64,000 nucleotides of DNA from an uncultured Candidatus Saccharibacteria bacterium (GTDB lineage Bacteria; Patescibacteriota; Minisyncoccia; Phycocordibacterales; UBA5272): positions 8,198 through 72,197 of the forward strand of contig CAZEIK010000004.1 of assembly GCA_964512315.1 (NCBI GenBank). Reading direction: 5' to 3'. The position numbers and the translations under genes were made by a program. Below the pieces are notes generated by a model. That model had not been told where the DNA came from. It searched no databases and was given only the letters and a program-made list of their open reading frames with translations. Positions 1 through 64,000 of this stretch are shown in pieces; positions within the stretch are counted from its first letter, which is position 1; each line of letters starts with the position of its first letter.

Positions 1-777
1 GAAAGCACGAATAAGTGAAAGTCTCTTCTCTAGTTTTTCTCTTTCTACTGAGCCAGATTTTTCTATTGCAACAGATAATTCACCTTCAAGAGTTGTAAGA
101 TCTATTGACTTGAATACTTCGTATAATGCCTCAGCACCAATCTTAGCGTCGAAACATGCTCCGTACTTCATTGCATACTTGTGATATACCAACTCGTCTA
201 AAATTTTCCAAGGCTTGATGTCTGCAATTTCTTTTTTAGCAGTATCCATTAGCTCTTCCAGTCTCTCACGAGTCTTATCATCTGTAGCAGACTTGATCTT
301 AGCTTTGAACTCACTTTCAAGATTCTTAATTACCTCAGCCTTCTGATCGTCGTTAACTTTGGTGATTATATATCCAGCAAAGTACACAACTTTTTCAACA
401 TCAGAAAGTGTTGCACCAATAACCATAGCTATACGAGATGGAACATTACGTAGGAATAATATATGAGCAACAGGAACAGCAAGTTCAAGGTGACCCATAC
501 GCTCACGACGAACGATTGATTTGGTTACTTCAACTCCACATTTCTCACAGATAATACCCTTGTATCTGATGCGGCGATATTTACCACAATAGCACTCATA
601 GTCTTTCTCTGGACCGAATATTCTCTCATCGAAAAGACCATATCTCTCGCTACGTCCTGTACGATAATTAATCGTCTCTGGCTTGGTCACTTCACCATAA
701 CTCCAAGCACGTATCGCCTCAGGAGAAGCTACCTTTATCTCCAAAGCGTCAAAATTTGTTGCATTGATTGTTTTCAT
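1..777 (-). CDS. rpoC: DNA-directed RNA polymerase subunit beta' (N-terminal part; gene runs off the window)
   Basis: Reverse-complement translation from the ATG at 777 reads [84 protein letters not shown]. This carries the canonical beta' N-terminal zinc-binding motif. It lies directly downstream of rpoB on the same strand. It is absent from the ORF track because there is no stop inside the window. Confidence 0.93.
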
Positions 778-797
778 ATTTTTATATGTGAAGTTAA

Positions 798-3700
798 TTA
801 ATCGTTAATAACGTCCTGCCCAATAAGTTTCTCCTCGGCAACTTTCATGCCTTGAGGTATTACATCAAAGCCTAGTCCACGTAATGTGTTAAGCATCACC
901 ACAAAGCTGGCTGGTGTTCCCGGCTCGCCCATGTCTTCACCTTTGATAATGCTATCGAATGCTGCCGCGCGACCCTCTATATCATCTGACTTAATAGTGA
1001 GCATTTCGCGAAGTATATTAGACGCACCGTATCCTTCGAGAGCCCACACCTCCATTTCTCCAAATCTCTGACCTCCTCCTTGAGCTTTACCACCAAGAGG
1101 TTGTTGAGTAATGAGTGAGTATGGTCCGATTGAACGCTGGTGAATCTTATCTTCCACCATGTGGTGAAGCTTGAGCATGTACATAGTACCAACTGCAATA
1201 GGCTTCTCGAACTCGTCACCAGTACGACCATCGTAGAGAGTTACTGTTCCTGATCTGCTCATACCAGCCTTCTCTAACTCAGACTGTATCTCTTCTACAG
1301 TTGCTCCTTGGAATGAAGGCACAACCGCCTGATAACCAAGAGTCTCAGCAGCATAACCTAAGTGCATTTCCAGAATTTGTCCTAGATTCATACGTGACGG
1401 CACACCAAGAGGTGTAAGAATAATATCTATAGGCTCACCATCTGCTGTGTATGGCATCTCTTCTACCGGTAACACCCTAGAGATAACACCCTTATTACCA
1501 TGGCGACCAGCTAACTTGTCTCCAACTGTAATATTTCTAGTCTGAGCTATCTCAATGTGAATACGCTTAACTATACCACTCTCTAATTGATCACCACGCT
1601 CACGTGAGAAAACCTTAACTCCAATAATACGTCCGCGCTTACCGTTATCAAGACGAAGCGATGAGTCTTTTACATCACGCACCTTCTCACCGAAGATAGA
1701 ACGAAGCAGTCTCTCCTCTGGAGTTAATTCTTGTTCACCTTTTGGAGTAATTTTACCTACCAATATATCTCCTGGACGAACCTCAGCACCGATGCGAATA
1801 ATACCGTCTTCATCTAAATTGCGAAGTTTTGCTTCACCAACATTTGGAATGTCATGAGTCGTAACCTCAACTCCTAACTTAGTGTCGCGCACATTACACA
1901 CTAGCTCTTCTATGTGTATAGAAGTAAACTTGCTTTCTTTTACTAACTTCTCTGAAATAATAATAGCGTCCTCGTAATTAGCACCGTTCCAAGTCATGAA
2001 GGCTACACGAACATTTTGTCCGAGAGCAATCTGACCATTATCCGATGTTGCTGCATCAGCAAGCAAGTCTCCTGCTTTTACATCTTGCCCCTTCTCAACA
2101 ACTGGTCTCTGGTGGAAAATGTTAAATGCATTAGTACGAGAGAAAGTAATCAGCTTGTACTCTTTTTCAACTTTTCCTGACTTAACAACAATCTTGTCAG
2201 CATCCACATAAGAAACTTTACCATCTTCTTCTGCATAGATAAGACGACCAATATTTCTAGCAGCCTCAGCCTCCATACCAGTAGAAACATATGGCGCCTC
2301 AGGTATAACCACAGGCACAGCTTGACGTTGCATGTTAGAACCCATCAGTGCACGATTCGCGTCATCATGCTCCAAGAATGGAATCATAGAAGTAGCAATT
2401 GAGTAAGCTTGATTAGTCGAAACATCTAGATACTCTACATCCATAACGTCAACAATCGCTGGTTGCGCGTAACGACGAGCAGGAACTCTCTTGTCTACAA
2501 TCATCATGTCTTTACCATACTGTACTGACGCTTGAGCGATAACATGTTTCTCTTCCTCAAGAGCGTTCATATAAACTATTTCTTTTGTAATCTTGCCCGC
2601 TTTTACTTTTACATAAGGAGACTCGATAATACCGAAGTCGTTAATACGAGCATAATTAGATTGACGAAGAATAAGACCGATATTTGGACCTTCTGGAGTA
2701 TGAATTGGACACACACGACCATAATGAGAAGTGTGCACGTCACGAACTTCAAAGCCTGCACGTTCACGAGTTAGACCTCCTGGACCAAGGGCAGAAAGGG
2801 TACGTAGATGCTCAACCTCGGCAAGCAAGTTCTCTTGATTCATGAACTGAGACAACTGATTAGTTGTGAAGAACTCCTTGATACGAGCTTGAAGCGGTCT
2901 TTGATTAACAATAGAAACTGGTAACGTTGTGTCTGCATCTATAACCGACATCTTATCTTGGATATTTCTCTTCATCTGAGTCATACCAGTACGCACCTTT
3001 GCAGCCATCATCTCACCTACGAAACGCACACGACGAGACCCAAGATGATCGATATCATCTTCTACTGCATTAGGAGTAGCATTTAAAACAATTACATGCT
3101 CGATGATTTTAACCAAGTCCTCTTTTGAAAGAGTTCTCCTCTCTGACTCTTTACCTTCTAACGGCATACCGAATCTTTTGTTGAAGCGGAAGCGTCCAAC
3201 TGGAGATAAGTCATAACGCTCTGCTGAGAATAATGTATCAAAATACTCTTTTGCATTCTCAGGTGTAGCCATGTCACCGTCACGAAGTCTCTTGTAAATC
3301 TCTACATATGCATCATGAGAGTTCTTGATTGTGTCTTTGTCTAGAAGATTCTTAACATAGGCCTTAGCGTCATCCGAAACAAATGAGTTAACGATTGCAT
3401 CATCAGAACCAAACCCCATAGCGCGTAGCATTGGAACAATGCCGAACTTTCTCTTCTTATCTATACGAACCGACATTTGATTGTCTGGCTCAGACAATAC
3501 TTCCGCCCACACACCACGAGACGGGATTATCTTGGCACCGAAATATCTGTGACCTTTAACCTCTTCTGCGTCAAAGAACACACCAAATGAACGAGCAAGC
3601 TGAGGAACAACTACACGCTCAACACCGTTAACGATAAATGTACCGTGAACAGTCATAAGCGGGAAATCCGCCATGAATATCTCTTGCTCTTTTGTTGTAT

Positions 3701-4004
3701 TTAAAATCTTATTCTTAAGACGCAATCTAACGCGCATTGGAGCCTCATATGTGAGCTTGTTCTCCTTTGCGTAGACTTCGTCAAATTTTGGACTAGAAAT
3801 TTCAAATGAAAGAAACTCTAATTCAAACTTTTTCTCTGAATAGTCTTTGATTGGACTGAACTCCTTGAATATCTCAGGGATGTCCTTCTCAATCAAATTC
3901 TTGTATGAAAGTAATTGGTTTTCGACTAGGTTTGGTAATTCTGCTAACGGCTTTCTGTATTTCGAGAAAGTCTTTTTTGGAAGTGTTGCAACACTTTTTT
4001 GCAT
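798..4004 (-). CDS. rpoB: DNA-directed RNA polymerase subunit beta
   Basis: 1068-aa ORF with the conserved beta-subunit blocks (…[28 protein letters not shown]…, [17 protein letters not shown]…). Confidence 0.98.
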
Positions 4005-4152
4005 ACTAAAAATTGAATTATTAAAAACTTTGGTGTTTTATAAGTCGGCTAGTCCAATACACAATCGTAATCAGCGCCCGCAAATTATACCATATAATAA
4101 GCTTTTTACAACCCCAAAATTGTGCAAAACAAAACCTATAGCAAACTCTAAC

Positions 4153-4770
4153 CTACCTAATCTGGAACAAGTCATCCTCACCGAAACGCGTCTTAGGAAA
4201 AGCAGGATCAGCTGCGCGATATCCAACACCCAAAATAACTGCCGCGTACTCGTCTTTGGCCAAGCCTAAAATATCCTTATAGTTATCACTTGAGAACCCT
4301 TCCATTGGTGCCGAGTCAATACGCAGCTCCGCACAAGCTGCCATAGCGAAACCAAGCGCTATGTATGCTTGATTGCTAGCGATACGCAACTTTTTCTCTT
4401 CTGTTATACCAGTTAAGCCAAAGAAGGCTCTAGCTCCAGCCTCGAACTTTAATCTATCGAAAAGTCCTGTTCCGTCTTTTATCAGGTCGCAATACTCACC
4501 TATTCTTTTTTGTATGTCAGTTCTAGCAACAAAAACAAAAAGATGAGAACAATCTGAAACCTGAGACTGATTAAAGCTTGCTTCTTTTAATTTATTCTTT
4601 AAGTCTTGATTCTCAACTATCATCACACGAAATGGTTGCAATCCGTAAGAAGTAGGAGCGAGCCTAATCGAGTCTTTTATTTTTTGTAAATCTTCAGCAC
4701 TAACTTTTTTGTTAGTGTCGAATTTTTTTGTAGCAAATCGCCAATTAAGAGAGTCTAGAAAAGTATTCAT
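4153..4770 (-). CDS. Nitroreductase-family protein (NfsB-like NAD(P)H oxidoreductase)
   Basis: 205 aa. N-terminal LNWRFATKKFD and the overall pattern match FMN-dependent nitroreductases. Confidence 0.7.
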   Translation of the reverse strand: MNTFLDSLNWRFATKKFDTNKKVSAEDLQKIKDSIRLAPTSYGLQPFRVMIVENQDLKNKLKEASFNQSQVSDCSHLFVFVARTDIQKRIGEYCDLIKDGTGLFDRLKFEAGARAFFGLTGITEEKKLRIASNQAYIALGFAMAACAELRIDSAPMEGFSSDNYKDILGLAKDEYAAVILGVGYRAADPAFPKTRFGEDDLFQIR

Positions 4771-4969
4771 ATTGCATCATTATAGCACAATGCAATTTAG
4801 TTCTCTTTTTTGTGACTTGGATGCATGTCTTCTTGTGACATGTGTTTTAACTTACCCATCGAAATCAAATGTATATCTTTTTGCATTTCCACCATCTTGT
4901 GATTCATTACATACAACTTGATGAAAATGAAAACTAAAATTGCTACTAATAATATATCCATATATTTAT

Positions 4970-6034
4970 CTATTTAAGTTTAGCATAACGTCCCTCATTT
5001 TTTACAAATGCATCCTTAGATTCGAATTTGTATTTGTAACCATACATATTAGTTAACTTACTACCATCTACCGCTATTGGATAGCTGTATCCCTTCCAGC
5101 TACCTTCTGCAGTTGGTATTCTGCCACGAGTAATATGCCAGAATACAAAGAAAGCTAACCTTGCCATCCATGGATATATTGGTAATGTCTTCTTACCTAC
5201 GGCCTTTGCCATATCTTTACCGAGCACAACATCTCCTGGTGGGCATATATTGAACACTTCATACTTATGATTAACTTTCTCATCAAAGGCCAACATCTCC
5301 ACGATGTCACACACGTCATCTTCATGTATATATTGTCTCAACCATTTTGGAGTTACGGGAACAAATGAAACCATAGCTGAAATTATTTTATAAATAAAAT
5401 TACCCTTAAGGTGTCCTGACAAGGCGGCCTGTAAGCCAAATCTAACTCTATCGTATCTACCACGCGGGCCTGATATTGCAGCTGGGCGTACAACTGAAAT
5501 GATTGGCATGTGCCCACCAGTAGATATTCTATCTTTTACCTTTTGCTCTAAATGCTCTTCGGTCGCGCGCTTTTCTTCTGCATAGAGATAATTAGTCTTT
5601 CTGAATGGATCAGTCTCTACATATCTGTAAGTTAGACTGTTGTCCGCAAATGCACCGTAAGAAGCAACTGTAGAAAAATAAACTAATCTCTCTACAAAAT
5701 TATTCTCTAAACAAAAATCAAAGATCTCATCTGAGCCGTCTATATTCCATTTCCAAGAAAGTGGCCTATTGCCGTATATCTCACGTATTTGCCAAGCGGT
5801 ATGTATGACTACTTCTGGACGGAACCCGGCAACCTTTTGCTGCCAAGTTTTGTCACTTGTGTTGGCATGAACATACACTAGCTTGTCTCTATTTGGGTGA
5901 GTCTTATACATATCTGGCTCAGCTTCCTTGTCTAGGGCCACTATTTGCTTAACATCTGGTCTTTTTGAGAATTGATCTACAAGCATTTGACCTATATAAC
6001 CTGCTCCACCTGTAATAAATAGGGTTTTTTGCAT
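4970..6034 (-). CDS. NAD-dependent epimerase/dehydratase (extended SDR)
   Basis: 354 aa. N-terminal Rossmann motif TGGAGYIG. Sits next to glycosyltransferases. Confidence 0.75.
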   Translation of the reverse strand: MQKTLFITGGAGYIGQMLVDQFSKRPDVKQIVALDKEAEPDMYKTHPNRDKLVYVHANTSDKTWQQKVAGFRPEVVIHTAWQIREIYGNRPLSWKWNIDGSDEIFDFCLENNFVERLVYFSTVASYGAFADNSLTYRYVETDPFRKTNYLYAEEKRATEEHLEQKVKDRISTGGHMPIISVVRPAAISGPRGRYDRVRFGLQAALSGHLKGNFIYKIISAMVSFVPVTPKWLRQYIHEDDVCDIVEMLAFDEKVNHKYEVFNICPPGDVVLGKDMAKAVGKKTLPIYPWMARLAFFVFWHITRGRIPTAEGSWKGYSYPIAVDGSKLTNMYGYKYKFESKDAFVKNEGRYAKLK

Positions 6035-6068
6035 ATGCTTTTTAGTATATCATCCTCTCTGCTATAAT

Positions 6069-7136
6069 GTGCATGTGAAAAAGGTTTTGTATTTAATCAC
6101 CAAAAGTAACTGGGGTGGTGCACAAAAAGCAGTACATGATTTGGCAACCCACCCTAAAATACAAAACAACTACAGAGTTACAGTTGCTAGTGGTAATGAT
6201 GGCGAACTACTCGACAGGTTAAGATCTAAAAATATTCGTACCCAGGTATTAAAAATTAAAAACAATCTGAATCCATTTACTTCATTTAAAAATATTTTTG
6301 ACTTGTACAAATTCATTCGAGAAGAAAGCCCTGACATAGTACATCTACACAGTTCAAAAATATCACTCTTTGGATCTATTGCGTCACGCTTAGCTGGTGT
6401 ACCGGTTATTGTATTCACTGCTCATGGGTGGCCACACAATGAAGATAGAAATATATTTATAAGAATAATCTTTCATTTAATATCAATAATAACTGTAGCT
6501 TTTTCTCACAAGACAATAGCGGTATCCGAGAATATTGCTAACACTCTTAGGGCCCCAAAACTAATTAAGAGAAAAATTACAGTAATATACAACGGAATAC
6601 AAAAAACAGAGTATCAGAATCTACCCAAGCTATCCGAGGGGTCAACTGGCCCCAGAACAATCAAGCATGTTGTCAGTATTGGCGAGCTGAATAATAATAA
6701 GGCTCACGACTCAGTGTTACACATACTCCCCCAAATTAAAAATATCCACTATCACATAATAGGCGAAGGAGCCAACAAGCTAAAACTACAAAAACTAATA
6801 GAAAGAAAAGGTCTCGGCAACCGAGTTACACTATACGGTCACGTTAACAATGCCAAAAGCTTCCTCCCACAATATGACGTATTTCTATTGCCATCTAAGA
6901 CAGAAGCTCTAGGTTACGTTGTCTTAGAGGCGTTGCAAGCTGGACTACCAGTTATAGCGAGGCGTGTTGGTGGTGTGCCTGAGATACTACATGACTTGCC
7001 TTATGCTAAGTTATACAAATACGACACAGACTTAATAGATATTTTGGACCAAGATTTTCCTAAGAATATATCTTGGAATGACTCACGTTTTGACTTTGAA
7101 AAGATGATACAAAAAACGTTATACTTATACAAATAA
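6069..7136 (+). CDS. Glycosyltransferase family 1 (GT4-type)
   Basis: 355 aa. C-terminal EALGYVVLEALQAGLPVIARRVGGVPEI matches the GT1 nucleotide-sugar-binding signature. Confidence 0.8.
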   Translation: MHVKKVLYLITKSNWGGAQKAVHDLATHPKIQNNYRVTVASGNDGELLDRLRSKNIRTQVLKIKNNLNPFTSFKNIFDLYKFIREESPDIVHLHSSKISLFGSIASRLAGVPVIVFTAHGWPHNEDRNIFIRIIFHLISIITVAFSHKTIAVSENIANTLRAPKLIKRKITVIYNGIQKTEYQNLPKLSEGSTGPRTIKHVVSIGELNNNKAHDSVLHILPQIKNIHYHIIGEGANKLKLQKLIERKGLGNRVTLYGHVNNAKSFLPQYDVFLLPSKTEALGYVVLEALQAGLPVIARRVGGVPEILHDLPYAKLYKYDTDLIDILDQDFPKNISWNDSRFDFEKMIQKTLYLYK

Positions 7137-7826
7137 ATGATACCTAAAGTTATACATTATTGTTGGTTCGGGAAAGGAGAGAAAAATGATCTCATTTTAA
7201 AATGCATACAGACATGGAAAGATAAATTGTCAGATTATGAGATCAAGGAATGGAATGAGGACAATTTTGATGTGAATGCTTATGAATTCACGAGGAGTGC
7301 TTATACGAATAAGAAATGGGCATTCGTAGCGGACTATGCAAGATTCATAGTGTTACAAAAATATGGTGGCATATACCTAGATACAGATATGTATGTAGTT
7401 AGAAGTTTCAACGACTTGTTGGGGCAAAAAATGATAATCGGTTATGAAGACAAGGCGCATGTCAGTGCTGGCATAATCGGATGCACAGCGAATAATGAAT
7501 ATATATCAGACTGTCTTAATGTGTACAACAAAATGACCACACTAACACCGATACCCAAAATACTCACCGAGGTATACGGGCAAAAAGATTATGGATTCAC
7601 ACCTATGCCAGTCAATTACTTTTATCCATTTACAGCAGAGAATATAAAAGACTTTACAGGGTATAATGCACCGGAAGAAACATATGCAGTACACATGTGG
7701 AATTATTCTTGGGGCCACCCACTAAACAAATTAGCTAAAAAGCTCGGACTACATAGATTGATAGTAAAAATTTTAGATACTTTTAAAGCTAAGACCATTT
7801 TAAAGAAACTGCTAGGAATGGAATAA
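7137..7826 (+). CDS. Glycosyltransferase, DXD sugar-binding type (GT32/Och1-like)
   Basis: 229 aa. IHYCWFG N-terminus and an LDTD(MY) DXD-like motif. Its start abuts the GT1 stop. Confidence 0.6.
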   Translation: MIPKVIHYCWFGKGEKNDLILKCIQTWKDKLSDYEIKEWNEDNFDVNAYEFTRSAYTNKKWAFVADYARFIVLQKYGGIYLDTDMYVVRSFNDLLGQKMIIGYEDKAHVSAGIIGCTANNEYISDCLNVYNKMTTLTPIPKILTEVYGQKDYGFTPMPVNYFYPFTAENIKDFTGYNAPEETYAVHMWNYSWGHPLNKLAKKLGLHRLIVKILDTFKAKTILKKLLGME

Positions 7827-8602
7827 TGAAAACAGAATTCGTCATCATCACTACCACATACGAGAGACCTATTGAGATAATTAGGTGTTTGGAATCAGTA
7901 CAAAATCAAACTTACAAAAACTTCAAACACATAATAGTTAATGACTCCCCTGCTACCAACTACAGTAAGTTAGAAGAAAAAGTAAGTACACTGTCTAATG
8001 TAATATACATAAAAAATGAAAATAATCTTGGCAAGAATGCTTCGGTTAACAAAGTATTCCAGATTTTAAAAAGTGATAGCTTCCCTAACTATATAATATT
8101 TTTAGATGATGACGACTGGTTAGACCAAGATTGTCTCCTGAATTTTGAAAGTGAAATACAGTCACACTCTAAACCAACTTGGTTAGTATCTAATCGCGCA
8201 CTAGAAAGTGGCATCTCTATAACCAAAAACAAAACTAATAAAAATAAAATTAACTATTACTGGGACTACCTTATCACAAAAAAGTTCTCAGGTGACGCCA
8301 CACATTGTATAAACTTCAAAGCAACAAGTGACCTGCAACTGCCAACATTAATAAAAAATGCAGAAGAATGGCTGTACTTTGCACAAGTATCCAAGATTAG
8401 CAAAAACTTTATATATAAAAATTTTAACGGAACATATACGAGCGGATACATGTTGGGTGGAGTAACGGACACTTATCACAAAAAAGTTGCAAATTGGAAA
8501 TTATATAAAAAGGTGTGTTCGGAAGTTAGCAATAGAGGAATATGCAACATGTACACTTTTATCTATATGTCTCTTAGGCTAATTAAATTAATTTTAAAGT
8601 AA
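7826..8602 (+). CDS. Glycosyltransferase family 2
   Basis: 258 aa. N-terminal VIITTTYERP… and an FLDDDDW acidic motif typical of GT2. Start overlaps the previous stop (operon). Confidence 0.7.
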   Translation: MKTEFVIITTTYERPIEIIRCLESVQNQTYKNFKHIIVNDSPATNYSKLEEKVSTLSNVIYIKNENNLGKNASVNKVFQILKSDSFPNYIIFLDDDDWLDQDCLLNFESEIQSHSKPTWLVSNRALESGISITKNKTNKNKINYYWDYLITKKFSGDATHCINFKATSDLQLPTLIKNAEEWLYFAQVSKISKNFIYKNFNGTYTSGYMLGGVTDTYHKKVANWKLYKKVCSEVSNRGICNMYTFIYMSLRLIKLILK

Positions 8603-9350
8603 TTTTACTTAGATTAATTATATCCTCTTTAGAGCAACCACGAGACAGATCCATAAAAGGCTTACTCATACCTTGAACAATTGGACCCGTAGCTGACCAG
8701 CCACCCACTCTCTCAGCTATTTTATAACTAATATTACCTGAGTTAAGGTCTGGGAATATAAATACATTCGCATTACCAGCAACCTTATCGTCAGGACATT
8801 TTATATGAGCGACGTGTTGATCAAAAGCTGAATCAAACTGTAATTCGCCACTTATTAGAATATCCGGTCTAGTTTCTTTTACTATTTGTGTAGCCAGTCT
8901 AACGTTATCTATAGACACAGACTCGGCGCTACCTAGAGTTGAATAAGATAGCATGGCTACTTTTGGAATTATGTGTGTAACTTTATAAAAGTTGTCAGCT
9001 GTATCTATTGCTATTTGTGCCAAGTCTTGTGGTGAAGGGTTCACATTAACAGCACAGTCAGCAAAAGCAACCTTTGTGTCACCTTTTTCCATTAAGAAAA
9101 AACTAGAAACCTTGCCGCCTTCCTTTTTGACCCCCACATGCTTAATTGCTGCCCTAAATACATCTCTACTGCTATTACATGCACCGGCTATCACAGCGTC
9201 ACAGTAACCAGAAGCCAACTTCTTAGCCGCTTCTTCTAAACTCAACTGTTCTAATATGGCACCACATACACCATTCTCATTTAAAAACTTTACCGCCTCC
9301 ACGACTCTTGTATCTAAAGCTTCGGGGAAAAGAATTTTAAACTTATTCAT
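8583..9350 (-). CDS. pta: Phosphate acetyl/butyryl-transferase family protein (short Pta-like)
   Basis: 255 aa. C-terminal ANVFIFPDLNSGNISYK…GPIVQG…DLSRG matches the PTA_PTB fold. It is shorter than a canonical Pta. Confidence 0.6.
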   Translation of the reverse strand: MNKFKILFPEALDTRVVEAVKFLNENGVCGAILEQLSLEEAAKKLASGYCDAVIAGACNSSRDVFRAAIKHVGVKKEGGKVSSFFLMEKGDTKVAFADCAVNVNPSPQDLAQIAIDTADNFYKVTHIIPKVAMLSYSTLGSAESVSIDNVRLATQIVKETRPDILISGELQFDSAFDQHVAHIKCPDDKVAGNANVFIFPDLNSGNISYKIAERVGGWSATGPIVQGMSKPFMDLSRGCSKEDIINLSKITLKLI

Positions 9351-10930
9351 TATAAAAGTCTCTTAAGTATTCTCTCTTTACCCAGAACCTCAAAAAGATA
9401 ATACATATTAGGTGTTCTATCTTTACCAGTTATGGCGCGCCTTAGCTCCATCATAAATGCTCCGAACTTCATATCTGGTGCAATAGCAGAAGCTACAGAC
9501 TTCACTCTCTCTATCCAATCGTCGAGTGACATAGAATTACCATACAAGCTGTCATCCGATAATTGTGCTCGCATTCTATTCTTAAGATCTTGATCGACCT
9601 GAACAGGGACAAATAACTCGTCAAAGAAGTAAGACAGACTGTCTCTGGCCACACCGTACCTAACAATGTCTTTCCTAGGATTATCTGTCTCTCTTTCTAT
9701 ATTAAGAACTTTTGTTAGATAATCAACGTCTTTACTTATGACACCACAGAACTCAGTATCGTATTTAGAAGACCATTCCAATAGCTCCTTAGCTGCATCC
9801 TCGGCAGTTCTGCTGGCAATAACGTCAGACGATATGTCGTCTAGCTTTTTAAAATCAAGTAGTGGCCCACGACTGTTGCGCTTCATTGCTTCAATGTCTA
9901 ATTCGTACTTGTTAATATCACGATTGCCAGCGTGCCACCAATCATCAAAGTTTGGATTAGCTAGACGATATAAGTATGCAAGCACCGCCTCTTTTGTATA
10001 ACCCGACTCTTGATAATAAGACATTGTAGCTTCGCTATCTTTTCTTTTAGACAATTTTCTTACACTGCCATCAGCGCTCTTATTAATCGGCATTATATGC
10101 CCATACTTAGGAGAATTAACTCCTATCTTATTCCACAGCTCTAAATGTTTACCAAGTGAAGAGAACCATTCTTCGCCACGAGTAACAAAAGTTGTACCCA
10201 TCATATAATCGTCAACAACGTGAGCAAAATGATAAGTAGGCAATCCGTCGCCCTTCATTATTACAAAGTCTTCGTCATTCTCTGGGACCAAGTGATCACC
10301 TAAGAATTCATCCTTAAAAGGAACTTTTTTAAAAGCGTCACCTGATGCACGCAAACGTATGACAAAGCTCTCGCCTTTTTCAATACGACTTTTGACTTCA
10401 CCCACACTTAAGTCTCTATGCTTAGCATATTGACCGTATACGCCAGGTCTTAACTTATTACTTTTCTGGCTATCGCGCATAATCTCAATCTCTTCTTCAG
10501 TCATAAAACATGGATAAGCATGTCCATTTAATACAAAGTCATAAAGAAAAGCATCATAAATATCTTTGCGTTTACTCTGTCTATATGGACCATAGTCGCC
10601 AACCTCTTTTCCTTCTAAATTCTCACCTTCGTCTGGAGTAAGGTCGTAATCATTTAAAGTCTTAACAATAAACACCCTCGCGCCATCTACCTCTCTTGCT
10701 TGGTCAGTATCTTCTATTCTTAGAATAAAAACTCCTCCGCTTTTTCTTGCTATATCCCTACTGATTAGTGACATATAAAGCGTTCCGATATGCATAGGTC
10801 CTGTAGGGCTTGGCGCCACGCGCAAAACTTCAGCGTTCAGCGGTAAATTTCTCTTTTTATGCTCCTGTTCTATGCCAGCCCTATTCTTTTTTATATTAGG
10901 GAACAATAAATCAGCTAAATCTTTACTCAT
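9350..10930 (-). CDS. gltX: Glutamate--tRNA ligase (probably non-discriminating; GatCA is also in the window)
   Basis: 526 aa. Class I HIGH motif (PSPTGPMHIGTL) and KMSKS-like KLSKRK. Confidence 0.8.
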   Translation of the reverse strand: MSKDLADLLFPNIKKNRAGIEQEHKKRNLPLNAEVLRVAPSPTGPMHIGTLYMSLISRDIARKSGGVFILRIEDTDQAREVDGARVFIVKTLNDYDLTPDEGENLEGKEVGDYGPYRQSKRKDIYDAFLYDFVLNGHAYPCFMTEEEIEIMRDSQKSNKLRPGVYGQYAKHRDLSVGEVKSRIEKGESFVIRLRASGDAFKKVPFKDEFLGDHLVPENDEDFVIMKGDGLPTYHFAHVVDDYMMGTTFVTRGEEWFSSLGKHLELWNKIGVNSPKYGHIMPINKSADGSVRKLSKRKDSEATMSYYQESGYTKEAVLAYLYRLANPNFDDWWHAGNRDINKYELDIEAMKRNSRGPLLDFKKLDDISSDVIASRTAEDAAKELLEWSSKYDTEFCGVISKDVDYLTKVLNIERETDNPRKDIVRYGVARDSLSYFFDELFVPVQVDQDLKNRMRAQLSDDSLYGNSMSLDDWIERVKSVASAIAPDMKFGAFMMELRRAITGKDRTPNMYYLFEVLGKERILKRLL

Positions 10931-10951
10931 ATTTGGATTATATCACAAAAC

Positions 10952-10988
10952 AAAAACACAGCGCACCCTGTGGGTGCGCTGTGTTTTT
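10952..10988. terminator. Bidirectional rho-independent terminator
   Basis: Perfect 17-bp stem aaaaacacagcgcaccc / gggtgcgctgtgttttt with a 3-nt loop. A-tract and T-tract flank it on both strands. Confidence 0.7.
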
Positions 10989-10991
10989 GTT

Positions 10992-11237
10992 TTAGTAAGA
11001 TGAGTCTATTGCTTTTATATCAGCATCTATCTGTGCATTTAACTCTGTCATATTAACCGAGTCAACAGAATTTGAAACATCCTCTGGATTACTACTGCTT
11101 GAGTTAGTGCTAGATGTAGGTATAACTTTTTGCATATCAGAAGCTACATCCACCTTCTCCTCATAAGTCACATAAACATAACCTGCAACTAGAAGAACTA
11201 CAACAAGAACCACCGAAATCAAAATGTTTTTATTCAT
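10992..11237 (-). CDS. Small membrane-anchored hypothetical protein
   Basis: 81 aa. N-terminal TM helix (ILISVVLVVVLLVAGYVYV) followed by a Ser/Asn-rich tail. Confidence 0.45.
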   Translation of the reverse strand: MNKNILISVVLVVVLLVAGYVYVTYEEKVDVASDMQKVIPTSSTNSSSSNPEDVSNSVDSVNMTELNAQIDADIKAIDSSY

Positions 11238-11241
11238 ATTT

Positions 11242-11979
11242 TTATCTTAAGCTTTTAAGTTCATTTAATAAATTCTTAAGGTCGTCCTGAAGTTTTCTAA
11301 TACTATCTTGCGCATTCTTAACAGCATTCTTAAATGCTTCTTTGTTGTCGGCATTAACACCTATATCCTTGAAAGACTCAACTTGCTTTATATCTGATTT
11401 AACTTTTTCTAGAGAAGACTTAGCAACAGTTAGCGCCGCATCAACTTTAGTAAAGTCAGCAGTAGAAGAAGCTCTTCTTGCTGATAAGAAATTATTAGCC
11501 CTAGTCAGAGCATTCTCAAAGTGACCAGCAACTAGCCCAAGTCTTTCTATCGCTGCATTAGATCTTTCTTTTACAATTTGCTTATTTTCTTCTCTTAACT
11601 CTTTTCTCTCTTCTGTATTAGAAGCACGCATATCACGAGCTCTATCTTGCATGTTGCCTACAATTTGTTTTCTGGCCTCTGGAGATGTGGCATTACGCAT
11701 TCTGTCTTGCATTTCTTTTCTGATGTCTTCTCTCTCTTCTGTATTAGAGGCACGCATTTGAATACGTTTATCCATAAGACCTTGCCTATCTTCTCTTATC
11801 TCCTCTCTTTGATCTCTAAGTTCTTTTCTGTCTTCTCTCAACTCCTTACCCTCCATTCTCGGTGGTAGAGGTAATTGTCCGCCAGCGCTTGGCATAGCTC
11901 CTGGGGTCGGTAATGTTTGAGCTGACACTGCAACGAGCGTACACATTACCGCTGATAATAATAATGTTTGTTTTTTCAT
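11242..11979 (-). CDS. Secreted charged coiled-coil protein with internal tandem repeats
   Basis: 245 aa. Signal peptide (MKKQTLLLSAVMCTLVAVSAQT). Repeated MRASNTEERxxLRxE units are mirrored by DNA direct repeats at ~11598 and ~11735. Confidence 0.5.
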   Translation of the reverse strand: MKKQTLLLSAVMCTLVAVSAQTLPTPGAMPSAGGQLPLPPRMEGKELREDRKELRDQREEIREDRQGLMDKRIQMRASNTEEREDIRKEMQDRMRNATSPEARKQIVGNMQDRARDMRASNTEERKELREENKQIVKERSNAAIERLGLVAGHFENALTRANNFLSARRASSTADFTKVDAALTVAKSSLEKVKSDIKQVESFKDIGVNADNKEAFKNAVKNAQDSIRKLQDDLKNLLNELKSLR

Positions 11980-12126
11980 ATTTTAATATTTAATTAACTA
12001 AATTCTTTGCAAGACTTTAGTATCTAATAAGTATATAACGAAAAGCTGAACCATAAGAAGCAGCTAGTCACAAAAGCAATTGCTAGTGTTGCATTATGTT
12101 AACAAAAAAGTTCGCCAAAATAACAC

Positions 12127-13392
12127 TTATAATTGCTTATAATATAGGCCTAGGAACTCTTTTTTAAACTCGAAAAACTTACCGTCCAATACCGACTGCC
12201 TTATATCACGAACCAGATTGATCATAAAATACAAATTATGAGCTGAAGCTATGGTGCCAGCTAACATTTCCTCAGCCTTAAACAGATGATGAAGATAACT
12301 TTTGGTGTAGTCATGATATGGCGAATTAGGGTCAGAAGATATGTGGCTCATATCATCTTTGTACTTAGCGTTTGTAATGTTAATCTTACCCTCTTTTGTA
12401 TATATTGCACCGTGTCTTGCTACTCTTGTTGGAGATACGCAGTCGAAAGTATCTATGCCGTACTCAACACCCAAAAAAAAGTCTATTGGCTCACCGATTC
12501 CAAGCAAGTGACGAGGTTTTCCCTCTGGCAAGTTCTCTGTGGCACTCTTTACAGTTTTGCCCATGTCTTCCTTAGTAAAGCTACCCCCTATTCCAAATCC
12601 ATCAAAGTCCATAGCTCCCAGCACGCTAGCACTCTCTTTGCGTAAGTCCTCATATGCCCCACCCTGGACCACAGCAAAGAGTGCCTGCTGCTCACCCGTT
12701 GCCGAAGATACACCCAACCTTTTGTGTTCATCTATACAACGTTTGGCCCATCTGTGTGTACGCTCCATAGCGCTTATCTGATACTCACGAGGAGCAAGTG
12801 GTGAAGTGCACTCGTCAAATGCGAAGAATATATCGGCTCCTAGGGCGTGCTGAATCTGCATACTTCTCTCTGGAGTGAATCTATGATATGACCCATCAAT
12901 AAAAGATTTGAAAGTTACACCATCTTCGTCGATTCGAGCCATCTGATTCTTAGAAGATTTGATTTTCTTTTCACCTTTTTCATCGACTATTTCTTTTTGT
13001 TTCTTGGAAAGGTCTGCACTTGTTGCGATCTTGCTAACACCAGTGTCGAATGCTGCACCGAGCGAGAACACTTGGAATCCACCACTATCTGTAAATGTTG
13101 GCATAGACGCACCATCTTTCTGCCAATGCATCATCTTTGCGAATCCTCCATGCTTCTCAACAACCGCTTCACCTGGCTGCAAATATAAGTGATAGGTATT
13201 AGCAAGTACAGCCTCTGCTGTTGTGGACTTGATCCCATTTTGGTCCAATGCTTTTACCGTAGCCTTTGTACCAACTGGAATAAAAGCTGGCGTCTCTATG
13301 TCTCCATGTGGTGTATGTATAACACCCGCTCTTGCGAGCGGCGCTTCTTCACTTCTCTTTTCTATTGTAAAACCAAACCCTTTCCCATTCAT
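12127..13392 (-). CDS. tgt: Queuine tRNA-ribosyltransferase (tRNA-guanine transglycosylase)
   Basis: 421 aa. N-terminal ARAGVIHTPHGDIETPAFIPVGT and a C-terminal zinc site (CVSPTRVARHG). It carries a ~30-aa K/E-rich insertion. Confidence 0.85.
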   Translation of the reverse strand: MNGKGFGFTIEKRSEEAPLARAGVIHTPHGDIETPAFIPVGTKATVKALDQNGIKSTTAEAVLANTYHLYLQPGEAVVEKHGGFAKMMHWQKDGASMPTFTDSGGFQVFSLGAAFDTGVSKIATSADLSKKQKEIVDEKGEKKIKSSKNQMARIDEDGVTFKSFIDGSYHRFTPERSMQIQHALGADIFFAFDECTSPLAPREYQISAMERTHRWAKRCIDEHKRLGVSSATGEQQALFAVVQGGAYEDLRKESASVLGAMDFDGFGIGGSFTKEDMGKTVKSATENLPEGKPRHLLGIGEPIDFFLGVEYGIDTFDCVSPTRVARHGAIYTKEGKINITNAKYKDDMSHISSDPNSPYHDYTKSYLHHLFKAEEMLAGTIASAHNLYFMINLVRDIRQSVLDGKFFEFKKEFLGLYYKQL

Positions 13393-13431
13393 TTTACTTA
13401 TCCTAACACAAAAAACTTGCGAATTATATTC

Positions 13432-13902
13432 TTATAAATTATGCTCGACTATTTTCTGATTCTCATCGAATAAGCAATAACCTTTAACATAATCCCCAGC
13501 GATTACTTTTGGTAACCAATACTTGTCATCCTCCCACATTTCGCTATATGGTATTTCGCTCACCTTGTACCACTGCGGCTTCATCTCATCTGACTCAGTT
13601 GGCTCACCATTCCAAGCCTCTGTTGTGTATATATGAACTATTTGATTCCACTCAGCTTTATTTAAAAATCTAAATTCTATTTCTCCTAACTTTTTGATAT
13701 CGCTGACATTAACGTCAACTCCTATTTCTTCTTTTGTCTCTCTTACTGTCGCATCTTCTACGCTCTCGTCAGTCTTAACTTTACCACCGACACCATTGTA
13801 TCTACCTACGCCGAAGCCGATCTTTTTCATAGCTAACAAAATATCAGACACGGTACCAGAAGCGTCTCTTTTTATTAAAAACAACAATGTTGTGTTTTTC
13901 AT
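13432..13902 (-). CDS. Nudix hydrolase (MutT-like)
   Basis: 156 aa. Nudix box GGKVKTDESVEDATVRETKEEIGV. Confidence 0.75.
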   Translation of the reverse strand: MKNTTLLFLIKRDASGTVSDILLAMKKIGFGVGRYNGVGGKVKTDESVEDATVRETKEEIGVDVNVSDIKKLGEIEFRFLNKAEWNQIVHIYTTEAWNGEPTESDEMKPQWYKVSEIPYSEMWEDDKYWLPKVIAGDYVKGYCLFDENQKIVEHNL

Positions 13903-13919
13903 ATCTTAATTATACACCC

Positions 13920-14552
13920 TTACTTATTATCCTTGTAATCCCAAATATACCTGCTAGCTGTTGAGCGATATGGCGACCACTTGTCTGTGATTTTTAATAT
14001 CTTTGCTTCAAAGTCCTTTTGCTTCATAGCTTTCTCTGTCCCAGACTTTGGATGACACTTTTCTAATTTGTATAGCTTCATAACACCATTGATCAGCCCA
14101 CCATCCTTGATCGCGAACACATCCGGGCGAGACAATGTAAATATAAGTATCATCTCCACTGTCCAGCGACCGACTCCTACTATCTGGGTCAGCATTTCAA
14201 TTATCTCTTCATCAGCCATCTTGTCAAAGTCATGCTGATGCAAGTTCTTATCTTTGAAAAACTTTGCTACATTCTTAACATATTTAACTTTCTGACCCGA
14301 CAGTCCTGCTGCACGCAACTTCTCATCACCCGCCTTCAACAGCTCGGCATCAGTTGGCCATCTGTCACTCCAAATACTTTTAAATTTATTTTTGATACTG
14401 TTCGCTGCTGCGGTGGATACTTGCTGACTGATTATCGATGACAACAGTGACTCGTACACCGATAACTCAGGTGTGATTTTCTTCAATCTGCCATGCAACA
14501 CTACCCCCAGCTTTTCATCTACACTCTTTAAATAATCAATCTCTTTTTTCAC
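13920..14552 (-). CDS. HhH-GPD DNA glycosylase (AlkA-like 3-methyladenine DNA glycosylase)
   Basis: 210 aa. HhH-GPD motif GVGRWTVEMILIF…D. Confidence 0.7.
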   Translation of the reverse strand: MKKEIDYLKSVDEKLGVVLHGRLKKITPELSVYESLLSSIISQQVSTAAANSIKNKFKSIWSDRWPTDAELLKAGDEKLRAAGLSGQKVKYVKNVAKFFKDKNLHQHDFDKMADEEIIEMLTQIVGVGRWTVEMILIFTLSRPDVFAIKDGGLINGVMKLYKLEKCHPKSGTEKAMKQKDFEAKILKITDKWSPYRSTASRYIWDYKDNK

Positions 14553-14555
14553 GTT

Positions 14556-15011
14556 TTACTTCACGTCAACTATCACCTCTTGGGTGTGTACTGCTGGCTT
14601 AACGGCCTCGTATATCTTCGCAACTTTACCAGACTCATCGACAAGCACACTCATGCGCTCGATACCCATGTATTCGCGACCCATGAATTTCTTCAGCCTC
14701 CATGCGCCATACTCCTTGATCATCTCTGTACTCTCATCAGAAAGAATTGGGAAGTTAAGCTCGAACTTGTCAGCGAATTTCTTGTGACTCTTTACGGTGT
14801 CTTTGCTCACACCTAACACAACCAGTCCCATCTTGCTCATCTCTTTAAAATTATCACGAAAATTACAAGCCTCAGTCGTACATCCTGGGGTATCATCCTT
14901 TGGATAAAAATATATCAGAACTTTCTTGCCAGCATAGTCCGACAACTTGTGCATCTTGCCATCTTGATCTGGTAACTCAAACTTCGGCGCCTTGTTTCCA
15001 ACTTTTAACAT
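14556..15011 (-). CDS. bcp: Peroxiredoxin Bcp (thiol peroxidase)
   Basis: 151 aa. PKDDTPGCTTEAC active-site motif. Confidence 0.85.
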   Translation of the reverse strand: MLKVGNKAPKFELPDQDGKMHKLSDYAGKKVLIYFYPKDDTPGCTTEACNFRDNFKEMSKMGLVVLGVSKDTVKSHKKFADKFELNFPILSDESTEMIKEYGAWRLKKFMGREYMGIERMSVLVDESGKVAKIYEAVKPAVHTQEVIVDVK

Positions 15012-15019
15012 ATTGTTAA

Positions 15020-15712
15020 TTATAGCACTTTTTGTAATTTCTTATTCTTCCTGTGGCTATAAACATATGAGGTAAATAGCACACTCATAATCACAATAAA
15101 CTTCTCCACTTCACCAACATGTAGGCTGGTAAAGCTCTCAAGTATCAAGACCATACCGATCAATCCAACTATTACATAAGCAGCCTTCTTAAGTGGTGGG
15201 TGCCTGTGCACAATGCCTGAGACGAGCTGGGTTACGAACAGCATAGACACAACTCCAAACAAGACACCTGTCACAACGACATAATATTGATGCGATATTC
15301 CAACCGCCGAGATGACATTATCTATACTGAACACCCCGTCTGCAATTATGATCTGAGCGACTATGGGCCAGAACTTGCCAGCCGAGACATGCTTGTTACT
15401 GCCAGCATCACCCTTGATAAAAAGATGATCTACAGCCAAATACATCAAATACAAACCACCCAATACCAGTATCCACTTGTTTTGTATTATATACACAGCG
15501 AATAGTAACGCTACAAGTCGCAACACTGCACCACCAGCTATTCCTATCATTAACGCCAACCTTCTCTCTTTGCTTGGTAATGGCTCCGCAATGGAAGCAT
15601 TCACAAGAGCGTTATCAATGGAGAGCAAGACTTCTATAACAGCCAGAGACAATATCGTTGGTAAATACAAACTTAAAAAGTCCCCAGTTAAAAAATTAAT
15701 TATCTGTTCCAT
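15020..15712 (-). CDS. TerC-family integral membrane protein
   Basis: 230 aa, polytopic. Duplicated LSIDNA / FSIDNV motifs typical of the TerC/Alx family. Confidence 0.6.
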   Translation of the reverse strand: MEQIINFLTGDFLSLYLPTILSLAVIEVLLSIDNALVNASIAEPLPSKERRLALMIGIAGGAVLRLVALLFAVYIIQNKWILVLGGLYLMYLAVDHLFIKGDAGSNKHVSAGKFWPIVAQIIIADGVFSIDNVISAVGISHQYYVVVTGVLFGVVSMLFVTQLVSGIVHRHPPLKKAAYVIVGLIGMVLILESFTSLHVGEVEKFIVIMSVLFTSYVYSHRKNKKLQKVL

Positions 15713-15713
15713 A

Positions 15714-16874
15714 TTATTTACTCACCATATCAGCTATCACTTTTACCACACCTTTATCGAACATATTTGGAAGTATGTTATCAGGACGCAAGTCAGTTAC
15801 ATAGCTTGCCAACGCCTCAGCGATAGTCACGAATGTTTCTGTATTAACATTTTTATAAGTCCCCATCTGCTGAGCATCCAGCATGCCTCGCCAGAACCCT
15901 GGGAATACTAATGAGTTGTTAATCTGATTCGGATAGTCGCTACGCCCAGTGCCGACAATAAATGCGCCAGCCTCACGAGCGAGTTCTGGCATTATCTCTG
16001 GTGTCGGATTAGCGAGACCAAAAATTATAGACTTATCATTCATACTTTTGACCATGTCACTAGTCAGAACTCCTGGCTTTGACAATCCAATAAACACATC
16101 AGCCCCCGCTACTGCAGTAGCCAGGTCGCCACTCATGTCACGAATATTAGAAGCATTAAGTAGTTCAAGTTTCTCTTTGTTTAGGTCTTCACGAGAACTA
16201 TTAATTATGCCCTTGCTGTCAACATAGATAATATTCTTGACTCCATATGCATTCATAAGTCTAGCTGTTGCAACTCCTGCCGCACCTACGCCAGACAATA
16301 CAACTCTTATGTTTTCCTTTTTCTTGTCAGCTAACTTAATAGAATTGATAAGCGCTGCAAGAGTCACAGTCGCCGCACCCCATTGGTCATCATGCATAAC
16401 AGGAATAGATAACTCCGCACGCAGCCTCTCCTCAATCTCAAAACATTTAGGACTAGAAATATCTTCCAAATTAATACCTCCAAAAACTGGTGCAATATTT
16501 TTTATTGTTCTGATTATCTCTTCTGTATCTTGTGTCTCGATACAAATTGGAAATGCATCCACATCTGCGAACTCTTTTAATATAGCAGCTTTACCCTCCA
16601 TCACCGGTATACTAGCTGATGCACCCAAGTTACCGAGACCGAGTATTGCCGACCCGTCACTTATTATTGCTACAGTATTCTTCTTAAGTGTCATCTTACG
16701 CGCGAGGCTAACGTCAGCAGCTATGGCATTACATACAGCTGCTACCCCTGGGGTGTAGGCACGAGAGAGTGCTTCTCTATTATCGAGCTTAACCTTACTA
16801 ACTGTTTCTAATTTGCCACCGAACTCTGAGTGAAGGTCTAAAGCCTCCTTATTGTAATCATGATTTTCTGACAT
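15714..16874 (-). CDS. NAD(P)-dependent malic enzyme (short form)
   Basis: 386 aa. Malic-enzyme blocks (…AYTPGVA…, Rossmann GxGxxG VLSGVGAAG). Confidence 0.8.
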   Translation of the reverse strand: MSENHDYNKEALDLHSEFGGKLETVSKVKLDNREALSRAYTPGVAAVCNAIAADVSLARKMTLKKNTVAIISDGSAILGLGNLGASASIPVMEGKAAILKEFADVDAFPICIETQDTEEIIRTIKNIAPVFGGINLEDISSPKCFEIEERLRAELSIPVMHDDQWGAATVTLAALINSIKLADKKKENIRVVLSGVGAAGVATARLMNAYGVKNIIYVDSKGIINSSREDLNKEKLELLNASNIRDMSGDLATAVAGADVFIGLSKPGVLTSDMVKSMNDKSIIFGLANPTPEIMPELAREAGAFIVGTGRSDYPNQINNSLVFPGFWRGMLDAQQMGTYKNVNTETFVTIAEALASYVTDLRPDNILPNMFDKGVVKVIADMVSK

Positions 16875-16879
16875 ATGAT

Positions 16880-17767
16880 CTATATACTATTCTTGTAAAG
16901 CTCCATTTTGGCACGGACGACTTTTTTCATCTCTTCTGCACCAGCGCGGTCGAACTTATAAGGCGCGATCTCGTTTGGATTGTCATGCATATAATCCTTA
17001 ATACCATCCCTGAAGGCTTTTCTTATCTCAGTGTTAATGTGTATTATGCTAATACCCGCACGAATACTGTTAAGCAAGTCCTCATTAGTGTTACCACTCG
17101 CACCATGCAACACAAGCGGAACACCTGCAGCATCACGTATCTCACTTATTCTGTCTACGTGTAACTTTGGCTCTGGGGCATCAATCAACATTCCGTGGAT
17201 ATTACCAACAGCTGGAGCAAATAGGTCTATTCCTGTGCGCAAGACAAAATCTCTCGCTTGTTCACGAGTGGTCAAGTTGCTCTCGCTCACACCTTCTGGA
17301 AGTTTTGAATTAAGCGAAGAAGATTGACCTATGTACCCAAGTTCTGCTTCGACTAATATGCGCTTGTTATTCTCTCTTTCATATTCACGAACCCATTCAA
17401 CACACTCTTTTACCAGCTTCACATTCTCTTCATAAGAAAGCTTGGCTCCGTCGACTATAACACTGTCATAACCAGCCTCTACAACTTGTTTAACTTTATC
17501 AAATGTATAAGTGTGATCAGCATTTAAAAATATTGGCACTGAAAATTCTTTTTTCATCTCGTTGACTAGCGCTCTAGCCATGTCTACACCGATGTACTCT
17601 CTCTCGCCTTCAGATAGGCCAATAATTATCGGCTCATGCAACTCTTGAGCAACTTCACATATAACACGCAATTGATCCAGGCTAGATATATTGAAGTGGG
17701 CTATGGCTTTACCTTGCTTCTCATAATCTTTTATTATTTCGTAATACTCTCTTGATTGATTTGGCAT
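16880..17767 (-). CDS. fba: Class II fructose-bisphosphate aldolase
   Basis: 295 aa. Class II aldolase motifs (…LHGASG…, HINTE). Confidence 0.8.
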   Translation of the reverse strand: MPNQSREYYEIIKDYEKQGKAIAHFNISSLDQLRVICEVAQELHEPIIIGLSEGEREYIGVDMARALVNEMKKEFSVPIFLNADHTYTFDKVKQVVEAGYDSVIVDGAKLSYEENVKLVKECVEWVREYERENNKRILVEAELGYIGQSSSLNSKLPEGVSESNLTTREQARDFVLRTGIDLFAPAVGNIHGMLIDAPEPKLHVDRISEIRDAAGVPLVLHGASGNTNEDLLNSIRAGISIIHINTEIRKAFRDGIKDYMHDNPNEIAPYKFDRAGAEEMKKVVRAKMELYKNSI

Positions 17768-17827
17768 AACTTTTCTAGAATTTTATGTGTATAAGTGTAG
17801 CATATAAAATCAAAGCTCATATACAAT

Positions 17828-18829
17828 ATGTATATGAATCAAGCTTTGGACTTTTTGGCTGTAGGCGATACAGTAGTGGATGCATTTATAAAGTTAAAAG
17901 ACGCTCATGTGACTTGTACTGTTGACCATGGCGCATGCGAAATATGTATGCCTTTTGGAGCAAAAGTCCCTTATGAGAGCGTAACAATAATCCCAGCCGT
18001 AGGTAACTCGGCAAACGCTGCGGTATCTGCTGCAAGGCTTGGACTACAATCTGGCCTAGTTACATTCTTAGGTAATGATGTGAATGGTCGCGAATGCAAA
18101 TTCCAACTAGAACAAGAAAATGTAAACACTTCTTGTATTGTTATGGAGAATGGCAAGATAACTAATTATCACTATGTATTGTGGTTCGGTGATGAGAGAA
18201 CAATACTTATCAAACACGAAACGTTCAAAACTTTCCTCCCACCAATAGAAAAGCCTCCTCGTTGGATATATTTGTCATCTCTCGGCGAACATGCCAAAGA
18301 CTTACATTTTGAACTAGACAAATACTTAACAGCTAACCCAGAAGTTAAATTAGCCTTCCAACCAGGAACATTCCAAATCAAAATGGGTAAAGATTTATTA
18401 GCGCCAATATATAGCAAAACAGAATTCTTCTGCTGCAACGTAGAAGAAGCCATGCAAATATTAGGCACAGAGGTGCGTGATGTGACGACACTACTCTTAG
18501 GAATATCTCTACTAGGACCAAAAGTTGTATGCATAACTGACGGACACGAAGGCGCATACATGCGATGGAAAGACGAGAACTATTTCCTGCCTATATACCC
18601 TGACCCATTACCTCCACTCGAGAGAACTGGTGCTGGTGACGCGTTTGCTAGCACTTTTGCAGCAGCATTAGTTGCTGGACTAGACCCAGTAGAAGCTTTT
18701 AGATGGGGGCCCATCAACAGTATGAATGTTGTACAATATGTTGGTGCCCAAAAGGGTCTACTTAAGAAAAAAGACATAGAGAATCTGTTAAGCAGTGCCC
18801 CATCAGAGTACGTAGTTAAGAAAATCTAA
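17828..18829 (+). CDS. PfkB-family carbohydrate kinase
   Basis: 333 aa. C-terminal TGAGDAFASTFAAALVAG ribokinase-family signature. Confidence 0.75.
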   Translation: MYMNQALDFLAVGDTVVDAFIKLKDAHVTCTVDHGACEICMPFGAKVPYESVTIIPAVGNSANAAVSAARLGLQSGLVTFLGNDVNGRECKFQLEQENVNTSCIVMENGKITNYHYVLWFGDERTILIKHETFKTFLPPIEKPPRWIYLSSLGEHAKDLHFELDKYLTANPEVKLAFQPGTFQIKMGKDLLAPIYSKTEFFCCNVEEAMQILGTEVRDVTTLLLGISLLGPKVVCITDGHEGAYMRWKDENYFLPIYPDPLPPLERTGAGDAFASTFAAALVAGLDPVEAFRWGPINSMNVVQYVGAQKGLLKKKDIENLLSSAPSEYVVKKI

Positions 18830-19251
18830 AGCTTGATCTCTATTTTACCCTTTCTAATATAGAATTTTTCAGTATTACTACTTTTTTCCTTTACCACAAC
18901 CGATAGCAATCCTTCGTCTATTTCTTTTATTGTCATCGAGTCATTCTCACCATCAGCGAAACAATCGAACTCTTTTGGCTCGTTCAAAAGAATAATGCTT
19001 TGTATGAATAACTTATCTTCTAACAAGATACTTTTTAGAACAATATTGTGTTCTTGGTGGAGTCTCTCGACTGATATACCACTCATGATGCAAGGTATGT
19101 AACCATAAGGTGTGGATATATTTTTTTCTTCTTTTACTTTTATTTGAACTTTACTTGGTGTTGTCTTGGTTGCTTGGTCTTCGTTCTTAACATTGCCACT
19201 ACTTAACCAAAACTTTCCATTAAAAAAGTTATCTATATATTTTCCAAACAT
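18826..19251 (-). CDS. Hypothetical protein (last gene of the pentose-phosphate operon)
   Basis: 141-aa ORF overlapping the tktC stop by 19 nt. No recognisable motif. Confidence 0.35.
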   Translation of the reverse strand: MFGKYIDNFFNGKFWLSSGNVKNEDQATKTTPSKVQIKVKEEKNISTPYGYIPCIMSGISVERLHQEHNIVLKSILLEDKLFIQSIILLNEPKEFDCFADGENDSMTIKEIDEGLLSVVVKEKSSNTEKFYIRKGKIEIKL

Positions 19252-20219
19252 GTATTGATTATATCATCTACTGTCAGACCATATTCACCGTATAACTCCC
19301 CAACAGTTCCAGACTGACCAAATCTATCTTTTACTCCCATTCTTATTACTTTGTTGTGGCCTGTAGCCGAAGACAGGAACTCCGCCACAGCTGAGCCCAT
19401 TCCACCAAAGGCTTGATGCTCTTCTACTGTTATAAAAGTTTTGTATACATTGGCTAATCTAAAAATAGCTTCTTCTGGTAATGGTTTAATGCAAGAAATA
19501 TTAACTAGCACTACTTGTATATTTTGCTCTGCTAACTTTTTTGCTGCAAGTAAAGCGTTAAAAATTATAGGTCCTGTTGCTAATATACACACCTTCTTAG
19601 CGTGAGTCTCAATGCTAGAAAAGAGTATTTCTGGCTTTTTTAAATTCACCTGGCCATATTCATCTGAGAAAATCTTCGCTGACTTTTCTCTTGCTAGTCT
19701 TATATATACCGGACCTGGTATATCTTTTGCTAACTTAGTCATAAGATAAGCCTCCCTAGAATCGGCAGGAGACAATACTGTAATATTTGGAATAACTCTC
19801 ATAAGCGCAATATCTTCTAACGCTTGATGTGTTCCACCGTCTGGACCAACCGACAATCCTGCGTGAGCGCCAGCTATAATAACTTTAGAATCATTGTAGC
19901 AAATAGTCGTCCTAATCTGCTCCCAATTTCTTCCTGGGCTAAACATTGCATAGCTAGAAATGAATGGCTTCATACCCATTGCAGCCATACCGCTCGCCAC
20001 AGCCGCCATGTTCTGCTCCGTTATCCCAACCTCGACGAATCTAGAAGCAAATCTCTCTTTGAAAAGATGCATCTGCACACTTTCAGTTAAGTCGGCACAC
20101 AGTGCTGCAACCGTCTTATCCTCTTCACCAAGATCAACCAGAGCCTTACCAAACCCAACTCTAGTAGCCTCCATTTCGACTTCATTTGTAAAAATATTTT
20201 TATTTAACATATTATTCAA
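19233..20219 (-). CDS. Transketolase, C-terminal subunit (split transketolase)
   Basis: 328 aa. Pyrimidine-binding and C-terminal domains of transketolase. Overlaps the N-terminal subunit gene by 8 nt. Confidence 0.85.
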   Translation of the reverse strand: MNNMLNKNIFTNEVEMEATRVGFGKALVDLGEEDKTVAALCADLTESVQMHLFKERFASRFVEVGITEQNMAAVASGMAAMGMKPFISSYAMFSPGRNWEQIRTTICYNDSKVIIAGAHAGLSVGPDGGTHQALEDIALMRVIPNITVLSPADSREAYLMTKLAKDIPGPVYIRLAREKSAKIFSDEYGQVNLKKPEILFSSIETHAKKVCILATGPIIFNALLAAKKLAEQNIQVVLVNISCIKPLPEEAIFRLANVYKTFITVEEHQAFGGMGSAVAEFLSSATGHNKVIRMGVKDRFGQSGTVGELYGEYGLTVDDIINTCLENI

Positions 20220-21066
20220 GGTTTATTTTGCCTCCCATTGTTCTGATTGATTGTATCGCCTTTTTTGCTTCTTCACTATTTGGAGCTTTGCCATGCCAAT
20301 GATAATCCCCTTCTATCTGAGACCAGCCCTTACCCGGAATAGTGTGAGCAATTATTGCAGTTGGGTTAATACTATTACTCTTTGCAATATTAACTGCATC
20401 AACTATCTCCATCATGTTGTGTCCATCTATTTCTAGAACATTAAAATTAAACGCCTTCAACTTCTCCGACAAGCTTTCAAGCGGCATAACATCTTCTGTC
20501 CTGCCATCTATCTGTATTCCATTTCTATCTATTATTGTTATAACATTAGTTAGATTATATTTTGAAAGTGTTAGGAGCGCTTCCCAGACATTACCTTCAT
20601 TCATCTCACCGTCCCCCATCAAACAATAAAAATTCTTTGGCATTCCACCCATCATCCTATCAGCTAATGCCATGCCTGTTGCTTGCGAAAGTCCTGATCC
20701 AAGTGGACCGCTAGATGTCTCAACACTTTTTAGAAACTCGCGATGAGGATGACCTTGCAATCTACTTCTGAATTTTCTAAGTGTCTTTAGCTCACTAACT
20801 GGCAAGTATCCAGCATGTGCCATAGTTGCATACAGAACTGGACAAATATGTCCATTAGAAAGTATTAACCTGTCCCTGTGTGCCCAATCTGGACTAGATG
20901 GATCATGCTTAAGTATTTTAAAATATAAAGCAGTAAATACATCCGCCATACCGAGCGGGCCCGCAGTATGACCACTACCTGCTTCTAACAACATATCAAT
21001 AATTGAAAGCCTGATCTCTTTGGCTCGAGCTTCAAGCTTATGTATTTCTATGTCAGTAAGACTCAT
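20212..21066 (-). CDS. Transketolase, N-terminal (TPP-binding) subunit
   Basis: 284 aa. TPP-binding GDGEMNEGNVWEA motif. Confidence 0.85.
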   Translation of the reverse strand: MSLTDIEIHKLEARAKEIRLSIIDMLLEAGSGHTAGPLGMADVFTALYFKILKHDPSSPDWAHRDRLILSNGHICPVLYATMAHAGYLPVSELKTLRKFRSRLQGHPHREFLKSVETSSGPLGSGLSQATGMALADRMMGGMPKNFYCLMGDGEMNEGNVWEALLTLSKYNLTNVITIIDRNGIQIDGRTEDVMPLESLSEKLKAFNFNVLEIDGHNMMEIVDAVNIAKSNSINPTAIIAHTIPGKGWSQIEGDYHWHGKAPNSEEAKKAIQSIRTMGGKINLE

Positions 21067-21070
21067 CTGT

Positions 21071-21667
21071 CTAGTTTACTATGCTTTTTAACTTGCGGTA
21101 AGTGAATATCACATCAGACGCATTTTTAAGAGCACTCCCGACAACGAAGTTACTAGCCCCAGCATCTTTTACTGGTCTAATAGTCTCTTCATTCATCGCT
21201 CCATCAACCTGTATTACCTTATCAGTCACAGCCTTTATGTTTTTGATGTCATCTAATGCAGATTCTCTAAATGGCTGACCTTGGTGGCCCACATTCTCTA
21301 TTCCCATAACTTGCACATAGTCACAGTATTCAATGTTACTTTTAATCTCTTCCACTGTACCACATATTCCAACATTAATATCATATTGCTTAGCATATTC
21401 GTAAAGCTCTTTTATATTCTTGTTATGCTTCAGATGAAATACAATAAATGACGCACCCAAGTCTTTTACTTTTTCCACCAATCCAACATCTGCTTTTAAT
21501 AGCAAGTCGAATTCAAAGTCAAAAACATCCCAAAATTCTAGCTCTTCATCACCGTTAATTTTTAAATTAGTTACGTCTATTTGAACTCTTTTTGCGCAAT
21601 CAGCATATCTTGCTAACTGTCTATTTATTTCTGAAAAATTATTTTCAAGTATTGCTGGTATTATCAT
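21071..21667 (-). CDS. Divergent ribulose-phosphate 3-epimerase-family TIM-barrel protein
   Basis: 198 aa. Rpe-like blocks (…IDV.N…, VMGIENVGHQGQPF, IQVDGAMN). The N-terminal metal-binding His of canonical Rpe is not evident. Confidence 0.5.
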   Translation of the reverse strand: MIIPAILENNFSEINRQLARYADCAKRVQIDVTNLKINGDEELEFWDVFDFEFDLLLKADVGLVEKVKDLGASFIVFHLKHNKNIKELYEYAKQYDINVGICGTVEEIKSNIEYCDYVQVMGIENVGHQGQPFRESALDDIKNIKAVTDKVIQVDGAMNEETIRPVKDAGASNFVVGSALKNASDVIFTYRKLKSIVN

Positions 21668-21668
21668 T

Positions 21669-22124
21669 TTAATTGTCTATTTCTTCTACTCTTTGTATAT
21701 GCCTACCCCCTTCGAACTCCGTCTCAAGGAAAATATCTATAGCCCTATAACACTCCTCCTCTTCTACGAATCTATAACCAAATGATATGGCGTTTGCATC
21801 ATTGTGCTCGCGACCAAGACGAACTATATCTAGTGTCCCACCATAATAAGTCGTGCACCTAATACCCGACTGCCTATTCATTACTATTGCCTCACCTTCA
21901 CCGCTGCCACCAAATACAATAGCTCTTGAGTCTAGTCCATTTTGCAAATCATAACTTAATGCCTCTTTGGCTTGCTTGATAAAAGTAGGATAGTCATCGT
22001 GCTCATCATAAACATAAGCACCGCAGTCCTCCAACTCTACTTCTGGATACTTTTCTTTTAAATAAGCCAAAACTTTTTCTTTTAACTCAAACCCTGCATG
22101 ATCTGTAGCTAAATATATTTTCAT
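21669..22124 (-). CDS. rpiB: Ribose-5-phosphate isomerase B
   Basis: 151 aa. MKIYLATDHAGFELKEKV N-terminus is typical of RpiB/LacAB. Confidence 0.85.
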   Translation of the reverse strand: MKIYLATDHAGFELKEKVLAYLKEKYPEVELEDCGAYVYDEHDDYPTFIKQAKEALSYDLQNGLDSRAIVFGGSGEGEAIVMNRQSGIRCTTYYGGTLDIVRLGREHNDANAISFGYRFVEEEECYRAIDIFLETEFEGGRHIQRVEEIDN

Positions 22125-22125
22125 A

Positions 22126-23235
22126 CTAATCTCTTTTAATTAATTTACCTGCCTTAATAGCATGATCAACTAGGGTGTGAGTGTAGCCCATCTCATTGTC
22201 ATACCAAGCCAAAACCTTGACCAGGTTACCATCTACCACACGAGTCATCTTCAAGTCTGCAATGGATGCATATATACTGCCTTGTATGTCAGAGCTCACC
22301 AGCTCCTCATCTGTCGCATCGAATATCATTTTCCATCTGTCAGTCTGCGCAGCTTTTCTCAATATGTCATTAACCTCCTCGACTGTTGTGTCACGCTTTG
22401 CGATAAATGTTATATCTGCGATTGACCCAGCAGGAACTGGGACACGTATTGATATGCCGTCGAACTTACCAGCTAGAGACGTGAAGGCTTTGGTTACTGC
22501 AATTGCTGCACCAGTTGAAGACGGCACAATATTCTGCCCTCCTGCACGACCTTCACGAAAATCTTTTTTATTTGGACCATCCACAATAGACTGACTAGCT
22601 GTGTAGGCATGAGTTGTCGAAAGTATAGCCTTTTCTATTCCTATCGCTTCGTCCAATATCGCAATAACTGGTGACGAGGCATTAGTTGTACAAGACGCAT
22701 TAGAAGATATATCACAAGCTTGTAATTTGTCTTCGTTAACCCCAAGGAGAACAGTCTCGCCATTTACTGTTGCATCATCGCCAGGCTTAGCAGGTGCAGA
22801 TATGACCACTCTATTTGCTCCAGAGTCCAAGTGAACCTTTGCCTTATCCCAAGAAGTAAACAGTCCAGTACTCTCAATAACAACATCTATGTCCATCTCT
22901 TTCCAAGGTAACAATGTTGGATCTTTTTGTTGTACAAATTTAATACGATGATCTATATCTGTTTTGATTATTATGTATTTCTCAGTCTCACTTTTTTCTT
23001 CTACTTCTACATCAAAATCACTAACACCATATACTGTGTCGTACTTTAATAAATAGGCCATATTGTGTATGTCACCTAGGTCGTTAACAGCTACAACTTC
23101 TAGCTCTTTTCTTTCTATTGCAACCTTTAGGAATGCACGACCAATACGACCGAATCCGTTAATAGCAACTCTAGTTCTCTTTTGCCCTGTGATTATCTCA
23201 CTAGTTGTAATTGCGTGTTTTAATTTACTCAACAT
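22126..23235 (-). CDS. gap: Glyceraldehyde-3-phosphate dehydrogenase
   Basis: 369 aa. INGFGRIGR NAD-binding motif and the SNASCTTN active-site Cys. N-terminal extension plus internal insertions. Confidence 0.9.
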   Translation of the reverse strand: MLSKLKHAITTSEIITGQKRTRVAINGFGRIGRAFLKVAIERKELEVVAVNDLGDIHNMAYLLKYDTVYGVSDFDVEVEEKSETEKYIIIKTDIDHRIKFVQQKDPTLLPWKEMDIDVVIESTGLFTSWDKAKVHLDSGANRVVISAPAKPGDDATVNGETVLLGVNEDKLQACDISSNASCTTNASSPVIAILDEAIGIEKAILSTTHAYTASQSIVDGPNKKDFREGRAGGQNIVPSSTGAAIAVTKAFTSLAGKFDGISIRVPVPAGSIADITFIAKRDTTVEEVNDILRKAAQTDRWKMIFDATDEELVSSDIQGSIYASIADLKMTRVVDGNLVKVLAWYDNEMGYTHTLVDHAIKAGKLIKRD

Positions 23236-23283
23236 AATAATTTGAGTATAACATCAAGATAAGCTTATTATCCTACAGAAGCC

Positions 23284-23357
23284 ACAGAATTTGTGTCGAT
23301 GGGTGGGATCGAACCACCGGCCTGAGGCTTATGAGTCCTCCGCTCTAACCAACTGAG
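23284..23357 (-). tRNA. tRNA-Met or tRNA-Ile2 (anticodon CAU), elongator type
   Basis: Hand-folded cloverleaf on the minus strand. 7-bp acceptor GTCGATG/CATCGAC; D-arm GCTC-AGTTGGTTA-GAGC; anticodon loop CUCAUAA; T-arm GGTGG-TTCGATC-CCACC. C11:G24 is an elongator feature. One A31·G39 mismatch. CCA not encoded. Confidence 0.7.
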
Positions 23358-23420
23358 CTACATCGACGATGTTTAACAAAATAACATAAAACAGAAGAAA
23401 TTTCAATGCTTATTAAAACT

Positions 23421-24215
23421 CTACCTTACTATTACCTGACTTTCATAGAACCGAATATCGTCAAGTTGACCCGTAAAAGGTGAGCCGGATATTGAACCCA
23501 CCTTGAGAGTGTCGGAGTTTGTGTTACTTAAAAGAACTCCGTACGTAAATTGCTCTGCCACCCTAACACCGTCAAAATAAAAGGTGCCCAACCTTGTGCT
23601 AGAGTCAAAAGAAAAAACAACATGATGCCAATTAGTGTCAGTGACTACTACTGGAGAAGACCAGTCATAACCCCAGAAGCCAGCCATAAGATTATCGTAC
23701 CTAAACCCTAGAGCAAATTGCTGACCTCCTCCACCAGGTCCTTTTGAAACAAAGAAATTATTCACAGCCCCAAAATTACCAGTCCTTCTAAACCACAAAC
23801 TCACCGAAAAGCTTTTACCATCTAATTGAGGACTATTAACATTTTTACTTGCAACATAATTTGTTCCATCGAATAACAGTGAATACTGTGAAGATGATGA
23901 ATAAGTGTTCTGTGAGTAAGATACACCTGAAACAGGTATTGTTAGGTCGTTTTGAGGCACATTAGAGGTCTGATTAATACTTGTATCCTTAGCTAACAAC
24001 CCACCTCCTTCGTCAAAGTCATACTTAGTGGTTACGTCGTACCTCTTTTCCAAGTTAATAGCAAATTGTTTTAATTTCGTATCGTTAGCTCTAGCTAGAG
24101 CGTTTTTAAAAGAAGGTATTATTATTACCGACAATACACCTATGATTGCTATCACTACTATCAACTCTAGTAAAGTAAAACCCCGGACACGATATCTCAT
24201 GTTTTGAGTATACAT
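23421..24215 (-). CDS. Type IV pilin-like protein with a C-terminal LamG/ConA-like lectin domain
   Basis: 264 aa. Class III signal RGFTLLELIVVIAIIGVLSVIIIPSF (G|FTLLE). The C-terminus matches the laminin-G fold (…SVSLWFRR…, TNWHHVVFSFD…LGTFYFDGVRV). Confidence 0.7.
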   Translation of the reverse strand: MYTQNMRYRVRGFTLLELIVVIAIIGVLSVIIIPSFKNALARANDTKLKQFAINLEKRYDVTTKYDFDEGGGLLAKDTSINQTSNVPQNDLTIPVSGVSYSQNTYSSSSQYSLLFDGTNYVASKNVNSPQLDGKSFSVSLWFRRTGNFGAVNNFFVSKGPGGGGQQFALGFRYDNLMAGFWGYDWSSPVVVTDTNWHHVVFSFDSSTRLGTFYFDGVRVAEQFTYGVLLSNTNSDTLKVGSISGSPFTGQLDDIRFYESQVIVR

Positions 24216-24245
24216 ATATATATGTATATTGAAAGTGAATAACAG

Positions 24246-24275
24246 AAAAAGCAGTCGTTTTCGCGACTGCTTTTT
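24246..24275. terminator. Rho-independent terminator hairpin
   Basis: gcagtcg-tttt(cg)-cgactgc stem-loop with a 5' A-tract and a 3' T-tract. Confidence 0.55.
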
Positions 24276-24284
24276 CTATACTTG

Positions 24285-24355
24285 TTGCGGGAGGACGAAT
24301 CGAACGTCCGCCTGGAGGTTATGAGCCTCCCGAGCTACCTCTACTCAATCCCGCT
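24285..24355 (-). tRNA. Initiator-like tRNA-Met (anticodon CAU)
   Basis: Hand-folded. Acceptor G2–A7/T66–C71 with an unpaired A1·A72 (an initiator hallmark). A11:U24 in the D-stem (initiator feature). Anticodon stem GGAGG/CCTCC; loop CUCAUAA; T-arm GGACG-TTCGATT-CGTCC. Confidence 0.6.
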
Positions 24356-24383
24356 ATATCTATGTTTTTACAATAACATAGAT

Positions 24384-25772
24384 TTAAATAATTTTCAACT
24401 CTTTGAACACAGCTTCGTATTCTGCAAAGGCGCGCCTTGCGTCTCTTTGTGTTAAAGTAAACTTCATACCCTCATGAGCTATTCTGTTGCGCAGCTTGTG
24501 TGCGTCCCAAGCCAAATCAATAGATCGGAAATTAGCCTCTTTTAACATCTCACCCAGATCCTCACCCGGATAACCAGCTACTCTCAATGTATCGTGTAAT
24601 AGGTTGTCAGCCTCAAGTATTCCTATTCTCCATAATGTTTCGTGGTCAGCAGCCATATAATCCTCAATCATAGCCCAACGTGGATGTTTAACATATTCAA
24701 CCTCTTTTGGTGGTTGCACCTCATGAGCAACAACATGCGGATTGTGAGCATGAACCACCTCACTACTGTGGTCTTCATGGTCAGCTTTATGTTCGTCATG
24801 ATTATGCCCCTTATCAAATATGCCCTTGTATCCGATGGCGTCGTGGAATAAGTGCTCATAATGCTCTACTGCGTGCCTCATTCTCATGAACCATAAGTAA
24901 AAAATAAAAATAGTGATAGGTAACATAAATAAGCTGAGTAGAGTTAATATGTCAGAAAGAAAAGATAGGAAATGATTCTGTATCGAAAGGGTTAACCCGC
25001 CATCCCCAGAGCCAGCAACAGAATGTAGCACATCATTTACATTAGCAGAGTTATGGCTATCGGTAGGATATGGATCAATATTGTCATACATACCATCACC
25101 ATCAGTATCTCTATTGTTCGGGTCTGTGCCTATTAACTTTTCATAGTGATCACCAACACCGTCCCCATCAGTATCTACATCGTCGTAAGAATAAGTTCTA
25201 TATGGGTCAAGTGGGTACGCATCACGCCCATCCAATGTACCATCACCATCAGTGTCTCTATTAAGCGGGTCGGTACCTCTGAATAACTCATCACCATCAA
25301 GTATTCCGTCATGATCTGTATCTGGATTATTAGGATCCATATTCTTAGAGCTCTCAACACTGTCAGGTACGCCGTCACCATCAAAGTCTCTGGGTGACAT
25401 ACCTATCCACATTCTTAAGTGATCGGTCCAGGCTAGGTCGTTACCATATATTTCTTTTATTTGCTCAGTTGTTAGATTGTGAGCATCAAAAGTCTTTGGG
25501 TCTCTTATATCTGGTATACCATCACCGTCGGTGTCTTTGCTGGTATTGAATCCAATATTATCCAAGAAGTTTAAATTAGAAATTGGTTCTGTACTACTTG
25601 AGTTACTATTAAGCCAACCCCTCTCACGTAATCCGTCCCACTCTGGATCGGCAACACTGTTCAGATACTCCTCAGGAGACATTCTGCGAATCCAAAAATA
25701 CCAAGCGTATCTGAGCCATAAGAGTCCATCATAAACTCGGTTAAACAAATAATCTAAACTGAAAGAATACAC
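24384..25772 (-). CDS. Membrane protein with thrombospondin-type-3-like Ca-binding repeats, a His-rich linker and a C-terminal HEPN-like (Rx4H) domain
   Basis: 462 aa. At least six D(T/F)DGDG(I/V/T)PD repeats. One TM helix (LTLLSLFMLPITIFIFYLWFM). A His-rich stretch (HNHDEHKADHEDH…HAHNPHVVAHE). The C-terminal ~90 aa contain KLRNRIAHEG. Confidence 0.5.
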   Translation of the reverse strand: MYSFSLDYLFNRVYDGLLWLRYAWYFWIRRMSPEEYLNSVADPEWDGLRERGWLNSNSSSTEPISNLNFLDNIGFNTSKDTDGDGIPDIRDPKTFDAHNLTTEQIKEIYGNDLAWTDHLRMWIGMSPRDFDGDGVPDSVESSKNMDPNNPDTDHDGILDGDELFRGTDPLNRDTDGDGTLDGRDAYPLDPYRTYSYDDVDTDGDGVGDHYEKLIGTDPNNRDTDGDGMYDNIDPYPTDSHNSANVNDVLHSVAGSGDGGLTLSIQNHFLSFLSDILTLLSLFMLPITIFIFYLWFMRMRHAVEHYEHLFHDAIGYKGIFDKGHNHDEHKADHEDHSSEVVHAHNPHVVAHEVQPPKEVEYVKHPRWAMIEDYMAADHETLWRIGILEADNLLHDTLRVAGYPGEDLGEMLKEANFRSIDLAWDAHKLRNRIAHEGMKFTLTQRDARRAFAEYEAVFKELKII

Positions 25773-25779
25773 TAGTTAA

Positions 25780-27171
25780 TTATAAACCCTCTATATCGCT
25801 TGCGATAGTGAATAAGTGGTCTTCTTGACCCCATGACGCAAGAGCCTGGACACCAAAAGGTAACCCTTCTTTACTTCTACCAGTTGGAAACGATATTCCC
25901 GGCACTCCAACAATGTTAGCAGGAACAGTAAATATGTCAGCTAAATACATAGAAAGAGGGTCGTGCTTGTCGCCGAACTTCCAAGGAAGAACTGGGGAGG
26001 TCGGTGTTAGTATTATGTCTATATCCTTGAAAGCTTTTTCAAATTCTTGCTTTAAAAGATTACGAACTGATACAGCTTTGTAATAATAAGCATCATAGTA
26101 TCCACTAGAGAGTACATACGCACCAAGTAATGATCTACGTAACGGCTCCTCACCTAGTCCCGCTCCACGGCTTTGCATCATGCTCGCCGCTGGCGTGTCA
26201 GCGCTCACATGCTTACCATATCTAACACCTTCGAATCTAGCCAAATTACTACTAACTTCTGCTGGCATCAATATGTAATATACAGCTAACGCCTTTTCTA
26301 TATTCTTAATATCAACTGGCACTATCTCGTAACCTGCGGACTTTAAGAAGTCTATAGTTTTATTAAAATTCTCTTTTACTTCTGCATCGACACCGTCTTG
26401 ATTGACAAACATTTGAGGTACACCAACCTTTTTTCTAAAAGCCTTCTTCTCTATCTCATTAATCGTGGTCGCATCCTTAACGTCCTTGCCTGATATTGTT
26501 TGGAATATTATCTTCGCATCTTCTACAGAGTTAGTGAATGAGCCTATGACATCCAAAGATGATCCCATAGCTATAAGACCATAACGACTAACTGATCCAT
26601 ATGTTGGTTTTAGCCCTACCGTACCAGTAAAGCTCGCTGGCTGCCTAATACTGCCTCCAGTGTCAGATCCTAGTGACACAGGCACTCCACCATACGCAAC
26701 AACAGCAGCTGAGCCTCCAGAAGACCCACCCGGAACCCTAGTCATGTCTATTGGGTTAAGAGTTTTCTTATACGCACTATTCTCAGTTGAACTACCCATA
26801 GCGAACTCATCCATGTTGGCACGCCCAACTATGACTGCACCAGCTTCACGTAACTTTCTTACAACAGTCGCATCATATGTAGCTGTGTAATTCTCTAACA
26901 TCTTGCTGCCTGCACTAGCAATGTGCCCTTTTACACAAATATTATCTTTAAGAACTATAGGAACACCTGTCATGTCTACATTCTTACCTGATTGCCACAT
27001 AGCCTCTGCAATAGCAACTTGTGCCTCTATGTCAGCATCAGAATATAACTCCAACAATGCACCAACTTGCTGATCTTTTTCTTTTATTATATTTACAAAG
27101 TCAAAAACTGTTTTAGAAACTCCGTCCTGCTTAATCTTATCTTTTATATTTAAAATTGTTGAAGCTTTCAT
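25780..27171 (-). CDS. gatA: Glutamyl-tRNA(Gln)/Aspartyl-tRNA(Asn) amidotransferase subunit A
   Basis: 463 aa. Amidase signature GGSSGGSAA. Confidence 0.9.
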   Translation of the reverse strand: MKASTILNIKDKIKQDGVSKTVFDFVNIIKEKDQQVGALLELYSDADIEAQVAIAEAMWQSGKNVDMTGVPIVLKDNICVKGHIASAGSKMLENYTATYDATVVRKLREAGAVIVGRANMDEFAMGSSTENSAYKKTLNPIDMTRVPGGSSGGSAAVVAYGGVPVSLGSDTGGSIRQPASFTGTVGLKPTYGSVSRYGLIAMGSSLDVIGSFTNSVEDAKIIFQTISGKDVKDATTINEIEKKAFRKKVGVPQMFVNQDGVDAEVKENFNKTIDFLKSAGYEIVPVDIKNIEKALAVYYILMPAEVSSNLARFEGVRYGKHVSADTPAASMMQSRGAGLGEEPLRRSLLGAYVLSSGYYDAYYYKAVSVRNLLKQEFEKAFKDIDIILTPTSPVLPWKFGDKHDPLSMYLADIFTVPANIVGVPGISFPTGRSKEGLPFGVQALASWGQEDHLFTIASDIEGL

Positions 27172-27175
27172 AAAT

Positions 27176-27466
27176 TTACTGCTTGATTACTTGAGACACT
27201 TTGTAATAACCATTTTGAGACTCTGGCGCATTCTTTAAAGCCATCTCTCTGTGACCAGCGTCTTCTAGCACAATGTCCCCTTTATAAACATCGTGCGGAG
27301 TACCATCATTAACCTGTCCAACTTCTACAGAAGACGTGTCAACTGACTGCACCTCTTTTATATAATTTAAAATATCGCCGATTTGTTTAGCGTAAAGCTC
27401 GCGCTTGCTATCATCAATTTTTACTTTAGCTAGTCCTTCTAAATAATTTATTACCTCTGTATCCAT
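27176..27466 (-). CDS. gatC: Amidotransferase subunit C
   Basis: 96 aa, immediately upstream of gatA. GatC-like N-terminus. Confidence 0.8.
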   Translation of the reverse strand: MDTEVINYLEGLAKVKIDDSKRELYAKQIGDILNYIKEVQSVDTSSVEVGQVNDGTPHDVYKGDIVLEDAGHREMALKNAPESQNGYYKVSQVIKQ

Positions 27467-27473
27467 CTGATGA

Positions 27474-29456
27474 TTATAACATTTTTTGATAATCCTCGAA
27501 ATTGATTACTTTCACGCCCAGCCTGGTCGCGTCATCTAATTTACTGCCAGGGTCCTGTCCACACAAAAGATATGAAGTTTTGCCACTAACACTACTAGAT
27601 ACTTTTCCTCCATGTGACTCGATTTCATTTTTAATAATGTCTCTAGATATCTCAAAAGACCCAGTAATAACAAATGTTTTACCCTCTAGCGCTTGTGAAA
27701 TATTTATATTTTTGACTTTATTTACTTTTATATATGAGAGCAGGTCATCTACAAGCTTCTTACTTTTAGCGTTATTAAAAAATGCCACCAGGCTCTTAGC
27801 AGACTCTTCACCTATATTTGGAGTTTGTAATAATTGTTCTAAGGAAGCATCTCTTAAAGCTGTAAAGCTTTTAAAATACTTCGCTAACTCTTTTGCTGTC
27901 GTTTCTCCTATGTGACGAATACCTAACGAGTATATAAAATTATCCAACTCCACAACCTTGCTGCCCTGTATTGAGTTGATTATGTTCTCAGCGCTCTTCT
28001 TGCCGTAACCGAATAGTCCCTCTATGTCGCTCACTTTTAATTCATATATACTAGCTGCATCTGTTATAAGGCCAAGCTCTGCGAACTCATATATTATCTT
28101 CTCTCCTAGTCCTTCTATATTCATTCCTTTCTTAGAGACAAAATGCACAAGTGACTCGAGATGCTTAGCATTACAATCTGGATTCAAACAATATAGAGCA
28201 ACTGATCCATCTAACTTTTGCAACTTAGAATTACATGTCGGACAATTTGTTGGCATCTCAAATGCGTGTGACCCTTTAGGTCTCAAACTTAAGACAACCT
28301 CTAACACCTCCGGTATAATGTCTCCTGCTTTTTGTAGTATTACAGTATCACCAACACGTACATCTAGTCTTTGTATCTCGTCAGGATTATGCAATGTAGC
28401 ACGCGAGACAGTGCTGCCCGCAATTAGAACTGGCGAAAGATTGGCAACCGGAGTGATAGCGCCAGTGCGCCCGACTTGGCAGACAATACTCTCGATAACA
28501 CTTGTTGCTTGTTCAGCGGGGAACTTATAAGCAATACCAGCACGAGGACTCTTGGCTGTGTAGCCAAGTGACTCAAAAATCTCTCTCTCGTTAACTTTTA
28601 CAACCATACCATCAACACCAAATTCAAAGTTGCCCCTAATCTCTTTCCAAGTGTCGTAAATATCTTGAACCTCTTTTATACCTCTGGCATATTTAGATTC
28701 CGAGTTCACCATGAACCCTAAATCTTTGAGAAGCTCTAACTCTTCTATTTGTGTTGGTGGCAAGTCCAAGCTATACATATCAATATCATATGCAAAATAA
28801 TGCAGCTTTCTAGACGATGCAGCACTGGAGTCTAGCTGTCTCAATGTTCCTGCTGCCAAGTTACGTGGATTAGCGTACTTCTCCTCTCCTTCTTTTAATT
28901 TTTGGTTGAACTTCTCAAAATCAGACTTTTTAATAAAACATTCACCTATTACTATTATGTCTACACTTTTGTTTAACTTGAGCGGTACTGACTTTATAGT
29001 TCTAACATTATGAGTCACATCTTCACCAACCTCCCCGTCACCACGAGTAGCAGCTTGGACCAATTCTCCACTCTTATAAGTCAGAACTAATTTTAGTCCG
29101 TCAATCTTAAACTCACAAACATAACTTGGCTTTATGCTAATATTAGACTTATTTAAAATGGTTAAGTTCCTTTCTTCCCAATTTGAAAGCTCCTCAAAGT
29201 TAAATACATTATCGAAACTCCATTGTCTGGTTGCGTGTTTAACTTTTTTAAAGCTATCAATTACTTCTCCGCCAACCCTCTGAGATGGAGAATTCTTGTC
29301 ATACATACTTGGATACTTAGCTTCAAGAGAGACTAGTTCAGTCATCATGGTGTCATAAGCCTCATCACTAATAGTTGGCCTATCCAGAACATGATAAGCA
29401 TATCTATGTTTCTCCAGTTCGTCTCTTAACTTAAGCAATCTCTCTTGTTCAGTCAT
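27474..29456 (-). CDS. ligA: NAD-dependent DNA ligase
   Basis: 660 aa. Adenylation motif KIDGLKL and a C-terminal zinc finger (CPTCNSKL…C…C), followed by HhH and BRCT regions. Confidence 0.92.
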   Translation of the reverse strand: MTEQERLLKLRDELEKHRYAYHVLDRPTISDEAYDTMMTELVSLEAKYPSMYDKNSPSQRVGGEVIDSFKKVKHATRQWSFDNVFNFEELSNWEERNLTILNKSNISIKPSYVCEFKIDGLKLVLTYKSGELVQAATRGDGEVGEDVTHNVRTIKSVPLKLNKSVDIIVIGECFIKKSDFEKFNQKLKEGEEKYANPRNLAAGTLRQLDSSAASSRKLHYFAYDIDMYSLDLPPTQIEELELLKDLGFMVNSESKYARGIKEVQDIYDTWKEIRGNFEFGVDGMVVKVNEREIFESLGYTAKSPRAGIAYKFPAEQATSVIESIVCQVGRTGAITPVANLSPVLIAGSTVSRATLHNPDEIQRLDVRVGDTVILQKAGDIIPEVLEVVLSLRPKGSHAFEMPTNCPTCNSKLQKLDGSVALYCLNPDCNAKHLESLVHFVSKKGMNIEGLGEKIIYEFAELGLITDAASIYELKVSDIEGLFGYGKKSAENIINSIQGSKVVELDNFIYSLGIRHIGETTAKELAKYFKSFTALRDASLEQLLQTPNIGEESAKSLVAFFNNAKSKKLVDDLLSYIKVNKVKNINISQALEGKTFVITGSFEISRDIIKNEIESHGGKVSSSVSGKTSYLLCGQDPGSKLDDATRLGVKVINFEDYQKML

Positions 29457-29475
29457 TTGCCTACATTATAACAAA

Positions 29476-30102
29476 TTAATTGTATCTTTTGACCACTACA
29501 CGCTCAACCCTAGAAGTAGAGTCGCAAGGAACTTTGCCGCGACCAATAATGAGTACCGCACCAGTAGAAGTTGTGTGCATTTCTATCTCAGCGCAAGCAA
29601 ATCTTGGAAAGTCAGCCCTCTTTATGCTAACCAACACTTTTGCACCCCCAGAATATGTAGCTATATTAGACGCGGATATTGTTGTAGTTGATTGATAATC
29701 AGCAGTTGAGGCAGTACTAGTTCCTGGTGCAGAAGATAAAGCTGTGAACGATAATGGAAATAGTGGCACATCAAAGCAACCAACAGTAGTCGGATCTACA
29801 TAAGGAAAATTACCAGTATTAGAATCAAAATGCGTAGAGATAAATGACGTGATTACTGGGAAAATACTTCGATTAATATCAGGATTTGGGCTATTTTTAA
29901 AATTTTTAAACACTGATTCCGCACACATCATAGATGAGTCAGCAAGTGAGGCTGCTACTCTTGTGTCATAGCTGATATTGCTCTCTCTTAGGTCTCTTAA
30001 CATTATTATAGTAATAGCAATAGTAAGGGTCAGTAAGACCGCCACCACTATCATAGCTATACCTAATACGAAACCTCTATTTTTATTTCTATTGATATAC
30101 AT
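29476..30102 (-). CDS. Minor pilin / pseudopilin-like protein (lacks Glu+5; GspK/PilX-like)
   Basis: 208 aa. N-terminal RGFVLGIAMIVVAVLL hydrophobic segment without the conserved Glu. Last gene of the minor-pilin block. Confidence 0.5.
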   Translation of the reverse strand: MYINRNKNRGFVLGIAMIVVAVLLTLTIAITIIMLRDLRESNISYDTRVAASLADSSMMCAESVFKNFKNSPNPDINRSIFPVITSFISTHFDSNTGNFPYVDPTTVGCFDVPLFPLSFTALSSAPGTSTASTADYQSTTTISASNIATYSGGAKVLVSIKRADFPRFACAEIEMHTTSTGAVLIIGRGKVPCDSTSRVERVVVKRYN

Positions 30103-30697
30103 AAGATGTTACTTGCATTTTATCATTACATATTCCTCTGTCATAACAAACAGTCGATATAACTTTCACTCCTGTATACCACTGATTATTGCTAGACCTG
30201 TCTTTCCATCTATCAACTCTCTGCATAGATATGTATCTTGAGAATCTTGTGCTTGTAGCAGTTGAGTTACAGACAAATTCTCCACTACTGTTGTTATACA
30301 AAATAGTGCACGATGGATTGTCTGTGTATGTAGCAAGTGTAGGAATAAAAGATGTCTTATCGAATCTGCAATAATTAGCACCAGCGTCTACACAATAAGA
30401 CATTTTATTTAGAAACATCGGAAAAGAAGTGGTAGCAGCCGAAGGTCCGAGTGCACACTCGTCAACGCCTGGATTAGTAGTACAATATGTCTCTAGAGAC
30501 TTTCTAAAAAAGATCACCAGCTCCACACCCTCATTAGCTAGATACGTAGCTTGGGCTCTAGTACTAGCAAGCCTAGAAACTTTTTCTATCTGATAAGTAA
30601 GAGCAAGAGGCGCAATTATTACTATCATAAGTATAGTAATAGCAACCATTGCTTCTACTAGAATAAAACCTTGATTTTGTTTTTTAATTTTAAACAT
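30089..30697 (-). CDS. Minor type IV pilin
   Basis: 202 aa. Prepilin motif QGFILVEAMVAITIL. Confidence 0.65.
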   Translation of the reverse strand: MFKIKKQNQGFILVEAMVAITILMIVIIAPLALTYQIEKVSRLASTRAQATYLANEGVELVIFFRKSLETYCTTNPGVDECALGPSAATTSFPMFLNKMSYCVDAGANYCRFDKTSFIPTLATYTDNPSCTILYNNSSGEFVCNSTATSTRFSRYISMQRVDRWKDRSSNNQWYTGVKVISTVCYDRGICNDKMQVTSYVYQ

Positions 30698-30698
30698 A

Positions 30699-31436
30699 CT
30701 AATTTTCTGGCTCTCTTTGTGTTATGGTTGTCTGTACAGAAAAAGGAACTATAGGTCTCGTGTTAGTCTCACCTTCTATAACTATCTGAATAAATGCTTG
30801 ACCTATGTTAGAAGAATCATCCACGTATGAGCCAGTGTTAGTAGCTGTCACTAAAAACTTTTTTACTTTTATGCTGGATGGTAATATTGTCTCATTTCTT
30901 GAATTAGAAAAATACCCTTCATTATTATAATCAATACTTCCGTTAAACCCTCCACGATTAAAAAATGTCATGTTAACATTATCTGATCCGTCAACATTAA
31001 CTAGCCCAGAGTATCTTCTTATTGTTCCATCTTGCAAGACATACCCTGCACGCCTAACTGGATTAGTGTATGTTGGGTCAGTGGTAGAGGCGTAATAAGC
31101 ACTGTACTCAGATGGAGTAAATGCTATGCCGTACTGACCCAAATCACAGTCACGAGCTTTGTTCAAGTTGGTTGGAACTGGGGAAGAAATTATAAACTCA
31201 TTTGATGGTAAACATCTATACTTAGTTCCTTGAGATATTTCACGCACCATATCGTCCAATACAAGATTAACTGCTTCATATACATTTCTACTAGCTGCCA
31301 ACCTGTCATTAGTTGCATTGGCTCCAAAAATTATAGTAGTTACAAGAAGAGCTACAAACGAGAACACGCTCACCGCTATCAACAACTCTGTCAAAGTAAA
31401 ACCTTTTATTTTCAATTTTAAAGTAAATAACTTCAT
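30699..31436 (-). CDS. Minor type IV pilin
   Basis: 245 aa. Prepilin motif KGFTLTELLIAVSVF. Confidence 0.65.
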   Translation of the reverse strand: MKLFTLKLKIKGFTLTELLIAVSVFSFVALLVTTIIFGANATNDRLAASRNVYEAVNLVLDDMVREISQGTKYRCLPSNEFIISSPVPTNLNKARDCDLGQYGIAFTPSEYSAYYASTTDPTYTNPVRRAGYVLQDGTIRRYSGLVNVDGSDNVNMTFFNRGGFNGSIDYNNEGYFSNSRNETILPSSIKVKKFLVTATNTGSYVDDSSNIGQAFIQIVIEGETNTRPIVPFSVQTTITQREPEN

Positions 31437-31440
31437 GTTA

Positions 31441-32169
31441 CTAATAAATAGGTGTGGTTGGGCAGCGTGTCTGAAGGACTCTTATCTCACCAGTAGACCT
31501 TACAACTATAGACCTTTGTTGGCTTGTAGTTGCTAGTCCTGGCTGAGTGAATTCTAAGCATACGTTGCTGTGAGGATTTTTATATTTTGTTCTGAAGTCA
31601 TTAATAAAAGTGTTACTAGTGATTCTTGCGTCAAGCTTCGGTCTATTGAATACAATCTCTACATCTTTCCAGCCACTTGCCCCACAGGCAAAACCTAAAA
31701 CTTCTCTACCTGGGTCATAAACATCGTAACTTGGATACTCTTCATATGTCTCGTAACCGTAACATATGTCAGTCAACATAATGCCATTAAGAAAAGTTTT
31801 AGATGTTGTCGCCTCAACAGACGGACCATCCCAAACATAATTAGATGTTCCTATGCCAGAAATAGTAGAAGACGAGTCAATTTTGTCTTGGAATAAATAG
31901 TAATTATAAGGTGCGTTATTGCTTAAGTACACACCGTCCCCTTTTGCAGTGCTGCCACCACGGGACGCTCCGTATATTTGTATCTCTTTTAGCTGTGCTG
32001 CGAAGTCACTAACTCCCGTACTAAAACTAACGAACTTATTAGTAGATGGATATGTTCCATACATAGTGGTAGCTAGTATTGAAATAATAGCCATCGATAT
32101 CATCATCTCAATCACAGTAAAGCCTCTATCTAAGACTAACTTTAATTTTTTATTAATAGAGAATTTCAT
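31441..32169 (-). CDS. Minor type IV pilin
   Basis: 242 aa. Prepilin motif RGFTVIEMMISMAII. Confidence 0.65.
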   Translation of the reverse strand: MKFSINKKLKLVLDRGFTVIEMMISMAIISILATTMYGTYPSTNKFVSFSTGVSDFAAQLKEIQIYGASRGGSTAKGDGVYLSNNAPYNYYLFQDKIDSSSTISGIGTSNYVWDGPSVEATTSKTFLNGIMLTDICYGYETYEEYPSYDVYDPGREVLGFACGASGWKDVEIVFNRPKLDARITSNTFINDFRTKYKNPHSNVCLEFTQPGLATTSQQRSIVVRSTGEIRVLQTRCPTTPIY

Positions 32170-32932
32170 ACAAATTGAGTATATCAGTTTGAGTGTACCA
32201 CACTAACAAGCTCGCAATGATAATAAACGGTGTAAAAGGTATCTCTGACTTCATGCCGTACTTGTTGCTGTGGAATATCATCAGAAGTATCGCTACAAAT
32301 GCCCCAAGCCACACAGAATACAAGAACATAGTTAAGCCAAATGGTAAGCCAAGTATGAATCCATAAGCCGCGTAAACTAATATATCCCCCAATCCTAACC
32401 ATTTACCTTTTGAAATAACATAAAGTATTGAGAATGGCGCAGCAACAATAAATCCTGACAATATATCATAAGAACTAAACCCGTACATGTGTACTCTAAG
32501 ACCAGTAAGGATAATACCTAAGACACCCAGAATTGAAACTATCTCAACCGGAACAATTGTATGCCTTATATCGTAGATAACTATGACAACGGACATACAT
32601 ATAACAAAAGATGCTACTAAAAATATAATTAATTGTGTATTAAATGCATAAGGTAAAGATAATGATGTAACTAAAGCGAGAGCAACAAGGATTCCTGTTG
32701 CAATCTCAGACAATAGATACATTGGTGAGAGCTTTGAACCACACTTCTTACACCTACCCCTCTGAATTAAATATGACAATATGGGAAAAAGCTCCCCCGG
32801 GTAGAGCTTTTTTCCGCATGACATACATTCACTTCTCCCTGTCCATACGGATTTGATCCGTAACCTGTCAGCTACTAGGTTCGCGAAACTTCCTAATGCT
32901 GCTCCAAAGATGAAAGCAAATAATATATTCAC
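32153..32932 (-). CDS. pilD: Prepilin peptidase (A24 family)
   Basis: 259 aa. N-terminal zinc-binding CMSCGKKL…CKKCGSKL, then polytopic membrane segments. Confidence 0.85.
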   Translation of the reverse strand: MNILFAFIFGAALGSFANLVADRLRIKSVWTGRSECMSCGKKLYPGELFPILSYLIQRGRCKKCGSKLSPMYLLSEIATGILVALALVTSLSLPYAFNTQLIIFLVASFVICMSVVIVIYDIRHTIVPVEIVSILGVLGIILTGLRVHMYGFSSYDILSGFIVAAPFSILYVISKGKWLGLGDILVYAAYGFILGLPFGLTMFLYSVWLGAFVAILLMIFHSNKYGMKSEIPFTPFIIIASLLVWYTQTDILNLYEILY

Positions 32933-32939
32933 GTAATTA

Positions 32940-33557
32940 TTATGGTGTTATATCGAAGATACATGTACCAAATGCTCCTGTACATGTTTCATTCGTACCA
33001 ACTGGAAGACTTGTAGTACCAGAAACTGTATACCCTGACACAACAAATGGTGTCGTTCCTAGTATTGTCTGTGCTGTAGTTGGCGTGATGTCTATATCAG
33101 CAGAAAGAGCTGAGTTAGACTGCTCAAGATTTGTCCACAATGCATAGCTTTGACAAAGTCCACCACTTGATGGCATTTGACAACCTAGGCCAACATAGTT
33201 ATATGTACTAGATCCAGTGGAAAGCGAGTTCATGAATACTCCAGCTGGTAAACGAGTATCTATACCTGACAACAATATTGCACAGAAAGAAGTTGTCGAG
33301 TAGGTTGGAGCTGTACATCCTGATGCAGATGTCGGCATAGTACCAGTTGCTGGATACAAACCATTATTATTCTGTGCCCACTGCAACAATTCTTTTTGTA
33401 ACCCGTTCAACTCTGCTACTTTTCTTCCATCTCTAGAACGAGCAAGTGCTGTTGTAAAGCTTGGAATTATAATAACAGATAGAACGCCAATAATAGCAAT
33501 CACTACGATAAGCTCAAGAAGTGTGAAGCCACGTAATGAAGTTTTGTTTTTAATCAT
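32940..33557 (-). CDS. Major type IV pilin (paralog 1)
   Basis: 205 aa. RGFTLLELIVVIAIIGVLSVIIIPSF class III signal. C-terminal Cys pair. Confidence 0.8.
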   Translation of the reverse strand: MIKNKTSLRGFTLLELIVVIAIIGVLSVIIIPSFTTALARSRDGRKVAELNGLQKELLQWAQNNNGLYPATGTMPTSASGCTAPTYSTTSFCAILLSGIDTRLPAGVFMNSLSTGSSTYNYVGLGCQMPSSGGLCQSYALWTNLEQSNSALSADIDITPTTAQTILGTTPFVVSGYTVSGTTSLPVGTNETCTGAFGTCIFDITP

Positions 33558-33663
33558 ACTTTTAATTATAAATTTATAATCTTTCGATTACTAATAACAA
33601 GTATACTCACAAAATAAAAAAATTAATTAACTGTTATACACACATATACACACAAAATTTATT

Positions 33664-34260
33664 TTATGGGGCTAAGTTAAAAATACAAGTATTAGTTACG
33701 CCAGTACATGTCTCTATGTCACCATTAGCCATGTTAGCAGTAACTGGGAGTATCATACCTGCTGCTGACCAGTCGACTCCACGCCAAGAAGTTGTCGCAG
33801 TACCTGATGCGTCACTGTCTGAAGAGAGCGCCGAATTACTTTTCTCCAAATCAACCCACAACTGATAAGACTGACACAGCCCACCAGAAAAACATGCAAC
33901 ACCCACATAGTTGTAAAGAGGCCCCGTCCCTCCAGATGCTGTTCCATTAAATGCGCCGTCTGGTAACTTGCTCACTATGTTTGAACTTACTAACGCACAG
34001 AGAGATGTTGAAGTCGAGCAGCCCGCAGACTTAGTTGGAACTGTACCAGTTGCTGGATAGCGACCGTTATTATTCTGCGCCCACTGAGAAAGTCCTTTAT
34101 GTAGACCAGTAAGTTCGGCAATTTTTCTTCCATCTCTAGAACGAGCAAGTGCTGTTGCAAAACTTGGAATTATGATAACAGATAGAACACCGATAATAGC
34201 AATCACTACGATGAGCTCGAGGAGTGTGAAGCCTTTTGATTTTACTTTTTTATTATTCAT
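33664..34260 (-). CDS. Major type IV pilin (paralog 2; tandem duplicate)
   Basis: 198 aa. Identical N-terminal 25 aa. About 90% nucleotide identity to paralog 1 over the first ~200 nt, with a divergent C-terminus. Confidence 0.8.
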   Translation of the reverse strand: MNNKKVKSKGFTLLELIVVIAIIGVLSVIIIPSFATALARSRDGRKIAELTGLHKGLSQWAQNNNGRYPATGTVPTKSAGCSTSTSLCALVSSNIVSKLPDGAFNGTASGGTGPLYNYVGVACFSGGLCQSYQLWVDLEKSNSALSSDSDASGTATTSWRGVDWSAAGMILPVTANMANGDIETCTGVTNTCIFNLAP

Positions 34261-34338
34261 AGAAAAAATATATGGCTTTTAGATACGATTAATTATAATC
34301 CTCAAAAGTTTTTATATTTAAAACTTATCCACAAAAAA

Positions 34339-35547
34339 TTATTGTATAGATGTAGTTAAGTTGTACATCGGCATCAATACTGAAGCAACAAGAACTCCTA
34401 CACCCAATCCCATTACCACAATCATCACCGGCTCAAGTAACGCCAAGGTGCTCTCTATTGTCTGCTCCAACTCTCTCTTATAGAATTGTGACAGATTTTT
34501 AAGCATGTAGCCTAGCTCACCCGTCTCTTCTCCTATGCGTGTCATCTGAACCATAACTGTTGGTATTAGAGGCTCTTCACTGAATGCAGCAGATAATAAT
34601 TTACCTTGTCTTACTTTACTCTCGACTCTTTCTAGCATTTTTCTAAATACATAATTATCTACAACTTCACTTGTAATCTGTAACGCTTGGACTATAGGTA
34701 CACCTGAGGCGAGCATTGTCTCAATGTTATCCGCCATACGAGAAAGGTATAACTTTTTATACAGCTGATTCAAAGCTGGCACTCTAAGTTTGAAGTTGTC
34801 GAAATATGCTTGACCGTTAGGTGTCTTAATATAAGTCACTAAGTAGTAACCAAGTAACGCCAAGCCTGGTAATATCATCCACCAGTAACCCAAAACGAAA
34901 TGACTAAAATCAACTATGAATTGTGTGTAAGTTGGCAATGTCTGACCTTGCTGAGTTAACAGTTCAGCTAATTTTGGTAATACAAAAATAGACATTATTA
35001 ACATTACTACTATAAAAGTAAAAATAACAAATGTTGGATACGTTAAAGCTTTCTTTGTCTTTTGAATAAGCTGGTAGTTACGATCTAAATAATCAGCTAG
35101 GTATTCTAATACTTCACGCAACTTACCAGACTCTTCTCCGGCATGCACCATCGATACATAAAAATTATTAAATATGTCAGGATGTCTTGCTAAAGCTTTA
35201 TACACTGGTATACCAGACTGTATATCGTCAGCAATAATTGTAAACCTTTTGCCTAGGGCCTTAGAAGGGCTCTCTGAAGCCATCAACCTGAAAGTTCTTA
35301 AAGCTTGTATTCCACCTGATATAAGTGTAGCTAACTGCTTTGAAGCTATTACAACATCTTTCTCAGTTATTCTCTCTGTTAATTTTTCTAACCAGGTAGA
35401 AGAAAATTCTGATTGAGACTCCTCAACTGAAACTATAATATTACCTTCACCTTGAAGTTTGGAAATAAGATCATCTTTAGAAGCGCTATCCATCACGCCT
35501 TCTATCATCTGAGAATTACTATTAAAGACTTTGTATTTAAACTTCAT
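34339..35547 (-). CDS. pilC: Type IV pilus assembly platform protein (GspF family)
   Basis: 402 aa. Duplicated GspF domains with 3 TM segments. Confidence 0.85.
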   Translation of the reverse strand: MKFKYKVFNSNSQMIEGVMDSASKDDLISKLQGEGNIIVSVEESQSEFSSTWLEKLTERITEKDVVIASKQLATLISGGIQALRTFRLMASESPSKALGKRFTIIADDIQSGIPVYKALARHPDIFNNFYVSMVHAGEESGKLREVLEYLADYLDRNYQLIQKTKKALTYPTFVIFTFIVVMLIMSIFVLPKLAELLTQQGQTLPTYTQFIVDFSHFVLGYWWMILPGLALLGYYLVTYIKTPNGQAYFDNFKLRVPALNQLYKKLYLSRMADNIETMLASGVPIVQALQITSEVVDNYVFRKMLERVESKVRQGKLLSAAFSEEPLIPTVMVQMTRIGEETGELGYMLKNLSQFYKRELEQTIESTLALLEPVMIVVMGLGVGVLVASVLMPMYNLTTSIQ

Positions 35548-35548
35548 G

Positions 35549-36607
35549 TTATATCATCTCTCCAAAAACTTTTGGATTTTTAGCTAATCTCATAGCAGAC
35601 TCTAATGTTATGTCGCCTCTTCTGACCAGATCAGAAAGACATGTATCAAAATTAATCATGCCATTTTCTGAGCCAGTCTCTATAACTGTATCTATTTCGA
35701 AAGTTCTCTTCTCTCTTATTAGGTTCTGTACTGCAGGTGTGGCAACTAGTAGCTCATAAGCCGGAACAAGGCCTCCACCTATTTTAGGTATCAAGCGTTG
35801 TGAGAATATACCCAGGAGAGATGCCGCAAGTTGACTTCTAATCTGACCCTGTTGCTCCGCTGGGAAGCTGTCGATAATACGATCAATTGTCTGGCTTGCT
35901 GAGTTAGTGTGCAAAGTTGAGAATACCAAGTGTCCAGTCTCAGCAGCAGTCACTGCCGCTCTCATTGTTTCTGTGTTACGCATTTCACCAATTAATAACA
36001 CGTCCAAGTCTTGTCTAAATGCAGCATGTAGGCCTGACTCAAAATCTATCGCATCGAAACCAACTTCACGTTGCATAATGTAACTATTCTTAGATTCATA
36101 TATATATTCTATCGGGTCTTCTATTGTTACAATCATTTTTCTGTCTTTCTGATTAATGTCATCAATCATTGCAGCAAGAGTTGTCGTCTTACCTTGACCT
36201 ACAGGACCTACAACTAAAAAGAAACCTTGCTTTCTGTGCGCAAAATTAAGTAACACCTCTGGCAAGTTAAGCTCTGGCAATGACTTAATTTTTGTTATAA
36301 GTCTCATCACTACCGCAATACTACCCTTCTGGAAAAAAGCATTACCACGAAGGCGGTACTCGCCACGATGAGTGTAAGCAAAGTCTAACTGTTGATTATG
36401 AATCAAAAGTTCATACTGTGTGTCATTAATCATCTCACGCAAGCAGCCAAGTGTGTCAGTCGGATCTAGAACTTTCAATTTTGTAAGAGGCAACACTTCA
36501 CCGTGCACCCTAATAGCTGGATATACACCACTCATAAGGTGTATATCTGAGCCAGATTCTTTGACTAGGGTCATTATTATAGTATCGAGTAATTGAGCGC
36601 TATCCAT
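35549..36607 (-). CDS. pilT: Twitching-motility (retraction) ATPase
   Basis: 352 aa. Walker A GPVGQGKTTT, Asp box, His box (TLHT). Confidence 0.85.
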   Translation of the reverse strand: MDSAQLLDTIIMTLVKESGSDIHLMSGVYPAIRVHGEVLPLTKLKVLDPTDTLGCLREMINDTQYELLIHNQQLDFAYTHRGEYRLRGNAFFQKGSIAVVMRLITKIKSLPELNLPEVLLNFAHRKQGFFLVVGPVGQGKTTTLAAMIDDINQKDRKMIVTIEDPIEYIYESKNSYIMQREVGFDAIDFESGLHAAFRQDLDVLLIGEMRNTETMRAAVTAAETGHLVFSTLHTNSASQTIDRIIDSFPAEQQGQIRSQLAASLLGIFSQRLIPKIGGGLVPAYELLVATPAVQNLIREKRTFEIDTVIETGSENGMINFDTCLSDLVRRGDITLESAMRLAKNPKVFGEMI

Positions 36608-36634
36608 TCAAAGAGTATATAACGCCCTAGGCAG

Positions 36635-38389
36635 TTAAAGTGAAGTGATTTCCACAAATGGAATCTTACCGTCCATACACTTCAGAACAGCATCTTGCTG
36701 TATAGAGACAGCTCCACGATTCGCAGCCAAGGCCCAGATCTCTTCGTCAGTCTTTCCATCCAGAATAGCCCTCTGGACATCGTCTTCTATATAGAGAGTC
36801 TCCACAACCGGCATGCGCCCTTTAAGACCCGTTGGACTCATCGGTGAAGGTATCGCTTCATGTAAAGGTCTGTCTAAATTCAAATCTTTTTTAAACTGTT
36901 CTGGATAATCTTTAAAGATCTCATCTACTAATGCCTTCTTTCCAGAGTCCATTTCAATAGGACTCTCAGAAGAGGGGCTTATCTTTCTAACCAGACGCTG
37001 AGCTACCGCAAGACACAATGTTGGCGATATAAGATAAGGGTCAACACCCATATCTTTTAAACGAGACACTACACCAGACGCATTGTTAGTGTGTATAGTA
37101 GAAAATACCAAGTGCCCCGTAAGCGCGGCCTGTATTGCAAGTTGAGCTGTCTCGGCGTCACGAATCTCTCCAACCATTATAACGTCTGGGTCCTGACGCA
37201 ATATAGAGCGAAGACCTGTTGCAAAAGTGTAACCTATCTCAGGAAAGATTTGGGATTGGGTCACATCACCAAGATTATACTCAACTGGATCTTCTAGAGA
37301 CACAACATTTCTAGTCTTTCTATCCAGCTCATTAAGCATCGAGTATAGCGTCGTTGTTTTACCTGATCCTGTTGGTCCTGAGATTAGTATCATTCCATAA
37401 GGTCTCTCTAGTGCGCGGCGTATGTCTTTGAGATGAGCCTCAGAGAAACCTATTTCATTAAGTGGCTTGACCCCTCTAAAGCTGTCCAAAATACGTATCA
37501 CCACCTTCTCACCATAATATGCCGGCATAACCGATACGCGGAAGTCGACTTTGTGGCTGTCCAACTTAGTAGAAAAACGTCCGTCTTGTGGCTTACGTTT
37601 CTCATCTAATCTCATATTGGCAAGAATTTTAAACCTAGCGACTATGGTCTGCTCTACATATGCCGGGAAACTTATAACCTCTTGCAACTCTCCGTCTATA
37701 CGCATACGCACACGAAGTGTGGATTCTCCTGGTTCAACGTGAATATCAGAAGCAGACTCGTCTATTGCATGCCTTATGAGAGTGTTAACTATTACTCCCA
37801 CTGACTCGTTCTTTAGTTCCGGCGTAATCTCTCCAGATACAGATGTTAAGTCTAGATGCTCCTCTTCATCCGCTGGACCATCAGAATCTTTTGTAACCTG
37901 CTCCAACAAGAGACTTGGCGCCTTCAGATTAATAGACTGATCTCCGACTTGAACCTTTTGAGAATCAATATAACTCTCAAGACCTTTTTGATACTGCTCA
38001 TAACTAATAACAACTAATCTATATCTTATATTTTTTGTCGTAAAAGTATTCTGCAATATATCTAACGCGTCAGGCATCTCAGGGTCAACTATACCGACTA
38101 AAATATGATCTCTTTTTTGAACTGTCTCTATGGGGATTGAATGAGTACGCCTAACTATCTCTTCAGGCAATAATGCTGCAGCTTCTGGGTCTACAAAAAT
38201 ATCTTTCTCATAAGTAGACAACCCATACATCTCAGCTCTTTTGGCTCGCAAAATATTCTGATCGACACCACGCAACGCTAAGGCCTCGTCTATTGTAGAA
38301 GTCTCACCATTAGTAAAAGACAGCTCCGCATCACGAGCAACCAAATCATTAATTATTCCAGCTCGTACTAATTCATTAATGATCAGCAT
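36635..38389 (-). CDS. pilB: Type IV pilus assembly (extension) ATPase, GspE family
   Basis: 584 aa. Walker A GPTGSGKTTTLYS and GspE N-terminal domains. Confidence 0.88.
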   Translation of the reverse strand: MLIINELVRAGIINDLVARDAELSFTNGETSTIDEALALRGVDQNILRAKRAEMYGLSTYEKDIFVDPEAAALLPEEIVRRTHSIPIETVQKRDHILVGIVDPEMPDALDILQNTFTTKNIRYRLVVISYEQYQKGLESYIDSQKVQVGDQSINLKAPSLLLEQVTKDSDGPADEEEHLDLTSVSGEITPELKNESVGVIVNTLIRHAIDESASDIHVEPGESTLRVRMRIDGELQEVISFPAYVEQTIVARFKILANMRLDEKRKPQDGRFSTKLDSHKVDFRVSVMPAYYGEKVVIRILDSFRGVKPLNEIGFSEAHLKDIRRALERPYGMILISGPTGSGKTTTLYSMLNELDRKTRNVVSLEDPVEYNLGDVTQSQIFPEIGYTFATGLRSILRQDPDVIMVGEIRDAETAQLAIQAALTGHLVFSTIHTNNASGVVSRLKDMGVDPYLISPTLCLAVAQRLVRKISPSSESPIEMDSGKKALVDEIFKDYPEQFKKDLNLDRPLHEAIPSPMSPTGLKGRMPVVETLYIEDDVQRAILDGKTDEEIWALAANRGAVSIQQDAVLKCMDGKIPFVEITSL

Positions 38390-38401
38390 ATATTCAGTTT
38401 A

Positions 38402-38728
38402 CTACGGAGCAAAAGGATTTTCTCTTCTTGAATCCCCTACAGGGCAAACATCGTTAGTGCCACAAACTATAACCTTAGTAGAAGACATACTTCTTATATT
38501 CTTTATAAAGTTCTCTATATCTACACCAGAGAATGAAATATTATTATCTTTAAACTGAGTAACTGTTCCAAAAAACGTCCCTTGCAAAGCAGCCGGCTTA
38601 ACTGGTGTATCGTCATTATATTGAACATACACAGCATAACCAATCAAAGTCAAAACTATTATTAATACACCTCCAGATATAACAAGTCTTACATTATTTA
38701 AAAAATTTAAATTTAAATTATTGTTCAT
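38402..38728 (-). CDS. Small membrane-anchored hypothetical protein inside the pil operon
   Basis: 108 aa. N-terminal TM segment (LVISGGVLIIVLTLIGYAVYV). Sits between pilO and pilB. Confidence 0.4.
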   Translation of the reverse strand: MNNNLNLNFLNNVRLVISGGVLIIVLTLIGYAVYVQYNDDTPVKPAALQGTFFGTVTQFKDNNISFSGVDIENFIKNIRSMSSTKVIVCGTNDVCPVGDSRRENPFAP

Positions 38729-38730
38729 AG

Positions 38731-39309
38731 TTAATTCTTATATTCATAAGCGTCAAAGACTACATTAAACTTCTGTCCTTTTTCATCTTGATTTGTGGTG
38801 TCAGAGCTTTCTTTTGAAGTAAAAGACATAGAACTAATCCTGTATAATTGTAAGCTGGTCTCTAAGGACTTCAAGAAAGATTTAAATTTTACATAATCAC
38901 CCGATAAGCTTAAGTTAATTTTGTAAGCGCTAAGTTGAGACAGATTATCTGGCGAAGGGTATTTAGAATAAGTTATATCATCGAGAGATATCCCTGACTT
39001 TGCGGCCATTACAGATATATTGTTGAACAGTCTTGGTATATCTACAGAGGTTGGTATCATCTGCTCAATCTGGCTTTTTGTTTCATTGCTTATATTAGAA
39101 AAGTTCTCATTTTCAAACCCCGCTCTCTTTTGTAAGTCTTTAGCAAGAGAAAGTTCTTGCTGTTTCTGATCTAACTCTTTTTTGATTTGTAATACAGAAT
39201 CAACTCCTAATACATTTTCTCCTTTTCCAGCGTATAGAGGGAAAGCTAGGAACCATAAAATAAGTCCTCCAGCTAAAAATAATCCTAAATTTATATATGT
39301 TTTGTTCAT
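38731..39309 (-). CDS. pilO: PilO-like pilus assembly protein
   Basis: 192 aa. TM segment, then coiled coil, then an alpha/beta domain. Position matches a pilMNO operon. Confidence 0.55.
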   Translation of the reverse strand: MNKTYINLGLFLAGGLILWFLAFPLYAGKGENVLGVDSVLQIKKELDQKQQELSLAKDLQKRAGFENENFSNISNETKSQIEQMIPTSVDIPRLFNNISVMAAKSGISLDDITYSKYPSPDNLSQLSAYKINLSLSGDYVKFKSFLKSLETSLQLYRISSMSFTSKESSDTTNQDEKGQKFNVVFDAYEYKN

Positions 39310-40037
39310 AGATCTATTGAGGTTGTTGCACTGCTTTTAGTTGTACTAGTTGGCGTTGTACCGACTTTTGGTTGTGTTACAGTGTTGTTGTTTGTTGTAT
39401 TACTTGGCTGATTAGTGTTAACAATATTAGAAGTATCAACAACACCAGAAGATCTAAAGCTTGGAGTAAACTCATCCTCTTTTAGGCTGCCTGCCACGTC
39501 TATCTGTATGTCGAACATTTTATTTCCAAAAGAATCCTTGCCCAGCGAGGTCATCTGAACTGATTTAAACAATTTACCGTACTCAGTATTCTTAAGCTCA
39601 TCCATTTGCTTTGCAACTGAAGCATAATCTTGAGCAATAGCAGAGAGCGATAATCTGTGACCAACCCCTGGCTGATAGCTAAGATTGAAACTACTATAAT
39701 AAACTCCCTTTTCAACGCTATCACTGAGAGCTGAGAGTATCGTTGTTGGGTATGTGTGATTCTTCAAGAGCTTCTCTATTAATAGAACCTTATTACCAAA
39801 AGTAAGCATGTCGTTAAGCGGGTAGCCTTCTAGACTTTTTTCTATATTCATCACCTCACCTGACATCTGTGTAATTTGAGACTTCAAATATATACCATAA
39901 CCATAAGCAAGAAGGCTGCAGAATATAGACACACCAACAAAAACACAACCTAATATGAAAAATGGGTCTGTCGGCTTAGCTTCTGCTACAGGTGAAGCTG
40001 GCTTAGCTACAAATGTTGTTGTTCTTAGTGGTGGCAT
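39306..40037 (-). CDS. pilN: PilN-like pilus assembly protein with a Thr/Asn-rich C-terminal tail
   Basis: 243 aa. Short cytoplasmic N-terminus, one TM segment, periplasmic domain, low-complexity NTNQPSNTTNNNTVTQPKVGTTPTSTTKSSATT tail. Confidence 0.55.
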   Translation of the reverse strand: MPPLRTTTFVAKPASPVAEAKPTDPFFILGCVFVGVSIFCSLLAYGYGIYLKSQITQMSGEVMNIEKSLEGYPLNDMLTFGNKVLLIEKLLKNHTYPTTILSALSDSVEKGVYYSSFNLSYQPGVGHRLSLSAIAQDYASVAKQMDELKNTEYGKLFKSVQMTSLGKDSFGNKMFDIQIDVAGSLKEDEFTPSFRSSGVVDTSNIVNTNQPSNTTNNNTVTQPKVGTTPTSTTKSSATTSIDL

Positions 40038-40040
40038 AAA

Positions 40041-41093
40041 TTAAATTAATCTCGACATTGCTAGGCCTATTGCATGTGAGAAGCTTGGAGAAATATCAAT
40101 CAAGTTTTGTCTTAAAGATTCTGGAACTTCAACTCTTTCAAAAGGTCTAGATACTTTTACCTCTACTCCTAACTCTTGGGCGAATAATTCTTGCAAACCT
40201 TTTGTACGGGCCCCGCCTCCTGTTAACCAGACCTCAGTACATTTTGTAGTATACCTCGTCTCAAAGCGAGAACGTATGTGTATAACTTCGTCAATTACCC
40301 TCCTAGCAGCAAATACAGCCACATCTCGGAGTAGCGGCATATTGTTAGAACCTAGAATGCCGAACTCTTTTTTAGTTAACTCCGCTTCCGCAAAAGTCAT
40401 ACCCATAGACTCACGAATATGCTCAGTAATACTGTACACACCTTTCATTGTACTTTCTGCGCCATACAAGACACCCTCGTATACAAAAGCCACACTTGTT
40501 AATGTTGCACCAAGGTCTATGATCAGTGTTGGATTATTCTTATCTATTGGTGTCGCGCGTAATGTGCCGAATATGCCCGGCTCAATAGTAACCTCAGCCT
40601 CTGGGACCAAGTTGTCGACCACTCTGTGCATCATCTCTACCGCTGACTGCTTAGCAGCAAGAACTAATACATTAATAGTGTCGTCTTTCTGATGTGGATG
40701 TGGTGGCAGCTTCTCATAAGATACAGACAAGTCAGCATAAGGCACATTCATATATCTACGAACCTCTATCGGCACAACTGTATCCAGTATTTCTTCTGCA
40801 GCTCGCGGCACTGTTATATGCAGTAATTGGCACGCACTCATAGGGAGGCCTACTGTAATGTTTTTAGATATTGCTTTGGAAGCTTTGTATATGTCAGTAA
40901 CTGCGAATTTTAATTTGTCCTCACCGAGCTTGGTTATCTCACCCGACTCACGTCCTCCATAGGTACCTACCATCTCTTCTGCATAAGTACCCAACTCTAG
41001 GACATTACCTTTTTTATATAACTCTACAAGCTTGATACCTGTGTCACCAATATCCAAGCCTACATTCATATTGGATTGTGTATCGAATAGCAT
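40041..41093 (-). CDS. pilM: PilM (actin-like ATPase of the pilus alignment complex)
   Basis: 350 aa. N-terminal VGLDIGDTGIKLVEL phosphate-1 motif of the actin/HSP70 fold. Confidence 0.85.
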   Translation of the reverse strand: MLFDTQSNMNVGLDIGDTGIKLVELYKKGNVLELGTYAEEMVGTYGGRESGEITKLGEDKLKFAVTDIYKASKAISKNITVGLPMSACQLLHITVPRAAEEILDTVVPIEVRRYMNVPYADLSVSYEKLPPHPHQKDDTINVLVLAAKQSAVEMMHRVVDNLVPEAEVTIEPGIFGTLRATPIDKNNPTLIIDLGATLTSVAFVYEGVLYGAESTMKGVYSITEHIRESMGMTFAEAELTKKEFGILGSNNMPLLRDVAVFAARRVIDEVIHIRSRFETRYTTKCTEVWLTGGGARTKGLQELFAQELGVEVKVSRPFERVEVPESLRQNLIDISPSFSHAIGLAMSRLI

Positions 41094-41110
41094 CTTGGTT
41101 TTAAGTATAC

Positions 41111-41139
41111 AAAACCCTCGCGTGGGATGCGAGGGTTTT
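41111..41139. terminator. Bidirectional rho-independent terminator
   Basis: aaaaccctcgc-gtgggat-gcgagggtttt: an 11-bp G/C-rich stem with flanking A and T runs. It separates the small basic gene from pilM. Confidence 0.7.
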
Positions 41140-41160
41140 GTCTTCCGAAGATGTTGAGAA

Positions 41161-41307
41161 CTATTTTCTCTTTGCAGTCTTCTTAGCAGCTTTTTTAGCT
41201 ACTTTCTTAACTGCTTTCTTCACAGCTTTCTTAGCAACTTTCTTAACAGCTTTTTTAACTGCTTTCTTAGCTACTTTTTTAACTGCTTTCTTTTTTGTTA
41301 CTGCCAT
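41161..41307 (-). CDS. Small Lys/Ala-repeat basic protein (histone H1-like / Hc1-like tail protein)
   Basis: Not in the ORF track (below 60 aa). Minus-strand translation from ATG 41307 to TAG 41161 reads MAVTKKKAVKKVAKKAVKKAVKKVAKKAVKKAVKKVAKKAAKKTAKRK (48 aa). That is five to six AVKKVAKK repeats. The +-strand 61-aa FLATFL ORF (41138..41323) is its mirror. Confidence 0.65.
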   Translation of the reverse strand: MAVTKKKAVKKVAKKAVKKAVKKVAKKAVKKAVKKVAKKAAKKTAKRK

Positions 41308-41485
41308 AGTATATGTAATGTAAAACTTGCGAGAGTGCTAGCATTGATTTGACCATGATCACTCACTCTCAATCATAAGTATCACATGCAAAAAATTTTT
41401 GTGTTACTACTTTTTTAATTTTAATTGTGGATAACTCAAAATTTTTAAATTTGATACAAATGCAAGCGCTTCGCACTTGCATTTA

Positions 41486-43450
41486 TTAGAATCCTAATAA
41501 TGCATCTAGCGCTCGCGTAAATATTGCATCGCCTCCCAGCTTAGCCATCTCACCTTTAGGTAATCTAAAGAAATGTCTAATCATTGCAGATCTTCTTCTG
41601 CGCATCATACGACGAGCCTTCTTCATAAGCTTCTTCTTTAACTTGATTTCTTTTTCATTAGACTCAGGCATATCATTGATCCACTCTCTTGCCTTCGCAA
41701 TGTCTTCTTTAGGGTCACCGAGCGACTCGTTAACATTTTTCTGATCATGATAAGTGAGACCGCTCTTGTGTTTTTCAAAAGGTGTGTACAATTTTTGTAT
41801 CCATCCACCTTTTTCTTGTACAGCTTCTTGTTTAGCTTTGAATTCGAGCTTGCTATTAGCCTCCTCCATATTTATTTGTCTTATCTTGTCTTCAATCTTT
41901 TCAATAACCTCTTCTGCAGCATGGAGCTTCTCCATAACTTCTTTTTCTTTGGCGACTCTCTTTTTATCTACTGCTTCTTTTAATTTTGCTATGCGAGATT
42001 CGGCTTTGTCCAAAATGCTTCTAATCATTGTTCTGGTTGGCTCATTCTCAGGCGTATCAGGCAAAAGGTCTAATTCATCTTGAGCCTCTCTTACCGCTAT
42101 TTCTTCTGCATCTACTAAAATAGTAAATGTCGCCTTTTGCCCATCATCAAAGGACTTGCCTATATCCCTTTTATCACCTTCTTCTTTTACTTGTTTCTCT
42201 ATTAGTACAAGCCTATCAGAAATCTGTCTAGCATTTTCTCTCTGGTCTTTTGCCTCTGGTCTACCCTCAACTTTTTCTCTTAATTGAAAGATCAAGCTAG
42301 CCGCGAACCCTAACCTTCTCTCTAACTCGCTTATCTGTGCGGCAGTCTTTATATCTATTGGAGCTACTGCTGACATACCAAGAACCTTCTCTGTTAAAAG
42401 AGTTTGTATTTCTACCGACACAGCCTCTTGCGCAGCCAACTCATTAATAAATGGCTCCTTATCTGCGTCATCCAACTTCTTATCTTTTTTAAGTGCTTCT
42501 TCTAGTCTTGCTTTTACTTTTGATAAGTCCGCCTCCACTTTATCTAAGCCTTCATTAAGATGATTCCTGGTCTCTGCAAATTCATCGAAAGAATGCTCGA
42601 GCGCGTGCTCAACTCTTTTTAATAGTGGACCAGCACCATATGCAGCATCTCTAGATAAGAAAGCCTCCCAGTTCATCTCTTCTCCCGCAGGAACGTCTTC
42701 GAACTGTTTTCTAATTTTAAGAACTTGGTCCATTAGTCCTTTTTGCGCAGGGTCATCTACGTCTAACTTCATCTTGCCCTCCTTCTTGCCAAGCTTCTTA
42801 GCGTTACCAATTGCTGCCGCATACTCATACAACACACCCTCAAGCTCCACAGCGAACAACTCTTTCTCCGCATCCGAAATACTGCCGCCATGCGCAGCAG
42901 ATTCTATTCTCTTCATTAATGTTACGAGCTTGGTAAGAGATGTGCCTAATGTTCCGGTTACATCCCTAAGAAGCTCAGCTTTCTTTTTCGCTAAGGCTTC
43001 TGGACTACCGTTTTCAATACTTTTCCAAACTGAAGCAAAATCCAAATCATACTCTCTTCTTTTTGCTTCTAAAAACTTATTGATATCAGTTTTGAGTGTC
43101 ACCAACCCAGCCGAGTCAGCCCTCTTTTGATCTTCATTAAGACTGGCGTCAGATCTAACATTTTCTTCCGCGGTAGATATACTACTAAAAACACTCTGGA
43201 CATTATTTAAAAGGCCTTCAATACCTATCAGAATTTGAGTCCTAGCATCTTCTTCACTTATTTCTTTTGCGTCTACTTTTCCTTTATTTTCTTTTAGAAG
43301 AGTAGCCAAACTTGTCCCGAAAGCATTAATTTGATTTTCATAATTTCTTCTAGCTTCTTTTGTATGCGGGCCTCCTTCTGGTTGTTTCTTTTTTTTATTG
43401 CCTGGATTGTTGCTTGGATTATTCTGTTGTGGTGCTCCTCCTAATGCCAT
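41486..43450 (-). CDS. Large coiled-coil hypothetical protein with a Lys-rich disordered N-terminal tail
   Basis: 654 aa. N-terminus PGNKKKKQPEGGPHTKEARR. Extensive charged heptad-like sequence. Arg-rich C-terminus (MMRRRRSAMIRHF). Confidence 0.5.
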   Translation of the reverse strand: MALGGAPQQNNPSNNPGNKKKKQPEGGPHTKEARRNYENQINAFGTSLATLLKENKGKVDAKEISEEDARTQILIGIEGLLNNVQSVFSSISTAEENVRSDASLNEDQKRADSAGLVTLKTDINKFLEAKRREYDLDFASVWKSIENGSPEALAKKKAELLRDVTGTLGTSLTKLVTLMKRIESAAHGGSISDAEKELFAVELEGVLYEYAAAIGNAKKLGKKEGKMKLDVDDPAQKGLMDQVLKIRKQFEDVPAGEEMNWEAFLSRDAAYGAGPLLKRVEHALEHSFDEFAETRNHLNEGLDKVEADLSKVKARLEEALKKDKKLDDADKEPFINELAAQEAVSVEIQTLLTEKVLGMSAVAPIDIKTAAQISELERRLGFAASLIFQLREKVEGRPEAKDQRENARQISDRLVLIEKQVKEEGDKRDIGKSFDDGQKATFTILVDAEEIAVREAQDELDLLPDTPENEPTRTMIRSILDKAESRIAKLKEAVDKKRVAKEKEVMEKLHAAEEVIEKIEDKIRQINMEEANSKLEFKAKQEAVQEKGGWIQKLYTPFEKHKSGLTYHDQKNVNESLGDPKEDIAKAREWINDMPESNEKEIKLKKKLMKKARRMMRRRRSAMIRHFFRLPKGEMAKLGGDAIFTRALDALLGF

Positions 43451-43479
43451 ATATTAGAAAGTATATCACAAGCAAAATG

Positions 43480-43962
43480 TTAAGCTCTAGGTTTTTTACA
43501 CTTTGGAGTCTTACACATACACCCCTTCTCGGCTATGTATTCGTCAAAGAATTCTTGTCCATAGTCATACACTATCTCGTCTCCTGCTTGTATATTTTTC
43601 CTAGCTACTATAAACACGCGACCTTTCTTGATCTCACTCTCAGCATTACCATCACAGCTGTGGTTACAATATCTTGCTATATTCCATCTTGGTGATCCGT
43701 CTATTGTCTTGTCGCGGTGTATTTCAAATAGATACATATTCGGCTTGGCCTCGCGTGAGTCTTTGCCTAACAAAATATTACCTGTGTACTCGATAATAAC
43801 CTCACCCTTTTTAATATCCTCATCGGCGAAAAGCCCGAGTCCGTCTATACCACGCCTCGCTTTTACTTTTTTAAATATATGATTCCTGTCGGCCTTACTT
43901 AACTTTGACTGTGTTTTTTGCATTTTGTTGTATATTTGTATCACAAAACTTAACACTTTCAA
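43480..43962 (-). CDS. SET-domain protein-lysine methyltransferase (bacterial SET with post-SET Cys cluster)
   Basis: 160 aa. GLGLFADEDIKKGEVIIEYTG. NHSC(D)GN pseudoknot motif. Catalytic Tyr context (EIVYDY). C-terminal CMCKTPKC post-SET zinc motif. Confidence 0.75.
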   Translation of the reverse strand: MKVLSFVIQIYNKMQKTQSKLSKADRNHIFKKVKARRGIDGLGLFADEDIKKGEVIIEYTGNILLGKDSREAKPNMYLFEIHRDKTIDGSPRWNIARYCNHSCDGNAESEIKKGRVFIVARKNIQAGDEIVYDYGQEFFDEYIAEKGCMCKTPKCKKPRA

Positions 43963-43965
43963 AAT

Positions 43966-44250
43966 TTATGGCCAAAAAATAGGATCCCTACTTTGGTGTA
44001 TAACTTTTAAAATTCTAACCTCTTTATTTTTTATTTCATAAAATATACAAAATGGAAAGTTTATAAAGTTAATTCTTCTTACGTCGTCATATCTTGTACG
44101 ATACATTGCTGGCTGAGATGACAGACTACTCTCTATTTTTAACAACTCTAATTTAAAATTATTTAAGACTTTAATATCTATATTTTTATAGAATAAAATT
44201 ATATCCAGTAAATCATTCCTAGATATCTCGTTATAGACAACTTTATACAT
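43966..44250 (-). CDS. Type II toxin, RelE/ParE family
   Basis: 94 aa. ParE-like pattern (…YRTRYDDVRR…FCIFYEI…VRILKVIHQSRD). Confidence 0.7.
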   Translation of the reverse strand: MYKVVYNEISRNDLLDIILFYKNIDIKVLNNFKLELLKIESSLSSQPAMYRTRYDDVRRINFINFPFCIFYEIKNKEVRILKVIHQSRDPIFWP

Positions 44251-44260
44251 TTAAAATGAA

Positions 44261-44410
44261 TTATAGACCAAGACTAGAAAAAATATCTTTACTGCTATAC
44301 TTTTTAGAATTCTTTTTAGAGAACAAAGCCCTAGAAATCTCAACTTCTTTTTTGAGGCTACTCGAAATTTTTTGTATAAAAACCTCAACTTTTGAACTTT
44401 GTTTTAACAT
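44261..44410 (-). CDS. Putative small ORF upstream of the ParE-like toxin (candidate antitoxin, speculative)
   Basis: 49-aa minus-strand ORF (MLKQSSKVEVFIQKISSSLKKEVEISRALFSKKNSKKYSSKDIFSSLGL) ending 10 nt before the toxin start. No RHH/Phd-like motif is recognisable. Confidence 0.2.
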   Translation of the reverse strand: MLKQSSKVEVFIQKISSSLKKEVEISRALFSKKNSKKYSSKDIFSSLGL

Positions 44411-44445
44411 ATACATATTATAGCATATTTGATATTATAGTTAAC

Positions 44446-46635
44446 ATGAACAAAGATATAGAAAATCTAAAGAAGCCATACGAGGCTAAGTCAGTCGAAG
44501 CGGACATATACGAAGCTTGGCAGAAGTCAGGATATTTCACTCCAGAAAACTTGCCTAATGTAAAAAAGGATGCCGACGGCAAAGAAAAAGCTTATACAAT
44601 AATACTACCACCGCCAAATGTTACAGGTACACTGCATTGTGGACACGCCCTTATGCTTGCAATAGAAGACTCATTGGTAAGATTCAAAAGAATGAACGGA
44701 TACAGAACTCTGTGGCTACCAGGTACAGATCACGCTGCCATATCTACACAATCAGTTGTCGAGAAGAAAATATACAAAGAGGAAGGCAAAACTAGACATG
44801 ACCTTGGGCGTGAAGAAATGATGAAGAGAATCAATTCTTTTGCTATGGAGTCACAAAGCACAATAATATCTCAGTTTAAAGATATGGGTGCGTCACTAGA
44901 TTGGACAAGGTTAGCTTTTACTTTAGACGACACTAGGAATCGTGCGGTTAATACAATGTTCAAAAAGATGTATGACGACGGACTAGTATACAAAGGCAAC
45001 CGAATCGTAAACTGGGACCCGAAAGGACAAACAACAATATCAGACGATGAGATTGTATATGTAGAAGAAAAAACTAAATTTTACTATTTTAAATATGGAC
45101 CATTTGTAATTGGTACAGCGAGACCAGAGACAAAATTTGGAGACAAGTATGTAGTAATGAACCCTAACGACAAAAGATACGACCAATATAAACACGGCGA
45201 CAAGTTAACTGTCGAATGGATTAATGGACCTATTGAGGCAACTATTATAAAAGATGAGTCAGTTGATCCAGAATTTGGAACAGGAGTAATGACCATAACA
45301 CCTTGGCACTCTGTCGTTGACTTTGAGTTGGCACAAAAATACAACTTAGAATACGAGCAAATCATAGATAAATACGGAAAGCTTCTACCTATTGCAGAAG
45401 AATTTGCTGGCACAAAAATAAAAGAAGCTCGTGAAAAAATAGTAGAGAAATTAGCGAACAAAGGACTCTTGGTTAATAAAGATGGTCAAACTATAACAAT
45501 AGAGCAAATAGAAGACTATACACATAATATATCTACAGCTGAAAGAACTGGTGGAATAATCGAGCCTCAAATAATGAAGCAATGGTTCGTAGCAGTAAAC
45601 AAAGAGTTTGACCACTTTGGTAACAAAACTACACTTAAGAAACTAATGCACGAAGCTGTCTCTCTCGGTGAGATAAAAATAATGCCTGAGAGATACGACA
45701 AGGTTTATCATCACTGGATAGACAATCTGCGAGACTGGTGTATTAGTCGCCAAATATGGTACGGTCATCGTGTTCCAGTGTGGTACGACGAGAGCGACAA
45801 CATAGTTGCGGTAGGAGAAAATCCAAACAACGACAAATACAAACAAGATGAGGATACGCTAGATACTTGGTACTCAAGTGGTATGTGGACATTCTCTACT
45901 CTTGGCTGGCCTGATGCGACACCTGACTTTATCAAATACCACCCTACTGACGTACTTGAAACTGGTTACGACATACTCTTTTTCTGGGTTGCACGCATGA
46001 TACTATTCTCTACTTACGCTCTTAACCAAGTTCCATTTAAAAATGTTTATCTACATGGACTAGTTCTGGATGCCAAGGGTAAGAAAATGAGTAAGTCTGT
46101 TGGTAATGTATTAGACCCTCGTGACATGATAGAAAAATTTGGAACTGACGCTCTTCGTATGGGATTAATGGTTGGTAATGGTGTTGGTAATGATTTAAAA
46201 TTATCCGAAGATAAAGTCAAAGCTTACAAGCTTTTCGCCAACAAGATATGGAATGCGGCGAGGTTCGTAATGGAAAAGACCGAAGGGTACAAAGAAGTAG
46301 AATTAACAACCGAAGATAAGGCTTTGTATGATTCTTGGCAAGAAAAGCTGAGAGACATAACTAGTGACATAGAAGAATTCAGGCTACACCTTGCTAGTGA
46401 AAAGTTGTACGACTATTTCTGGAAGACTTTCTGTGATCAAATAATCGAAACACACAAGAAACGCATCATGGACAATGTTGACGCAGACTCTGCCAAGACA
46501 CTGCTACGCACAATACTACGTGAGAACATTGTCGCCCTACATCCATTCATGCCATTTATAACAGAAGAGTTGTGGAAATACGCCGGCAACAGCGATAACT
46601 TGCTGATAATACAACCTTGGCCTATCCACAGTTAA
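44446..46635 (+). CDS. valS: Valine--tRNA ligase (compact form lacking the C-terminal coiled-coil)
   Basis: PPPNVTGTLHCGHAL (HIGH) and KMSKSVGN (KMSKS). Homology begins at MNKDIENLKKPYE (ATG 44446). The ORF-track start at 44392 looks like an over-extension. Confidence 0.85.
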   Translation: MNKDIENLKKPYEAKSVEADIYEAWQKSGYFTPENLPNVKKDADGKEKAYTIILPPPNVTGTLHCGHALMLAIEDSLVRFKRMNGYRTLWLPGTDHAAISTQSVVEKKIYKEEGKTRHDLGREEMMKRINSFAMESQSTIISQFKDMGASLDWTRLAFTLDDTRNRAVNTMFKKMYDDGLVYKGNRIVNWDPKGQTTISDDEIVYVEEKTKFYYFKYGPFVIGTARPETKFGDKYVVMNPNDKRYDQYKHGDKLTVEWINGPIEATIIKDESVDPEFGTGVMTITPWHSVVDFELAQKYNLEYEQIIDKYGKLLPIAEEFAGTKIKEAREKIVEKLANKGLLVNKDGQTITIEQIEDYTHNISTAERTGGIIEPQIMKQWFVAVNKEFDHFGNKTTLKKLMHEAVSLGEIKIMPERYDKVYHHWIDNLRDWCISRQIWYGHRVPVWYDESDNIVAVGENPNNDKYKQDEDTLDTWYSSGMWTFSTLGWPDATPDFIKYHPTDVLETGYDILFFWVARMILFSTYALNQVPFKNVYLHGLVLDAKGKKMSKSVGNVLDPRDMIEKFGTDALRMGLMVGNGVGNDLKLSEDKVKAYKLFANKIWNAARFVMEKTEGYKEVELTTEDKALYDSWQEKLRDITSDIEEFRLHLASEKLYDYFWKTFCDQIIETHKKRIMDNVDADSAKTLLRTILRENIVALHPFMPFITEELWKYAGNSDNLLIIQPWPIHS

Positions 46636-46705
46636 AAATAGTATTTGTCTAGTAAGTGGTGAAATTTGTTTTATACTACAAGTATTAAAATAAATTTATT
46701 TCACC

Positions 46706-47245
46706 ATGCTTAAAGACAAAAAAACTTTTTTTGAGAGACTCGCTGGCTCTATAACTGTTGAGGATGACGATGACGAAGTTGTAGACATTAACAACGAGGA
46801 TTTTGACGAAGAAGTTGAGGAGTTACCAGTCAAATCCTCAACTCGCCGTGCACCAGCCGCAACTACAACCAAGAGGCCAGTACACGCAACCGTTGAAGAT
46901 GAGTACGAAGAAGAGGAAGGTGAATTATCAGTCGACGTATATCAGACACAAAATGAAATAATAATCGAAGCCATGGTAGCTGGTGTTAAGCCAGAAGACC
47001 TTCATCTATCTATTACTCGCGACATGGTTACAATCAAGGGTCGCCGTGAAGCTAATGGCCAGATAGCAGATGATGATTATTTCTATCGCGAGCTATACTG
47101 GGGTAACTTTTCTCGCACCATACTACTACCGCATGAGATAGAAATAGAAGAGGCGGAGGCAGTTGAAAAGCATGGACTACTTATAATCAGAATGCCAAAG
47201 GTAGACAAAGCAAGACAAGCCAAGATCAAAGTTAAAAGTATATAG
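46706..47245 (+). CDS. Hsp20/alpha-crystallin small heat-shock protein
   Basis: 179 aa. Acidic N-terminal region, then an alpha-crystallin domain (SVDVYQT…IEAMVAGVKPEDLHLSI…). Confidence 0.8.
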   Translation: MLKDKKTFFERLAGSITVEDDDDEVVDINNEDFDEEVEELPVKSSTRRAPAATTTKRPVHATVEDEYEEEEGELSVDVYQTQNEIIIEAMVAGVKPEDLHLSITRDMVTIKGRREANGQIADDDYFYRELYWGNFSRTILLPHEIEIEEAEAVEKHGLLIIRMPKVDKARQAKIKVKSI

Positions 47246-47250
47246 AAAAT

Positions 47251-47278
47251 AAAATCTCTCACATCAGTGAGAGATTTT
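47251..47278. terminator. Bidirectional rho-independent terminator
   Basis: aaaatctctcac-atca-gtgagagatttt: a perfect 12-bp stem. It serves hsp20 on the + strand and tRNA-Phe on the - strand. Confidence 0.7.
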
Positions 47279-47284
47279 ATTTTG

Positions 47285-47360
47285 TGGTGCTTGGACCCAG
47301 GCTCGAACTGGGGACCTATTCCTCTTCAGGGAAGCGCTCTACCAACTGAGCTATCCAAGC
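47285..47360 (-). tRNA. tRNA-Phe (anticodon GAA), CCA encoded
   Basis: Hand-folded. Acceptor GCTTGGA/TCCAAGC; D-arm GCTC-AGTTGGTA-GAGC; anticodon loop CUGAAGA; T-arm CCCAG-TTCGAGC-CTGGG; 3' ACCA. Confidence 0.8.
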
Positions 47361-47382
47361 TTCCCCAACATAATATCACAAA

Positions 47383-47667
47383 TTAATTCGTATTTAAAGA
47401 GGTAAAAAACTCTTTGAATCTAGAGACAATAGGAACAACTTCACTGAATCTACTGACAGCGTCATCTGTTGCATGTGTGTCTCCAGTAAAAATATCCATG
47501 ATCGGTTGCAAGTAGTAGTAAGCACCAAAAACAAAACCGAGTACCACTACCCAATACACAGTCTTCATCGCTAGCCCAACATTAGCATGTGTCTTAAGTG
47601 AGCGGAGCATCTTATTGTTCTCCTTGGTTAGCTTGAGCAGCTCTTCAATTTGTTCTTGATTGTTCAT
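47383..47667 (-). CDS. Small single-pass membrane protein (hypothetical)
   Basis: 94 aa from the internal Met (MNNQEQIEELLKL…). The longer ORF-track version (to 47775) would overlap the tRNA-Arg gene and is rejected. Confidence 0.4.
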   Translation of the reverse strand: MNNQEQIEELLKLTKENNKMLRSLKTHANVGLAMKTVYWVVVLGFVFGAYYYLQPIMDIFTGDTHATDDAVSRFSEVVPIVSRFKEFFTSLNTN

Positions 47668-47688
47668 GTGATATAGTATAGCGATATT

Positions 47689-47760
47689 GCCCTCGTAGTT
47701 CAATGGATAGAACAGTCCCGTCCTAAGGGATTGATGTGGGTTCGATTCCTGCCGAGGGCA
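47689..47760 (+). tRNA. tRNA-Arg (anticodon CCU)
   Basis: Hand-folded. Acceptor GCCCTCG/CGAGGGC; D-arm GTTC-AATGGATA-GAAC; anticodon stem GTCCC/GGGAT with loop GUCCUAA; T-arm GTGGG-TTCGATT-CCTGC. Confidence 0.75.
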
Positions 47761-47761
47761 C

Positions 47762-47808
47762 AAAAGACAAAACACCCATCTAACACAGTGATGGGTGTTT
47801 TGTCTTTT
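47762..47808. terminator. Strong rho-independent terminator after tRNA-Arg
   Basis: Perfect 19-bp stem aaaagacaaaacacccatc / gatgggtgttttgtctttt with a 9-nt loop. Confidence 0.75.
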
Positions 47809-47999
47809 GTGATATTTAGGAGTAAGACACCTAAGTGTCTTACGTCAGGAATCGAATACGGGGTCGCGAAATAAGGAGTGAAGCGACTATATTTTGTGAC
47901 CGAATTTCCTGCCGACATAAAATATAAAAATAAAAAACGGCCTCCTTGTGGGAAGCCGGTTTGTGGGACTCAGCGTTGTTCCGCCGAGCTTTGTTCTGG

Positions 48000-48452
48000 C
48001 TACGTCAGCGTATAGCTGGCGGTAGCCGGTTGATTTTGCGCCCGGGCCTCGTTCGGCGTGCTCGCCGTTGCCCAGGATCCGTTCACGGCTGTCGTGTAGT
48101 AGCTCGATGCGTACACCGACTTGGAGCTGTCGACCTGACCGGTGTCGAAGCGTGAAGCCTTCTGTTCGCCGGTGGTGCCGGCGCTACCGTAGAAGCTGAT
48201 CACTGTCGGCACAACGGTCCACCCGGAAGCCGTTACGTTGGCGGTCTGATCGTTCAGGCCTTCGTTGCACGCACCTTGTTGCACCGAGCCCGTCGAGACG
48301 TTGATCGTGTCGAAAGCGGCTTCTTGCGCATTCAGCGCGACGGCGGGTTCGGTCGAGAGCTTCGTGATACCGGCAACGGAAGCGTTCGCAGGACCAGCGA
48401 TGCACAGTGCGGCAGCGGCCAATGAGGCCGCGAGTGACAATTTCAACTTCAT
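48000..48452 (-). CDS. Secreted hypothetical protein encoded on a GC-rich (~60%) foreign island
   Basis: 150 aa. Signal peptide MKLKLSLAASLAAAALCIAGPANA|SV. Ala/Thr/Ser/Gly-rich mature part. Strong SD (AGGAGA-N6-ATG). Codon usage is GC3-rich, unlike every other gene in the window. Confidence 0.6.
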   Translation of the reverse strand: MKLKLSLAASLAAAALCIAGPANASVAGITKLSTEPAVALNAQEAAFDTINVSTGSVQQGACNEGLNDQTANVTASGWTVVPTVISFYGSAGTTGEQKASRFDTGQVDSSKSVYASSYYTTAVNGSWATASTPNEARAQNQPATASYTLT

Positions 48453-48546
48453 AACGTATCTCCTAGGAGTTGGTTGATTGTGGCAAGCACGGTTCTGATA
48501 TTGCTAACCATGTACAAGTCCACTATTAATAATACACCCTAATCTA

Positions 48547-48562
48547 AATATTTGCAAATATT
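48547..48562. promoter_or_regulatory. Perfect 16-bp palindrome (aatatttgcaaatatt), a candidate operator overlapping a TTGACA -35-like hexamer
   Basis: Lies ~95 nt upstream of the island gene start. Self-complementary on inspection. Adjacent TTGACA at 48562–48567 on the minus strand. Confidence 0.4.
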
Positions 48563-48570
48563 GTCAAAAG

Positions 48571-48602
48571 AAAAGGTGGCCCGCGAAGCGGGCCACCTTT
48601 TC
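48571..48602. terminator. Bidirectional rho-independent terminator
   Basis: aaaaggtggcccgc-gaag-gcgggccacctttt: a 14-bp GC-rich stem with A/T tracts on both sides. Confidence 0.75.
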
Positions 48603-48614
48603 TTTTCTGTTTTC

Positions 48615-48860
48615 TTAACCTTTTATATTTAGTAGCTCCTCCAGTTTTGGCTGATTGAAGCCGATAACCACATCATTACCAATCTTGATAACTGGCACAC
48701 CCATTTGACCAGTCATCTCTAACACCTCTTTTCTGCGCTCAAGGTCAGCAGCAACATCATGATCAACAAATTTTACATTGTTAGCTGTAAACCAATCTTT
48801 GGCCATATGGCAAAAGTGACATGTTGGAGTGCTGTAAATTTCTACTACTGTATCGTTCAT
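48615..48860 (-). CDS. Glutaredoxin-like protein (NrdH/YruB-type)
   Basis: 81 aa. CHFC redox motif in TPTCHFCHMAKDWF. Thioredoxin fold length. Confidence 0.75.
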   Translation of the reverse strand: MNDTVVEIYSTPTCHFCHMAKDWFTANNVKFVDHDVAADLERRKEVLEMTGQMGVPVIKIGNDVVIGFNQPKLEELLNIKG

Positions 48861-48875
48861 ATACAGCTGAGTTTA

Positions 48876-49322
48876 CTAAAAGTTAGTATAAGTTGCAAAT
48901 ATATACTTTATGCTATTAAAAACTTTAATATAAGTAGGCAGCTCGGTCGAGAGGACTTGTACCGGTGAAGAAGTTGGATCGTATAGAATCACGACTTTCT
49001 CGCCATCTTTGGCAACTGGCATGTTGTTACGCAGATACTCCTCTTGCCCTCTGTCTGTATTTAAAAATTCATATTCCCCTTGTCTCTTGCTTAACTTAGC
49101 ACTAACCACATCTCTCTCCGTCTTAGCACCTGAGAGCCTCTCACTTAGCTGACTCCATTTGGACAAAAATTGCAAAGACTCAATACAAAAATATATAGTC
49201 AAAAGTAAAAATAGTATTCCAGTTAGCTTAGAATATTTAATTATTTTCCAAATTTTCTTTTGTTGATAGGAAGACATTAACATGATATAGTGTACAGCAT
49301 GTTTTACAGACCTCAAAACCAA
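48876..49322 (-). CDS. FtsB/DivIC-like septum-formation membrane protein (tentative)
   Basis: 148 aa (shorter if started at an internal Met). TM segment, then coiled coil, then a C-terminal EEYLRNNMPVAKDGEKVV resembling the FtsB/DivIC beta-domain. Confidence 0.45.
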   Translation of the reverse strand: MVLRSVKHAVHYIMLMSSYQQKKIWKIIKYSKLTGILFLLLTIYFCIESLQFLSKWSQLSERLSGAKTERDVVSAKLSKRQGEYEFLNTDRGQEEYLRNNMPVAKDGEKVVILYDPTSSPVQVLSTELPTYIKVFNSIKYIFATYTNF

Positions 49323-49405
49323 AAGATAATCCGTGCTGTATTTGCAGTTATTTCAATACTGATGATGATTGGATTAATCGCGTCTTACTTCCTAGCTTTC
49401 TTCCG

Positions 49406-51196
49406 CTAAGACTTCATCATTTTAAGAAAAGTGTCGTGGCTGATGTGTACTTTACCTTCGGCAAGCATTCTCTTCTTACCCTCTTTTTGTTTCTCACGTA
49501 ATTTCATCTTGCGAGTAATGTCACCACCGTACAAGTGTCCTGTTACATCTTTTTTCATTGGAGCTATTGAGCGACTAGCAACTATTCTGCCTTTTATATA
49601 AGACTGTATCTTCACACGAAACATTTCTTTTGGAAGTATTTTTTCTAACTTCTCTACCACCTCCTCCGCCTCTTCTTGTTGTCTATATTCTGGTATAACT
49701 TTTGAAAAAGCCGCCACTCTCTCTTCTGCAACATACACATCCATTCTAGTAACACTGGCCGGTCTCATGTCTCCTGTCTCATATGACACAGATGCATAAC
49801 CGCTAGTTACACTCTTGATCTCGTCAAAGAAATTGCGCATCAACTCGCGCAGTGGCATGTCTAATGCCATACGCACCCTCTCGAATCCCCAGTCCTCCAT
49901 CTCCAAGACAGACGCTTCGTGCTTGTGCAATATTTCCATCACGTTACTAATATAGTCATGCGGTGTGATTACTGTTGTTAATATCCAAGGCTCTTTGACC
50001 GAGACAACATCACCATGATCTGGAAAATGTATCGGTGTATACACCATTTCTGTCTTGCCACCACGAGATGTGACTTCATATGTAATAGACGGACTAGTTA
50101 TAACAAGAGATAGTCCGAACTCTCTACGCAGTCTCTCTGTCACTATCTCCATATGCAGCATACCGAGGAATCCCGCACGGAATCCGCGCCCGAGCGCGCC
50201 CGATGACTCCTCCTCATAAGTAAGTGACGAGTCAGAAAGCCTCAACTTGCCAAGTGAAGTACGCAAGTCGTCGAAATACTCCTGGAACTCTGGATAAATA
50301 CTTGCGAACACGAGTGGTGTAGGCTCACTGTATCCAGGGAATGCTGGCATCTGATGAGCAAATGGAGTAATAGTGTCTCCAACCCTAGCCACACCCGGCT
50401 CCTTGATACCAGTTACAACATAACCTATCTCACCCTCATTAAGGCCATTATTCTCTACTTTTTGTGGGCGGAAATACCCAACTTCACGCACTATGAACTT
50501 GGCTTTGGATTGCAAGAATACAAATTCATCATTCTTCTTTATACCACCATCGAGCATACGCACATAAAGTATCACCCCTTGATGATTCGAATATTCAAAA
50601 TCAAAAATAAGCGCACGAGACCCATTCGAATCAATCAAAAACTTCTTAGGCTCAGGCACCTCTTTGGCTATAACTTCAAATAGGTCAACAACACCTTCAC
50701 CAGTCTTACCACTCACTGCATGTATATCCTCATATTCACAACCCAATATCTTCATTATCTCCTCCTTAGTATCATCAACTTTTGCAAGCGGCGAGTCTAT
50801 TTTGTTTACAACTGGTATGATACGTAGGCCGGCCTCCTTAGCCATCTCGAGCACTGTCATTGTCTGCGCCTGTACACCCTGAGTAGCATCCACCAAAAGT
50901 ATAGCCCCCTCCACCGCACGCAGACTGCGTGACACTTCATAAGAAAAGTCTATATGCCCAGGAGTGTCTATCAAGTTAAAAACAAATTCCTCACCAGCCT
51001 TAGACTTGTACAGCATTCTAACCGGGGTCATCTTGATCGTGATGCCGCGCTCACGCTCCAGCTCCATACTGTCCAAGATCTGATCCTGCATCAGCCTCCT
51101 GTCCACAGTAGCAGTCAGCTCGAGCATGCGATCAGCTAGTGTCGATTTGCCGTGGTCAATATGCGCAATGATAGAGAAATTTCTAATATTCACCAT
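49406..51196 (-). CDS. lepA: Elongation factor 4
   Basis: 596 aa. G1 motif AHIDHGKST. LepA-specific C-terminal domain. Confidence 0.92.
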   Translation of the reverse strand: MVNIRNFSIIAHIDHGKSTLADRMLELTATVDRRLMQDQILDSMELERERGITIKMTPVRMLYKSKAGEEFVFNLIDTPGHIDFSYEVSRSLRAVEGAILLVDATQGVQAQTMTVLEMAKEAGLRIIPVVNKIDSPLAKVDDTKEEIMKILGCEYEDIHAVSGKTGEGVVDLFEVIAKEVPEPKKFLIDSNGSRALIFDFEYSNHQGVILYVRMLDGGIKKNDEFVFLQSKAKFIVREVGYFRPQKVENNGLNEGEIGYVVTGIKEPGVARVGDTITPFAHQMPAFPGYSEPTPLVFASIYPEFQEYFDDLRTSLGKLRLSDSSLTYEEESSGALGRGFRAGFLGMLHMEIVTERLRREFGLSLVITSPSITYEVTSRGGKTEMVYTPIHFPDHGDVVSVKEPWILTTVITPHDYISNVMEILHKHEASVLEMEDWGFERVRMALDMPLRELMRNFFDEIKSVTSGYASVSYETGDMRPASVTRMDVYVAEERVAAFSKVIPEYRQQEEAEEVVEKLEKILPKEMFRVKIQSYIKGRIVASRSIAPMKKDVTGHLYGGDITRKMKLREKQKEGKKRMLAEGKVHISHDTFLKMMKS

Positions 51197-51236
51197 GCCA
51201 CTCTAGCATATTTTGTAAAGTTTTTCGAGCTTAATA

Positions 51237-52874
51237 TTACTCAACAGATTCTAAACTTTCTGATATTTGTGTACGCTCTTTCTTCCAAATTTTTAACTTA
51301 ATAGCTTGTTCCAGGGTTAAAATGTCCCTATTGTTAAATATTTTTAAAGTTATGTACCAGACAAACAGTCCGATCATGGCGGCGAGTGACATTTGTAGAA
51401 GAAGACCAATAGTGGTCTCATTTATTTTGTTCCAATCTTCAAATATATTTAATCCAAGATAAGCTAGGATGCCGCCGAACAAGCTGGAGACAACGCTGTG
51501 CCACAATGTCTCGTTTAATTTCAAATTCACATGCTTGCGCACAAAGAAATACAAAATAATAACTTCAACAAGACAAAGCAAGAAGAACACCACTGCGAGC
51601 GACACAGTTGGTACCGAGTCAGTACTTATATTCAAGATCTTGGCTAGATGTGGCGATATAGCATTAACAATATTTTTAAACGCGAACAAAAATATAAAAC
51701 TCTGAACAAATAATAACATCACCTCTATTGCCAGCTGAACATACACCACACCTCTTGCGAACAGTACTCTACTGAACAGCTTGCGTATAGCATCAAAGAC
51801 TAATGCGAATAAAAATATTGCAAATGTGGCAGCTATCAGCTTGGTTGATTGCCAGTCGAATACACCTGTGCCATAAATAATACGGACCAGGTGAGCTCTA
51901 AAAATGAAACCAAATACAGCAATAGGTATTATTATAAAAATAAAATAATTTAATATATTTGAAACAAAGTTATCAAGCTCAGCCTGACTCTTGAGGCTTG
52001 TTAACTTTGGATAAACAGTGACCAAATAACTCATAACAATGATGCTGACAGGTATCCAATAAAGATTATAAGAAAGATTATAAACAGATATAGCTCCAGC
52101 TGGCAAAAGTGACCCAGCTGTAGCAAAAGTCAAAAGCCTGAGCTGCTGCACACCGAGTGTTAACGACCTAGGGCCAGCAACAGAAGCAATCTCTCTAATG
52201 TGAGATAGAGAGAAGCTGAACCCATCCCACAACTTGTCTGGTATGCGTGACAGGCCAGCCAGATTAGAAAGCAGATGCAGTATCGCGCCACAGACTATGC
52301 CGAGACCCAGCCCAGATGCACCATACATAGGATAAAAGACTGCGACCCCTAATATGCCACCAAAATTATACAGAACAGGCGCCAGAGAAAAATAGAAAAA
52401 TCTTTCTTTGGTTTGTAATATTGCACCGACTACATATGAAGTAGCAAGAAAGATCGGCTGCAGCATGAGGACTCGAGTCATGTCTACAAGCATAGCCTTC
52501 TGATCCATGCTAAACCCTGGCACATACCAGTCGAGTGTATGAGGTATCAAGAAATACATAATCGCTGCAAAAAATGCCAATATCGCAGCTACGAAAATTA
52601 TAAGCGTGGAGAACATTTCTCCTAACTTTTTGTACTCACCACTGTCTATTAATTTAGAAAAAATTGGTATGATGGTGACTGCTGATATAACAGACATTAT
52701 TATTAGGTTAATAGTATCTGGTATGCGAAAAGCCGCATAATATGTATCGAGTATCTCACCAGGCCCAATCTGAGAAGCGAACAATCTATCCCTTATCATT
52801 CCAAGAATGAGTGATAGGAAATTGAAAGATCCAAGTACTAGCGCAGCATATAAAAGCTTTTTCTCTCCTTGCAT
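51237..52874 (-). CDS. murJ: Lipid II flippase MurJ/MviN
   Basis: 545 aa, 14 predicted TM segments. N-terminal …LGMIRDRLFASQIGPGEILDTYYAAFRIPD… MurJ signature. Confidence 0.85.
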   Translation of the reverse strand: MQGEKKLLYAALVLGSFNFLSLILGMIRDRLFASQIGPGEILDTYYAAFRIPDTINLIIMSVISAVTIIPIFSKLIDSGEYKKLGEMFSTLIIFVAAILAFFAAIMYFLIPHTLDWYVPGFSMDQKAMLVDMTRVLMLQPIFLATSYVVGAILQTKERFFYFSLAPVLYNFGGILGVAVFYPMYGASGLGLGIVCGAILHLLSNLAGLSRIPDKLWDGFSFSLSHIREIASVAGPRSLTLGVQQLRLLTFATAGSLLPAGAISVYNLSYNLYWIPVSIIVMSYLVTVYPKLTSLKSQAELDNFVSNILNYFIFIIIPIAVFGFIFRAHLVRIIYGTGVFDWQSTKLIAATFAIFLFALVFDAIRKLFSRVLFARGVVYVQLAIEVMLLFVQSFIFLFAFKNIVNAISPHLAKILNISTDSVPTVSLAVVFFLLCLVEVIILYFFVRKHVNLKLNETLWHSVVSSLFGGILAYLGLNIFEDWNKINETTIGLLLQMSLAAMIGLFVWYITLKIFNNRDILTLEQAIKLKIWKKERTQISESLESVE

Positions 52875-52920
52875 TTGTTAAAGATTATAACACGAAGCCG
52901 CCTGCGGAGCAGGCGGCTTC

Positions 52921-53230
52921 TCTACTTTTATAAGCCGAATTCTGTAATGTGTATTTGTGAAGATACACATTGATAGGTATTTTTCTTGCTTGCATGTTGC
53001 CATGCAAATCTTTTGCGACGACTCCAACACAAGGTTGGTACGGTCTTGCACACGAGTACGTATTTAGCCGTTTCAGCCGGACTGAACCGGGTCGTTTCTG
53101 TTCGCAACGCTGCAGTTGCCTGCGATGGGTATTACCCACTACTTTTGTTCTGAATAATTCAAAACTATGTGTTCGGACTTTCCTCACTCACCGAGCTAAA
53201 AGCTTGGATTTGCGCACCTATCAAAAGTAG
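52921..53230 (-). ncRNA. rnpB: RNase P RNA (bacterial)
   Basis: Minus-strand RNA with P4 5'-strand GAGGAAAGUCCGAAC (reverse complement of 53178–53192) and P4 3'-strand ACAGAAUUCGGCUUA (reverse complement of ~52931–52945). A GG→AA / CC→UU covariation is consistent between them. P1 formed by 5' CUACUUUU and 3' AAAAGUAG. GC-rich hairpin immediately 3'. Confidence 0.6.
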
Positions 53231-53232
53231 CA

Positions 53233-53664
53233 TTACCACTTTACCACGTCACCTAACTTTATATCAAGCTTATCTACCTCGCCAGCATTCAACTCCAATA
53301 CATACTGCGACGGCAATTCTGATGTGATTGTATTCGGATAACTTTCTTTTTTGACACTTTTCGCAATGCTTACGATTTGCCTATTGCTATCTATAAATAT
53401 CATATCCAGGTCAAACTTCATGTCTTTCATCCAGAATCTATTATCTCGCTCTTCACTGAACTCGAACAACATCCCACATTTAGAACACATCCCATAACGT
53501 CCAGACAGGCCTAGTTGCCTATCTCTGTCATTATTAACAACTTGAACCCAAAAGGTATTACTGTTTATGGATAGGCTATTCTTATAAGTGCCTCGCACTC
53601 CAAAATAATAAATAACTCCTATTGATAAAAATAAAATTATTAAACTTAAAAAAAGTTTTTGCAT
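53233..53664 (-). CDS. DUF192-family protein (COG1430, uncharacterised)
   Basis: 143 aa. N-terminal TM/signal segment. DUF192-like blocks (…LDMIFID…, YVLELNAGE). Confidence 0.6.
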   Translation of the reverse strand: MQKLFLSLIILFLSIGVIYYFGVRGTYKNSLSINSNTFWVQVVNNDRDRQLGLSGRYGMCSKCGMLFEFSEERDNRFWMKDMKFDLDMIFIDSNRQIVSIAKSVKKESYPNTITSELPSQYVLELNAGEVDKLDIKLGDVVKW

Positions 53665-53666
53665 TG

Positions 53667-53740
53667 TGGGCGATACAGGAGTTGAACCTGTGACCTTTTC
53701 TACGTCAAAGAAACGCTCTAGCCAACTGAGCTAATCGCCC
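53667..53740 (-). tRNA. tRNA-Val (anticodon GAC)
   Basis: Hand-folded. Acceptor GGGCGAT/ATCGCCC; D-arm GCTC-AGTTGGCTA-GAGC; anticodon stem TTTCT/AGAAA with loop UUGACGU; T-arm ACAGG-TTCAACT-CCTGT. Confidence 0.75.
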
Positions 53741-53773
53741 TCCGTTGTGAGGATGTACAAATATTAACACAAT

Positions 53774-54214
53774 TTATTCGTGATGATAAGCTGAGCCATT
53801 AAGTATCATATAACCACGGTATATCTGCTCATACAGCATCAACTTACACATAGCATGGGGCCAAACCATAAGACCAAAAGACATTGTGTAATTAGCCCTG
53901 TGTTGCAATTCTGCATCAACACCATAAGCTCCACCAACAATGAATACCAATCTCTTCTGCGAGTCTTGCATTCTATTATCTATCAACTCTGCAAATTCTT
54001 CACTTTTCAAATTACTCCCTCTCTCGTCTAATAATACAACATAATCATCTGATTTGATTAGCTTCATCATTCTTAGTGTTTCGTCTGACTTGTCACTGTG
54101 CGATAAGATTTCTTCTTCTACATTAACCCATTTTGAAAGTCTTTTCTTGTATTCATTTATATCATCCTGAAATGGTATGGACTTTTTAGAGACAGAAATA
54201 ATTAATATTTTCAC
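53774..54214 (-). CDS. rlmH: 23S rRNA (pseudouridine1915-N3)-methyltransferase RlmH (SPOUT)
   Basis: 146 aa. MKILIISVSKK…EYKKRL N-terminus and size typical of RlmH. Confidence 0.75.
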   Translation of the reverse strand: MKILIISVSKKSIPFQDDINEYKKRLSKWVNVEEEILSHSDKSDETLRMMKLIKSDDYVVLLDERGSNLKSEEFAELIDNRMQDSQKRLVFIVGGAYGVDAELQHRANYTMSFGLMVWPHAMCKLMLYEQIYRGYMILNGSAYHHE

Positions 54215-54278
54215 AGGAACATTCTAACACAAAAACACATCGAGAGTTCTCGATGTGTTTTTGTGTTAGAAACCCTAT

Positions 54279-54794
54279 TTAGCAATTACAAGTTTTAGAA
54301 CCGTCCTTGTGGTCACACATTCCTTTTGGACAGCCACATTTACCTCCCCAAAGAGAGTATCTACCTGGTCCTGAGAATATCATTCCAAATGACACAGCTA
54401 GAAGTAATAACTGATACTCGTAACCATTACCCATCATGCTGTAGCCATTAGCAAAGTGAACTTTGAAAATTGCTACAAGCATAACAATGGTAAGCAGAAC
54501 TGCTGCATACATTGTATACACTCCTAGAATTAGAAATGCTCCACCGATAACTTCTACAAGGCCAACGAACATCACCATGTTAGATCCACCAAGTCCGATT
54601 GAAGTGAAGAATGGCGCAAACATATCCGGATTAACAACTTTGCCGTATCCGTGGAATACAAAAGCAATACCAGCAACAACGCGAACGATCAGTAAGAATA
54701 CATTATGATTATATTGTTTTAAAAATTGCATAAGTGAAAGTAAGTCTATTAGACTTGAGTAAAGTATATAACATTTTTGTGTTATAATTGTCAC
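54279..54794 (-). CDS. DoxX-family membrane protein with a Cys-rich C-terminal tail
   Basis: 171 aa. DoxX motif VAGIAFVFHGYGKV. Tail CGCPKGMCDHKDGSKTCNC. The true start may be the internal Met at 54731. Confidence 0.6.
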   Translation of the reverse strand: MTIITQKCYILYSSLIDLLSLMQFLKQYNHNVFLLIVRVVAGIAFVFHGYGKVVNPDMFAPFFTSIGLGGSNMVMFVGLVEVIGGAFLILGVYTMYAAVLLTIVMLVAIFKVHFANGYSMMGNGYEYQLLLLAVSFGMIFSGPGRYSLWGGKCGCPKGMCDHKDGSKTCNC

Positions 54795-54797
54795 AAT

Positions 54798-55862
54798 ATG
54801 AAGATTTTGGCAATAGAAACAAGTTGCGACGAAACTGGAGTATGTATAATAGAATTCAAAAATAATTCTAACAATTTTAAAGTTCTATCTAATCTTCTCA
54901 TCTCTCAGATCGATATACATAAGGAATTCGGTGGCGTCTACCCTAATATGGCAAAGAGAGAGCACAGTAAGAACTTACCAATTCTAATACAAAAGTCACT
55001 ATCCGAAGCCAAAATCAAAATAGAAAATCTAGACGCAATAGCTGTAACCAATGGTCCTGGACTAGCTCCAGCCTTGTGGGTAGGAGTAGAAGAAGCGAAG
55101 AAGCTTTGCAAGGAACATAACATACCATTGTACGGCATCAATCACATGGAAGGGCATATTTACGCCTCTCTTGTTGAGGAGATAAAGAAAAACGAATACA
55201 AAATAACAGAACCAAAAATGCCAGGTATAGCATTGCTAATATCAGGCGGACACACCGAGCTAGTATTCATGCCAAGACTTGGTAAGTATCAAAAAATAGG
55301 AGAAACATTAGATGACGCAGCCGGTGAAGCTTTCGACAAGGCGGCCAGATCTCTTGGATTAGAATATCCTGGCGGACCAAAGATTTCTAAGTTAGCAGAA
55401 AGCGCTAGAAAAAGAGGTGTAGTAACTCCGGAGAATTTAAGACTGCCGAGACCAATGATTAACTCAAAGGACTTAAACTTTTCTTTTTCTGGATTAAAAA
55501 CAGCCGTAATGTACGCGGCACAGAAAACAGAAATTGACGACGACACAAGAGAGGTATTCTGCATGGAATTCGAGAACTCAGTGACAGACGTTATAACTAA
55601 AAAGTTGGAGACTGCTACCTTTCTATACAACGCTGAGTCAGTAATAATAGGTGGTGGCGTGTCAGCTAACACACACATAAGATCTGCTATTAATGAGGTG
55701 TGCAAAAGGGACTCGATTGATCTGTATTTACCTAAAAAGGACCTCTCTACAGATAATGCATTGATGATAGCCATAATCGCCATGGTCAAAGTTCTGAACG
55801 GCGCTACACCTGACTCAAGTGATACACTGGCCGCACAAAGCAATCTATCTATAGCAAATTAA
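54798..55862 (+). CDS. tsaD: tRNA N6-adenosine threonylcarbamoyltransferase TsaD (Kae1/Gcp family)
   Basis: MKILAIETSCDETGVCI N-terminus and HMEGH metal-binding motif. Start placed at ATG 54798 rather than 54777. Confidence 0.85.
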   Translation: MKILAIETSCDETGVCIIEFKNNSNNFKVLSNLLISQIDIHKEFGGVYPNMAKREHSKNLPILIQKSLSEAKIKIENLDAIAVTNGPGLAPALWVGVEEAKKLCKEHNIPLYGINHMEGHIYASLVEEIKKNEYKITEPKMPGIALLISGGHTELVFMPRLGKYQKIGETLDDAAGEAFDKAARSLGLEYPGGPKISKLAESARKRGVVTPENLRLPRPMINSKDLNFSFSGLKTAVMYAAQKTEIDDDTREVFCMEFENSVTDVITKKLETATFLYNAESVIIGGGVSANTHIRSAINEVCKRDSIDLYLPKKDLSTDNALMIAIIAMVKVLNGATPDSSDTLAAQSNLSIAN

Positions 55863-55959
55863 AACACTTTCTCTGTTCGCAAGCGAGGTGCTAACTCCAA
55901 CAACAAATGCCTTATGTGAGTGCGGTCGCTTGCGAACACAAAAAGTGTTCTTTTTTATT
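55863..55959 (+). terminator. Long interrupted hairpin plus T-tract immediately after tsaD
   Basis: Arms aacactttctctgttcgcaagcga / tcgcttgcgaacacaaaaagtgtt (12 + 8 bp) enclose a ~40-nt loop and are followed by cttttttatt. Confidence 0.5.
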
Positions 55960-55987
55960 ATAACAAAAATACTATTTTGCACAAACA

Positions 55988-56012
55988 TAAAACCCGCCGA
56001 ATGGCGGAGTTT
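55988..56012. terminator. Bidirectional rho-independent terminator
   Basis: aaaacccgcc-gaat-ggcggagtttt. It serves the minus-strand 795-aa gene. Confidence 0.6.
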
Positions 56013-56064
56013 TATGAGGACATTTGTTGTTGTTGTAAGTCGCACACTTAATGCGCTCACCAGA

Positions 56065-58452
56065 CTATTTTAGCAACTTAACCAGCTCGGCGTCAAGTCT
56101 CTTGGCTGCGTCTTGATCTCTCTTTCTCAAGTCTTCTAATTCTTTTTTAGCCTCTTCTTTGTGGCCAGCATAAGCTGCAGCAGTTATGAACTTTTCTTGT
56201 GAATACTGATAAGTATTTTCTGAGTCGTACATTTTCTTAGCTAAATCATAGGCGTTCGTATAGTCCTTCATCTGAATCAGTAAATCTATATATTCGCCTA
56301 CTATACCCTGCTTGTTTGGTGCCAATGCTACAGCTCGAGCCCCAAACTCTTTGGCTTCATCCAATCTACCCATATATCTCAAATATATAGAGTATAATGA
56401 TAAGTTTCTTGCATTAGGTTTAGTATTTATCAGGTTCAACATTTGAGACTCAGCTAAAGCTTGCAACTCGGCTAAGTCTTTCGCAGTTTCAGTACGTTTA
56501 TCTTCCGGGATTTTGCTTATGTCTATATTTTTGAAAAGCGTAACCTGAGATAGCATCTGCTCAGCAACTTCTGTTTTACCATAGCTATTAGCAGCAACCG
56601 CTGACTTAAAGTAATTAAGTGTCATCTTTACTGCAGCTGGAACATCTTCATATTTCGACAATGTGCTAGTTATACGAAGTCCTGACAAAACATCCAAGTT
56701 AGCAGATAGAGGCTTGTACACAGTATAAGTGAACAGTGTAAGACTTATAACTGAGGCAGCAACCAAGTAAGCGTATACAACTCTCTCGCTGATGTGTTTG
56801 TTATTTTTAGACTCGTCTTTTATATGCCCATCTGTATCACGTGTACGAGATGCTATATAAGATAAGACCAGAACGAACATTATCCAACTGATAAGATTAT
56901 CGAAAACGAATATGTTGTGTACAAAGTATCCAACCAGTACACCAGTAAGAAGAGATCTTTCTGCAGGCGTCATGTTTACTCTTCCCTTACTGAACCAAAG
57001 CATATAAATAGGTGTAAGATAGAGCGCCAGGTAGGCAACTAGTCCCAATACTCCACCAGCAACCAACCAATCAAAGAACACATTGTGTGCACGGTCGAAC
57101 CAAGGCTCTTGCTTATACATTCTAGGGTCATAATGCTCAGCAAAAACACTAGAATAATTCTCCTGCCCATAACCTATTACTTTAGTGTGAAGACTTTCAC
57201 TCCAGCCTTCTATACTCATCTTGGCATTTAATATACGAGACACAATTGTTATCTCTCCAAATGTCTCTAGCATGCCTGGGTAATTATCACTTTCTATTGA
57301 GTTATAAGCTTTCGACAAAGTCGGTACATTGATTGTAGTCAATCTTTTTACAAAAACAGAGCTGTTAGCAAACTCGCTAGTTTTTAAAGCTTGGAAGCCA
57401 GACAACAACAAGAATGGCACCACGACGAAAGTTATAACTGTTGTAAAGGTTATAGTTAAAGCTTTCTTTGTCTTGTCAGCTATTTTCTTTGTATATTTGA
57501 AAGTTAAATAACAATAAGCTGCAACAATGGCACCCAGAACTAACCCCAGATAAGATCCACGAGTCTGAGTGTAAATTAAAAGAAAAGCATTTAAAGCTGC
57601 TCCGACTATTAGAGGCCAACTACCAACCTCACCATCACTGAACTTCTTCGCTAGATTGTATCCGCCGAATACTAACCCAACCATTCCTATGAACCATATA
57701 ACAATGCTGACACTAGAAAATGCAGAATTCATTTCGGCGAATCTGCTCAATAGTACTAACAGTGAAGAACCAATAACCATCCATACAGCACGCAATCCTT
57801 GCTTACTTTTCCAGTTGTTAACCTTAAAGGCTAATGCCGCCAGAATAAAAGCAAAGAACAAAGTATATATACCATAATAGGCAGCGTTACCAAGTGTTGA
57901 ATCCAAGCGCAAATTATTACCCATGCTTGTAGGGTAAGCTGAGTTAATATATTCAACGATCTTAGTGCTGTATAACTTTGTAACGAAGAAATCTTTCTGC
58001 CCTAGCGCTTGCAATACTGCTTGTAATGTAACTGCTATGTTGCCAACAATAAACCAACCCATCATTCTTAACCAATCCTTGTCCGTCCTGTACACAGAAT
58101 AAAGTATTGTGAAATATATAAATAAGTGTAAATGTGTGAACCATCCTTCGCTACGCTCAAAGTTAGAAAAGAATGACAGGTAAGGGTTAACTCCTAACAG
58201 GTTGGCTATACATATAACCAATAGAAATGCTGAGTAAGAATAAAAAACTAAAGACTTTTTAGGTCTATACATTGGCTCAAGTGCAGCTAACGCAACCCAA
58301 GCAACAAAAGATATCTCAACTAAGAATCTAAAACTAAAGTTCTTGCCTGTAATGTAAGGGAAAAATGTAGACTCCGACACGAACCACGCGAGCAGTGGTA
58401 TAATCGCAAGAGATGCGTATATTATACCTTTGAGAAAGCCTGATAAATTCAT
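56065..58452 (-). CDS. O-antigen-ligase-like (Wzy_C-type) polytopic membrane protein with C-terminal TPR repeats
   Basis: 795 aa. About 12 TM segments in the first ~520 aa. The C-terminal ~250 aa are helical repeat (TPR-like) sequence. Confidence 0.5.
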   Translation of the reverse strand: MNLSGFLKGIIYASLAIIPLLAWFVSESTFFPYITGKNFSFRFLVEISFVAWVALAALEPMYRPKKSLVFYSYSAFLLVICIANLLGVNPYLSFFSNFERSEGWFTHLHLFIYFTILYSVYRTDKDWLRMMGWFIVGNIAVTLQAVLQALGQKDFFVTKLYSTKIVEYINSAYPTSMGNNLRLDSTLGNAAYYGIYTLFFAFILAALAFKVNNWKSKQGLRAVWMVIGSSLLVLLSRFAEMNSAFSSVSIVIWFIGMVGLVFGGYNLAKKFSDGEVGSWPLIVGAALNAFLLIYTQTRGSYLGLVLGAIVAAYCYLTFKYTKKIADKTKKALTITFTTVITFVVVPFLLLSGFQALKTSEFANSSVFVKRLTTINVPTLSKAYNSIESDNYPGMLETFGEITIVSRILNAKMSIEGWSESLHTKVIGYGQENYSSVFAEHYDPRMYKQEPWFDRAHNVFFDWLVAGGVLGLVAYLALYLTPIYMLWFSKGRVNMTPAERSLLTGVLVGYFVHNIFVFDNLISWIMFVLVLSYIASRTRDTDGHIKDESKNNKHISERVVYAYLVAASVISLTLFTYTVYKPLSANLDVLSGLRITSTLSKYEDVPAAVKMTLNYFKSAVAANSYGKTEVAEQMLSQVTLFKNIDISKIPEDKRTETAKDLAELQALAESQMLNLINTKPNARNLSLYSIYLRYMGRLDEAKEFGARAVALAPNKQGIVGEYIDLLIQMKDYTNAYDLAKKMYDSENTYQYSQEKFITAAAYAGHKEEAKKELEDLRKRDQDAAKRLDAELVKLLK

Positions 58453-58507
58453 ATTTACTGTTTATATATTTTAATTAATGCTTAAAAGTATAACACAGCA
58501 AAACAGC

Positions 58508-60346
58508 TTATAAACTCTTGACCATGTACGTATTCTGTAGTGTAAAGCCTCTTTTTTTGTAATATTCGCGTACACCCACTCCTGAAATAATAGTGAGTTT
58601 TTTGTATTTTAGATTGTGTTTGTTGTCACCGCGCGCAATCTCCTCGGCACGAGCCAGTAACTTCTTACCCATACCTGTATGTTGTGACTGATTACCTTCC
58701 TCACCCACTCTTTTCATGGTTCCATATACATGCAGCTCGCGCACCAATGCTGAGTCTGACAGCAGGTCGTCTATTTGATATGCATCAGTCTTACTTAGAT
58801 TATCCTTCTCAAATTGCAAGCTCTCCTCTTTCCATTTCTTAATCCCCCAATTTGCATCACTTTGTATAAAAGAAGGATTTAAATTAGAATTATCTCGTAG
58901 GGCCCCATCCGATAGGCTATGGGGTAAAGAGGAATTATAATTTGAATCTTTCTTTGGTAACCTAAGCCTTAGAAACCCTGCCAACTTATTTTCCTTTTTA
59001 TTCTCAAATTGTAAGAAACACTCAAAGGAATGTCTGGTCTCATACCAAGTTTCAGTTAATTCAAAGTCATTAGGGTCGACTTCTGCATCACGTATTTCGC
59101 GCGCACGAATGTCTACCTGCTGTACACCACGAGCCTTCTGATACTTGTCTACATCTTCACGCAGGTTACTTTTCTTGCTACCGATGATTATATAGTCTGC
59201 AGGTATGTCGCGTATAACACGAATCAGTCTCGTATAATTCGGAACATAGCTCTCACAGTCAGCGAGCACTCTAGTCAGTAACTCATCACTGTACGCTGTA
59301 TAATCTATTTTCTTCTGAGTTACTAGCTTATACAGGAGAGAACCTTTCAAGACCATATTCGGATATATTTTCATCATGTCTGGATGATGATCTAGTCCGT
59401 CGTACAGATTCTTGAACATCAACACATCCATCTCGGGTGTGGATGTGGGCAAATTAGGCATCATGTGATACACAACCTTGAACCCATAATCACGAAGCAT
59501 TTCAGAACCAGCCGCAACAGCCTCTGCGGTCATCTCACGCTTATTAAATGCTAGCACCCCATTATCAAGATGCTGCACACCGAGCTCAACCTTGGTAACA
59601 CCGAGTAGTCTCATCCACTTTAACTCAGACGGGATAATATAATCAGGTCTAGTCTCAACAGAAAGTCCAATAATACGCGCATGTGCCGACTCATTAATTT
59701 TCTGTAACTCTTCTAATGTATAATTATTATCTTTTTCTATGAACTCTCTACCCTCTTCTACAGCACGCCAATTGTTACATGCACGAAATGCCTCACGAGT
59801 GAATTCCTCTTGATATTCTTTTTTATAAAAATTAAATGTGCCACCGATAAAAATCATCTCTATCTTATCCACGGGGTGGCCGTTCATCGTGAGGGCACGC
59901 AATCTAGTCCATATCTGCTTATACGGATCGAATCTTTGCATCAGAGCGCGTGCTGCTGCTGGCTCACGAGAAAGATATGACTTTGGCATATTCTTCTCAG
60001 TAGGACAGTATATACAACGCCCTGGACAAGTGTATGGCTTGGTTAGAAGTGACACTACCGCAACTCCCGAGTTACTACGAACTTTTAATCTCTTCAAGAT
60101 GTTCTCAGTCTTTATGTCCCTACTCGCCACACCTTCTGCAACCAACTCATTGTACAGCTCTAACAGTTCTGGGTTGTTAGGCATCTGCCCTTTGGCGTCA
60201 ACTTTGTTATTAATCTTTTCGCGCACAGCTATCCAACGTGTACGCCAATAATCATCACGTGCGACTAGACGCTTGAGCTTGGCAACATCTACCTCTGTCT
60301 TAACATTTTCAAAAATATTAGAAATCATTTTATTTAGATACCCCAA
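58508..60346 (-). CDS. elp3: Bacterial Elp3-family protein (radical SAM + GNAT; tRNA U34 carboxymethyl-modification enzyme homolog)
   Basis: 612 aa. Radical-SAM cluster motif CPGRCIYCP (CxxxCxxC). C-terminal GNAT block QHTGMGKKLL…IISGVGVREYYKKRGF…YMVK matches the Elp3 C-terminus. Confidence 0.8.
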   Translation of the reverse strand: MGYLNKMISNIFENVKTEVDVAKLKRLVARDDYWRTRWIAVREKINNKVDAKGQMPNNPELLELYNELVAEGVASRDIKTENILKRLKVRSNSGVAVVSLLTKPYTCPGRCIYCPTEKNMPKSYLSREPAAARALMQRFDPYKQIWTRLRALTMNGHPVDKIEMIFIGGTFNFYKKEYQEEFTREAFRACNNWRAVEEGREFIEKDNNYTLEELQKINESAHARIIGLSVETRPDYIIPSELKWMRLLGVTKVELGVQHLDNGVLAFNKREMTAEAVAAGSEMLRDYGFKVVYHMMPNLPTSTPEMDVLMFKNLYDGLDHHPDMMKIYPNMVLKGSLLYKLVTQKKIDYTAYSDELLTRVLADCESYVPNYTRLIRVIRDIPADYIIIGSKKSNLREDVDKYQKARGVQQVDIRAREIRDAEVDPNDFELTETWYETRHSFECFLQFENKKENKLAGFLRLRLPKKDSNYNSSLPHSLSDGALRDNSNLNPSFIQSDANWGIKKWKEESLQFEKDNLSKTDAYQIDDLLSDSALVRELHVYGTMKRVGEEGNQSQHTGMGKKLLARAEEIARGDNKHNLKYKKLTIISGVGVREYYKKRGFTLQNTYMVKSL

Positions 60347-60438
60347 AAATATATGAGGGACTTAAATAAAACTTACGCTTATATCATTAAGCTTTATTAC
60401 TTATACATTAACATACTTTTATGCTATAGTAAAGACAA

Positions 60439-61092
60439 ATGAATTCAGACTTCGACCCAATAAAGCATACAGCTGATGGATACAATAAAATAGCCAATGA
60501 ATGGGACCAGACTAGGAAACAGTCTTGGGATGAGGTCAACGTTTATATTGAAAAGTATCTGAAAGACGGCCAGAAAATAATAGATATTGGATGCGGCAAT
60601 GGGCGTGCGCTATTTCTCTTGGAAAAATACAAAGATTTAGAATACCTAGGAATAGATAATTCGGAAAAGTTAATAGAGAAAGCGAAAGATAACTTTCCTG
60701 ATTACCAATTCGAACATTTTGATGGTCTCAACTTTTCTAAATACAAAAAAGATTATTATGATGTTGCTCTACTGGTTGCTGTAATACATCACATACCTGA
60801 AGGCATGATTATAAACTGGCTCATAAATATAAATTCTCTTCTCAAAAAAGATGGAGTTATTTTTGTGACGAGCTGGGATGTTATGAGTGGTAAGAGCAAG
60901 TCATATCTAGACGAAGAAAAAAAAGGGCTGCTGCCATTCATGAGTCATAAAAATATAAGATTCGTAAAGTCTTATACAAAGGACGAATTAGAAAAATACC
61001 TGAAGTTGGCTGGATTCAAAATTTTAGACGGAGGATACGCTAGCCGACAGAGTGGTGAGAAAAATATTTTTATTGTTGGTCAGAAACTCTAA
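60439..61092 (+). CDS. Class I SAM-dependent methyltransferase
   Basis: 217 aa. Motif I IIDIGCGNGRAL. Rossmann-MTase pattern. Transcribed divergently from elp3. Confidence 0.7.
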   Translation: MNSDFDPIKHTADGYNKIANEWDQTRKQSWDEVNVYIEKYLKDGQKIIDIGCGNGRALFLLEKYKDLEYLGIDNSEKLIEKAKDNFPDYQFEHFDGLNFSKYKKDYYDVALLVAVIHHIPEGMIINWLININSLLKKDGVIFVTSWDVMSGKSKSYLDEEKKGLLPFMSHKNIRFVKSYTKDELEKYLKLAGFKILDGGYASRQSGEKNIFIVGQKL

Positions 61093-62323
61093 TTGTATAA
61101 ATATCAGGTACACCACTTTGACCTTTTAGATAAACTTTACCTCCGTTAAGCCAAGAGTTCTGATTGAAATAAAAGTTGAGCAACCATCTGTCTCCATTAG
61201 GTATAGCGTCGTATACGCCTGGCTTGTACTGACTCTGCAAGGCAGTATAGTTATCTGGATTAGAACAATTACCTTCACCGCTTCTCTCGAGACAAATTTC
61301 TGTTGGTGAATTCATGTCTGTCTTATACGTAAAATACAGAGAATTAACAGGACTTCTCAATCTATAGAAAGTTCCAGATGAAGCAGACAACTTAACACTT
61401 GTAGTTGTTTGTGTTTGAGGTGCTGGCGCTGTATTGTTATTAGTCGCTGGTATAACTGTAGTCTGCGTTGTTGTATTTACAACTTTGGGTGCTGAGTAAG
61501 TAACCACAACTCCCCTTCTCGCTTTTTCTATAGAAGCTTGATCGCCTCTACAAGTAATCGCTGCTATTGAAGCTCTTGTGTTAGGGCCAACATAACCGCG
61601 AACATCAACACCATGTCTCGATTGCCAAAGTCTAACAGCGGCCTCAGTGTTGCGTCCGAAATATCCAGTTGGCCACATCTCCATATATCCAGTATCAGAC
61701 AAGAACTTCTGCAGTGTCAGAACTTGTGACGCACGAGATCCATACTCCATGAACTGTGTCATAACAGTGCAACGATAATTAATATTCTGATCTGAGACTA
61801 TTCCAGATGGCATAGACGAATACACATTGCCGCCCGAGTTACCATTATTAGAACCCCCGTTGTTACCACTACCTGTATCTGAAAAATTATCTTCACAAGC
61901 ACTCAATACTGTTGGCGTAATATTGTCGTCTTCACCTAACAAGTTAGTGTAGAAACTATAAATAGATTGCCTCTCGCTTGTATTAAAAGTTGCCGCCTCA
62001 ACATTACTGTAAACGTCATCAAAAATTGCACCCGAGAATCTAGATGACGCACAATTAGTAGCTGCAGCATCTCGCTTTGCAACTTCTACTGCCTGATCTC
62101 TCGTCTGAGGATTGATGGTTAAAATATATTGCAAAGACCTAGCAACTTGAGCAAGCGCGCTCACTTGAGGAGTTGAAAGCTTATAGGCACTAGCCATGTT
62201 AGTTATCATAGACTCAACCTCATCTCTTATACCATTATTATTACTATCCCCAGCAACGGACTGAGCCGAGACAAAACTAATCGCAACAAAAGAAACAAAA
62301 ATTCCTAATAGAAACTTATTCAT
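61070..62323 (-). CDS. Secreted protein with a peptidoglycan-binding (PG_binding_1-like) domain
   Basis: 417 aa. Signal peptide. G/N-rich linker. LTLQKFLSDTGYM…GYFGRNTEAAVRLWQSRHGVDVRGYVGPNTRASI. Confidence 0.55.
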   Translation of the reverse strand: MNKFLLGIFVSFVAISFVSAQSVAGDSNNNGIRDEVESMITNMASAYKLSTPQVSALAQVARSLQYILTINPQTRDQAVEVAKRDAAATNCASSRFSGAIFDDVYSNVEAATFNTSERQSIYSFYTNLLGEDDNITPTVLSACEDNFSDTGSGNNGGSNNGNSGGNVYSSMPSGIVSDQNINYRCTVMTQFMEYGSRASQVLTLQKFLSDTGYMEMWPTGYFGRNTEAAVRLWQSRHGVDVRGYVGPNTRASIAAITCRGDQASIEKARRGVVVTYSAPKVVNTTTQTTVIPATNNNTAPAPQTQTTTSVKLSASSGTFYRLRSPVNSLYFTYKTDMNSPTEICLERSGEGNCSNPDNYTALQSQYKPGVYDAIPNGDRWLLNFYFNQNSWLNGGKVYLKGQSGVPDIYTIRVSDQQ

Positions 62324-63617
62324 ATAGCCAGTATAACCATTTATTTATACCGCTTGGGGCGCTTTTCCCCACTGAAGGCTGAGTCTGCTTTGTTGGCTCC
62401 ATTGTTTGAGTTGTAGTTGCGGACTGACTTGATGTTACCTTATTAGACAAATTAACCTTTTTATACAAGGGTCTTTTGTGTTGTGTTGAGCTAGCTTTTG
62501 TCTCATTCAAAGAAAACATTATACTTTTGTTTTCGTTTTTATAAAATTCAGGAACTAATGTATTATTAGAAAATCTAAGCTTTGGGTTAGCACAACCGAA
62601 TCCGAGAACTTTGTCACTAATCAAAACTTTAGAATTTTTATTAATTAGAAAATGTCTAGCTATTTGAAATATTCCCGTGTCACACATTATATTAAATCCT
62701 CCTATATCTATATCTTCGTCGTCTATATTCTCAACAACAATACCACTAGACGTGGCGTACACCTTTAACTTCGGATCTCTAACATGCACCGTTACCTTCT
62801 CTATACCATAAACATTACTATTTTCTACTTCTAGAAAGGCATTATAGTCTCCGGAGTTTTGATATATGTGACTAGATGTTGCACCAACCGCACCAGCACC
62901 GTCACCAAATGACCAATAAACAGTTCCCACAATATTAGTGTTCTTGCTATCCGCATTACGTGTTTCAAAATAAGTACTAGCACCAGCTGTAGTAAATATT
63001 TCTTTATTCGTTAACATGTGTATGTCGCCAAGCAAATACGTTCTCTTGGTTGTTTGAACATATGAATTAGAACTAGTTTGTGTTGTTGCACTAGAAGTAG
63101 ATGTGGGTGTAGTTGAAACAGAACCAGAAAAAGCCACATTCACATCACCCGGTGTTGAGTTGCCAGGTAACCATGATCCGTTTATGAGTGAAAGTGTGCC
63201 ACCCGTTCCATTTGAATCTGGCACAGGAGTATAACTGACCTTACTGGCTGACTCACCATTTGCTGTGCGCATTTCTATTGTCTCACCTGAATTCGAAAAA
63301 GAAAAAGCTGAGTCAAAAAGGCTTCCAGTAAAATTAGGATTATCTAGCAAGAAAAAGCTAGCATTGTCAGCGATAATCGCATAAGTACCTTTCTGTAACA
63401 TTTCTGCACCTGACACGTAACTAATAGTATGACTTGTGCTGTTCTCAAAGAATTTATAAGTCTTAAGGTCTACTGTGGCTTCGCCATCATTATAAACTTC
63501 GAACCACTCATGACCAGTATCTGATCCAGATGGATCGTACAATATCTCAGTTATCTGTAAAGCTTTTGCGTTCTGCAAGAGAGCCGTAACACATAAACAC
63601 AAGATAAGCTTTTTCAT
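62316..63617 (-). CDS. Secreted lamin-tail-domain + PKD-domain surface protein
   Basis: 433 aa. Signal peptide. LTD motif ITEILYDPSGSDTGHEWFEVYN. PKD motif VYWSFGDGAGAVGATSSHIYQNSGDYNAFLEV. Confidence 0.6.
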   Translation of the reverse strand: MKKLILCLCVTALLQNAKALQITEILYDPSGSDTGHEWFEVYNDGEATVDLKTYKFFENSTSHTISYVSGAEMLQKGTYAIIADNASFFLLDNPNFTGSLFDSAFSFSNSGETIEMRTANGESASKVSYTPVPDSNGTGGTLSLINGSWLPGNSTPGDVNVAFSGSVSTTPTSTSSATTQTSSNSYVQTTKRTYLLGDIHMLTNKEIFTTAGASTYFETRNADSKNTNIVGTVYWSFGDGAGAVGATSSHIYQNSGDYNAFLEVENSNVYGIEKVTVHVRDPKLKVYATSSGIVVENIDDEDIDIGGFNIMCDTGIFQIARHFLINKNSKVLISDKVLGFGCANPKLRFSNNTLVPEFYKNENKSIMFSLNETKASSTQHKRPLYKKVNLSNKVTSSQSATTTQTMEPTKQTQPSVGKSAPSGINKWLYWLYE

Positions 63618-63620
63618 ATT

Positions 63621-63953
63621 TTATAATTCTAAGATTTTTTTTATATCCTCATCTGCAACAGTCTTAGTCTTTGGCTGAGAGATCTTAGTAGCGTCTTCTG
63701 CCGAGACCTCTTTTTTAGATACTCCTAGGGCAACATTGAGCGCGTCTCGGAGTGCGGTATTCTTTTTTTCTTCTCTAACTTGACCTTGATCTGTATGACT
63801 TACTCTATTAACAACTTTGTCATTACCCCTTCTATCTTCAACTTTCTTCTCTTCTACTTTTTCTATTCTTTTCTCATGTATAACTTTTTGAACTTTTTGT
63901 TTTGCTTCTTCAGCTGGAGATATTGATTTTGGTTTTGCTCCGAACCACTCCAC
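63621..63953 (-). CDS. Hypothetical K/E-rich protein
   Basis: 110-aa ORF upstream of the LTD gene. No motif recognised. Confidence 0.3.
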   Translation of the reverse strand: MEWFGAKPKSISPAEEAKQKVQKVIHEKRIEKVEEKKVEDRRGNDKVVNRVSHTDQGQVREEKKNTALRDALNVALGVSKKEVSAEDATKISQPKTKTVADEDIKKILEL

Positions 63954-64000
63954 AACCGGCCTATACCAATTTCTTATATCCTCCTCTACGCTAGCTCTAT

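What the first reader, a model, noticed from the sequence alone, without database searches (positions are those of the whole stretch)
41161..41307. Unannotated 48-aa AVKKVAKK-repeat basic protein whose mirror-strand ORF masquerades as a 61-aa hydrophobic protein
The ORF track only lists the +-strand 61-aa ORF (41138..41323, FLATFLTAF repeats). The minus strand of the same DNA encodes MAVTKKKAVKKVAKKAVKK…TAKRK. This ORF has ATG at 41307 and TAG at 41161. It is bracketed by two hairpin terminators (41111–41139 and ~41449–41475) and has an AT-rich upstream region. The basic repeat protein is far more plausible biologically: H1/HU-tail-like DNA binders use exactly this AKKA periodicity. The codon-level repeat of 24 nt is also visible directly in the DNA.
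Basis: seen in the sequence. Interest (0 to 1): 0.7.

Follow-up and report, generated by a model that had tools for sequence, protein, structure and literature searches.

The report
Tiny lysine-rich histone-H1-like protein gene
The minus strand at 41161-41307 holds a real gene for a 48-residue, half-lysine protein. It belongs to an undescribed family of tiny histone-H1-tail-like proteins in ultra-small (Patescibacteria) bacteria, whose promoters carry a DnaA box and which often sit next to a SET-domain lysine methyltransferase gene.

Summary
The 48-aa ORF (ATG 41307, TAG 41161-41163, minus strand) and its 61-aa plus-strand mirror both exist. The repeat period is 12/36 nt, not 24.

Comparative data show that the lysine-rich frame is the gene. 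Three related species have orthologues at the same place, and about 20 distinct relatives occur in metagenomes. All keep an ATG start, (A/V)(A/V)KK repeats and a TAKRK-type end, and most are followed by a terminator. Differences are mainly synonymous. The mirror frame stays open only because of composition and has no conserved start.

Three things were not in the finding:
- A perfect DnaA box, TTATCCACA, lies in one orientation about 41 nt upstream of a conserved -35/-10 promoter in 25 of 53 small family genes. The chance expectation is 0.006 per gene.
- The leader is long and conserved and carries a GGTC motif, in a genome that is otherwise SD-less and largely leaderless.
- A SET-domain gene is syntenic throughout one clade, and in one unrelated contig a SET domain is fused to an AKK tail.

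The most likely function is a polycationic, helix-forming, sequence-independent DNA binder and compactor. This is inferred, not shown. No curated protein or RNA family matches. I rate it a new variant of a known kind, of moderate interest.

The parts
41161..41307 (-). Coding sequence of the 48-aa protein (5.2 kDa, 23 Lys + 1 Arg, no acidic residue, pI 11.8). ATG at 41307-41305, TAG at 41163-41161.
   Evidence: Orthologues. Family. Synonymous/non-synonymous counts. AlphaFold2 gives one helix over residues 2-47, pLDDT 85.
41111..41139 (-). Intrinsic terminator of the small gene. Stem 41135-41129 / 41121-41115, loop ATCCCAC, T-run 41114-41111. An A-run on the other side makes it look bidirectional.
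   Evidence: Fold -12.9 kcal/mol. Nearly invariant in L007-L009: one compensated stem pair in L009. 14 of 17 family members have such a hairpin plus T-run.
41308..41371 (-). Inferred 5' leader of about 64 nt, running from the predicted start ~7 nt after the -10 to the ATG. It overlaps the most conserved 60-nt stretch of the 10-kb locus.
   Evidence: window 41292-41348: 92% four-way identity against a 39% mean. The transcription start is inferred, not shown.
41351..41354 (-). GGTC motif of the leader. GGTC followed by G or A lies 35-55 nt before the ATG in 19 of the 21 family leaders examined (71 and 80 nt in the other two).
41331..41370 (-). Possible leader stem GAGAGTG (41370-41364) / CACTCTC (41337-41331) enclosing the GGTC motif. 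It is invariant in its clade, so there is no covariation.
   Evidence: Thermodynamically unremarkable (z = 0.3).
41378..41386 (-). Extended -10 element TGTGATACT (hexamer GATACT at 41383-41378). It corresponds to the family's GATAAT.
41402..41407 (-). -35-like hexamer GTAACA, 18 nt before the -10. Relatives have TTGAGA, TTGTGT or TTGTAT at 16-17 nt.
   Evidence: read from the sequences.
41426..41434 (-). Perfect DnaA box TTATCCACA. It lies 127 nt before the ATG and ends 42 nt before the -10.
41458..41481 (-). Terminator-like hairpin of the upstream 654-aa gene (TGCAAGTGC-GAA-GCGCTTGCA, then TTT). It isolates the small gene as its own transcription unit.
   Evidence: Conserved in the alignment.
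43480..43962 (-). SET-domain gene (160 aa), syntenic with the small gene throughout its clade. Candidate lysine methyltransferase acting on the small protein (inferred).
   Evidence: Pfam SET E = 1.8e-23. Synteny. SET fused to an AKK tail in L140.
41138..41323 (+). 61-aa mirror ORF (FLATFL repeats). Judged not to be a gene.
   Evidence: The frame is open by composition in 20 of 21 relatives. Its start codon is not conserved or is absent. Its TTG start lies inside the terminator. It has the worse synonymous/non-synonymous balance, 88/149 against 130/106.

Best explanation
Positions 41161-41307 (minus strand) are a genuine monocistronic gene.

Transcription, inferred from conserved sequence:
- It starts from a sigma-70-type promoter: -35 at 41407-41402 and an extended -10, TGTGATACT, at 41386-41378.
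- A perfect DnaA box (41434-41426) sits at a fixed distance upstream of the promoter, roughly -55 to -65.
- The transcript then runs through a ~64-nt conserved leader.
- It ends at the hairpin plus T-run at 41139-41111.

The product is a 5.2-kDa peptide that is half lysine, built of (A/V)(A/V)KK tetrads. It is predicted to form one long helix whose lysine ridge winds around the axis.

The most likely mechanism (inferred) is that of a free-standing histone-H1 tail. It would bind the phosphate backbone of DNA without sequence preference, neutralise charge, and help compact or coat the chromosome of a very small cell.

Two further steps are inferred from context only. First, DnaA bound at the box ties synthesis of the protein to the replication cycle. 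Second, the syntenic SET-domain enzyme methylates its lysines.

Shown here: the coding frame, the family, the conserved promoter/box/terminator architecture and the SET synteny. Not shown: transcription, the binding partner, DnaA binding and methylation.
For: The gene is real and on the minus strand:
- Orthologues lie directly upstream of pilM in three species whose PilM is 75-86% identical. They keep MAVTKKK...AKRK and all gaps are multiples of 3.
- About 20 distinct family members were found.
- Against L087 the protein is 40/47 aa identical, and 24 of 31 nucleotide differences fall at codon position 3.
- Summed synonymous/non-synonymous codon differences are 130/106 in the lysine frame and 88/149 in the mirror frame.
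- The mirror ORF has no conserved start.
- 14 of 17 members have a terminator downstream.
- All neighbouring genes are on the minus strand.

Promoter and DnaA box:
- 25 of 53 small AKK genes carry a perfect TTATCCACA in the forward orientation 129-231 nt upstream, and none in reverse.
- The background is 33 boxes in 1.54 Mb of strand-sequence, or 0.006 per 300 nt.
- The box ends 40-43 nt before the -10 in 15 of 18 sequences.
- -35 TTGxxx, a 16-17 nt spacer and GATAAT are conserved.
- The region 41292-41348 is the best-conserved 60 nt of the locus.

Nucleic-acid binding:
- The same AVKKVAKKAVKK sequence forms tails on topoisomerase I, SWIB, Rho, Obg and a SET protein.
- It also forms the tail of a 199-aa protein whose N-terminal part looks RsfS-like to me; this was not scanned.
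- The 39-residue AKKA-repeat domain of HbhA is necessary and sufficient for sequence-independent DNA binding (PMC10665949).
- AlphaFold2 predicts a single helix, pLDDT 85. The hydrophobic moment peaks at 90 degrees per residue.

SET link:
- A SET gene lies immediately upstream in the window group, L096, L153, L217 and L219. In the window and in L218 other genes have been inserted between the two.
- None of 77 control Patescibacteria loci (743 kb) has a SET gene.
- In L140 a SET domain is fused to an AKK tail.
- Precedents: cpnSET methylates chlamydial Hc1, and Go1-SET methylates MC1-alpha (PMC3980110).
Against: - There is no expression, proteomic or binding data.
- No curated family matches (Pfam, NCBIfam, PDB), so the function rests on composition and context.
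- AKK tails also occur on RNA- or ribosome-linked proteins (Rho, Obg, and the protein that looks RsfS-like) and on HtpG and a phosphatidylserine decarboxylase. The partner could therefore be RNA or another polyanion.
- SET synteny is confined to one clade (the class with the GAGAGT...ACTCTC leader). It may be inherited gene order; only the L140 fusion is independent.
- There is a single DnaA box. Its occupation by DnaA, and whether that activates or represses, are unknown.
- The gene is not found at the pilM-upstream position in 76 more distant loci, so it may be dispensable or located elsewhere.
Confidence: 0.55

Rival explanations
1. The gene is real, but the peptide works on RNA or the ribosome. 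It would act as a ribosome-associated or RNA-chaperoning polycation, possibly autoregulating through its conserved leader as ribosomal proteins do, rather than on DNA.
For: - Identical AKK tails occur on Obg and Rho and on a protein that looks RsfS-like, which was not scanned.
- The long conserved leader with a GGTC motif is unusual in a genome where 22 of 59 genes look leaderless. This recalls r-protein leaders.
- In some relatives the gene lies near 16S rRNA and RNase P RNA or near rpsP.
- The promoter is strong and A/T-flanked.
Against: - Copy number of the tetrad varies freely (29-62 aa). This fits non-specific electrostatic binding better than a defined rRNA site.
- No ribosomal-protein family matches.
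- The DnaA box and SET synteny point to chromosome biology.
- Leader structure is not supported by covariation.
Confidence: 0.2
2. The gene is real, but the peptide acts on another polyanion or outside the cell. It might organise polyphosphate granules (like AlgP), or serve as a cationic adhesin or antimicrobial-like peptide used by an episymbiont against or on its host.
For: - The H1-like protein AlgP organises polyphosphate granules (PMC9239181).
- The HbhA lysine-rich domain also binds host glycoconjugates (PMC10665949).
- The local 18-residue hydrophobic moment is 0.59.
- In this lineage the gene abuts the type IV pilus operon. In others it abuts secA.
Against: - There is no signal peptide, leader-peptide processing site, transporter or immunity gene next to it.
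- Over the whole length the moment at 100 degrees is about 0, so the helix has no single hydrophobic face.
- Downstream neighbours vary (pilM, secA, others), so linkage to pili or secretion is not conserved.
Confidence: 0.1
3. The plus-strand 61-aa hydrophobic ORF (41138-41323) is the real product, for example a small membrane protein or a type I toxin, and the lysine frame is the shadow.
For: - It is the longer ORF, and its codon log-likelihood is also positive: 0.31 per codon against 0.51 for the lysine frame and a gene mean of 0.27.
- The frame is open in 20 of 21 relatives.
Against: - Openness follows automatically from AAR/GCN/GTN codons on the other strand.
- The start codon is not conserved. 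There is none in L096 and L213, and only 6-39 aa remain in L147, L136, L087, L153 and L008.
- Its TTG start lies inside the terminator.
- The charged 'GD' insertions in L008 break the hydrophobic pattern.
- Its synonymous/non-synonymous balance is worse.
- The promoter and terminator face the other way.
Confidence: 0.02
4. It is not a gene at all, but a non-coding tandem repeat or structured RNA element between the 654-aa gene and pilM.
For: - It is a 12/36-nt tandem repeat.
- The transcript region folds much better than shuffles (z = -5.4), because GCAGCU-type units are self-complementary.
Against: - The protein sequence is conserved while codons differ.
- The ATG, the stop and the N- and C-terminal motifs are conserved, and all indels are in-frame.
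- There is no Rfam match.
Confidence: 0.02

Closest known systems
C-terminal AKKA/PAKKA-repeat DNA-binding domains of mycobacterial HbhA and HupB (Hlp/MDP1)
   Same: Both are a short lysine/alanine repeat segment. HbhA residues 161-199 (39 aa, five AKKA motifs) are necessary and sufficient for sequence-independent DNA binding (PMC10665949). The window protein is the same size and contains VAKKAV three times.
   Different: Here the repeat is the whole protein, with no coiled-coil or HU fold attached. It has no proline (although L008/L009 have SPARK/SPAKK). The tetrad is regular, (A/V)(A/V)KK, with a 12-aa super-repeat.
Chlamydial histone H1-like proteins Hc2 (HctB, Pfam PF07382) and Hc1
   Same: These are bacterial Lys/Ala-rich repeat proteins that condense the nucleoid. 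Repeat number varies between strains (PMC2848022). Hc1 is reported to be methylated by the chlamydial SET protein cpnSET (PMC3980110), which parallels the SET synteny seen here.
   Different: Hc2 is 165-237 aa and built of pentamers. No member of the present family matches the HC2 or Hc1 profiles, even at E <= 10. The phylum differs. No DnaA-box promoter is known to me for hctA/hctB (own knowledge).
Eukaryotic linker histone H1 C-terminal domain
   Same: The composition is similar (Lys, Ala, some Ser/Thr/Pro), S/TPxK motifs occur in some orthologues, and an induced helix is expected on DNA (established knowledge of H1).
   Different: There is no winged-helix globular domain. The protein is half the length of the H1 tail and strictly periodic.
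Pseudomonas AlgP and Streptomyces DdbA / HupS H1-like domains
   Same: These are bacterial H1-like Lys/Ala/Pro repeat regions that bind polyanions: DNA in most cases, and polyphosphate granules for AlgP (PMC9239181, PMC3643593).
   Different: Those are large proteins or domains fused to other functions (KPAA repeats, a DksA-like domain, an HU fold). The present protein is a 29-62-aa stand-alone peptide family.
DnaA-regulated small genes (for example B. subtilis sda; own knowledge)
   Same: Both are very small proteins whose promoter region carries DnaA boxes, which suggests coupling to replication status.
   Different: The sequences are unrelated. Here there is one perfect box at a fixed upstream position. 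DnaA binding and its effect are untested.

Membership tests
Pfam HC2 (PF07382, chlamydial histone H1-like Hc2) | Match to the family profile at or above its gathering score (40 bits) | tested here: not met
   No HC2 hit for the window protein at E <= 1, nor for any of 22 family members at E <= 10. The model does see AKK tails weakly elsewhere: an Obg tail scores 24 bits.
Pfam HC2 (PF07382, chlamydial histone H1-like Hc2) | 165-237 aa built of lysine-rich pentamers (PMC2848022) | tested here: not met
   48 aa. The period is 12 nt (a tetrad) with a 36-nt super-repeat.
Linker histone H1/H5 (Pfam Linker_histone) | Winged-helix globular domain | tested here: not met
   No Pfam hit. The whole protein is one low-complexity helix.
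HU/IHF family with a basic tail (Bac_DNA_binding) | HU fold N-terminal to the lysine-rich tail | tested here: not met
   No Pfam or NCBIfam hit. The ORF begins 4 residues before the first KKK.
AKKA-repeat DNA-binding modules (HbhA and HupB C-terminal domains) | Several AKKA-type motifs in a segment of about 40 residues, free of acidic residues | tested here: met
   The sequence has VAKKAV x3 plus VKKA/VKKV, 23 K, 1 R and no D or E.
AKKA-repeat DNA-binding modules (HbhA and HupB C-terminal domains) | Sequence-independent DNA binding | not testable with these tools
   Needs an EMSA or compaction assay with the peptide.
Tiny AKK-repeat protein family of Patescibacteria (defined here) | 29-62 aa; starts M-(A/P/V)-x(0-2)-KK; (A/V/T)(A/V/T)KK repeats; ends in a basic tail, commonly TAKR(K/A) or KKK | tested here: met
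Tiny AKK-repeat protein family of Patescibacteria (defined here) | Forward TTATCCACA ending ~41 nt before a GATAAT-type -10, a leader with GGTC, and an intrinsic terminator | tested here: met
   Window: box 41434-41426, -10 at 41383-41378, GGTC at 41354-41351, terminator 41139-41111.
DnaA regulon | High-affinity 9-mer TTATCCACA in the promoter region, conserved across relatives | tested here: met
   25 of 53 genes, one orientation only, against 0.006 expected per 300 nt.
DnaA regulon | DnaA binds the site and changes transcription | not testable with these tools
   Needs a footprint or reporter assay.
Substrate of a SET-domain lysine methyltransferase | Conserved genomic association with a SET gene | tested here: met
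   Adjacent or near in every class-A locus that reaches far enough upstream, except L161, which has 1.7 kb upstream and no SET hit. 0 of 77 control loci. Fusion in L140. The adjacency is restricted to one clade.
Substrate of a SET-domain lysine methyltransferase | Methyl-lysines on the peptide | not testable with these tools
   Needs mass spectrometry or an in vitro assay.
Type I toxin / small membrane protein (plus-strand ORF) | Conserved ORF with a conserved start and its own promoter | tested here: not met
   The start is absent or shifted in relatives. The TTG start lies within the terminator.
Known RNA families (Rfam 15) for the leader | Match at gathering score | tested here: not met

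The most novel reading that the evidence does not exclude
Patescibacteria may possess a minimal chromatin module with three parts:
- a 30-60-residue free-standing 'H1 tail' peptide;
- synthesis of that peptide coupled to replication initiation through a fixed DnaA box upstream of its promoter, a bacterial analogue of replication-dependent histone expression;
- methylation of its lysines by the syntenic SET-domain enzyme, i.e. a writer-substrate pair.
The conserved GGTC leader would add a further layer of post-transcriptional control.
Probability: 0.2. Interest if true: 0.8.

Novelty: new variant of a known kind. Interest (0 to 1): 0.55.

Why it matters
Very small, half-lysine proteins are systematically missed or mis-called. 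Here they fall below the ORF cut-off, are shadowed by a longer mirror ORF, and in public sets are often given spurious N-terminal extensions. Homology tools also filter them out.

This one anchors a family that seems common in Patescibacteria, organisms whose chromosome organisation is essentially unstudied. The conserved DnaA-box promoter and the SET-domain neighbour give two directly testable links: replication status to production of a nucleoid protein, and lysine methylation of a bacterial histone-like protein. If either holds, it extends ideas so far based on Chlamydia and archaea to a large, uncultured part of the bacterial tree.

If neither holds, this remains an ordinary hypothetical small basic protein, and a useful example of how to decide between mirror ORFs.

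Tried and rejected
- Codon-usage likelihood: both mirror frames score positive (0.51 against 0.31 per codon), so it does not decide between them.
- Mirror-frame openness: the frame is open in 20 of 21 relatives purely from composition, so it is uninformative.
- Single-sequence homology search (5.8 billion proteins): one hit only.
- Exhaustive phmmer against 1.84 billion representatives: five hits, all long repeat proteins.
- The search for related loci with the protein alignment in metagenomes: 600 pattern matches, all rejected by tblastn, presumably because of the low-complexity filter. I replaced it with a degenerate DNA pattern for AVKKVAKKAVKK.
- Pfam, NCBIfam and PDB sequence searches: nothing meaningful.
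- Rfam at gathering score and at E <= 10, on the window and on 16 relatives' loci: nothing in the leader.
- Leader RNA structure:
  - the MFE is not better than shuffles (z = 0.3);
  - complementarity flanking GGTC is only slightly above control (6.7 against 5.4);
  - RNAalifold on the five class-A leaders found an invariant stem without compensatory changes;
  - I therefore do not claim a structured RNA.
- oriC or dnaA proximity as an explanation for the DnaA box: boxes are not clustered in the window (19 sites with <= 1 mismatch against 19.9 expected). Gene orientation does not switch.
The single-sequence model was used instead.
- The exact-sequence cluster look-up did not contain the 44-50-aa products.

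Full report
**1. The observation**

Reading both strands confirms a minus-strand ORF from ATG 41307 to TAG 41163-41161. It encodes MAVTKKKAVKKVAKKAVKKAVKKVAKKAVKKAVKKVAKKAAKKTAKRK. The plus-strand ORF 41138-41323 (61 aa, TTG start) is its mirror.

The two frames share third codon positions, so AAR, GCN and GTN on one strand read as TTY, TTN, GCY and ACY on the other.

Tandem Repeats Finder gives a period of 12 nt (9.4 copies) and a 36-nt super-repeat (3.1 copies, score 170). That is (AVKK-VAKK-AVKK)x3, not 24 nt.

- Hairpin 1 is exactly as described: CCCTCGC/GCGAGGG at 41135-41115 with TTTT at 41114-41111.
- Hairpin 2 lies at 41481-41461, directly after the stop of the 654-aa gene.
- The peptide is 5.2 kDa with pI 11.8. 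It has 23 Lys, 1 Arg, 12 Ala, 9 Val and no acidic residue.

**2. The organism and the neighbourhood**

The window has 39% GC, and nearly all genes are on the minus strand.

On the minus strand, downstream of the small ORF, lies a type IV pilus cluster: pilM, pilN, pilO, two T2SSE ATPases, T2SSF and pilins. Upstream lie a 654-aa protein with no Pfam family, a SET-domain protein, a ParE-like ORF and a class I tRNA synthetase.

PilM relatives are named Patescibacteria, Paceibacterota, Nomurabacteria or 'Saccharibacteria' MAGs.

None of 59 other ORFs has a Shine-Dalgarno sequence. In 22 of them a TATAAT-like hexamer ends 6-9 nt before the start codon, so leaderless mRNAs appear to dominate. The lack of an SD before 41307 therefore says nothing against the gene.

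**3. Which strand codes**

Two tests do not decide. Codon likelihood is positive for both frames. The mirror frame is open in 20 of 21 relatives simply because of composition.

The decisive evidence is comparative.

- (a) Three species whose PilM is 86%, 75% and 76% identical carry an ORF at the same place and on the same strand. It is 44 aa in L007 and 50 aa in L008/L009. It starts MAVTKKK, ends KRK, and differs from the window only by in-frame indels. L008/L009 have SPARK and SPAKK motifs.
- (b) A member in a different context (L087, between a murB-like gene and secA) uses different codons (AAG, GTA, GCC). It is still 40/47 aa identical, with 24 of 31 nucleotide differences at third positions.
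- (c) Over nine comparisons, synonymous/non-synonymous codon differences are 130/106 in the lysine frame against 88/149 in the mirror frame.
- (d) The mirror ORF has no conserved start. There is none in L096 and L213. Only 6-39 residues remain in L147, L136, L087, L153 and L008. Elsewhere start type and position vary. In the window its TTG lies inside the terminator.
- (e) The promoter elements and the terminator are oriented for the lysine frame throughout the family.

Public gene callers already predict exactly this 48-aa product on 14 contigs, with the synteny SET - 654 aa - 48 aa - pilM in those that reach that far.

**4. The family**

A profile search returned about 110 small proteins of the same type. 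All that carry a relevant name are called 'hypothetical'. Many have spurious N-terminal extensions caused by read-through of the upstream region.

- 55 are small ORFs.
- 65 are lysine-rich tails or long H1-like proteins.

Among the ten long ORFs scanned against Pfam, the tails sit on topoisomerase I, SWIB-domain proteins, Rho, Obg, HtpG, a phosphatidylserine decarboxylase and a SET-domain protein. So the sequence is a general polyanion-binding module, most often attached to DNA- or RNA-handling proteins.

The narrow family to which the window gene belongs is 29-62 aa long. Its pattern is M-(A/P/V)-x-KK, then (A/V/T)(A/V/T)KK repeats, then commonly TAKR(K/A).

No member matches Pfam HC2, Hc1, linker histone or any other curated family, and no PDB sequence matches. 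AlphaFold2 predicts one helix over residues 2-47 with pLDDT 85. The hydrophobic moment peaks at 90 degrees per residue and is about 0 at 100 degrees over the full length, so the lysine ridge winds round the helix.

**5. A conserved control region (not part of the original finding)**

In the four-species alignment, the window 41292-41348 is the best-conserved 60 nt of the 10-kb locus. Its four-way identity is 92% against a mean of 39%.

Across the family the architecture is constant:

- (A/G)G-TTATCCACA, a perfect DnaA box always in the same orientation;
- 20-27 A/T-rich nucleotides;
- a -35 of the form TTGTAT, TTGTGT or TTGAGA;
- a 16-17 nt spacer;
- a -10 GATAAT (GATACT with an upstream TG in the window).

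The box ends 40-43 nt before the -10 in 15 of 18 sequences.

Of 53 small AKK genes with enough upstream sequence, 25 have the perfect box 129-231 nt before the ATG, and none has it in reverse. The loci hold 33 boxes in 1.54 Mb of strand-sequence, which is 0.006 per 300 nt. Those 25 come from about 17 distinct proteins; the window group adds three more.

The box is not part of an origin. Boxes are not clustered in the window. Gene orientation does not switch.

The leader is 68-172 nt long. It carries GGTC(G/A) 35-55 nt before the ATG in 19 of the 21 examined. Complementary flanks are suggestive but not significant, and no Rfam family matches. I leave the leader unexplained.

**6. SET synteny**

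A SET-domain gene lies just upstream of the small gene in L096, L153, L217 and L219, in the order tRNA synthetase(-), SET(+), AKK gene(+).

- In the window group a 654-aa gene has been inserted between the two.
- In L218 the insertion is a diversity-generating retroelement.
- None of 77 control Patescibacteria loci (743 kb) contains a SET gene.
- In an unrelated 62%-GC contig (L140), a SET domain (E = 6e-29) is fused to an AKK tail.

The adjacency is confined to the clade that shares the GAGAGT...ACTCTC leader, so it may be a single inherited arrangement. The fusion is the only independent support.

There are precedents. cpnSET interacts with and methylates chlamydial Hc1, and Go1-SET methylates the archaeal chromatin protein MC1-alpha (PMC3980110).

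**7. Mechanism**

Shown: a monocistronic unit consisting of DnaA box, promoter, leader, 48-codon ORF and terminator.

Inferred: the peptide is disordered when free, and forms a helix on a polyanion. It binds DNA without sequence preference, as the 39-residue AKKA domain of HbhA does (PMC10665949), and so contributes to charge neutralisation and compaction. DnaA at about -60 would link its synthesis to replication initiation. SET would methylate it.

Rivals are RNA or ribosome binding (AKK tails also occur on Obg and Rho), and polyphosphate or surface roles (AlgP, PMC9239181). The plus-strand ORF and a non-coding repeat are effectively excluded.

**8. Novelty and verdict**

Literature searches found H1-like lysine-rich proteins in Chlamydia, Pseudomonas, Streptomyces and Mycobacterium. 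They found nothing on such peptides, their DnaA-box promoters or SET linkage in Patescibacteria.

The gene itself is an already-predicted hypothetical protein. The kind of protein, a bacterial H1-like polycation, is known. The minimal stand-alone form, with its conserved control region and SET neighbour, is a new variant.

- Interest: 0.55.
- Probability that the gene is real and on the minus strand: about 0.95.
- Confidence in the DNA-binding, nucleoid reading: about 0.55.

Noticed in passing
window 41426-41434 (-); L007, L008, L087, L093, L096, L097, L103, L104, L112, L136, L147, L153, L157, L161, L170, L182, L186, L213, L214, L215: A perfect DnaA box, TTATCCACA, always in the same orientation, ends 40-43 nt before a conserved GATAAT-type -10 upstream of the tiny AKK genes. 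It is present in 25 of 53 genes against 0.006 expected per 300 nt.
   Followed up: yes
window 41308-41371 (-), GGTC at 41351-41354; the leaders of the loci above: The leader is long (68-172 nt) and carries a near-universal GGTC(G/A) motif 35-55 nt before the ATG. In the window's clade it also has an invariant GAGAGT...ACTCTC pair. There is no Rfam match, and structure is not supported statistically. Its function is unknown.
   Followed up: partly
window 43480-43962 (-); L096 2197-2754; L153 14088-14477; L217 2813-3331; L219 2527-3117; L218 31-570; L140 12338-13075: A SET-domain gene is syntenic with the tiny AKK gene across one clade. In L140 (62% GC) a SET domain is fused to an AKK tail. This suggests a lysine methyltransferase-substrate pair.
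   Followed up: partly
whole window (upstream regions of 59 ORFs): There are no Shine-Dalgarno sequences. In 22 of 59 ORFs a TATAAT-like hexamer ends 6-9 nt before the start codon, which suggests predominantly leaderless mRNAs.
   Followed up: partly
L103 1051-2670 (16S rRNA), 3' end near 2620-2670: The 16S rRNA of one family-bearing organism ends ...GGAAGCTGTTCGTGGAATAATTC. It lacks the usual GATCACCTCCTT anti-SD, which fits the SD-less genes. A probable RNase P RNA (GGAGGAAAGTCCG at about 3265) lies between the 16S gene and the AKK gene.
   Followed up: no
window 41486-43450 (-); L218 839-3376: A 654-aa coiled-coil-like protein with no Pfam family and a very basic C-terminus is inserted between SET and the AKK gene, only in the window's lineage. 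In L218 a diversity-generating retroelement (bAvd + reverse transcriptase) occupies the equivalent place.
   Followed up: no
window 43966-44250 (-): A ParE-toxin-like ORF (Pfam E = 1.4e-9) abuts the SET gene with no obvious antitoxin ORF. It is absent from the nearly identical contig L001, where the tRNA synthetase and SET genes are only 45 nt apart.
   Followed up: no
window 34325-34333 (+): The only other perfect DnaA box in the window lies about 65 nt upstream of a pilin gene (33664-34260, N_methyl motif), in reverse orientation relative to that gene.
   Followed up: no
window 41104-41109 (-): TATACT directly follows the T-run of the terminator, 10 nt before the pilM ATG. The pilus operon therefore probably has its own, nearly leaderless promoter overlapping the small gene's terminator.
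   Followed up: no
L131, L141, L149, L197, L210, L194, L178, L099 (metagenome loci): The identical AVKKVAKKAVKK sequence forms terminal tails on topoisomerase I, Obg, HtpG, Rho, phosphatidylserine decarboxylase and SWIB-domain proteins in diverse, often GC-rich, organisms.
   Followed up: partly
P0141, P0153, P0155, P0157, P0176; L188, L189, L195; L102, L113: Other small lysine-rich architectures turned up: an N-terminal transmembrane helix plus acidic linker plus AKK tail; an AKK N-terminus fused to a Cys-rich (CGVCG...CGC...CC) domain; and peptides starting MACGCKKK.
   Followed up: no
P0001, P0127-P0158 (public gene calls): Many public calls of this family carry spurious N-terminal extensions, for example ...LQALSDLYNK..., which is simply the translated conserved leader GCACTCTCGGATTTGTATAATAAA.
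   Followed up: partly

What the first reader, a model, noticed from the sequence alone, without database searches (positions are those of the whole stretch)
47935..48610. A ~0.55-kb GC-rich (~60% GC) island in a ~35% GC genome, encoding a secreted protein with its own promoter/operator and flanked by terminators next to tRNA-Arg
From ~47935 to ~48475 the composition switches abruptly to GC-rich, with GC3-rich codons (GCG, CCG, GGC). This region carries a single minus-strand gene (48000..48452) for a 150-aa signal-peptide protein rich in Ala/Thr/Ser/Gly. The island is bounded by a GC-rich hairpin terminator on each side (47939–47959 and 48571–48602). It is preceded by an AT-rich promoter region containing a perfect 16-bp palindrome. 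It sits ~180 bp from a tRNA-Arg(CCU) gene, and tRNA genes are classic integration sites. It is either a very recent horizontal acquisition from a high-GC donor or an assembly/contamination chimera. Either way it needs verification.
Basis: seen in the sequence. Interest (0 to 1): 0.7.

Follow-up and report, generated by a model that had tools for sequence, protein, structure and literature searches.

The report
GC-rich hypervariable secreted-protein gene in CPR
The GC-rich patch is real: it is one small gene for a secreted protein of unknown function, sitting in an insertion hot-spot next to a tRNA gene of an ultra-small (CPR/Patescibacteria) bacterium. It is neither an assembly error nor a fresh import, but an old, lineage-restricted gene that differs drastically between otherwise near-identical relatives while staying GC-rich.

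Summary
Observation confirmed. Window 47938-48452 is 61% GC (GC3 0.74) in a 39% GC Patescibacteria genome. It is the only such patch in 64 kb and runs exactly from the ATG to the terminator of one minus-strand gene, a 150-aa protein with a signal peptide.

The "chimera or very recent HGT" reading is not supported.
- Ten independent assemblies carry a GC-rich homologue in the same slot between grx and tRNA-Arg(CCU).
- Flanking proteins are 98-100% identical, but the island protein is only 37-43% identical to its relatives.
- Its five known alleles are recombinant mosaics (PHI-like P<0.0002), with dN/dS 0.45-0.76 against <=0.075 in the flanks.
- No homologue exists elsewhere among about 15 billion proteins, so no donor is visible.

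The slot is empty (20-361 bp) in 41 of 63 other Patescibacteria species, so it is an insertion hot-spot. Sister species carry unrelated GC-rich signal-peptide genes behind a similar promoter.

Best reading: a foreign ATG-to-terminator unit was captured long ago, put under a host-type promoter and leader, and now evolves as a hypervariable, recombining secreted or surface protein. It probably acts at the host or phage interface. GC richness seems to be retained rather than decaying (S>W:W>S 23:15 against 76% expected, P=0.02; small sample). Function is unknown and AlphaFold2 gives no fold.

The parts
47689..47761 (+). tRNA-Arg(CCU). Its 3' end is the right-hand limit of conserved synteny; the variable slot begins immediately after it.
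   Evidence: ARAGORN, Rfam tRNA 60.1 bits. The conserved DNA block shared with L001 ends at 47765. The tRNA is 100% identical in L001, L003 and L004.
47759..47811 (.). Perfect 22-nt inverted repeat overlapping the tRNA 3' end. Likely a tRNA or bidirectional terminator. Its sequence is replaced by a different one in related strains.
   Evidence: the repeat finder I1; alignment A2.
47843..47856 (.). Inverted partial copy of the tRNA-Arg T-arm/3' end (14 nt, 93%). Possible scar of an old integration event.
   Evidence: the repeat finder I3; blastn-short 11/11, E=0.75. Weak on its own.
47906..47915 (+). Direct 10-nt copy (TTCCTGCCGA) of the tRNA-Arg 3' end. It corresponds to a clearer 15-nt copy in sister species L005.
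   Evidence: the repeat finder D5. In L005 the copy is 15/15, E=0.003, and the sequence is shown. It lies between the tRNA and the island, so it does not bound the island.
47938..47958 (-). Intrinsic terminator of the island gene (8-bp stem with 6 GC pairs, followed by TTTTTTATTT).
   Evidence: Terminator scan. Nearly invariant across alleles.
47969..47988 (-). Conserved GC-rich 3'UTR hairpin (CUCGGCG-GAACAA-CGCUGAG).
   Evidence: Invariant block in A2 and A7. Appears as a hairpin in the MFE fold of the transcript.
48000..48452 (-). CDS of a 150-aa orphan secreted protein. GC 0.614, GC3 0.742. Hypervariable mosaic gene.
   Evidence: ORF listing and composition. This frame is the only one open in all five alleles. 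dN/dS, mosaic structure, absence of other homologues.
48381..48452 (-). Signal-peptide coding part: MKLK / LSLAASLAAAALCIAG / PANA|S, i.e. n-, h- and c-regions with an AXA cleavage motif. This is the conserved 5' anchor of the gene.
   Evidence: Read directly from the sequence. Conserved in A1 and A3, and at DNA level also shared partly with L005. No signal-peptide predictor was available.
48460..48464 (-). Shine-Dalgarno AGGAG, 7 nt upstream of the ATG.
   Evidence: Sequence. Invariant in all eight aligned loci.
48480..48523 (-). Conserved AT-rich 5' leader with a stem-loop (inner stem CAUGGUU/AACCGUG, outer stem GUGG/CCAC).
   Evidence: RNAalifold finds 13 pairs, 2 of them with compensatory double changes; alignment A4.
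48529..48557 (-). Sigma-70-type promoter TTGCAA-N17-TATTAT (TAATAT in relatives).
   Evidence: Promoter scan. Conserved in the island family and in L005-L007.
48547..48562 (.). Perfect 16-bp palindrome AATATTTGCAAATATT overlapping the -35 hexamer. Only the 10-bp core ATTTGCAAAT is conserved.
48566..48606 (.). 19-bp-stem bidirectional terminator of the upstream grx gene. It insulates the island promoter from grx read-through.
   Evidence: Terminator scan; the repeat finder I2.
48615..48860 (-). Glutaredoxin-like gene, the conserved left-hand anchor of the slot.
   Evidence: Pfam PF00462, E=9e-18. 99-100% identical protein in L002-L004. grx/tRNA-Arg adjacency across Patescibacteria.

Best explanation
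The island is a genuine monocistronic gene. It has its own promoter, a structured AT-rich leader, a strong ribosome-binding site, a 150-aa ORF, a 3'UTR hairpin and an intrinsic terminator. It encodes a small Sec-exported orphan protein in a Patescibacteria (CPR) bacterium.

It occupies a slot between grx and the 3' end of tRNA-Arg(CCU) that is ancestrally empty and has been filled repeatedly in this phylum.

Most likely history (inferred): the common ancestor of this genus-level clade captured an ATG-to-terminator segment from a source of about 60% GC or higher and placed it under a host-type promoter and leader.

Since then (shown): the gene has evolved as a hypervariable locus. Its conserved ends are the leader plus signal peptide on one side and the C-terminus plus 3'UTR and terminator on the other. 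The middle between them is reshuffled among strains by homologous recombination and accumulates amino-acid changes 20-100 times faster than the neighbouring genes.

Function (inferred): this pattern is typical of exposed proteins under diversifying or frequency-dependent selection. For an episymbiotic CPR cell that would mean recognition of the host cell, or evasion of phage or host defence.

GC content (suggestive only): the high GC has been largely retained across all alleles, and the substitution spectrum is closer to compositional equilibrium than to the host's AT-biased decay.
For: - Real and coding. The frame is uniquely open in all five alleles, while the other five frames carry 1-8 stops each; the chance of an open frame is 0.003-0.011 per allele. 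Conserved motifs include RFDTGQ, GSWAT and CNEG. Promoter, RBS and terminator are present. There is no Rfam match, and the transcript fold z-score is only -2.2.
- Not a chimera. Ten independent assemblies show the same architecture.
- Hypervariable. Flanking proteins are 98-100% identical and flank DNA is 94% identical over 7.4 kb to L085, while the island protein is only 37-43% identical to its relatives.
- Rates. Island dN is 0.22-0.50, dS 0.39-0.82, dN/dS 0.45-0.76. Flank dN is at most 0.024 and dN/dS at most 0.075.
- Mosaic. L003 and L085 are 99% identical over nt 1-103 and then diverge; L004 and L085 are 94% identical over a different 157-nt block. Nine of the ten possible 2|3 splits occur among 59 informative sites, 984 of 1711 site pairs are incompatible, and the incompatibilities are spatially clustered (P<0.0002).
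- Insertion hot-spot. The grx to tRNA-Arg(CCU) gap is 20-361 bp in 41 of 63 species.
- Sister species. L005-L007 carry other GC-rich signal-peptide ORFs behind the same promoter type. The only similarity to the island family is in the signal peptide (hhalign probability 22%), and their 3'UTRs are unrelated.
- Foreign-type composition. GC3 is 0.70-0.75 in all alleles. Codon choice is non-host: ACG 61% vs 3%, CCG 76% vs 15%, GGC 60% vs 20%. The 3'UTR is equally GC-rich, so this is a property of the DNA segment and not only of its codons.
- Retention. GC3 is 0.73 at both conserved and variable columns. Polarised ingroup singletons give S>W 23 against W>S 15, where 76% S>W is expected under host bias (P=0.024). 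Third positions give 9 against 5, where 88% is expected (P=0.02).
- Context. HGT and genomic islands are common in Patescibacteria (PMC12455944).
Against: - No donor or any outside homologue was found among about 15 billion proteins, so foreign origin rests on composition alone.
- Only five alleles exist. The polarisation test has 38 events, assumes a host equilibrium GC3 of 0.35, and could be distorted by recombination from unsampled alleles.
- dN/dS is below 1, so relaxed constraint cannot be separated from diversifying selection.
- There is no fold (AF2 pLDDT 36), no anchor motif, and no expression or localisation data, so the proposed role at the host or phage interface is inference by analogy.
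- The sharp GC boundary at the ATG could also reflect selection on the transcript body.
Confidence: 0.55

Rival explanations
1. The GC richness was generated and is maintained in place. The gene need not be foreign. As a recombination hot-spot it experiences GC-biased gene conversion (or selection for GC-rich mRNA) that drives GC3 far above the AT-biased genome background.
For: The locus is demonstrably recombining. Recombining bacterial genes have higher GC3 in 11 of 14 taxa examined (PMC4450053). GC3 is equally high in the conserved and the newest variable columns. The substitution spectrum is nearer equilibrium than host bias predicts, with an implied equilibrium GC3 of about 0.69. No donor family exists.
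Against: The reported bacterial gBGC effects are modest shifts between gene classes, whereas here GC3 goes from 0.35 to 0.74. The GC step is abrupt at the ATG and at the terminator, whereas conversion tracts should give gradients into the conserved leader, which is only 36% GC although it is part of the recombining flank. The accessory EamA gene in the same slot is also GC-elevated (GC3 0.53-0.56) without being hypervariable, which fits import better.
Confidence: 0.15
2. Ongoing import from an external GC-rich gene pool. Alleles diverged in a high-GC organism, for example the CPR cell's host, and are repeatedly swapped into the CPR genome by natural transformation through the conserved ends (host mimicry).
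For: The codon usage resembles that of a high-GC organism. Conserved GC-rich ends (signal peptide, C-terminus and 3'UTR) could serve as recombination anchors. GC is not decaying. Allele dS exceeds flank dS. Patescibacteria take up foreign genes (PMC12455944).
Against: All five alleles in the databases sit on CPR-type contigs next to grx or EamA. No copy on any GC-rich contig was found among 15 billion proteins, in JGI metagenomes, in plasmids or in viral contigs. A host is usually more abundant than its epibiont and would be expected to assemble.
Confidence: 0.1
3. One reading: a very recent horizontal acquisition from a high-GC donor, or an assembly or contamination chimera.
For: Abrupt composition switch, foreign codon usage and proximity to a tRNA.
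Against: Ten independent assemblies have the same slot architecture with both junctions spanned. The alleles are deeply diverged. The promoter, leader and terminator are conserved and the promoter and leader are host-like. No donor is known.
Confidence: 0.02
4. Programmed diversification: a diversity-generating retroelement, or gene conversion from silent cassettes, rewrites the gene.
For: Extreme variability confined to one small secreted-protein gene. From my own knowledge, DGRs are frequent in CPR genomes.
Against: No second copy or template-like repeat of any island segment exists in the 64-kb window or in the flanks of related loci. Variation consists of block replacements and in-frame indels rather than point changes at a fixed set of sites. 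Only 64 kb of the genome was examined, and reverse-transcriptase domains were not scanned.
Confidence: 0.05
5. The GC-rich block is a structured non-coding RNA, as GC-rich islands in AT-rich genomes often are, and the ORF is incidental.
For: GC-rich islands in AT-rich genomes often mark RNAs. The transcript folds slightly better than shuffled sequences (z=-2.2). The 5' and 3' hairpins are conserved.
Against: No Rfam family matches. One frame stays open through many indels in five alleles while the other frames are closed. The GC3>GC1, GC2 pattern, the RBS, the signal peptide and conserved peptide motifs all point to coding. The body of the sequence is too variable for a conserved fold.
Confidence: 0.02

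Closest known systems
tRNA-adjacent genomic islands and islets (integrase-mediated insertion at a tRNA 3' end)
   Same: It abuts the 3' end of a tRNA gene and has atypical composition. Relatives have empty sites. Short partial copies of the tRNA 3' end lie nearby, and the slot holds different cargo in different lineages.
   Different: It is only about 0.55 kb, or about 1.1 kb with EamA. There is no integrase. The tRNA-fragment repeats do not flank the GC-rich gene. It is expressed from a conserved host-type promoter and leader. It is old and vertically retained across a clade.
Mosaic hypervariable surface-protein genes shaped by recombination and diversifying selection, for example Wolbachia wsp hypervariable-region shuffling or the Neisseria and Streptococcus mosaic antigens (own knowledge; the wsp paper PMC2843615 was only listed and not read)
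   Same: Conserved ends with block-wise shuffled variable segments. dN/dS is far above that of neighbouring genes. The protein is exported. Each strain has its own allele.
   Different: Orphan family with no recognisable fold or anchor. The organism is a CPR bacterium. The gene is a sharp GC3 0.74 compositional island in a 39% GC genome, which is not a feature of those systems.
Hypervariable PTD-repeat gene of a Gracilibacterium (PMC6851277)
   Same: A CPR genome in which one gene is so variable within populations that assemblies break there. Here, contigs L090 and L091 end 27-37 bp after grx, and L005 has a scaffold gap inside its cassette.
   Different: That case is variation in the copy number and order of 9-mer repeats. 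Here there are no repeats, but mosaic unique sequence and a GC anomaly.
Recombining bacterial genes with raised GC3, attributed to GC-biased gene conversion (PMC4450053)
   Same: A recombining gene with much higher GC3 than its non-recombining neighbours, enriched in non-optimal GC-ending codons.
   Different: The magnitude is far larger (+0.39 in GC3), and the edges are sharp and coincide with the ATG and the terminator.
Integron gene cassettes
   Same: Promoterless variable ORFs, each with its own 3' hairpin, expressed from one conserved upstream promoter. Cassettes often deviate in GC from the host.
   Different: There is no intI integrase or attI next to the promoter (the neighbour is grx). 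There is a single cassette and no attC core sites. This resemblance is by analogy only.

Membership tests
tRNA-integrated genomic island | Insertion directly at the 3' end of a tRNA gene, with an empty site in relatives | tested here: met
   Conserved synteny ends at the tRNA-Arg 3' end. The grx to tRNA-Arg gap is 20-361 bp in 41 of 63 species, against 1.0-1.6 kb in this clade.
tRNA-integrated genomic island | Atypical base composition | tested here: met
   GC 0.61 against 0.39; GC3 5.5 sd above the window mean.
tRNA-integrated genomic island | Integrase or recombinase gene within the island | tested here: not met
   The only ORF with coding signals between grx and the tRNA is the 150-aa gene. 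It matches no Pfam or NCBIfam family. The neighbours are grx, p94 and Hsp20.
tRNA-integrated genomic island | Direct repeats of the tRNA 3' end (att sites) flanking the island | tested here: not met
   The partial copies (10-nt direct at 47906-47915, 14-nt inverted at 47843-47856, 15-nt in L005) all lie between the tRNA and the island terminator. None lies on the grx side.
Mosaic hypervariable exported-protein locus | Conserved flanks and ends, with variable blocks exchanged among alleles by recombination | tested here: met
   Block-wise identities. PHI-like P<0.0002, with nine of ten possible splits present. Conserved leader, signal peptide and 3'UTR.
Mosaic hypervariable exported-protein locus | Non-synonymous rate strongly elevated relative to neighbouring genes | tested here: met
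   dN 0.22-0.50 against at most 0.024; dN/dS 0.45-0.76 against at most 0.075.
Mosaic hypervariable exported-protein locus | Protein exposed on the cell surface or secreted | tested here: inconclusive
   The N-terminus has the n/h/c regions and the AXA motif of a Sec signal peptide, judged by inspection, and it is conserved in all alleles. No predictor or experiment was available. There is no lipobox (the residue before Cys17 is Leu), no LPXTG motif and no C-terminal TM segment.
Diversity-generating retroelement target | Nearby template repeat nearly identical to the variable region, plus a reverse transcriptase | tested here: not met
   No repeat of any island segment in the 64-kb window (best match 13 nt, E=0.43). 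Reverse-transcriptase domains were not scanned, and the rest of the genome was not seen.
Integron cassette | IntI integrase and attI adjacent to the promoter, and attC at the cassette 3' end | tested here: not met
   The upstream neighbour is grx with its own terminator. The 3' hairpins are an ordinary terminator and a 7-bp stem.
Known structured RNA family | Match to an Rfam covariance model | tested here: not met
   Only the two tRNAs pass. All other hits are far below gathering scores.
Any described protein family | Significant match to Pfam, NCBIfam, PHROGs or PDB sequences | tested here: not met
   The exhaustive HMM search returns only the five alleles.

The most novel reading that the evidence does not exclude
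A locus-specific process keeps one exported-protein gene both hypervariable and GC-rich (GC3 about 0.73) inside a 39% GC CPR genome. One possibility is exceptionally strong recombination-coupled GC-biased conversion at a diversifying-selection hot-spot. The other is a 'capture slot', where a conserved promoter and leader next to tRNA-Arg(CCU) repeatedly receives promoterless GC-rich ORF-plus-terminator cassettes from high-GC partners or hosts, giving the epibiont host-derived or host-mimicking surface proteins. The unrelated GC-rich signal-peptide cassettes behind the same promoter in sister species L005-L007 fit the second version.
Probability: 0.15. Interest if true: 0.75.

Novelty: new member of a known kind. 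Interest (0 to 1): 0.45.

Why it matters
CPR/Patescibacteria are thought to live attached to other microbes, yet the molecules that decide host range or phage susceptibility are largely unknown. This locus has the signature expected of such a molecule: a single strongly signalled, exported, strain-specific protein that recombines among near-identical genomes. Its conserved leader and 3'UTR give ready-made baits for typing strains in metagenomes.

The persistence of GC3 of about 0.73 across deeply diverged alleles in an AT-rich, reduced genome is also a compact natural test case. It could separate amelioration from GC-biased conversion or selection in bacteria.

On the practical side, compositional islands like this in MAGs should not be discarded automatically as contamination.

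Tried and rejected
- Structure. AlphaFold2 on the 5-allele alignment gave pLDDT 36 and pTM 0.12, so no fold search was run.
- More alleles and donors. These searches found nothing new: the JGI metagenome scan with the protein profile and with the leader DNA pattern, viral contigs, plasmids by tblastn, and a third homologue search with the profile. Exact look-ups of the flanking Grx and p94 proteins gave only known loci plus two contigs that end at the slot.
- Annotation. Pfam, NCBIfam, PHROGs and PDB sequences gave no match.
- Remote homology between the island family and the L006/L007 cassette. Only the signal peptides align.
- Structured RNA. Rejected.
- Operator reading of the palindrome. 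Weakened, because only the 10-bp core around the -35 hexamer TTGCAA is conserved and the same half-site occurs upstream of grx.
- att-flanked island. Rejected.
- Silent cassettes or a DGR template within 64 kb. None found.
- First polarisation test on synonymous sites only (10 vs 5). Too small to decide. It was replaced by the singleton tests.
- Sample or environment identification from run accessions in the literature. No hits.
- Literature search for a described equivalent. None found.
Full report

Yes. In 200-bp windows, GC rises from about 0.44 to 0.56-0.625 between 47900 and 48500 and then falls back to about 0.38. The 64-kb window averages 0.39, not 0.35.

The rise is sharply bounded:

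| Segment | Coordinates | GC |
|---|---|---|
| Promoter and leader | 48453-48565 | 0.363 |
| CDS | 48000-48452 | 0.614 |
| 3'UTR and terminator | 47938-47999 | 0.613 |
| Spacer to the tRNA | 47762-47937 | 0.369 |

It is the only patch of this size and GC level in the window.

The minus-strand ORF 48000..48452 encodes 150 aa (A28, S18, T18, G11). Its GC by codon position is 0.53/0.57/0.74. Among 52 ORFs of at least 150 aa, GC3 has mean 0.349 and sd 0.072, so this ORF is the extreme outlier. The same protein in host codon usage would be 0.48 GC with GC3 0.34. Codon choice is the opposite of the host's: ACG 61% vs 3%, CCG 76% vs 15%, GGC 60% vs 20%.

The flanking features are also confirmed:
- tRNA-Arg(CCU) at 47689-47761.
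- An intrinsic terminator at 47958..47938 on the minus strand, and a 19-bp-stem hairpin at 48566-48606. The latter is the terminator of the upstream glutaredoxin gene (Pfam PF00462).
- A promoter-like site TTGCAA-N17-TATTAT at 48557..48529.
- AGGAG 7 nt before the ATG.
- The perfect 16-bp palindrome at 48547-48562.

**2. Is it a gene?**

The annotated frame is the only one open in all five known alleles. The other five frames carry 1-8 stops each, and the chance of an open frame is 0.003-0.011 per allele. The alleles differ by many indels yet all keep the frame. They share peptide motifs: the signal peptide, QCNEG, W-T-x-x-P, RFDTGQ and GSWAT.

No Rfam family matches, and the whole transcript folds only slightly better than shuffled sequence (z=-2.2).

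The N-terminus MKLK-LSLAASLAAAALCIAG-PANA|S has the n/h/c layout and the AXA site of a Sec signal peptide. This is by inspection, since no predictor was available. There is no lipobox, LPXTG motif or pilin motif.

The protein matches nothing in Pfam, NCBIfam, PHROGs, PDB sequences, plasmids or viral contigs. AlphaFold2 gives no confident model (pLDDT 36).

**3. What the relatives show**

*How rare the family is.* A word-indexed search of 5.8 billion clusters and an exhaustive HMM search of 1.84 billion representatives recover only five proteins, P0001 to P0005. All are 150-181 aa and share 37-55% pairwise identity.

*Same slot in independent assemblies.* Every one of these proteins sits in the same place: grx, sometimes a half-size EamA gene, the gene itself, tRNA-Arg(CCU), p94, tRNA-Phe, Hsp20, valS. 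This holds in nine further independent assemblies from ENA and Logan (L001-L004, L085-L089). All alleles are GC-rich (0.58-0.62, GC3 0.70-0.75) in backgrounds of 0.37-0.42. This excludes an assembly chimera.

*Flanks against the gene.* The flanks are almost identical between these genomes:
- Grx 99-100%, p148 99%, LepA 98%, Hsp20 99.4% and p94 100% at the protein level.
- 94% DNA identity over 7.4 kb to L085.
- The island protein is only 37-43% identical to its relatives.

| Gene(s) | dN | dS | dN/dS |
|---|---|---|---|
| Island gene | 0.22-0.50 | 0.39-0.82 | 0.45-0.76 |
| Flanking genes | up to 0.024 | 0.11-0.48 | up to 0.075 |

*Mosaic alleles.* Different allele pairs share different blocks:
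- L003 and L085 are 99% identical over nt 1-103 and then diverge.
- L004 and L085 are 94% identical over another 157 nt.
- L001 and L004 are 92% identical over 140 nt.
- The window and L085 share one type of C-terminus plus 3'UTR, while L001, L003 and L004 share another.

Among 59 informative sites, nine of the ten possible 2|3 partitions occur. 984 of 1711 site pairs fail the four-gamete test. Incompatibility is spatially clustered, with no permutation out of 5000 as low as the observed value.

*Conserved ends.* The promoter, a leader of about 70 nt, the start of the signal peptide, the 3'UTR hairpin and the terminator are nearly invariant. The leader contains a stem-loop with two compensatory double changes.

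**4. The slot**

A Grx-based scan of species-representative genomes places the organism in the Patescibacteria. The closest MAGs are labelled uncultured Ca. Saccharibacteria, and others are labelled Paceibacteria or Parcubacteria. The window's own genome is not among the representatives.

In 41 of the 63 species where tRNA-Arg(CCU) lies within 5 kb downstream of grx, the gap is only 20-361 bp. The window's clade has 1.0-1.6 kb there. Elsewhere the slot is filled by assorted genes, mostly at host GC. So this is an ancestrally empty insertion hot-spot.

The sister species L005-L007 (Grx 91-92% identical) carry other GC-rich ORFs there (0.56-0.59 GC, GC3 0.63-0.64). These have signal peptides and sit behind the same TTGCAA-N17-TAATAT promoter. 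Their mature parts and 3'UTRs show no similarity to the island family (hhalign aligns only the signal peptide, probability 22%). That second family is also an orphan.

Short copies of the tRNA 3' end lie between the tRNA and the island. There is a 15-nt exact copy in L005 (E=0.003), and 10-nt direct and 14-nt inverted copies in the window. This suggests past integrase activity at this tRNA. They do not bracket the GC-rich gene, and no integrase is present.

Two contigs with the identical Grx end 27-37 bp after its stop codon, and L005 has a scaffold gap inside its cassette. Both are what strain heterogeneity at this locus would produce in assemblies.

**5. Is the GC being lost?**

GC3 is 0.73 both at amino-acid-invariant columns and at variable or indel columns.

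I polarised singleton substitutions in the four ingroup alleles, using the most divergent allele (the window's) as outgroup:

| Sites | S>W | W>S | Observed S>W | Expected under host bias | P |
|---|---|---|---|---|---|
| All positions | 23 | 15 | 60% | 76% | 0.024 |
| Third positions | 9 | 5 | 64% | 88% | 0.02 |

The expectation assumes the host's equilibrium GC3 of 0.35. The implied equilibrium GC3 is about 0.69. The spectrum is therefore closer to compositional equilibrium than to free amelioration. The sample is small, and recombination from unsampled alleles could contribute. I treat this as suggestive only.

**6. Interpretation**

*Shown:*
- A real, independently transcribed, exported-protein gene.
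- It is lineage-restricted and lies in an insertion hot-spot.
- It is hypervariable and recombinant between near-identical genomes.
- It is compositionally foreign from the ATG to the terminator, in every allele.

*Inferred:*
- An old capture of a promoterless ORF plus terminator from a source of about 60% GC or higher, under a host-type promoter and leader.
- Diversifying or frequency-dependent selection on an exposed protein at the host-cell or phage interface.
- Homologous exchange through the conserved ends.

*Rivals:*
- In-place GC elevation by recombination-coupled biased conversion. Recombining bacterial genes do have higher GC3 (PMC4450053). Here, though, the effect is far larger and its edges are abrupt.
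- Continuing import from a GC-rich partner. No such copy exists in any database searched.
- DGR or silent-cassette switching. No template was found within 64 kb.
- Non-coding RNA. Rejected.
Rejected.

**7. Comparison with known systems**

The locus behaves like the mosaic hypervariable exported-protein genes of other symbionts and pathogens, and it sits like a tRNA-adjacent genomic islet. It fails the defining tests for an integrase/att island, an integron cassette and a DGR target (see the membership table).

A hypervariable gene that fragments assemblies has been described in a CPR Gracilibacterium, but that one is repeat-based (PMC6851277). HGT and genomic islands are common in Patescibacteria (PMC12455944).

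I found no report of a GC-rich hypervariable orphan locus like this one.

**8. Verdict**

This is a new orphan family in a known kind of locus, with one unexplained feature: a sharp, persistent GC island across diverged alleles.

Interest is moderate (0.45). It is a good candidate marker and a possible host- or phage-interaction determinant for this CPR clade. Function is unknown, only five alleles exist, and the evidence that GC is maintained is weak.

Noticed in passing
window 44392-46635 (valS) vs L001:2702-4345: The 3' part of valS next to Hsp20 is about 89% identical in DNA to L001. Further into the gene, identity drops to about 71% DNA and 63% protein over residues 190-747, while the adjacent Hsp20 is 99.4% identical. 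This looks like a recombination breakpoint or allele replacement inside an essential aminoacyl-tRNA synthetase gene. In sister species L006, the position beyond Hsp20 holds a 154-aa membrane ORF of 54-56% GC.
   Followed up: no
L001:176-649, L085:9400-9834, L006:6283-6729 (absent from window, L003, L004): A half-size EamA/DMT-type membrane gene (144-157 aa, GC about 0.50, GC3 0.53-0.56, opposite strand) is present or absent between the grx terminator and the island promoter. It is a second GC-elevated accessory module in the same slot.
   Followed up: partly
L004:1694-2204 vs window 47383-47688: In L004, similarity to the window stops right at the 5' end of tRNA-Arg, and the next gene is a p94-like protein that is only 32% identical. 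So the tRNA is a synteny and recombination breakpoint on both of its sides.
   Followed up: no
L005:5650-6600: Sister species L005 has a 100-N scaffold gap inside its GC-rich cassette. This is followed by an AT-rich short-chain-dehydrogenase-like ORF (judged by eye) and then an exact 15-nt duplicate of the tRNA-Arg 3' end about 130 bp before the real tRNA. That is an att-like scar of an integration event.
   Followed up: partly
L090 and L091 (contig ends); window about 48580-48615: Two Logan contigs carrying the identical Grx end 27-37 bp after its stop codon, exactly where the variable slot begins. This suggests within-sample allele heterogeneity that breaks assemblies.
   Followed up: no
window 48893-48902 and 48547-48562: The motif ATATTTGCAA (= TTGCAAATAT) occurs three times in 64 kb against 0.48 expected. 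Two copies form the palindrome, and one lies upstream of grx inside the 3' end of the p148 ORF, where TTGCAA-N17-TAAACT precedes the grx ATG. It is probably the lineage's -35 plus upstream-element consensus rather than an operator.
   Followed up: partly
grx/tRNA-Arg(CCU) pair, loci L009-L083: Adjacency of a NrdH/Grx-like gene and tRNA-Arg(CCU) is conserved across very diverse Patescibacteria labelled Paceibacteria, Kaiserbacteria, Nomurabacteria, Gracilibacteria and Saccharibacteria. The tRNA can be in either orientation. This is an unusually deep micro-synteny for this phylum.
   Followed up: partly
window 47759-47811: A perfect 22-nt inverted repeat begins inside the last 3 nt of tRNA-Arg. 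Related strains have a different hairpin at the same place, so the terminator has been replaced rather than mutated.
   Followed up: no
window 14556-15011 (-): This ORF has the second-highest GC3 in the window (0.52, GC 0.44). It is far below the island but above every other ORF. Not examined.
   Followed up: no

What the first reader, a model, noticed from the sequence alone, without database searches (positions are those of the whole stretch)
58508..61092. Bacterial Elp3 (radical-SAM/GNAT) divergently paired with a class I SAM methyltransferase: a possible bacterial cm5U→mcm5U tRNA wobble-modification pair
58508..60346 carries the Elp3 radical-SAM cluster motif (CPGRCIYCP). It also has the diagnostic Elp3 C-terminal GNAT block (…IISGVGVREYYKKRGF…YMVK). 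Elp3 homologs are rare in bacteria. The divergent neighbour (60439..61092) is a small class I methyltransferase (IIDIGCGNG). In eukaryotes and archaea the Elp3 product cm5U is methylated by the class I MTase Trm9, so the pairing suggests a functional link. This is inference from genomic context only.
Basis: partly seen in the sequence, partly recalled or inferred. Interest (0 to 1): 0.55.

Follow-up and report, generated by a model that had tools for sequence, protein, structure and literature searches.

The report
Bacterial Elp3–Trm9 wobble-uridine gene pair
A candidate-phyla-radiation bacterium carries, head to head, the two enzymes that eukaryotes and archaea use to turn the tRNA wobble uridine into mcm5U (Elp3 and a Trm9-type methyltransferase), and this pair is conserved across very many such bacteria although reviews state that bacteria lack Trm9 and almost all lack Elp3.

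Summary

- **Elp3.** It scores 458 bits on TIGR01211 against a cutoff of 350. The three radical-SAM cysteines and the QHxGxG acetyl-CoA motif are intact.
- **Methyltransferase.** The gene at 60439..61092(+) looks generic in Pfam, but its family is orthologous to Trm9:
  - hhalign against fungal Trm9 gives probability 100 %, E 5e-45, end to end.
  - Yarrowia Trm9 is the top PDB hit for the family profile.
  - 8 of 10 functionally mapped Trm9 residues are identical in the window protein.
- **Linkage.** The two genes are linked across deep divergence:
  - 74 of 80 species-level genome loci with the methyltransferase have Elp3 within 10 kb, about 68 of them divergent and adjacent.
  - 59 of 71 evaluable metagenomic Elp3 loci have the methyltransferase within 5 kb.
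  - Nothing else in the neighbourhood is conserved.
  - One locus adds MnmA directly after Elp3.
- **Selection.** Both genes are under purifying selection (dN/dS 0.03–0.08).

The most likely function is U34 → cm5U (Elp3) → mcm5U (Trm9-like). The methyltransferase probably works without Trm112, because two core hydrophobic interface positions are charged in the CPR family. No biochemistry exists. This is a new member of a known kind, of moderate interest.

The parts
58508..60328 (-). Elp3 (radical-SAM + KAT/GNAT tRNA U34 carboxymethyl-forming enzyme), 606 aa from the ATG (612 aa if the upstream TTG at 60346 is used)
   Evidence: TIGR01211 ELP3 scores 458 bits against a cutoff of 350. Pfam finds Radical_SAM and Radical_SAM_C. 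PDB Elp3 hits reach 6e-92 over both domains. The exact 606-aa protein is in NCBI and the gene call is. dN/dS is 0.034 against a 97.8 %-identical relative.
60002..60028 (-). Radical-SAM [4Fe-4S] cluster motif CPGRCIYCP (C107, C111, C114 in 612-aa numbering; Cx3Cx2C)
   Evidence: Translation checked. The three cysteines are invariant in 72 of 72 CPR Elp3s.
58667..58684 (-). KAT-domain acetyl-CoA binding motif QHTGMG (Q555 H556 G558 G560)
   Evidence: Translation checked. Q, H, G and G are invariant in 72 of 72 CPR Elp3s. The region aligns to the MinElp3 KAT domain.
58781..58939 (-). Clade-specific, length-variable insertion in the KAT domain, between the conserved FLRLR and (V/I)RELH(V/T)YG strands, with a conserved NWG[IL]xKW core
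   Evidence: Only 1 of the 72 Elp3s from the loci has residues here. In close relatives the FLRLR-to-RELHVYG interval is 56-102 residues, against 23-28 in other CPR Elp3s.
60329..60438 (.). 110-nt AT-rich (24 % GC) divergent intergenic spacer, presumed to hold the promoters of both genes
   Evidence: Sequence. One sigma-70-like match (TATACA-17-TATAGT with TG) lies at 60402..60430(+), but the number of matches in the region is not above the shuffled expectation.
60439..61092 (+). Trm9-family class I SAM-dependent methyltransferase (217 aa), predicted tRNA (cm5U34) carboxyl O-methyltransferase
   Evidence: Class I methyltransferase domains. The family profile's top PDB hit is YlTrm9 5cm2_Z at 102.5 bits. 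hhalign against fungal Trm9 gives E 5e-45. The fungal Trm9 HMM scores the window protein 73 bits. The AF2 model has pLDDT 93.9 and its best Foldseek hit is 5cm2_Z. dN/dS is 0.075.
60577..60606 (+). SAM-binding motif I, IIDIGCGNGR (fungal Trm9: DVGCGNGK)
   Evidence: Translation checked. D49/G51/C52/G53/G55/R56 are invariant in the family. The motif aligns to the Trm9 motif.
60481..61065 (+). Span holding the Trm9 substrate and catalytic residues. Y15, R26, D73, H117, H118, W146, R174 and N209 equal ScTrm9 Y18, R29, D72, H115, H116, W145, R241 and N271. F167 stands for W168 and V176 for Y243.
   Evidence: Residue roles come from Letoquart 2015 (PMC4678810). The mapping comes from the joint alignment and hhalign. 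Codons were checked.

Best explanation
The two genes form a two-step tRNA wobble-uridine (U34) modification module of the eukaryotic/archaeal type, here in a CPR (Patescibacteria) bacterium.

Step 1: stand-alone Elp3 uses its KAT domain to take the acetyl group from acetyl-CoA. Its radical-SAM domain then attaches that group to C5 of U34, giving cm5U. The mechanism is inferred from Elp3 family membership and intact motifs.

Step 2: the divergently transcribed Trm9-family methyltransferase uses SAM to esterify the carboxyl group, giving mcm5U. This is inferred from orthology, conserved substrate-binding residues and conserved gene linkage.

Head-to-head placement on a shared 110-nt AT-rich spacer would allow co-regulation (inferred). 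Unlike eukaryotic and haloarchaeal Trm9, the CPR enzyme probably works without Trm112 (inferred from the loss of two hydrophobic interface residues). In some lineages a 2-thiolation by MnmA may follow, giving mcm5s2U (suggested by one locus).
For: Elp3 identity and intactness.

Methyltransferase is Trm9 family:
- Profile against PDB puts YlTrm9 top at 102.5 bits; the next hit scores 84.4.
- hhalign gives probability 100 %, E 5e-45, 207 columns.
- The reciprocal fungal Trm9 HMM scores 63-124 bits on 80 Elp3-linked methyltransferases and 24 bits or less on all other ORFs.
- 8 of 10 mutationally defined Trm9 residues are identical in the window protein; R, D, W, R and N are invariant in 53 of 53 family members.
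- JGI's own annotation names many family members TRM9 or ALKBH8.

Linkage:
- 74 of 80 species-representative loci have Elp3 within 10 kb, about 68 of them divergent and adjacent.
- 59 of 71 evaluable Elp3 loci have the methyltransferase within 5 kb, 52 of them divergent and adjacent.
- Median pairwise identity among the paired proteins is only 37 % (methyltransferase) and 48 % (Elp3).
- No other neighbour is conserved in more than 19 loci.
- MnmA lies directly downstream of Elp3 in L092.

Other:
- Purifying selection on both genes.
- Archaeal precedent: Elp3 and Trm9 genes cluster in S. solfataricus, and HvoTrm9-Trm112 makes mcm5U.
- Trm112 independence: YlTrm9 V59 is K/R in 48 of 53 and F78 is D/E/N in 48 of 53 family members. 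No YcaR/Trm112 homologue was found in 1.97 Mb of loci.
Against: - No nucleoside or enzymatic data exist for any CPR organism.
- Two of the ten functional Trm9 positions differ in the window protein: W168 is F and Y243 is V. In yeast, W168A was inactive and Y243A lost about 10-fold activity.
- Fold similarity alone does not separate Trm9 from METTL6 or RPA2492-type methyltransferases.
- 12 of 71 evaluable Elp3 loci lack the methyltransferase nearby, and 5 methyltransferase loci lack Elp3 nearby. The link is therefore strong but not obligatory.
- The Trm112 negative is weak. Only ~12-20 kb per genome was searched, with one E. coli query, and several interface positions (P110, F116, D117) are retained.
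- No U34 tRNA gene lies in the window, so substrates cannot be examined.
Confidence: 0.75

Rival explanations
1. The methyltransferase is a generic small-molecule or other-substrate class I methyltransferase (UbiE/UbiG/CmoB/Tam-like) that sits next to Elp3 with no functional link.
For: Pfam and NCBIfam give only generic methyltransferase hits, all below curated family cut-offs. JGI labels some homologues 'UbiE'. Foldseek scores to many methyltransferases are nearly equal.
Against: The divergent pair is conserved in about 85 % of 80 species-level loci at about 37 % methyltransferase identity, while all other neighbours vary. The Trm9 profile tests are specific. Trm9 substrate residues are conserved.
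Confidence: 0.04
2. The pair does modify U34, but the end product is not mcm5U. The methyltransferase might act on a different Elp3-derived intermediate or a different atom. Alternatively, as in yeast and Haloferax trm9 mutants, the cm5U side chain could be channelled mainly into ncm5U or another derivative.
For: Two substrate-pocket positions differ in the window clade (F167, V176). The ncm5U branch and the fate of cm5U are unresolved even in yeast and Haloferax. The window clade's Elp3 carries a 56-102-residue KAT insertion of unknown effect.
Against: The residues modelled to hold the cm5U carboxylate and the uracil ring are all conserved: Y18, R241, N271, H115 and W145 equivalents. W to F keeps an aromatic side chain. 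The Y243 position varies across the whole CPR family.
Confidence: 0.12
3. Elp3 and the methyltransferase act together on a non-tRNA substrate (protein lysine acetylation, rRNA, or a metabolite), in line with the older view of Elp3 as a histone/protein acetyltransferase.
For: The KAT domain is a GNAT fold. The downstream gene on the Elp3 strand encodes an O-antigen-ligase-like membrane protein.
Against: Published biochemistry shows that only tRNA triggers acetyl-CoA hydrolysis by bacterial, archaeal and eukaryotic Elp3 (Lin 2019). The downstream membrane gene is not conserved in other loci. The partner is a Trm9-type tRNA enzyme, and MnmA is adjacent in L092.
Confidence: 0.03
4. The CPR Trm9-like enzyme still needs a Trm112-type activator encoded elsewhere in the genome, so the functional unit has three parts, as in eukaryotes and Haloferax.
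For: All characterised Trm9 enzymes need Trm112. Small Trm112/YcaR proteins are widespread in bacteria. Part of the interface (P110, F116, D117 equivalents) is conserved.
Against: Central hydrophobic contacts V59 and F78 are Lys/Arg and Asp/Glu/Asn in about 90 % of the family. No Trm112 homologue lies next to the pair in ~165 loci.
Confidence: 0.25

Closest known systems
Eukaryotic Trm9/ALKBH8-Trm112 tRNA (cm5U34) methyltransferase (ScTrm9, YlTrm9; PDB 5CM2)
   Same: Same class I fold. There is end-to-end profile homology (E 5e-45). Both share the N-terminal Y-x2-IA-x2-F-x2-TR-x3-W helix motif, the GCGNG motif I, the HH, W, PW and R-Y-Y-H motifs and the C-terminal N. 8 of 10 functional residues are identical.
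   Different: The host is bacterial. The protein has no RRM or AlkB fusion. Two core hydrophobic Trm112-contact positions are charged, and no Trm112 was found nearby. W168 is F and Y243 is V in the window clade. The gene is physically paired with Elp3, which is not the case in eukaryotes.
Archaeal Elp3 + Trm9 (Haloferax volcanii HvoTrm9-Trm112 making mcm5U; Elp3/Trm9 gene cluster in Sulfolobus solfataricus)
   Same: Stand-alone Elp3 without Elp1,2,4-6 plus a Trm9 orthologue. Physical clustering of the two genes has precedent in S. solfataricus. One of the 80 genome loci is labelled Pacearchaeota (L022).
   Different: The organism here is bacterial (bacterial RpoB, LigA, LepA, MurJ, TsaD). The head-to-head arrangement is conserved across many CPR lineages. 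HvoTrm9 requires Trm112, whereas the CPR family probably does not.
Dehalococcoides mccartyi Elp3 (DmcElp3; PDB 5L7J/5L7L), the only characterised bacterial Elp3
   Same: Bacterial stand-alone Elp3 with the same rSAM and KAT architecture (1e-86).
   Different: The window Elp3 keeps the long N-terminal region of ~80 residues (15 K+R) that DmcElp3 lacks and that Lin 2019 link to tRNA affinity. It has a clade-specific KAT insertion. I found no report of a Trm9 partner for DmcElp3.
Canonical bacterial U34 pathway MnmE-MnmG (+MnmC, MnmA) giving (c)mnm5(s2)U
   Same: Same target nucleotide and the same biological purpose: an xm5U34 side chain for reading split codon boxes. MnmA co-localises with the pair in one locus.
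   Different: The enzymes and chemistry are unrelated: FAD, folate and GTP on one side, radical SAM, acetyl-CoA and then SAM methylation on the other. No MnmG or MnmE was seen in the window or in 1.97 Mb of loci, but this is not a genome-wide test.

Membership tests
Elp3 (TIGR01211; radical SAM/KAT tRNA U34 cm5 synthase) | Passes the curated full-length family model | tested here: met
   458.4 bits against a cutoff of 350.
Elp3 (TIGR01211; radical SAM/KAT tRNA U34 cm5 synthase) | Three cysteines coordinating the radical-SAM [4Fe-4S] cluster | tested here: met
   C107, C111 and C114 in CPGRCIYCP are invariant in 72 of 72 CPR Elp3s. The spacing is Cx3Cx2C, against Cx4Cx2C in MinElp3.
Elp3 (TIGR01211; radical SAM/KAT tRNA U34 cm5 synthase) | C-terminal KAT/GNAT domain with an acetyl-CoA binding Q/RxxGxG motif | tested here: met
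   QHTGMG at 58667..58684 is invariant in the family. Residues 531-611 align to the MinElp3 KAT domain. Pfam Acetyltransf_1 itself does not hit the window protein, but it does hit some relatives.
Elp3 (TIGR01211; radical SAM/KAT tRNA U34 cm5 synthase) | tRNA-dependent acetyl-CoA hydrolysis and cm5U34 formation | not testable with these tools
   Needs biochemistry.
Trm9/ALKBH8-type tRNA (cm5U34) O-methyltransferase | Class I SAM methyltransferase fold with motif I and the SAM-binding Asp (ScD72) | tested here: met
   Pfam methyltransferase domains. AF2 model with pLDDT 93.9 and best Foldseek hit 5cm2_Z (TM 0.81). D73 is invariant.
Trm9/ALKBH8-type tRNA (cm5U34) O-methyltransferase | Specific full-length sequence homology to Trm9 rather than to other class I methyltransferases | tested here: met
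   hhalign E 5e-45. Trm9 is the top PDB hit by 18 bits. The reciprocal Trm9 HMM is specific. No tree with broad outgroups was built.
Trm9/ALKBH8-type tRNA (cm5U34) O-methyltransferase | Residues shown by mutagenesis to be needed for activity or tRNA binding (ScTrm9 R29, D72, H116, W145, W168, R241, Y243, N271; H115 partial; Y18 modelled) | tested here: inconclusive
   8 of 10 are identical in the window protein. W168 is F (43 of 53 family members keep W) and Y243 is V (28 of 53 keep Y). The family as a whole meets the feature; the window clade deviates at two positions.
Trm9/ALKBH8-type tRNA (cm5U34) O-methyltransferase | Obligate heterodimer with Trm112 | tested here: inconclusive
   Interface positions V59 and F78 are charged in about 90 % of the family, while others are kept. 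No Trm112/YcaR homologue was found in the window or in 1.97 Mb of loci. Whole genomes were not searched.
Trm9/ALKBH8-type tRNA (cm5U34) O-methyltransferase | Functional coupling to Elp3/Elongator (the substrate cm5U is an Elp3 product) | tested here: met
   Conserved divergent gene pair: 74 of 80 and 59 of 71 loci. This is genomic linkage, not biochemical coupling.
Trm9/ALKBH8-type tRNA (cm5U34) O-methyltransferase | Converts cm5U34 to mcm5U34 | not testable with these tools
   Needs an enzymatic assay or LC-MS.
UbiE/UbiG/CmoA/CmoB/Tam small-molecule or cmo5U methyltransferases (considered and rejected) | Reaches the curated family score | tested here: not met
   The best NCBIfam hits score 24-44 bits against cut-offs of 103-297.

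The most novel reading that the evidence does not exclude
CPR/Patescibacteria as a group use the archaeal/eukaryotic Elp3-Trm9 route for U34, making mcm5U (and mcm5s2U where MnmA is present), in place of the canonical bacterial MnmE-MnmG pathway. They would do so with a minimal two-protein system in which Trm9 has become independent of Trm112. This would be the first mcm5U in Bacteria and a domain-level exception in the decoding apparatus of a major bacterial radiation. It would also supply naturally stand-alone, soluble Elp3 and Trm9 enzymes for mechanistic work.
Probability: 0.3. Interest if true: 0.7.

Novelty: new member of a known kind. Interest (0 to 1): 0.5.

Why it matters
**What reviews in the field say**
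[quoted passage not shown] **What the data here show**
- A large bacterial radiation carries both Elp3 and a clear Trm9 orthologue as a conserved gene pair.
- The methyltransferase family has about 1,750 clusters at 50 % identity with E ≤ 1e-30.

**If the chemistry is confirmed**
1. mcm5U-type wobble modification would extend to Bacteria.
2. It would raise the question of whether CPR replaced MnmEG, and how the pair was acquired or inherited relative to DPANN and other archaea.
3. It would offer a probably Trm112-independent Trm9 and a full-length stand-alone bacterial Elp3 with the tRNA-binding N-terminus as simpler model enzymes.

The genes themselves are orthologues of known enzymes with the expected chemistry, and databases already label the CPR Elp3s. 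This is therefore an extension of a known pathway, not a new system.

Tried and rejected
1. **Single-sequence searches of the methyltransferase** (Pfam, NCBIfam, phmmer against PDB) could not separate Trm9 from generic methyltransferases. Family profiles were needed.
2. **Fold search** (Foldseek against PDB) put Trm9 first, but METTL6, 3E23 and 3L8D were statistically equivalent. I rejected it as a discriminating test.
3. **A recollection I corrected.** I had recalled PDB 6F5Z as HvoTrm9; one search shows it is Hvo_0019-Trm112, so no comparison with a solved archaeal Trm9 was possible.
4. **Trm112 search.** phmmer and tblastn with E. coli YcaR found nothing in the window or the loci. This is a weak negative.
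5. **MnmG/MnmE search** in the held loci found nothing specific. Only about 2-3 chance hits would be expected if the genes were universal, so it does not show absence.
6. **Promoter and terminator scan** of the spacer and flanks gave match counts no higher than shuffles.
7. **Literature searches** for Elp3 or Trm9 in CPR/Patescibacteria, and for MnmG in Patescibacteria, returned nothing relevant. Glatt 2016 was not available.
8. **KAT insertion.** I first read it as unique to this window (1 of 72). One search shows it is a length-variable feature of the window's clade.
Profile-profile and reciprocal HMM tests were used instead.
Full report
**1. Observation**

The two ORFs are real and lie as described.
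- The minus-strand ORF ending at 58508 encodes Elp3.
- It passes NCBI's curated ELP3 model (TIGR01211, 458 bits, cutoff 350).
- It has Pfam Radical_SAM and Radical_SAM_C domains.
- It aligns over both the radical-SAM and KAT domains to solved Elp3 structures: archaeal MinElp3 6IAD at 6e-92, bacterial DmcElp3 5L7J at 1e-86, and eukaryotic Elp3 at about 1e-74.
- The motif CPGRCIYCP is at 60002..60028 and the acetyl-CoA motif QHTGMG at 58667..58684.
- In an alignment of 72 full-length CPR Elp3s, C107/C111/C114 and Q555/H556/G558/G560 are invariant.
- The likely start is the ATG at 60328 (606 aa), not the TTG at 60346. The 606-aa protein is an exact NCBI entry, and an independent gene call uses that start. 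The divergent spacer is then 110 nt at 24 % GC.

The plus-strand ORF 60439..61092 is a 217-aa class I SAM methyltransferase with motif I IIDIGCGNGR.

**2. Organism and surroundings**

The window is bacterial.
- It encodes bacterial RpoB, NAD-dependent DNA ligase, LepA, MurJ, GatA, type IV pilus genes, Tgt, TsaD and RlmH.
- Named relatives of both proteins are Patescibacteria/Parcubacteria. The window's own species is not among the GTDB representatives returned, where the best methyltransferase match is 40 % identical.
- Immediate neighbours are not conserved elsewhere: an O-antigen-ligase-like TPR membrane protein downstream of Elp3, and secreted PG-binding and LTD/PKD proteins beyond the methyltransferase.
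- The window has five tRNA genes, none with U34.

**3. What the methyltransferase is**

On its own the protein looks generic.
- Pfam gives only broad methyltransferase domains.
- NCBIfam hits (Tam, UbiG, CmoB and others) are all far below their cut-offs.
- phmmer against PDB puts Yarrowia Trm9 fourth, at a score similar to unrelated methyltransferases.

Family-level tests are decisive.
- A database search found about 350 homologues. Most are ~230 aa and ~35 % identical, and many are named 'TRM9' or 'ALKBH8' by JGI.
- A profile of 53 of them (A1) makes YlTrm9 (5CM2) the top PDB hit at 102.5 bits. The alignment is near full length and includes the C-terminal PW...RYYH region. The next hit scores 84.4 bits.
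- hhalign of A1 against 22 fungal Trm9s (A2) gives probability 100 %, E 5e-45, 207 aligned columns, end to end.
- In the reciprocal direction, a fungal Trm9 HMM scores 63-124 bits on 80 Elp3-linked methyltransferases (73 bits for the window protein). Every other ORF in the window and ~1.2 Mb of loci scores 24 bits or less.
- The AF2 model is confident (pLDDT 93.9) and its best Foldseek hit is 5CM2 (TM 0.81, rmsd 2.4 Å). Several other small methyltransferases score nearly the same, so fold alone is not discriminating.

**4. Active site**

Letoquart et al. 2015 mapped the ScTrm9 residues needed for activity or tRNA binding:
- R29, D72, H116, W145, W168, R241, Y243 and N271 are required.
- H115 has a partial effect.
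- Y18 was modelled at the cm5U carboxylate.

In a joint alignment (consistent) the window protein has:

| ScTrm9 | Y18 | R29 | D72 | H115 | H116 | W145 | W168 | R241 | Y243 | N271 |
|---|---|---|---|---|---|---|---|---|---|---|
| Window | Y15 | R26 | D73 | H117 | H118 | W146 | F167 | R174 | V176 | N209 |

- Eight of the ten positions are identical.
- F167 replaces W168; 43 of 53 family members keep W.
- V176 replaces Y243; this position varies across the family and 28 of 53 keep Y.
- R, D, W, R and N are invariant in all 53 family members.
- All residues modelled to hold the uracil ring and the cm5 carboxylate are therefore present.

**5. Linkage to Elp3**

Starting from the methyltransferase:
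- A scan of one genome per species returned 80 loci. Nearly all are CPR lineages (Parcu-, Gracili-, Peregrini-, Falkow-, Portnoy-, Magasanik-, Komeili-, Berkel-, Uhr-, Kuenen- and Lloydbacteria, plus Saccharibacteria-labelled MAGs), and one is Pacearchaeota.
- 74 of the 80 carry Elp3 within 10 kb, and about 68 have the same head-to-head arrangement as the window.
- One of the six without Elp3 had only 114 nt of upstream sequence, so it could not be evaluated.

Starting from Elp3:
- In metagenome contigs, 52 of 71 evaluable loci have the methyltransferase divergent and adjacent.
- 59 of 71 have it within 5 kb.

Supporting points:
- Clustering all ORFs within 6 kb shows that only these two families are conserved (80 and 72 loci). 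The next family is in 19.
- The paired proteins are deeply diverged: median pairwise identity is 37 % for the methyltransferase and 48 % for Elp3.
- Two long contigs found by exact-protein look-up show the same pair.
- In L092 the genes are packed as Trm9-like(-) | Elp3(+) | MnmA(+). The U34 2-thiouridylase starts 1 nt after Elp3 ends.
- Against a 95-98 %-identical relative, dN/dS is 0.075 for the methyltransferase and 0.034 for Elp3.

**6. Mechanism proposed**

*Shown:*
- Both enzymes are intact members of their families.
- They are genetically linked across a large radiation.

*Inferred from family knowledge:*
- Elp3 makes cm5U34 from acetyl-CoA and SAM.
- Trm9 methylates cm5U to mcm5U.
- The CPR pair should therefore make mcm5U34, and mcm5s2U where a thiolase acts.

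*Inferred here:*
- Of the six YlTrm9 residues forming the hydrophobic core of the Trm112 interface, V59 is K/R in 48 of 53 family members and F78 is D/E/N in 48 of 53. In the window protein five of the six positions are charged and only Y107 is not: K46, E68, E92, K101, K103, Y107.
- No Trm112/YcaR homologue was found in the window or in 1.97 Mb of loci.
- The enzyme therefore probably does not need Trm112. This is a prediction, not a result.

**7. Comparison with what is known**

- The pathway and both families are well known in eukaryotes and archaea. Elp3-Trm9 gene clustering was noted in S. solfataricus.
- For bacteria the literature I could search says otherwise:
  - DmcElp3 is 'a rare example of bacterial Elp3s'.
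  - No bacterial homologues of the Trm112-dependent methyltransferases could be detected.
  - A 2026 paper mentions 'numerous bacteria' with Elp3.
- No paper in the library links Elp3 or Trm9 with CPR.
- Public annotation pipelines already name CPR proteins 'elongator complex protein 3' or 'Elp3', and some partners 'TRM9'. The information is therefore latent in databases.

**8. Verdict**

- This is a new (bacterial, CPR) member of a known two-enzyme pathway.
  - the breadth and strength of the conserved pairing;
  - the probable Trm112 independence.
- Whether CPR lack MnmEG, which would mean pathway replacement, could not be tested. No MnmG or MnmE was seen in the sampled DNA, but the sample is too small to conclude.

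Noticed in passing
window 58781..58939 (-), within Elp3: The window's Elp3 clade has a length-variable insertion of 56-102 residues between the KAT-domain strands FLRLR and RELHVYG, where other CPR Elp3s have 23-28. It has a conserved NWG[IL]xKW core. In several relatives (P0269, P0280, P0290, P0311) it also has a Cys-rich CGGxCGGNCVC-like element that the window protein lacks. Its function is unknown.
   Followed up: partly
L092:680-4046: A compact three-gene cluster: Trm9-like methyltransferase (-), Elp3 (+) and an MnmA-type tRNA 2-thiouridylase (+; 31 % identical to E. coli MnmA, 4e-52). It suggests mcm5s2U in that lineage. It was seen in only 1 of ~165 loci.
   Followed up: partly
L022 (Pacearchaeota-labelled MAG); L001-L006: The same divergent pair occurs on a contig labelled DPANN archaeon. 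It also occurs on long contigs whose neighbours include archaeal-looking families (MJ0043_C, DUF763, an intein-containing RtcB), although one of the proteins is named 'Parcubacteria' in NCBI. This could reflect CPR-DPANN gene sharing or mis-binning.
   Followed up: no
genome loci L007-L086, within 6 kb of the pair: Sub-clade-level neighbours of the pair include serine hydroxymethyltransferase GlyA (19 loci), FolD (13), a NIF3/DUF34 protein (17), a small 88-aa EF-Tu-domain-2-like protein (19) and a LOG/LDcluster4 protein (14). None is present in the window.
   Followed up: no
window 12127..13392 (-), 54777..55862 (+), 53774..54214 (-): Other translation-apparatus modification genes lie in the window: Tgt (queuine tRNA-ribosyltransferase, another position-34 enzyme), TsaD (t6A37) and RlmH (SPOUT rRNA methyltransferase). 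No MnmE, MnmG or MnmA is in the 64 kb.
   Followed up: partly
window 34339..41093 (-): A type IV pilus gene block (PilC-like T2SSF, two T2SSE ATPases, PilM), as is typical of CPR genomes. The 654-aa ORF at 41486..43450 has no Pfam match.
   Followed up: no
window 61070..61092: The 3' end of the methyltransferase gene overlaps by 23 nt the 3' end of the convergent gene 61070..62323 (a PG_binding_1 secreted protein). The same overlap is present in relatives L167, L168 and L173.
   Followed up: no
window 60002..60028 (-): CPR Elp3s use the canonical Cx3Cx2C spacing (CPG[KR]C[ILV][YF]CP). The archaeal MinElp3 aligned has one extra residue (CPHGKCIFCP, Cx4Cx2C).
   Followed up: partly
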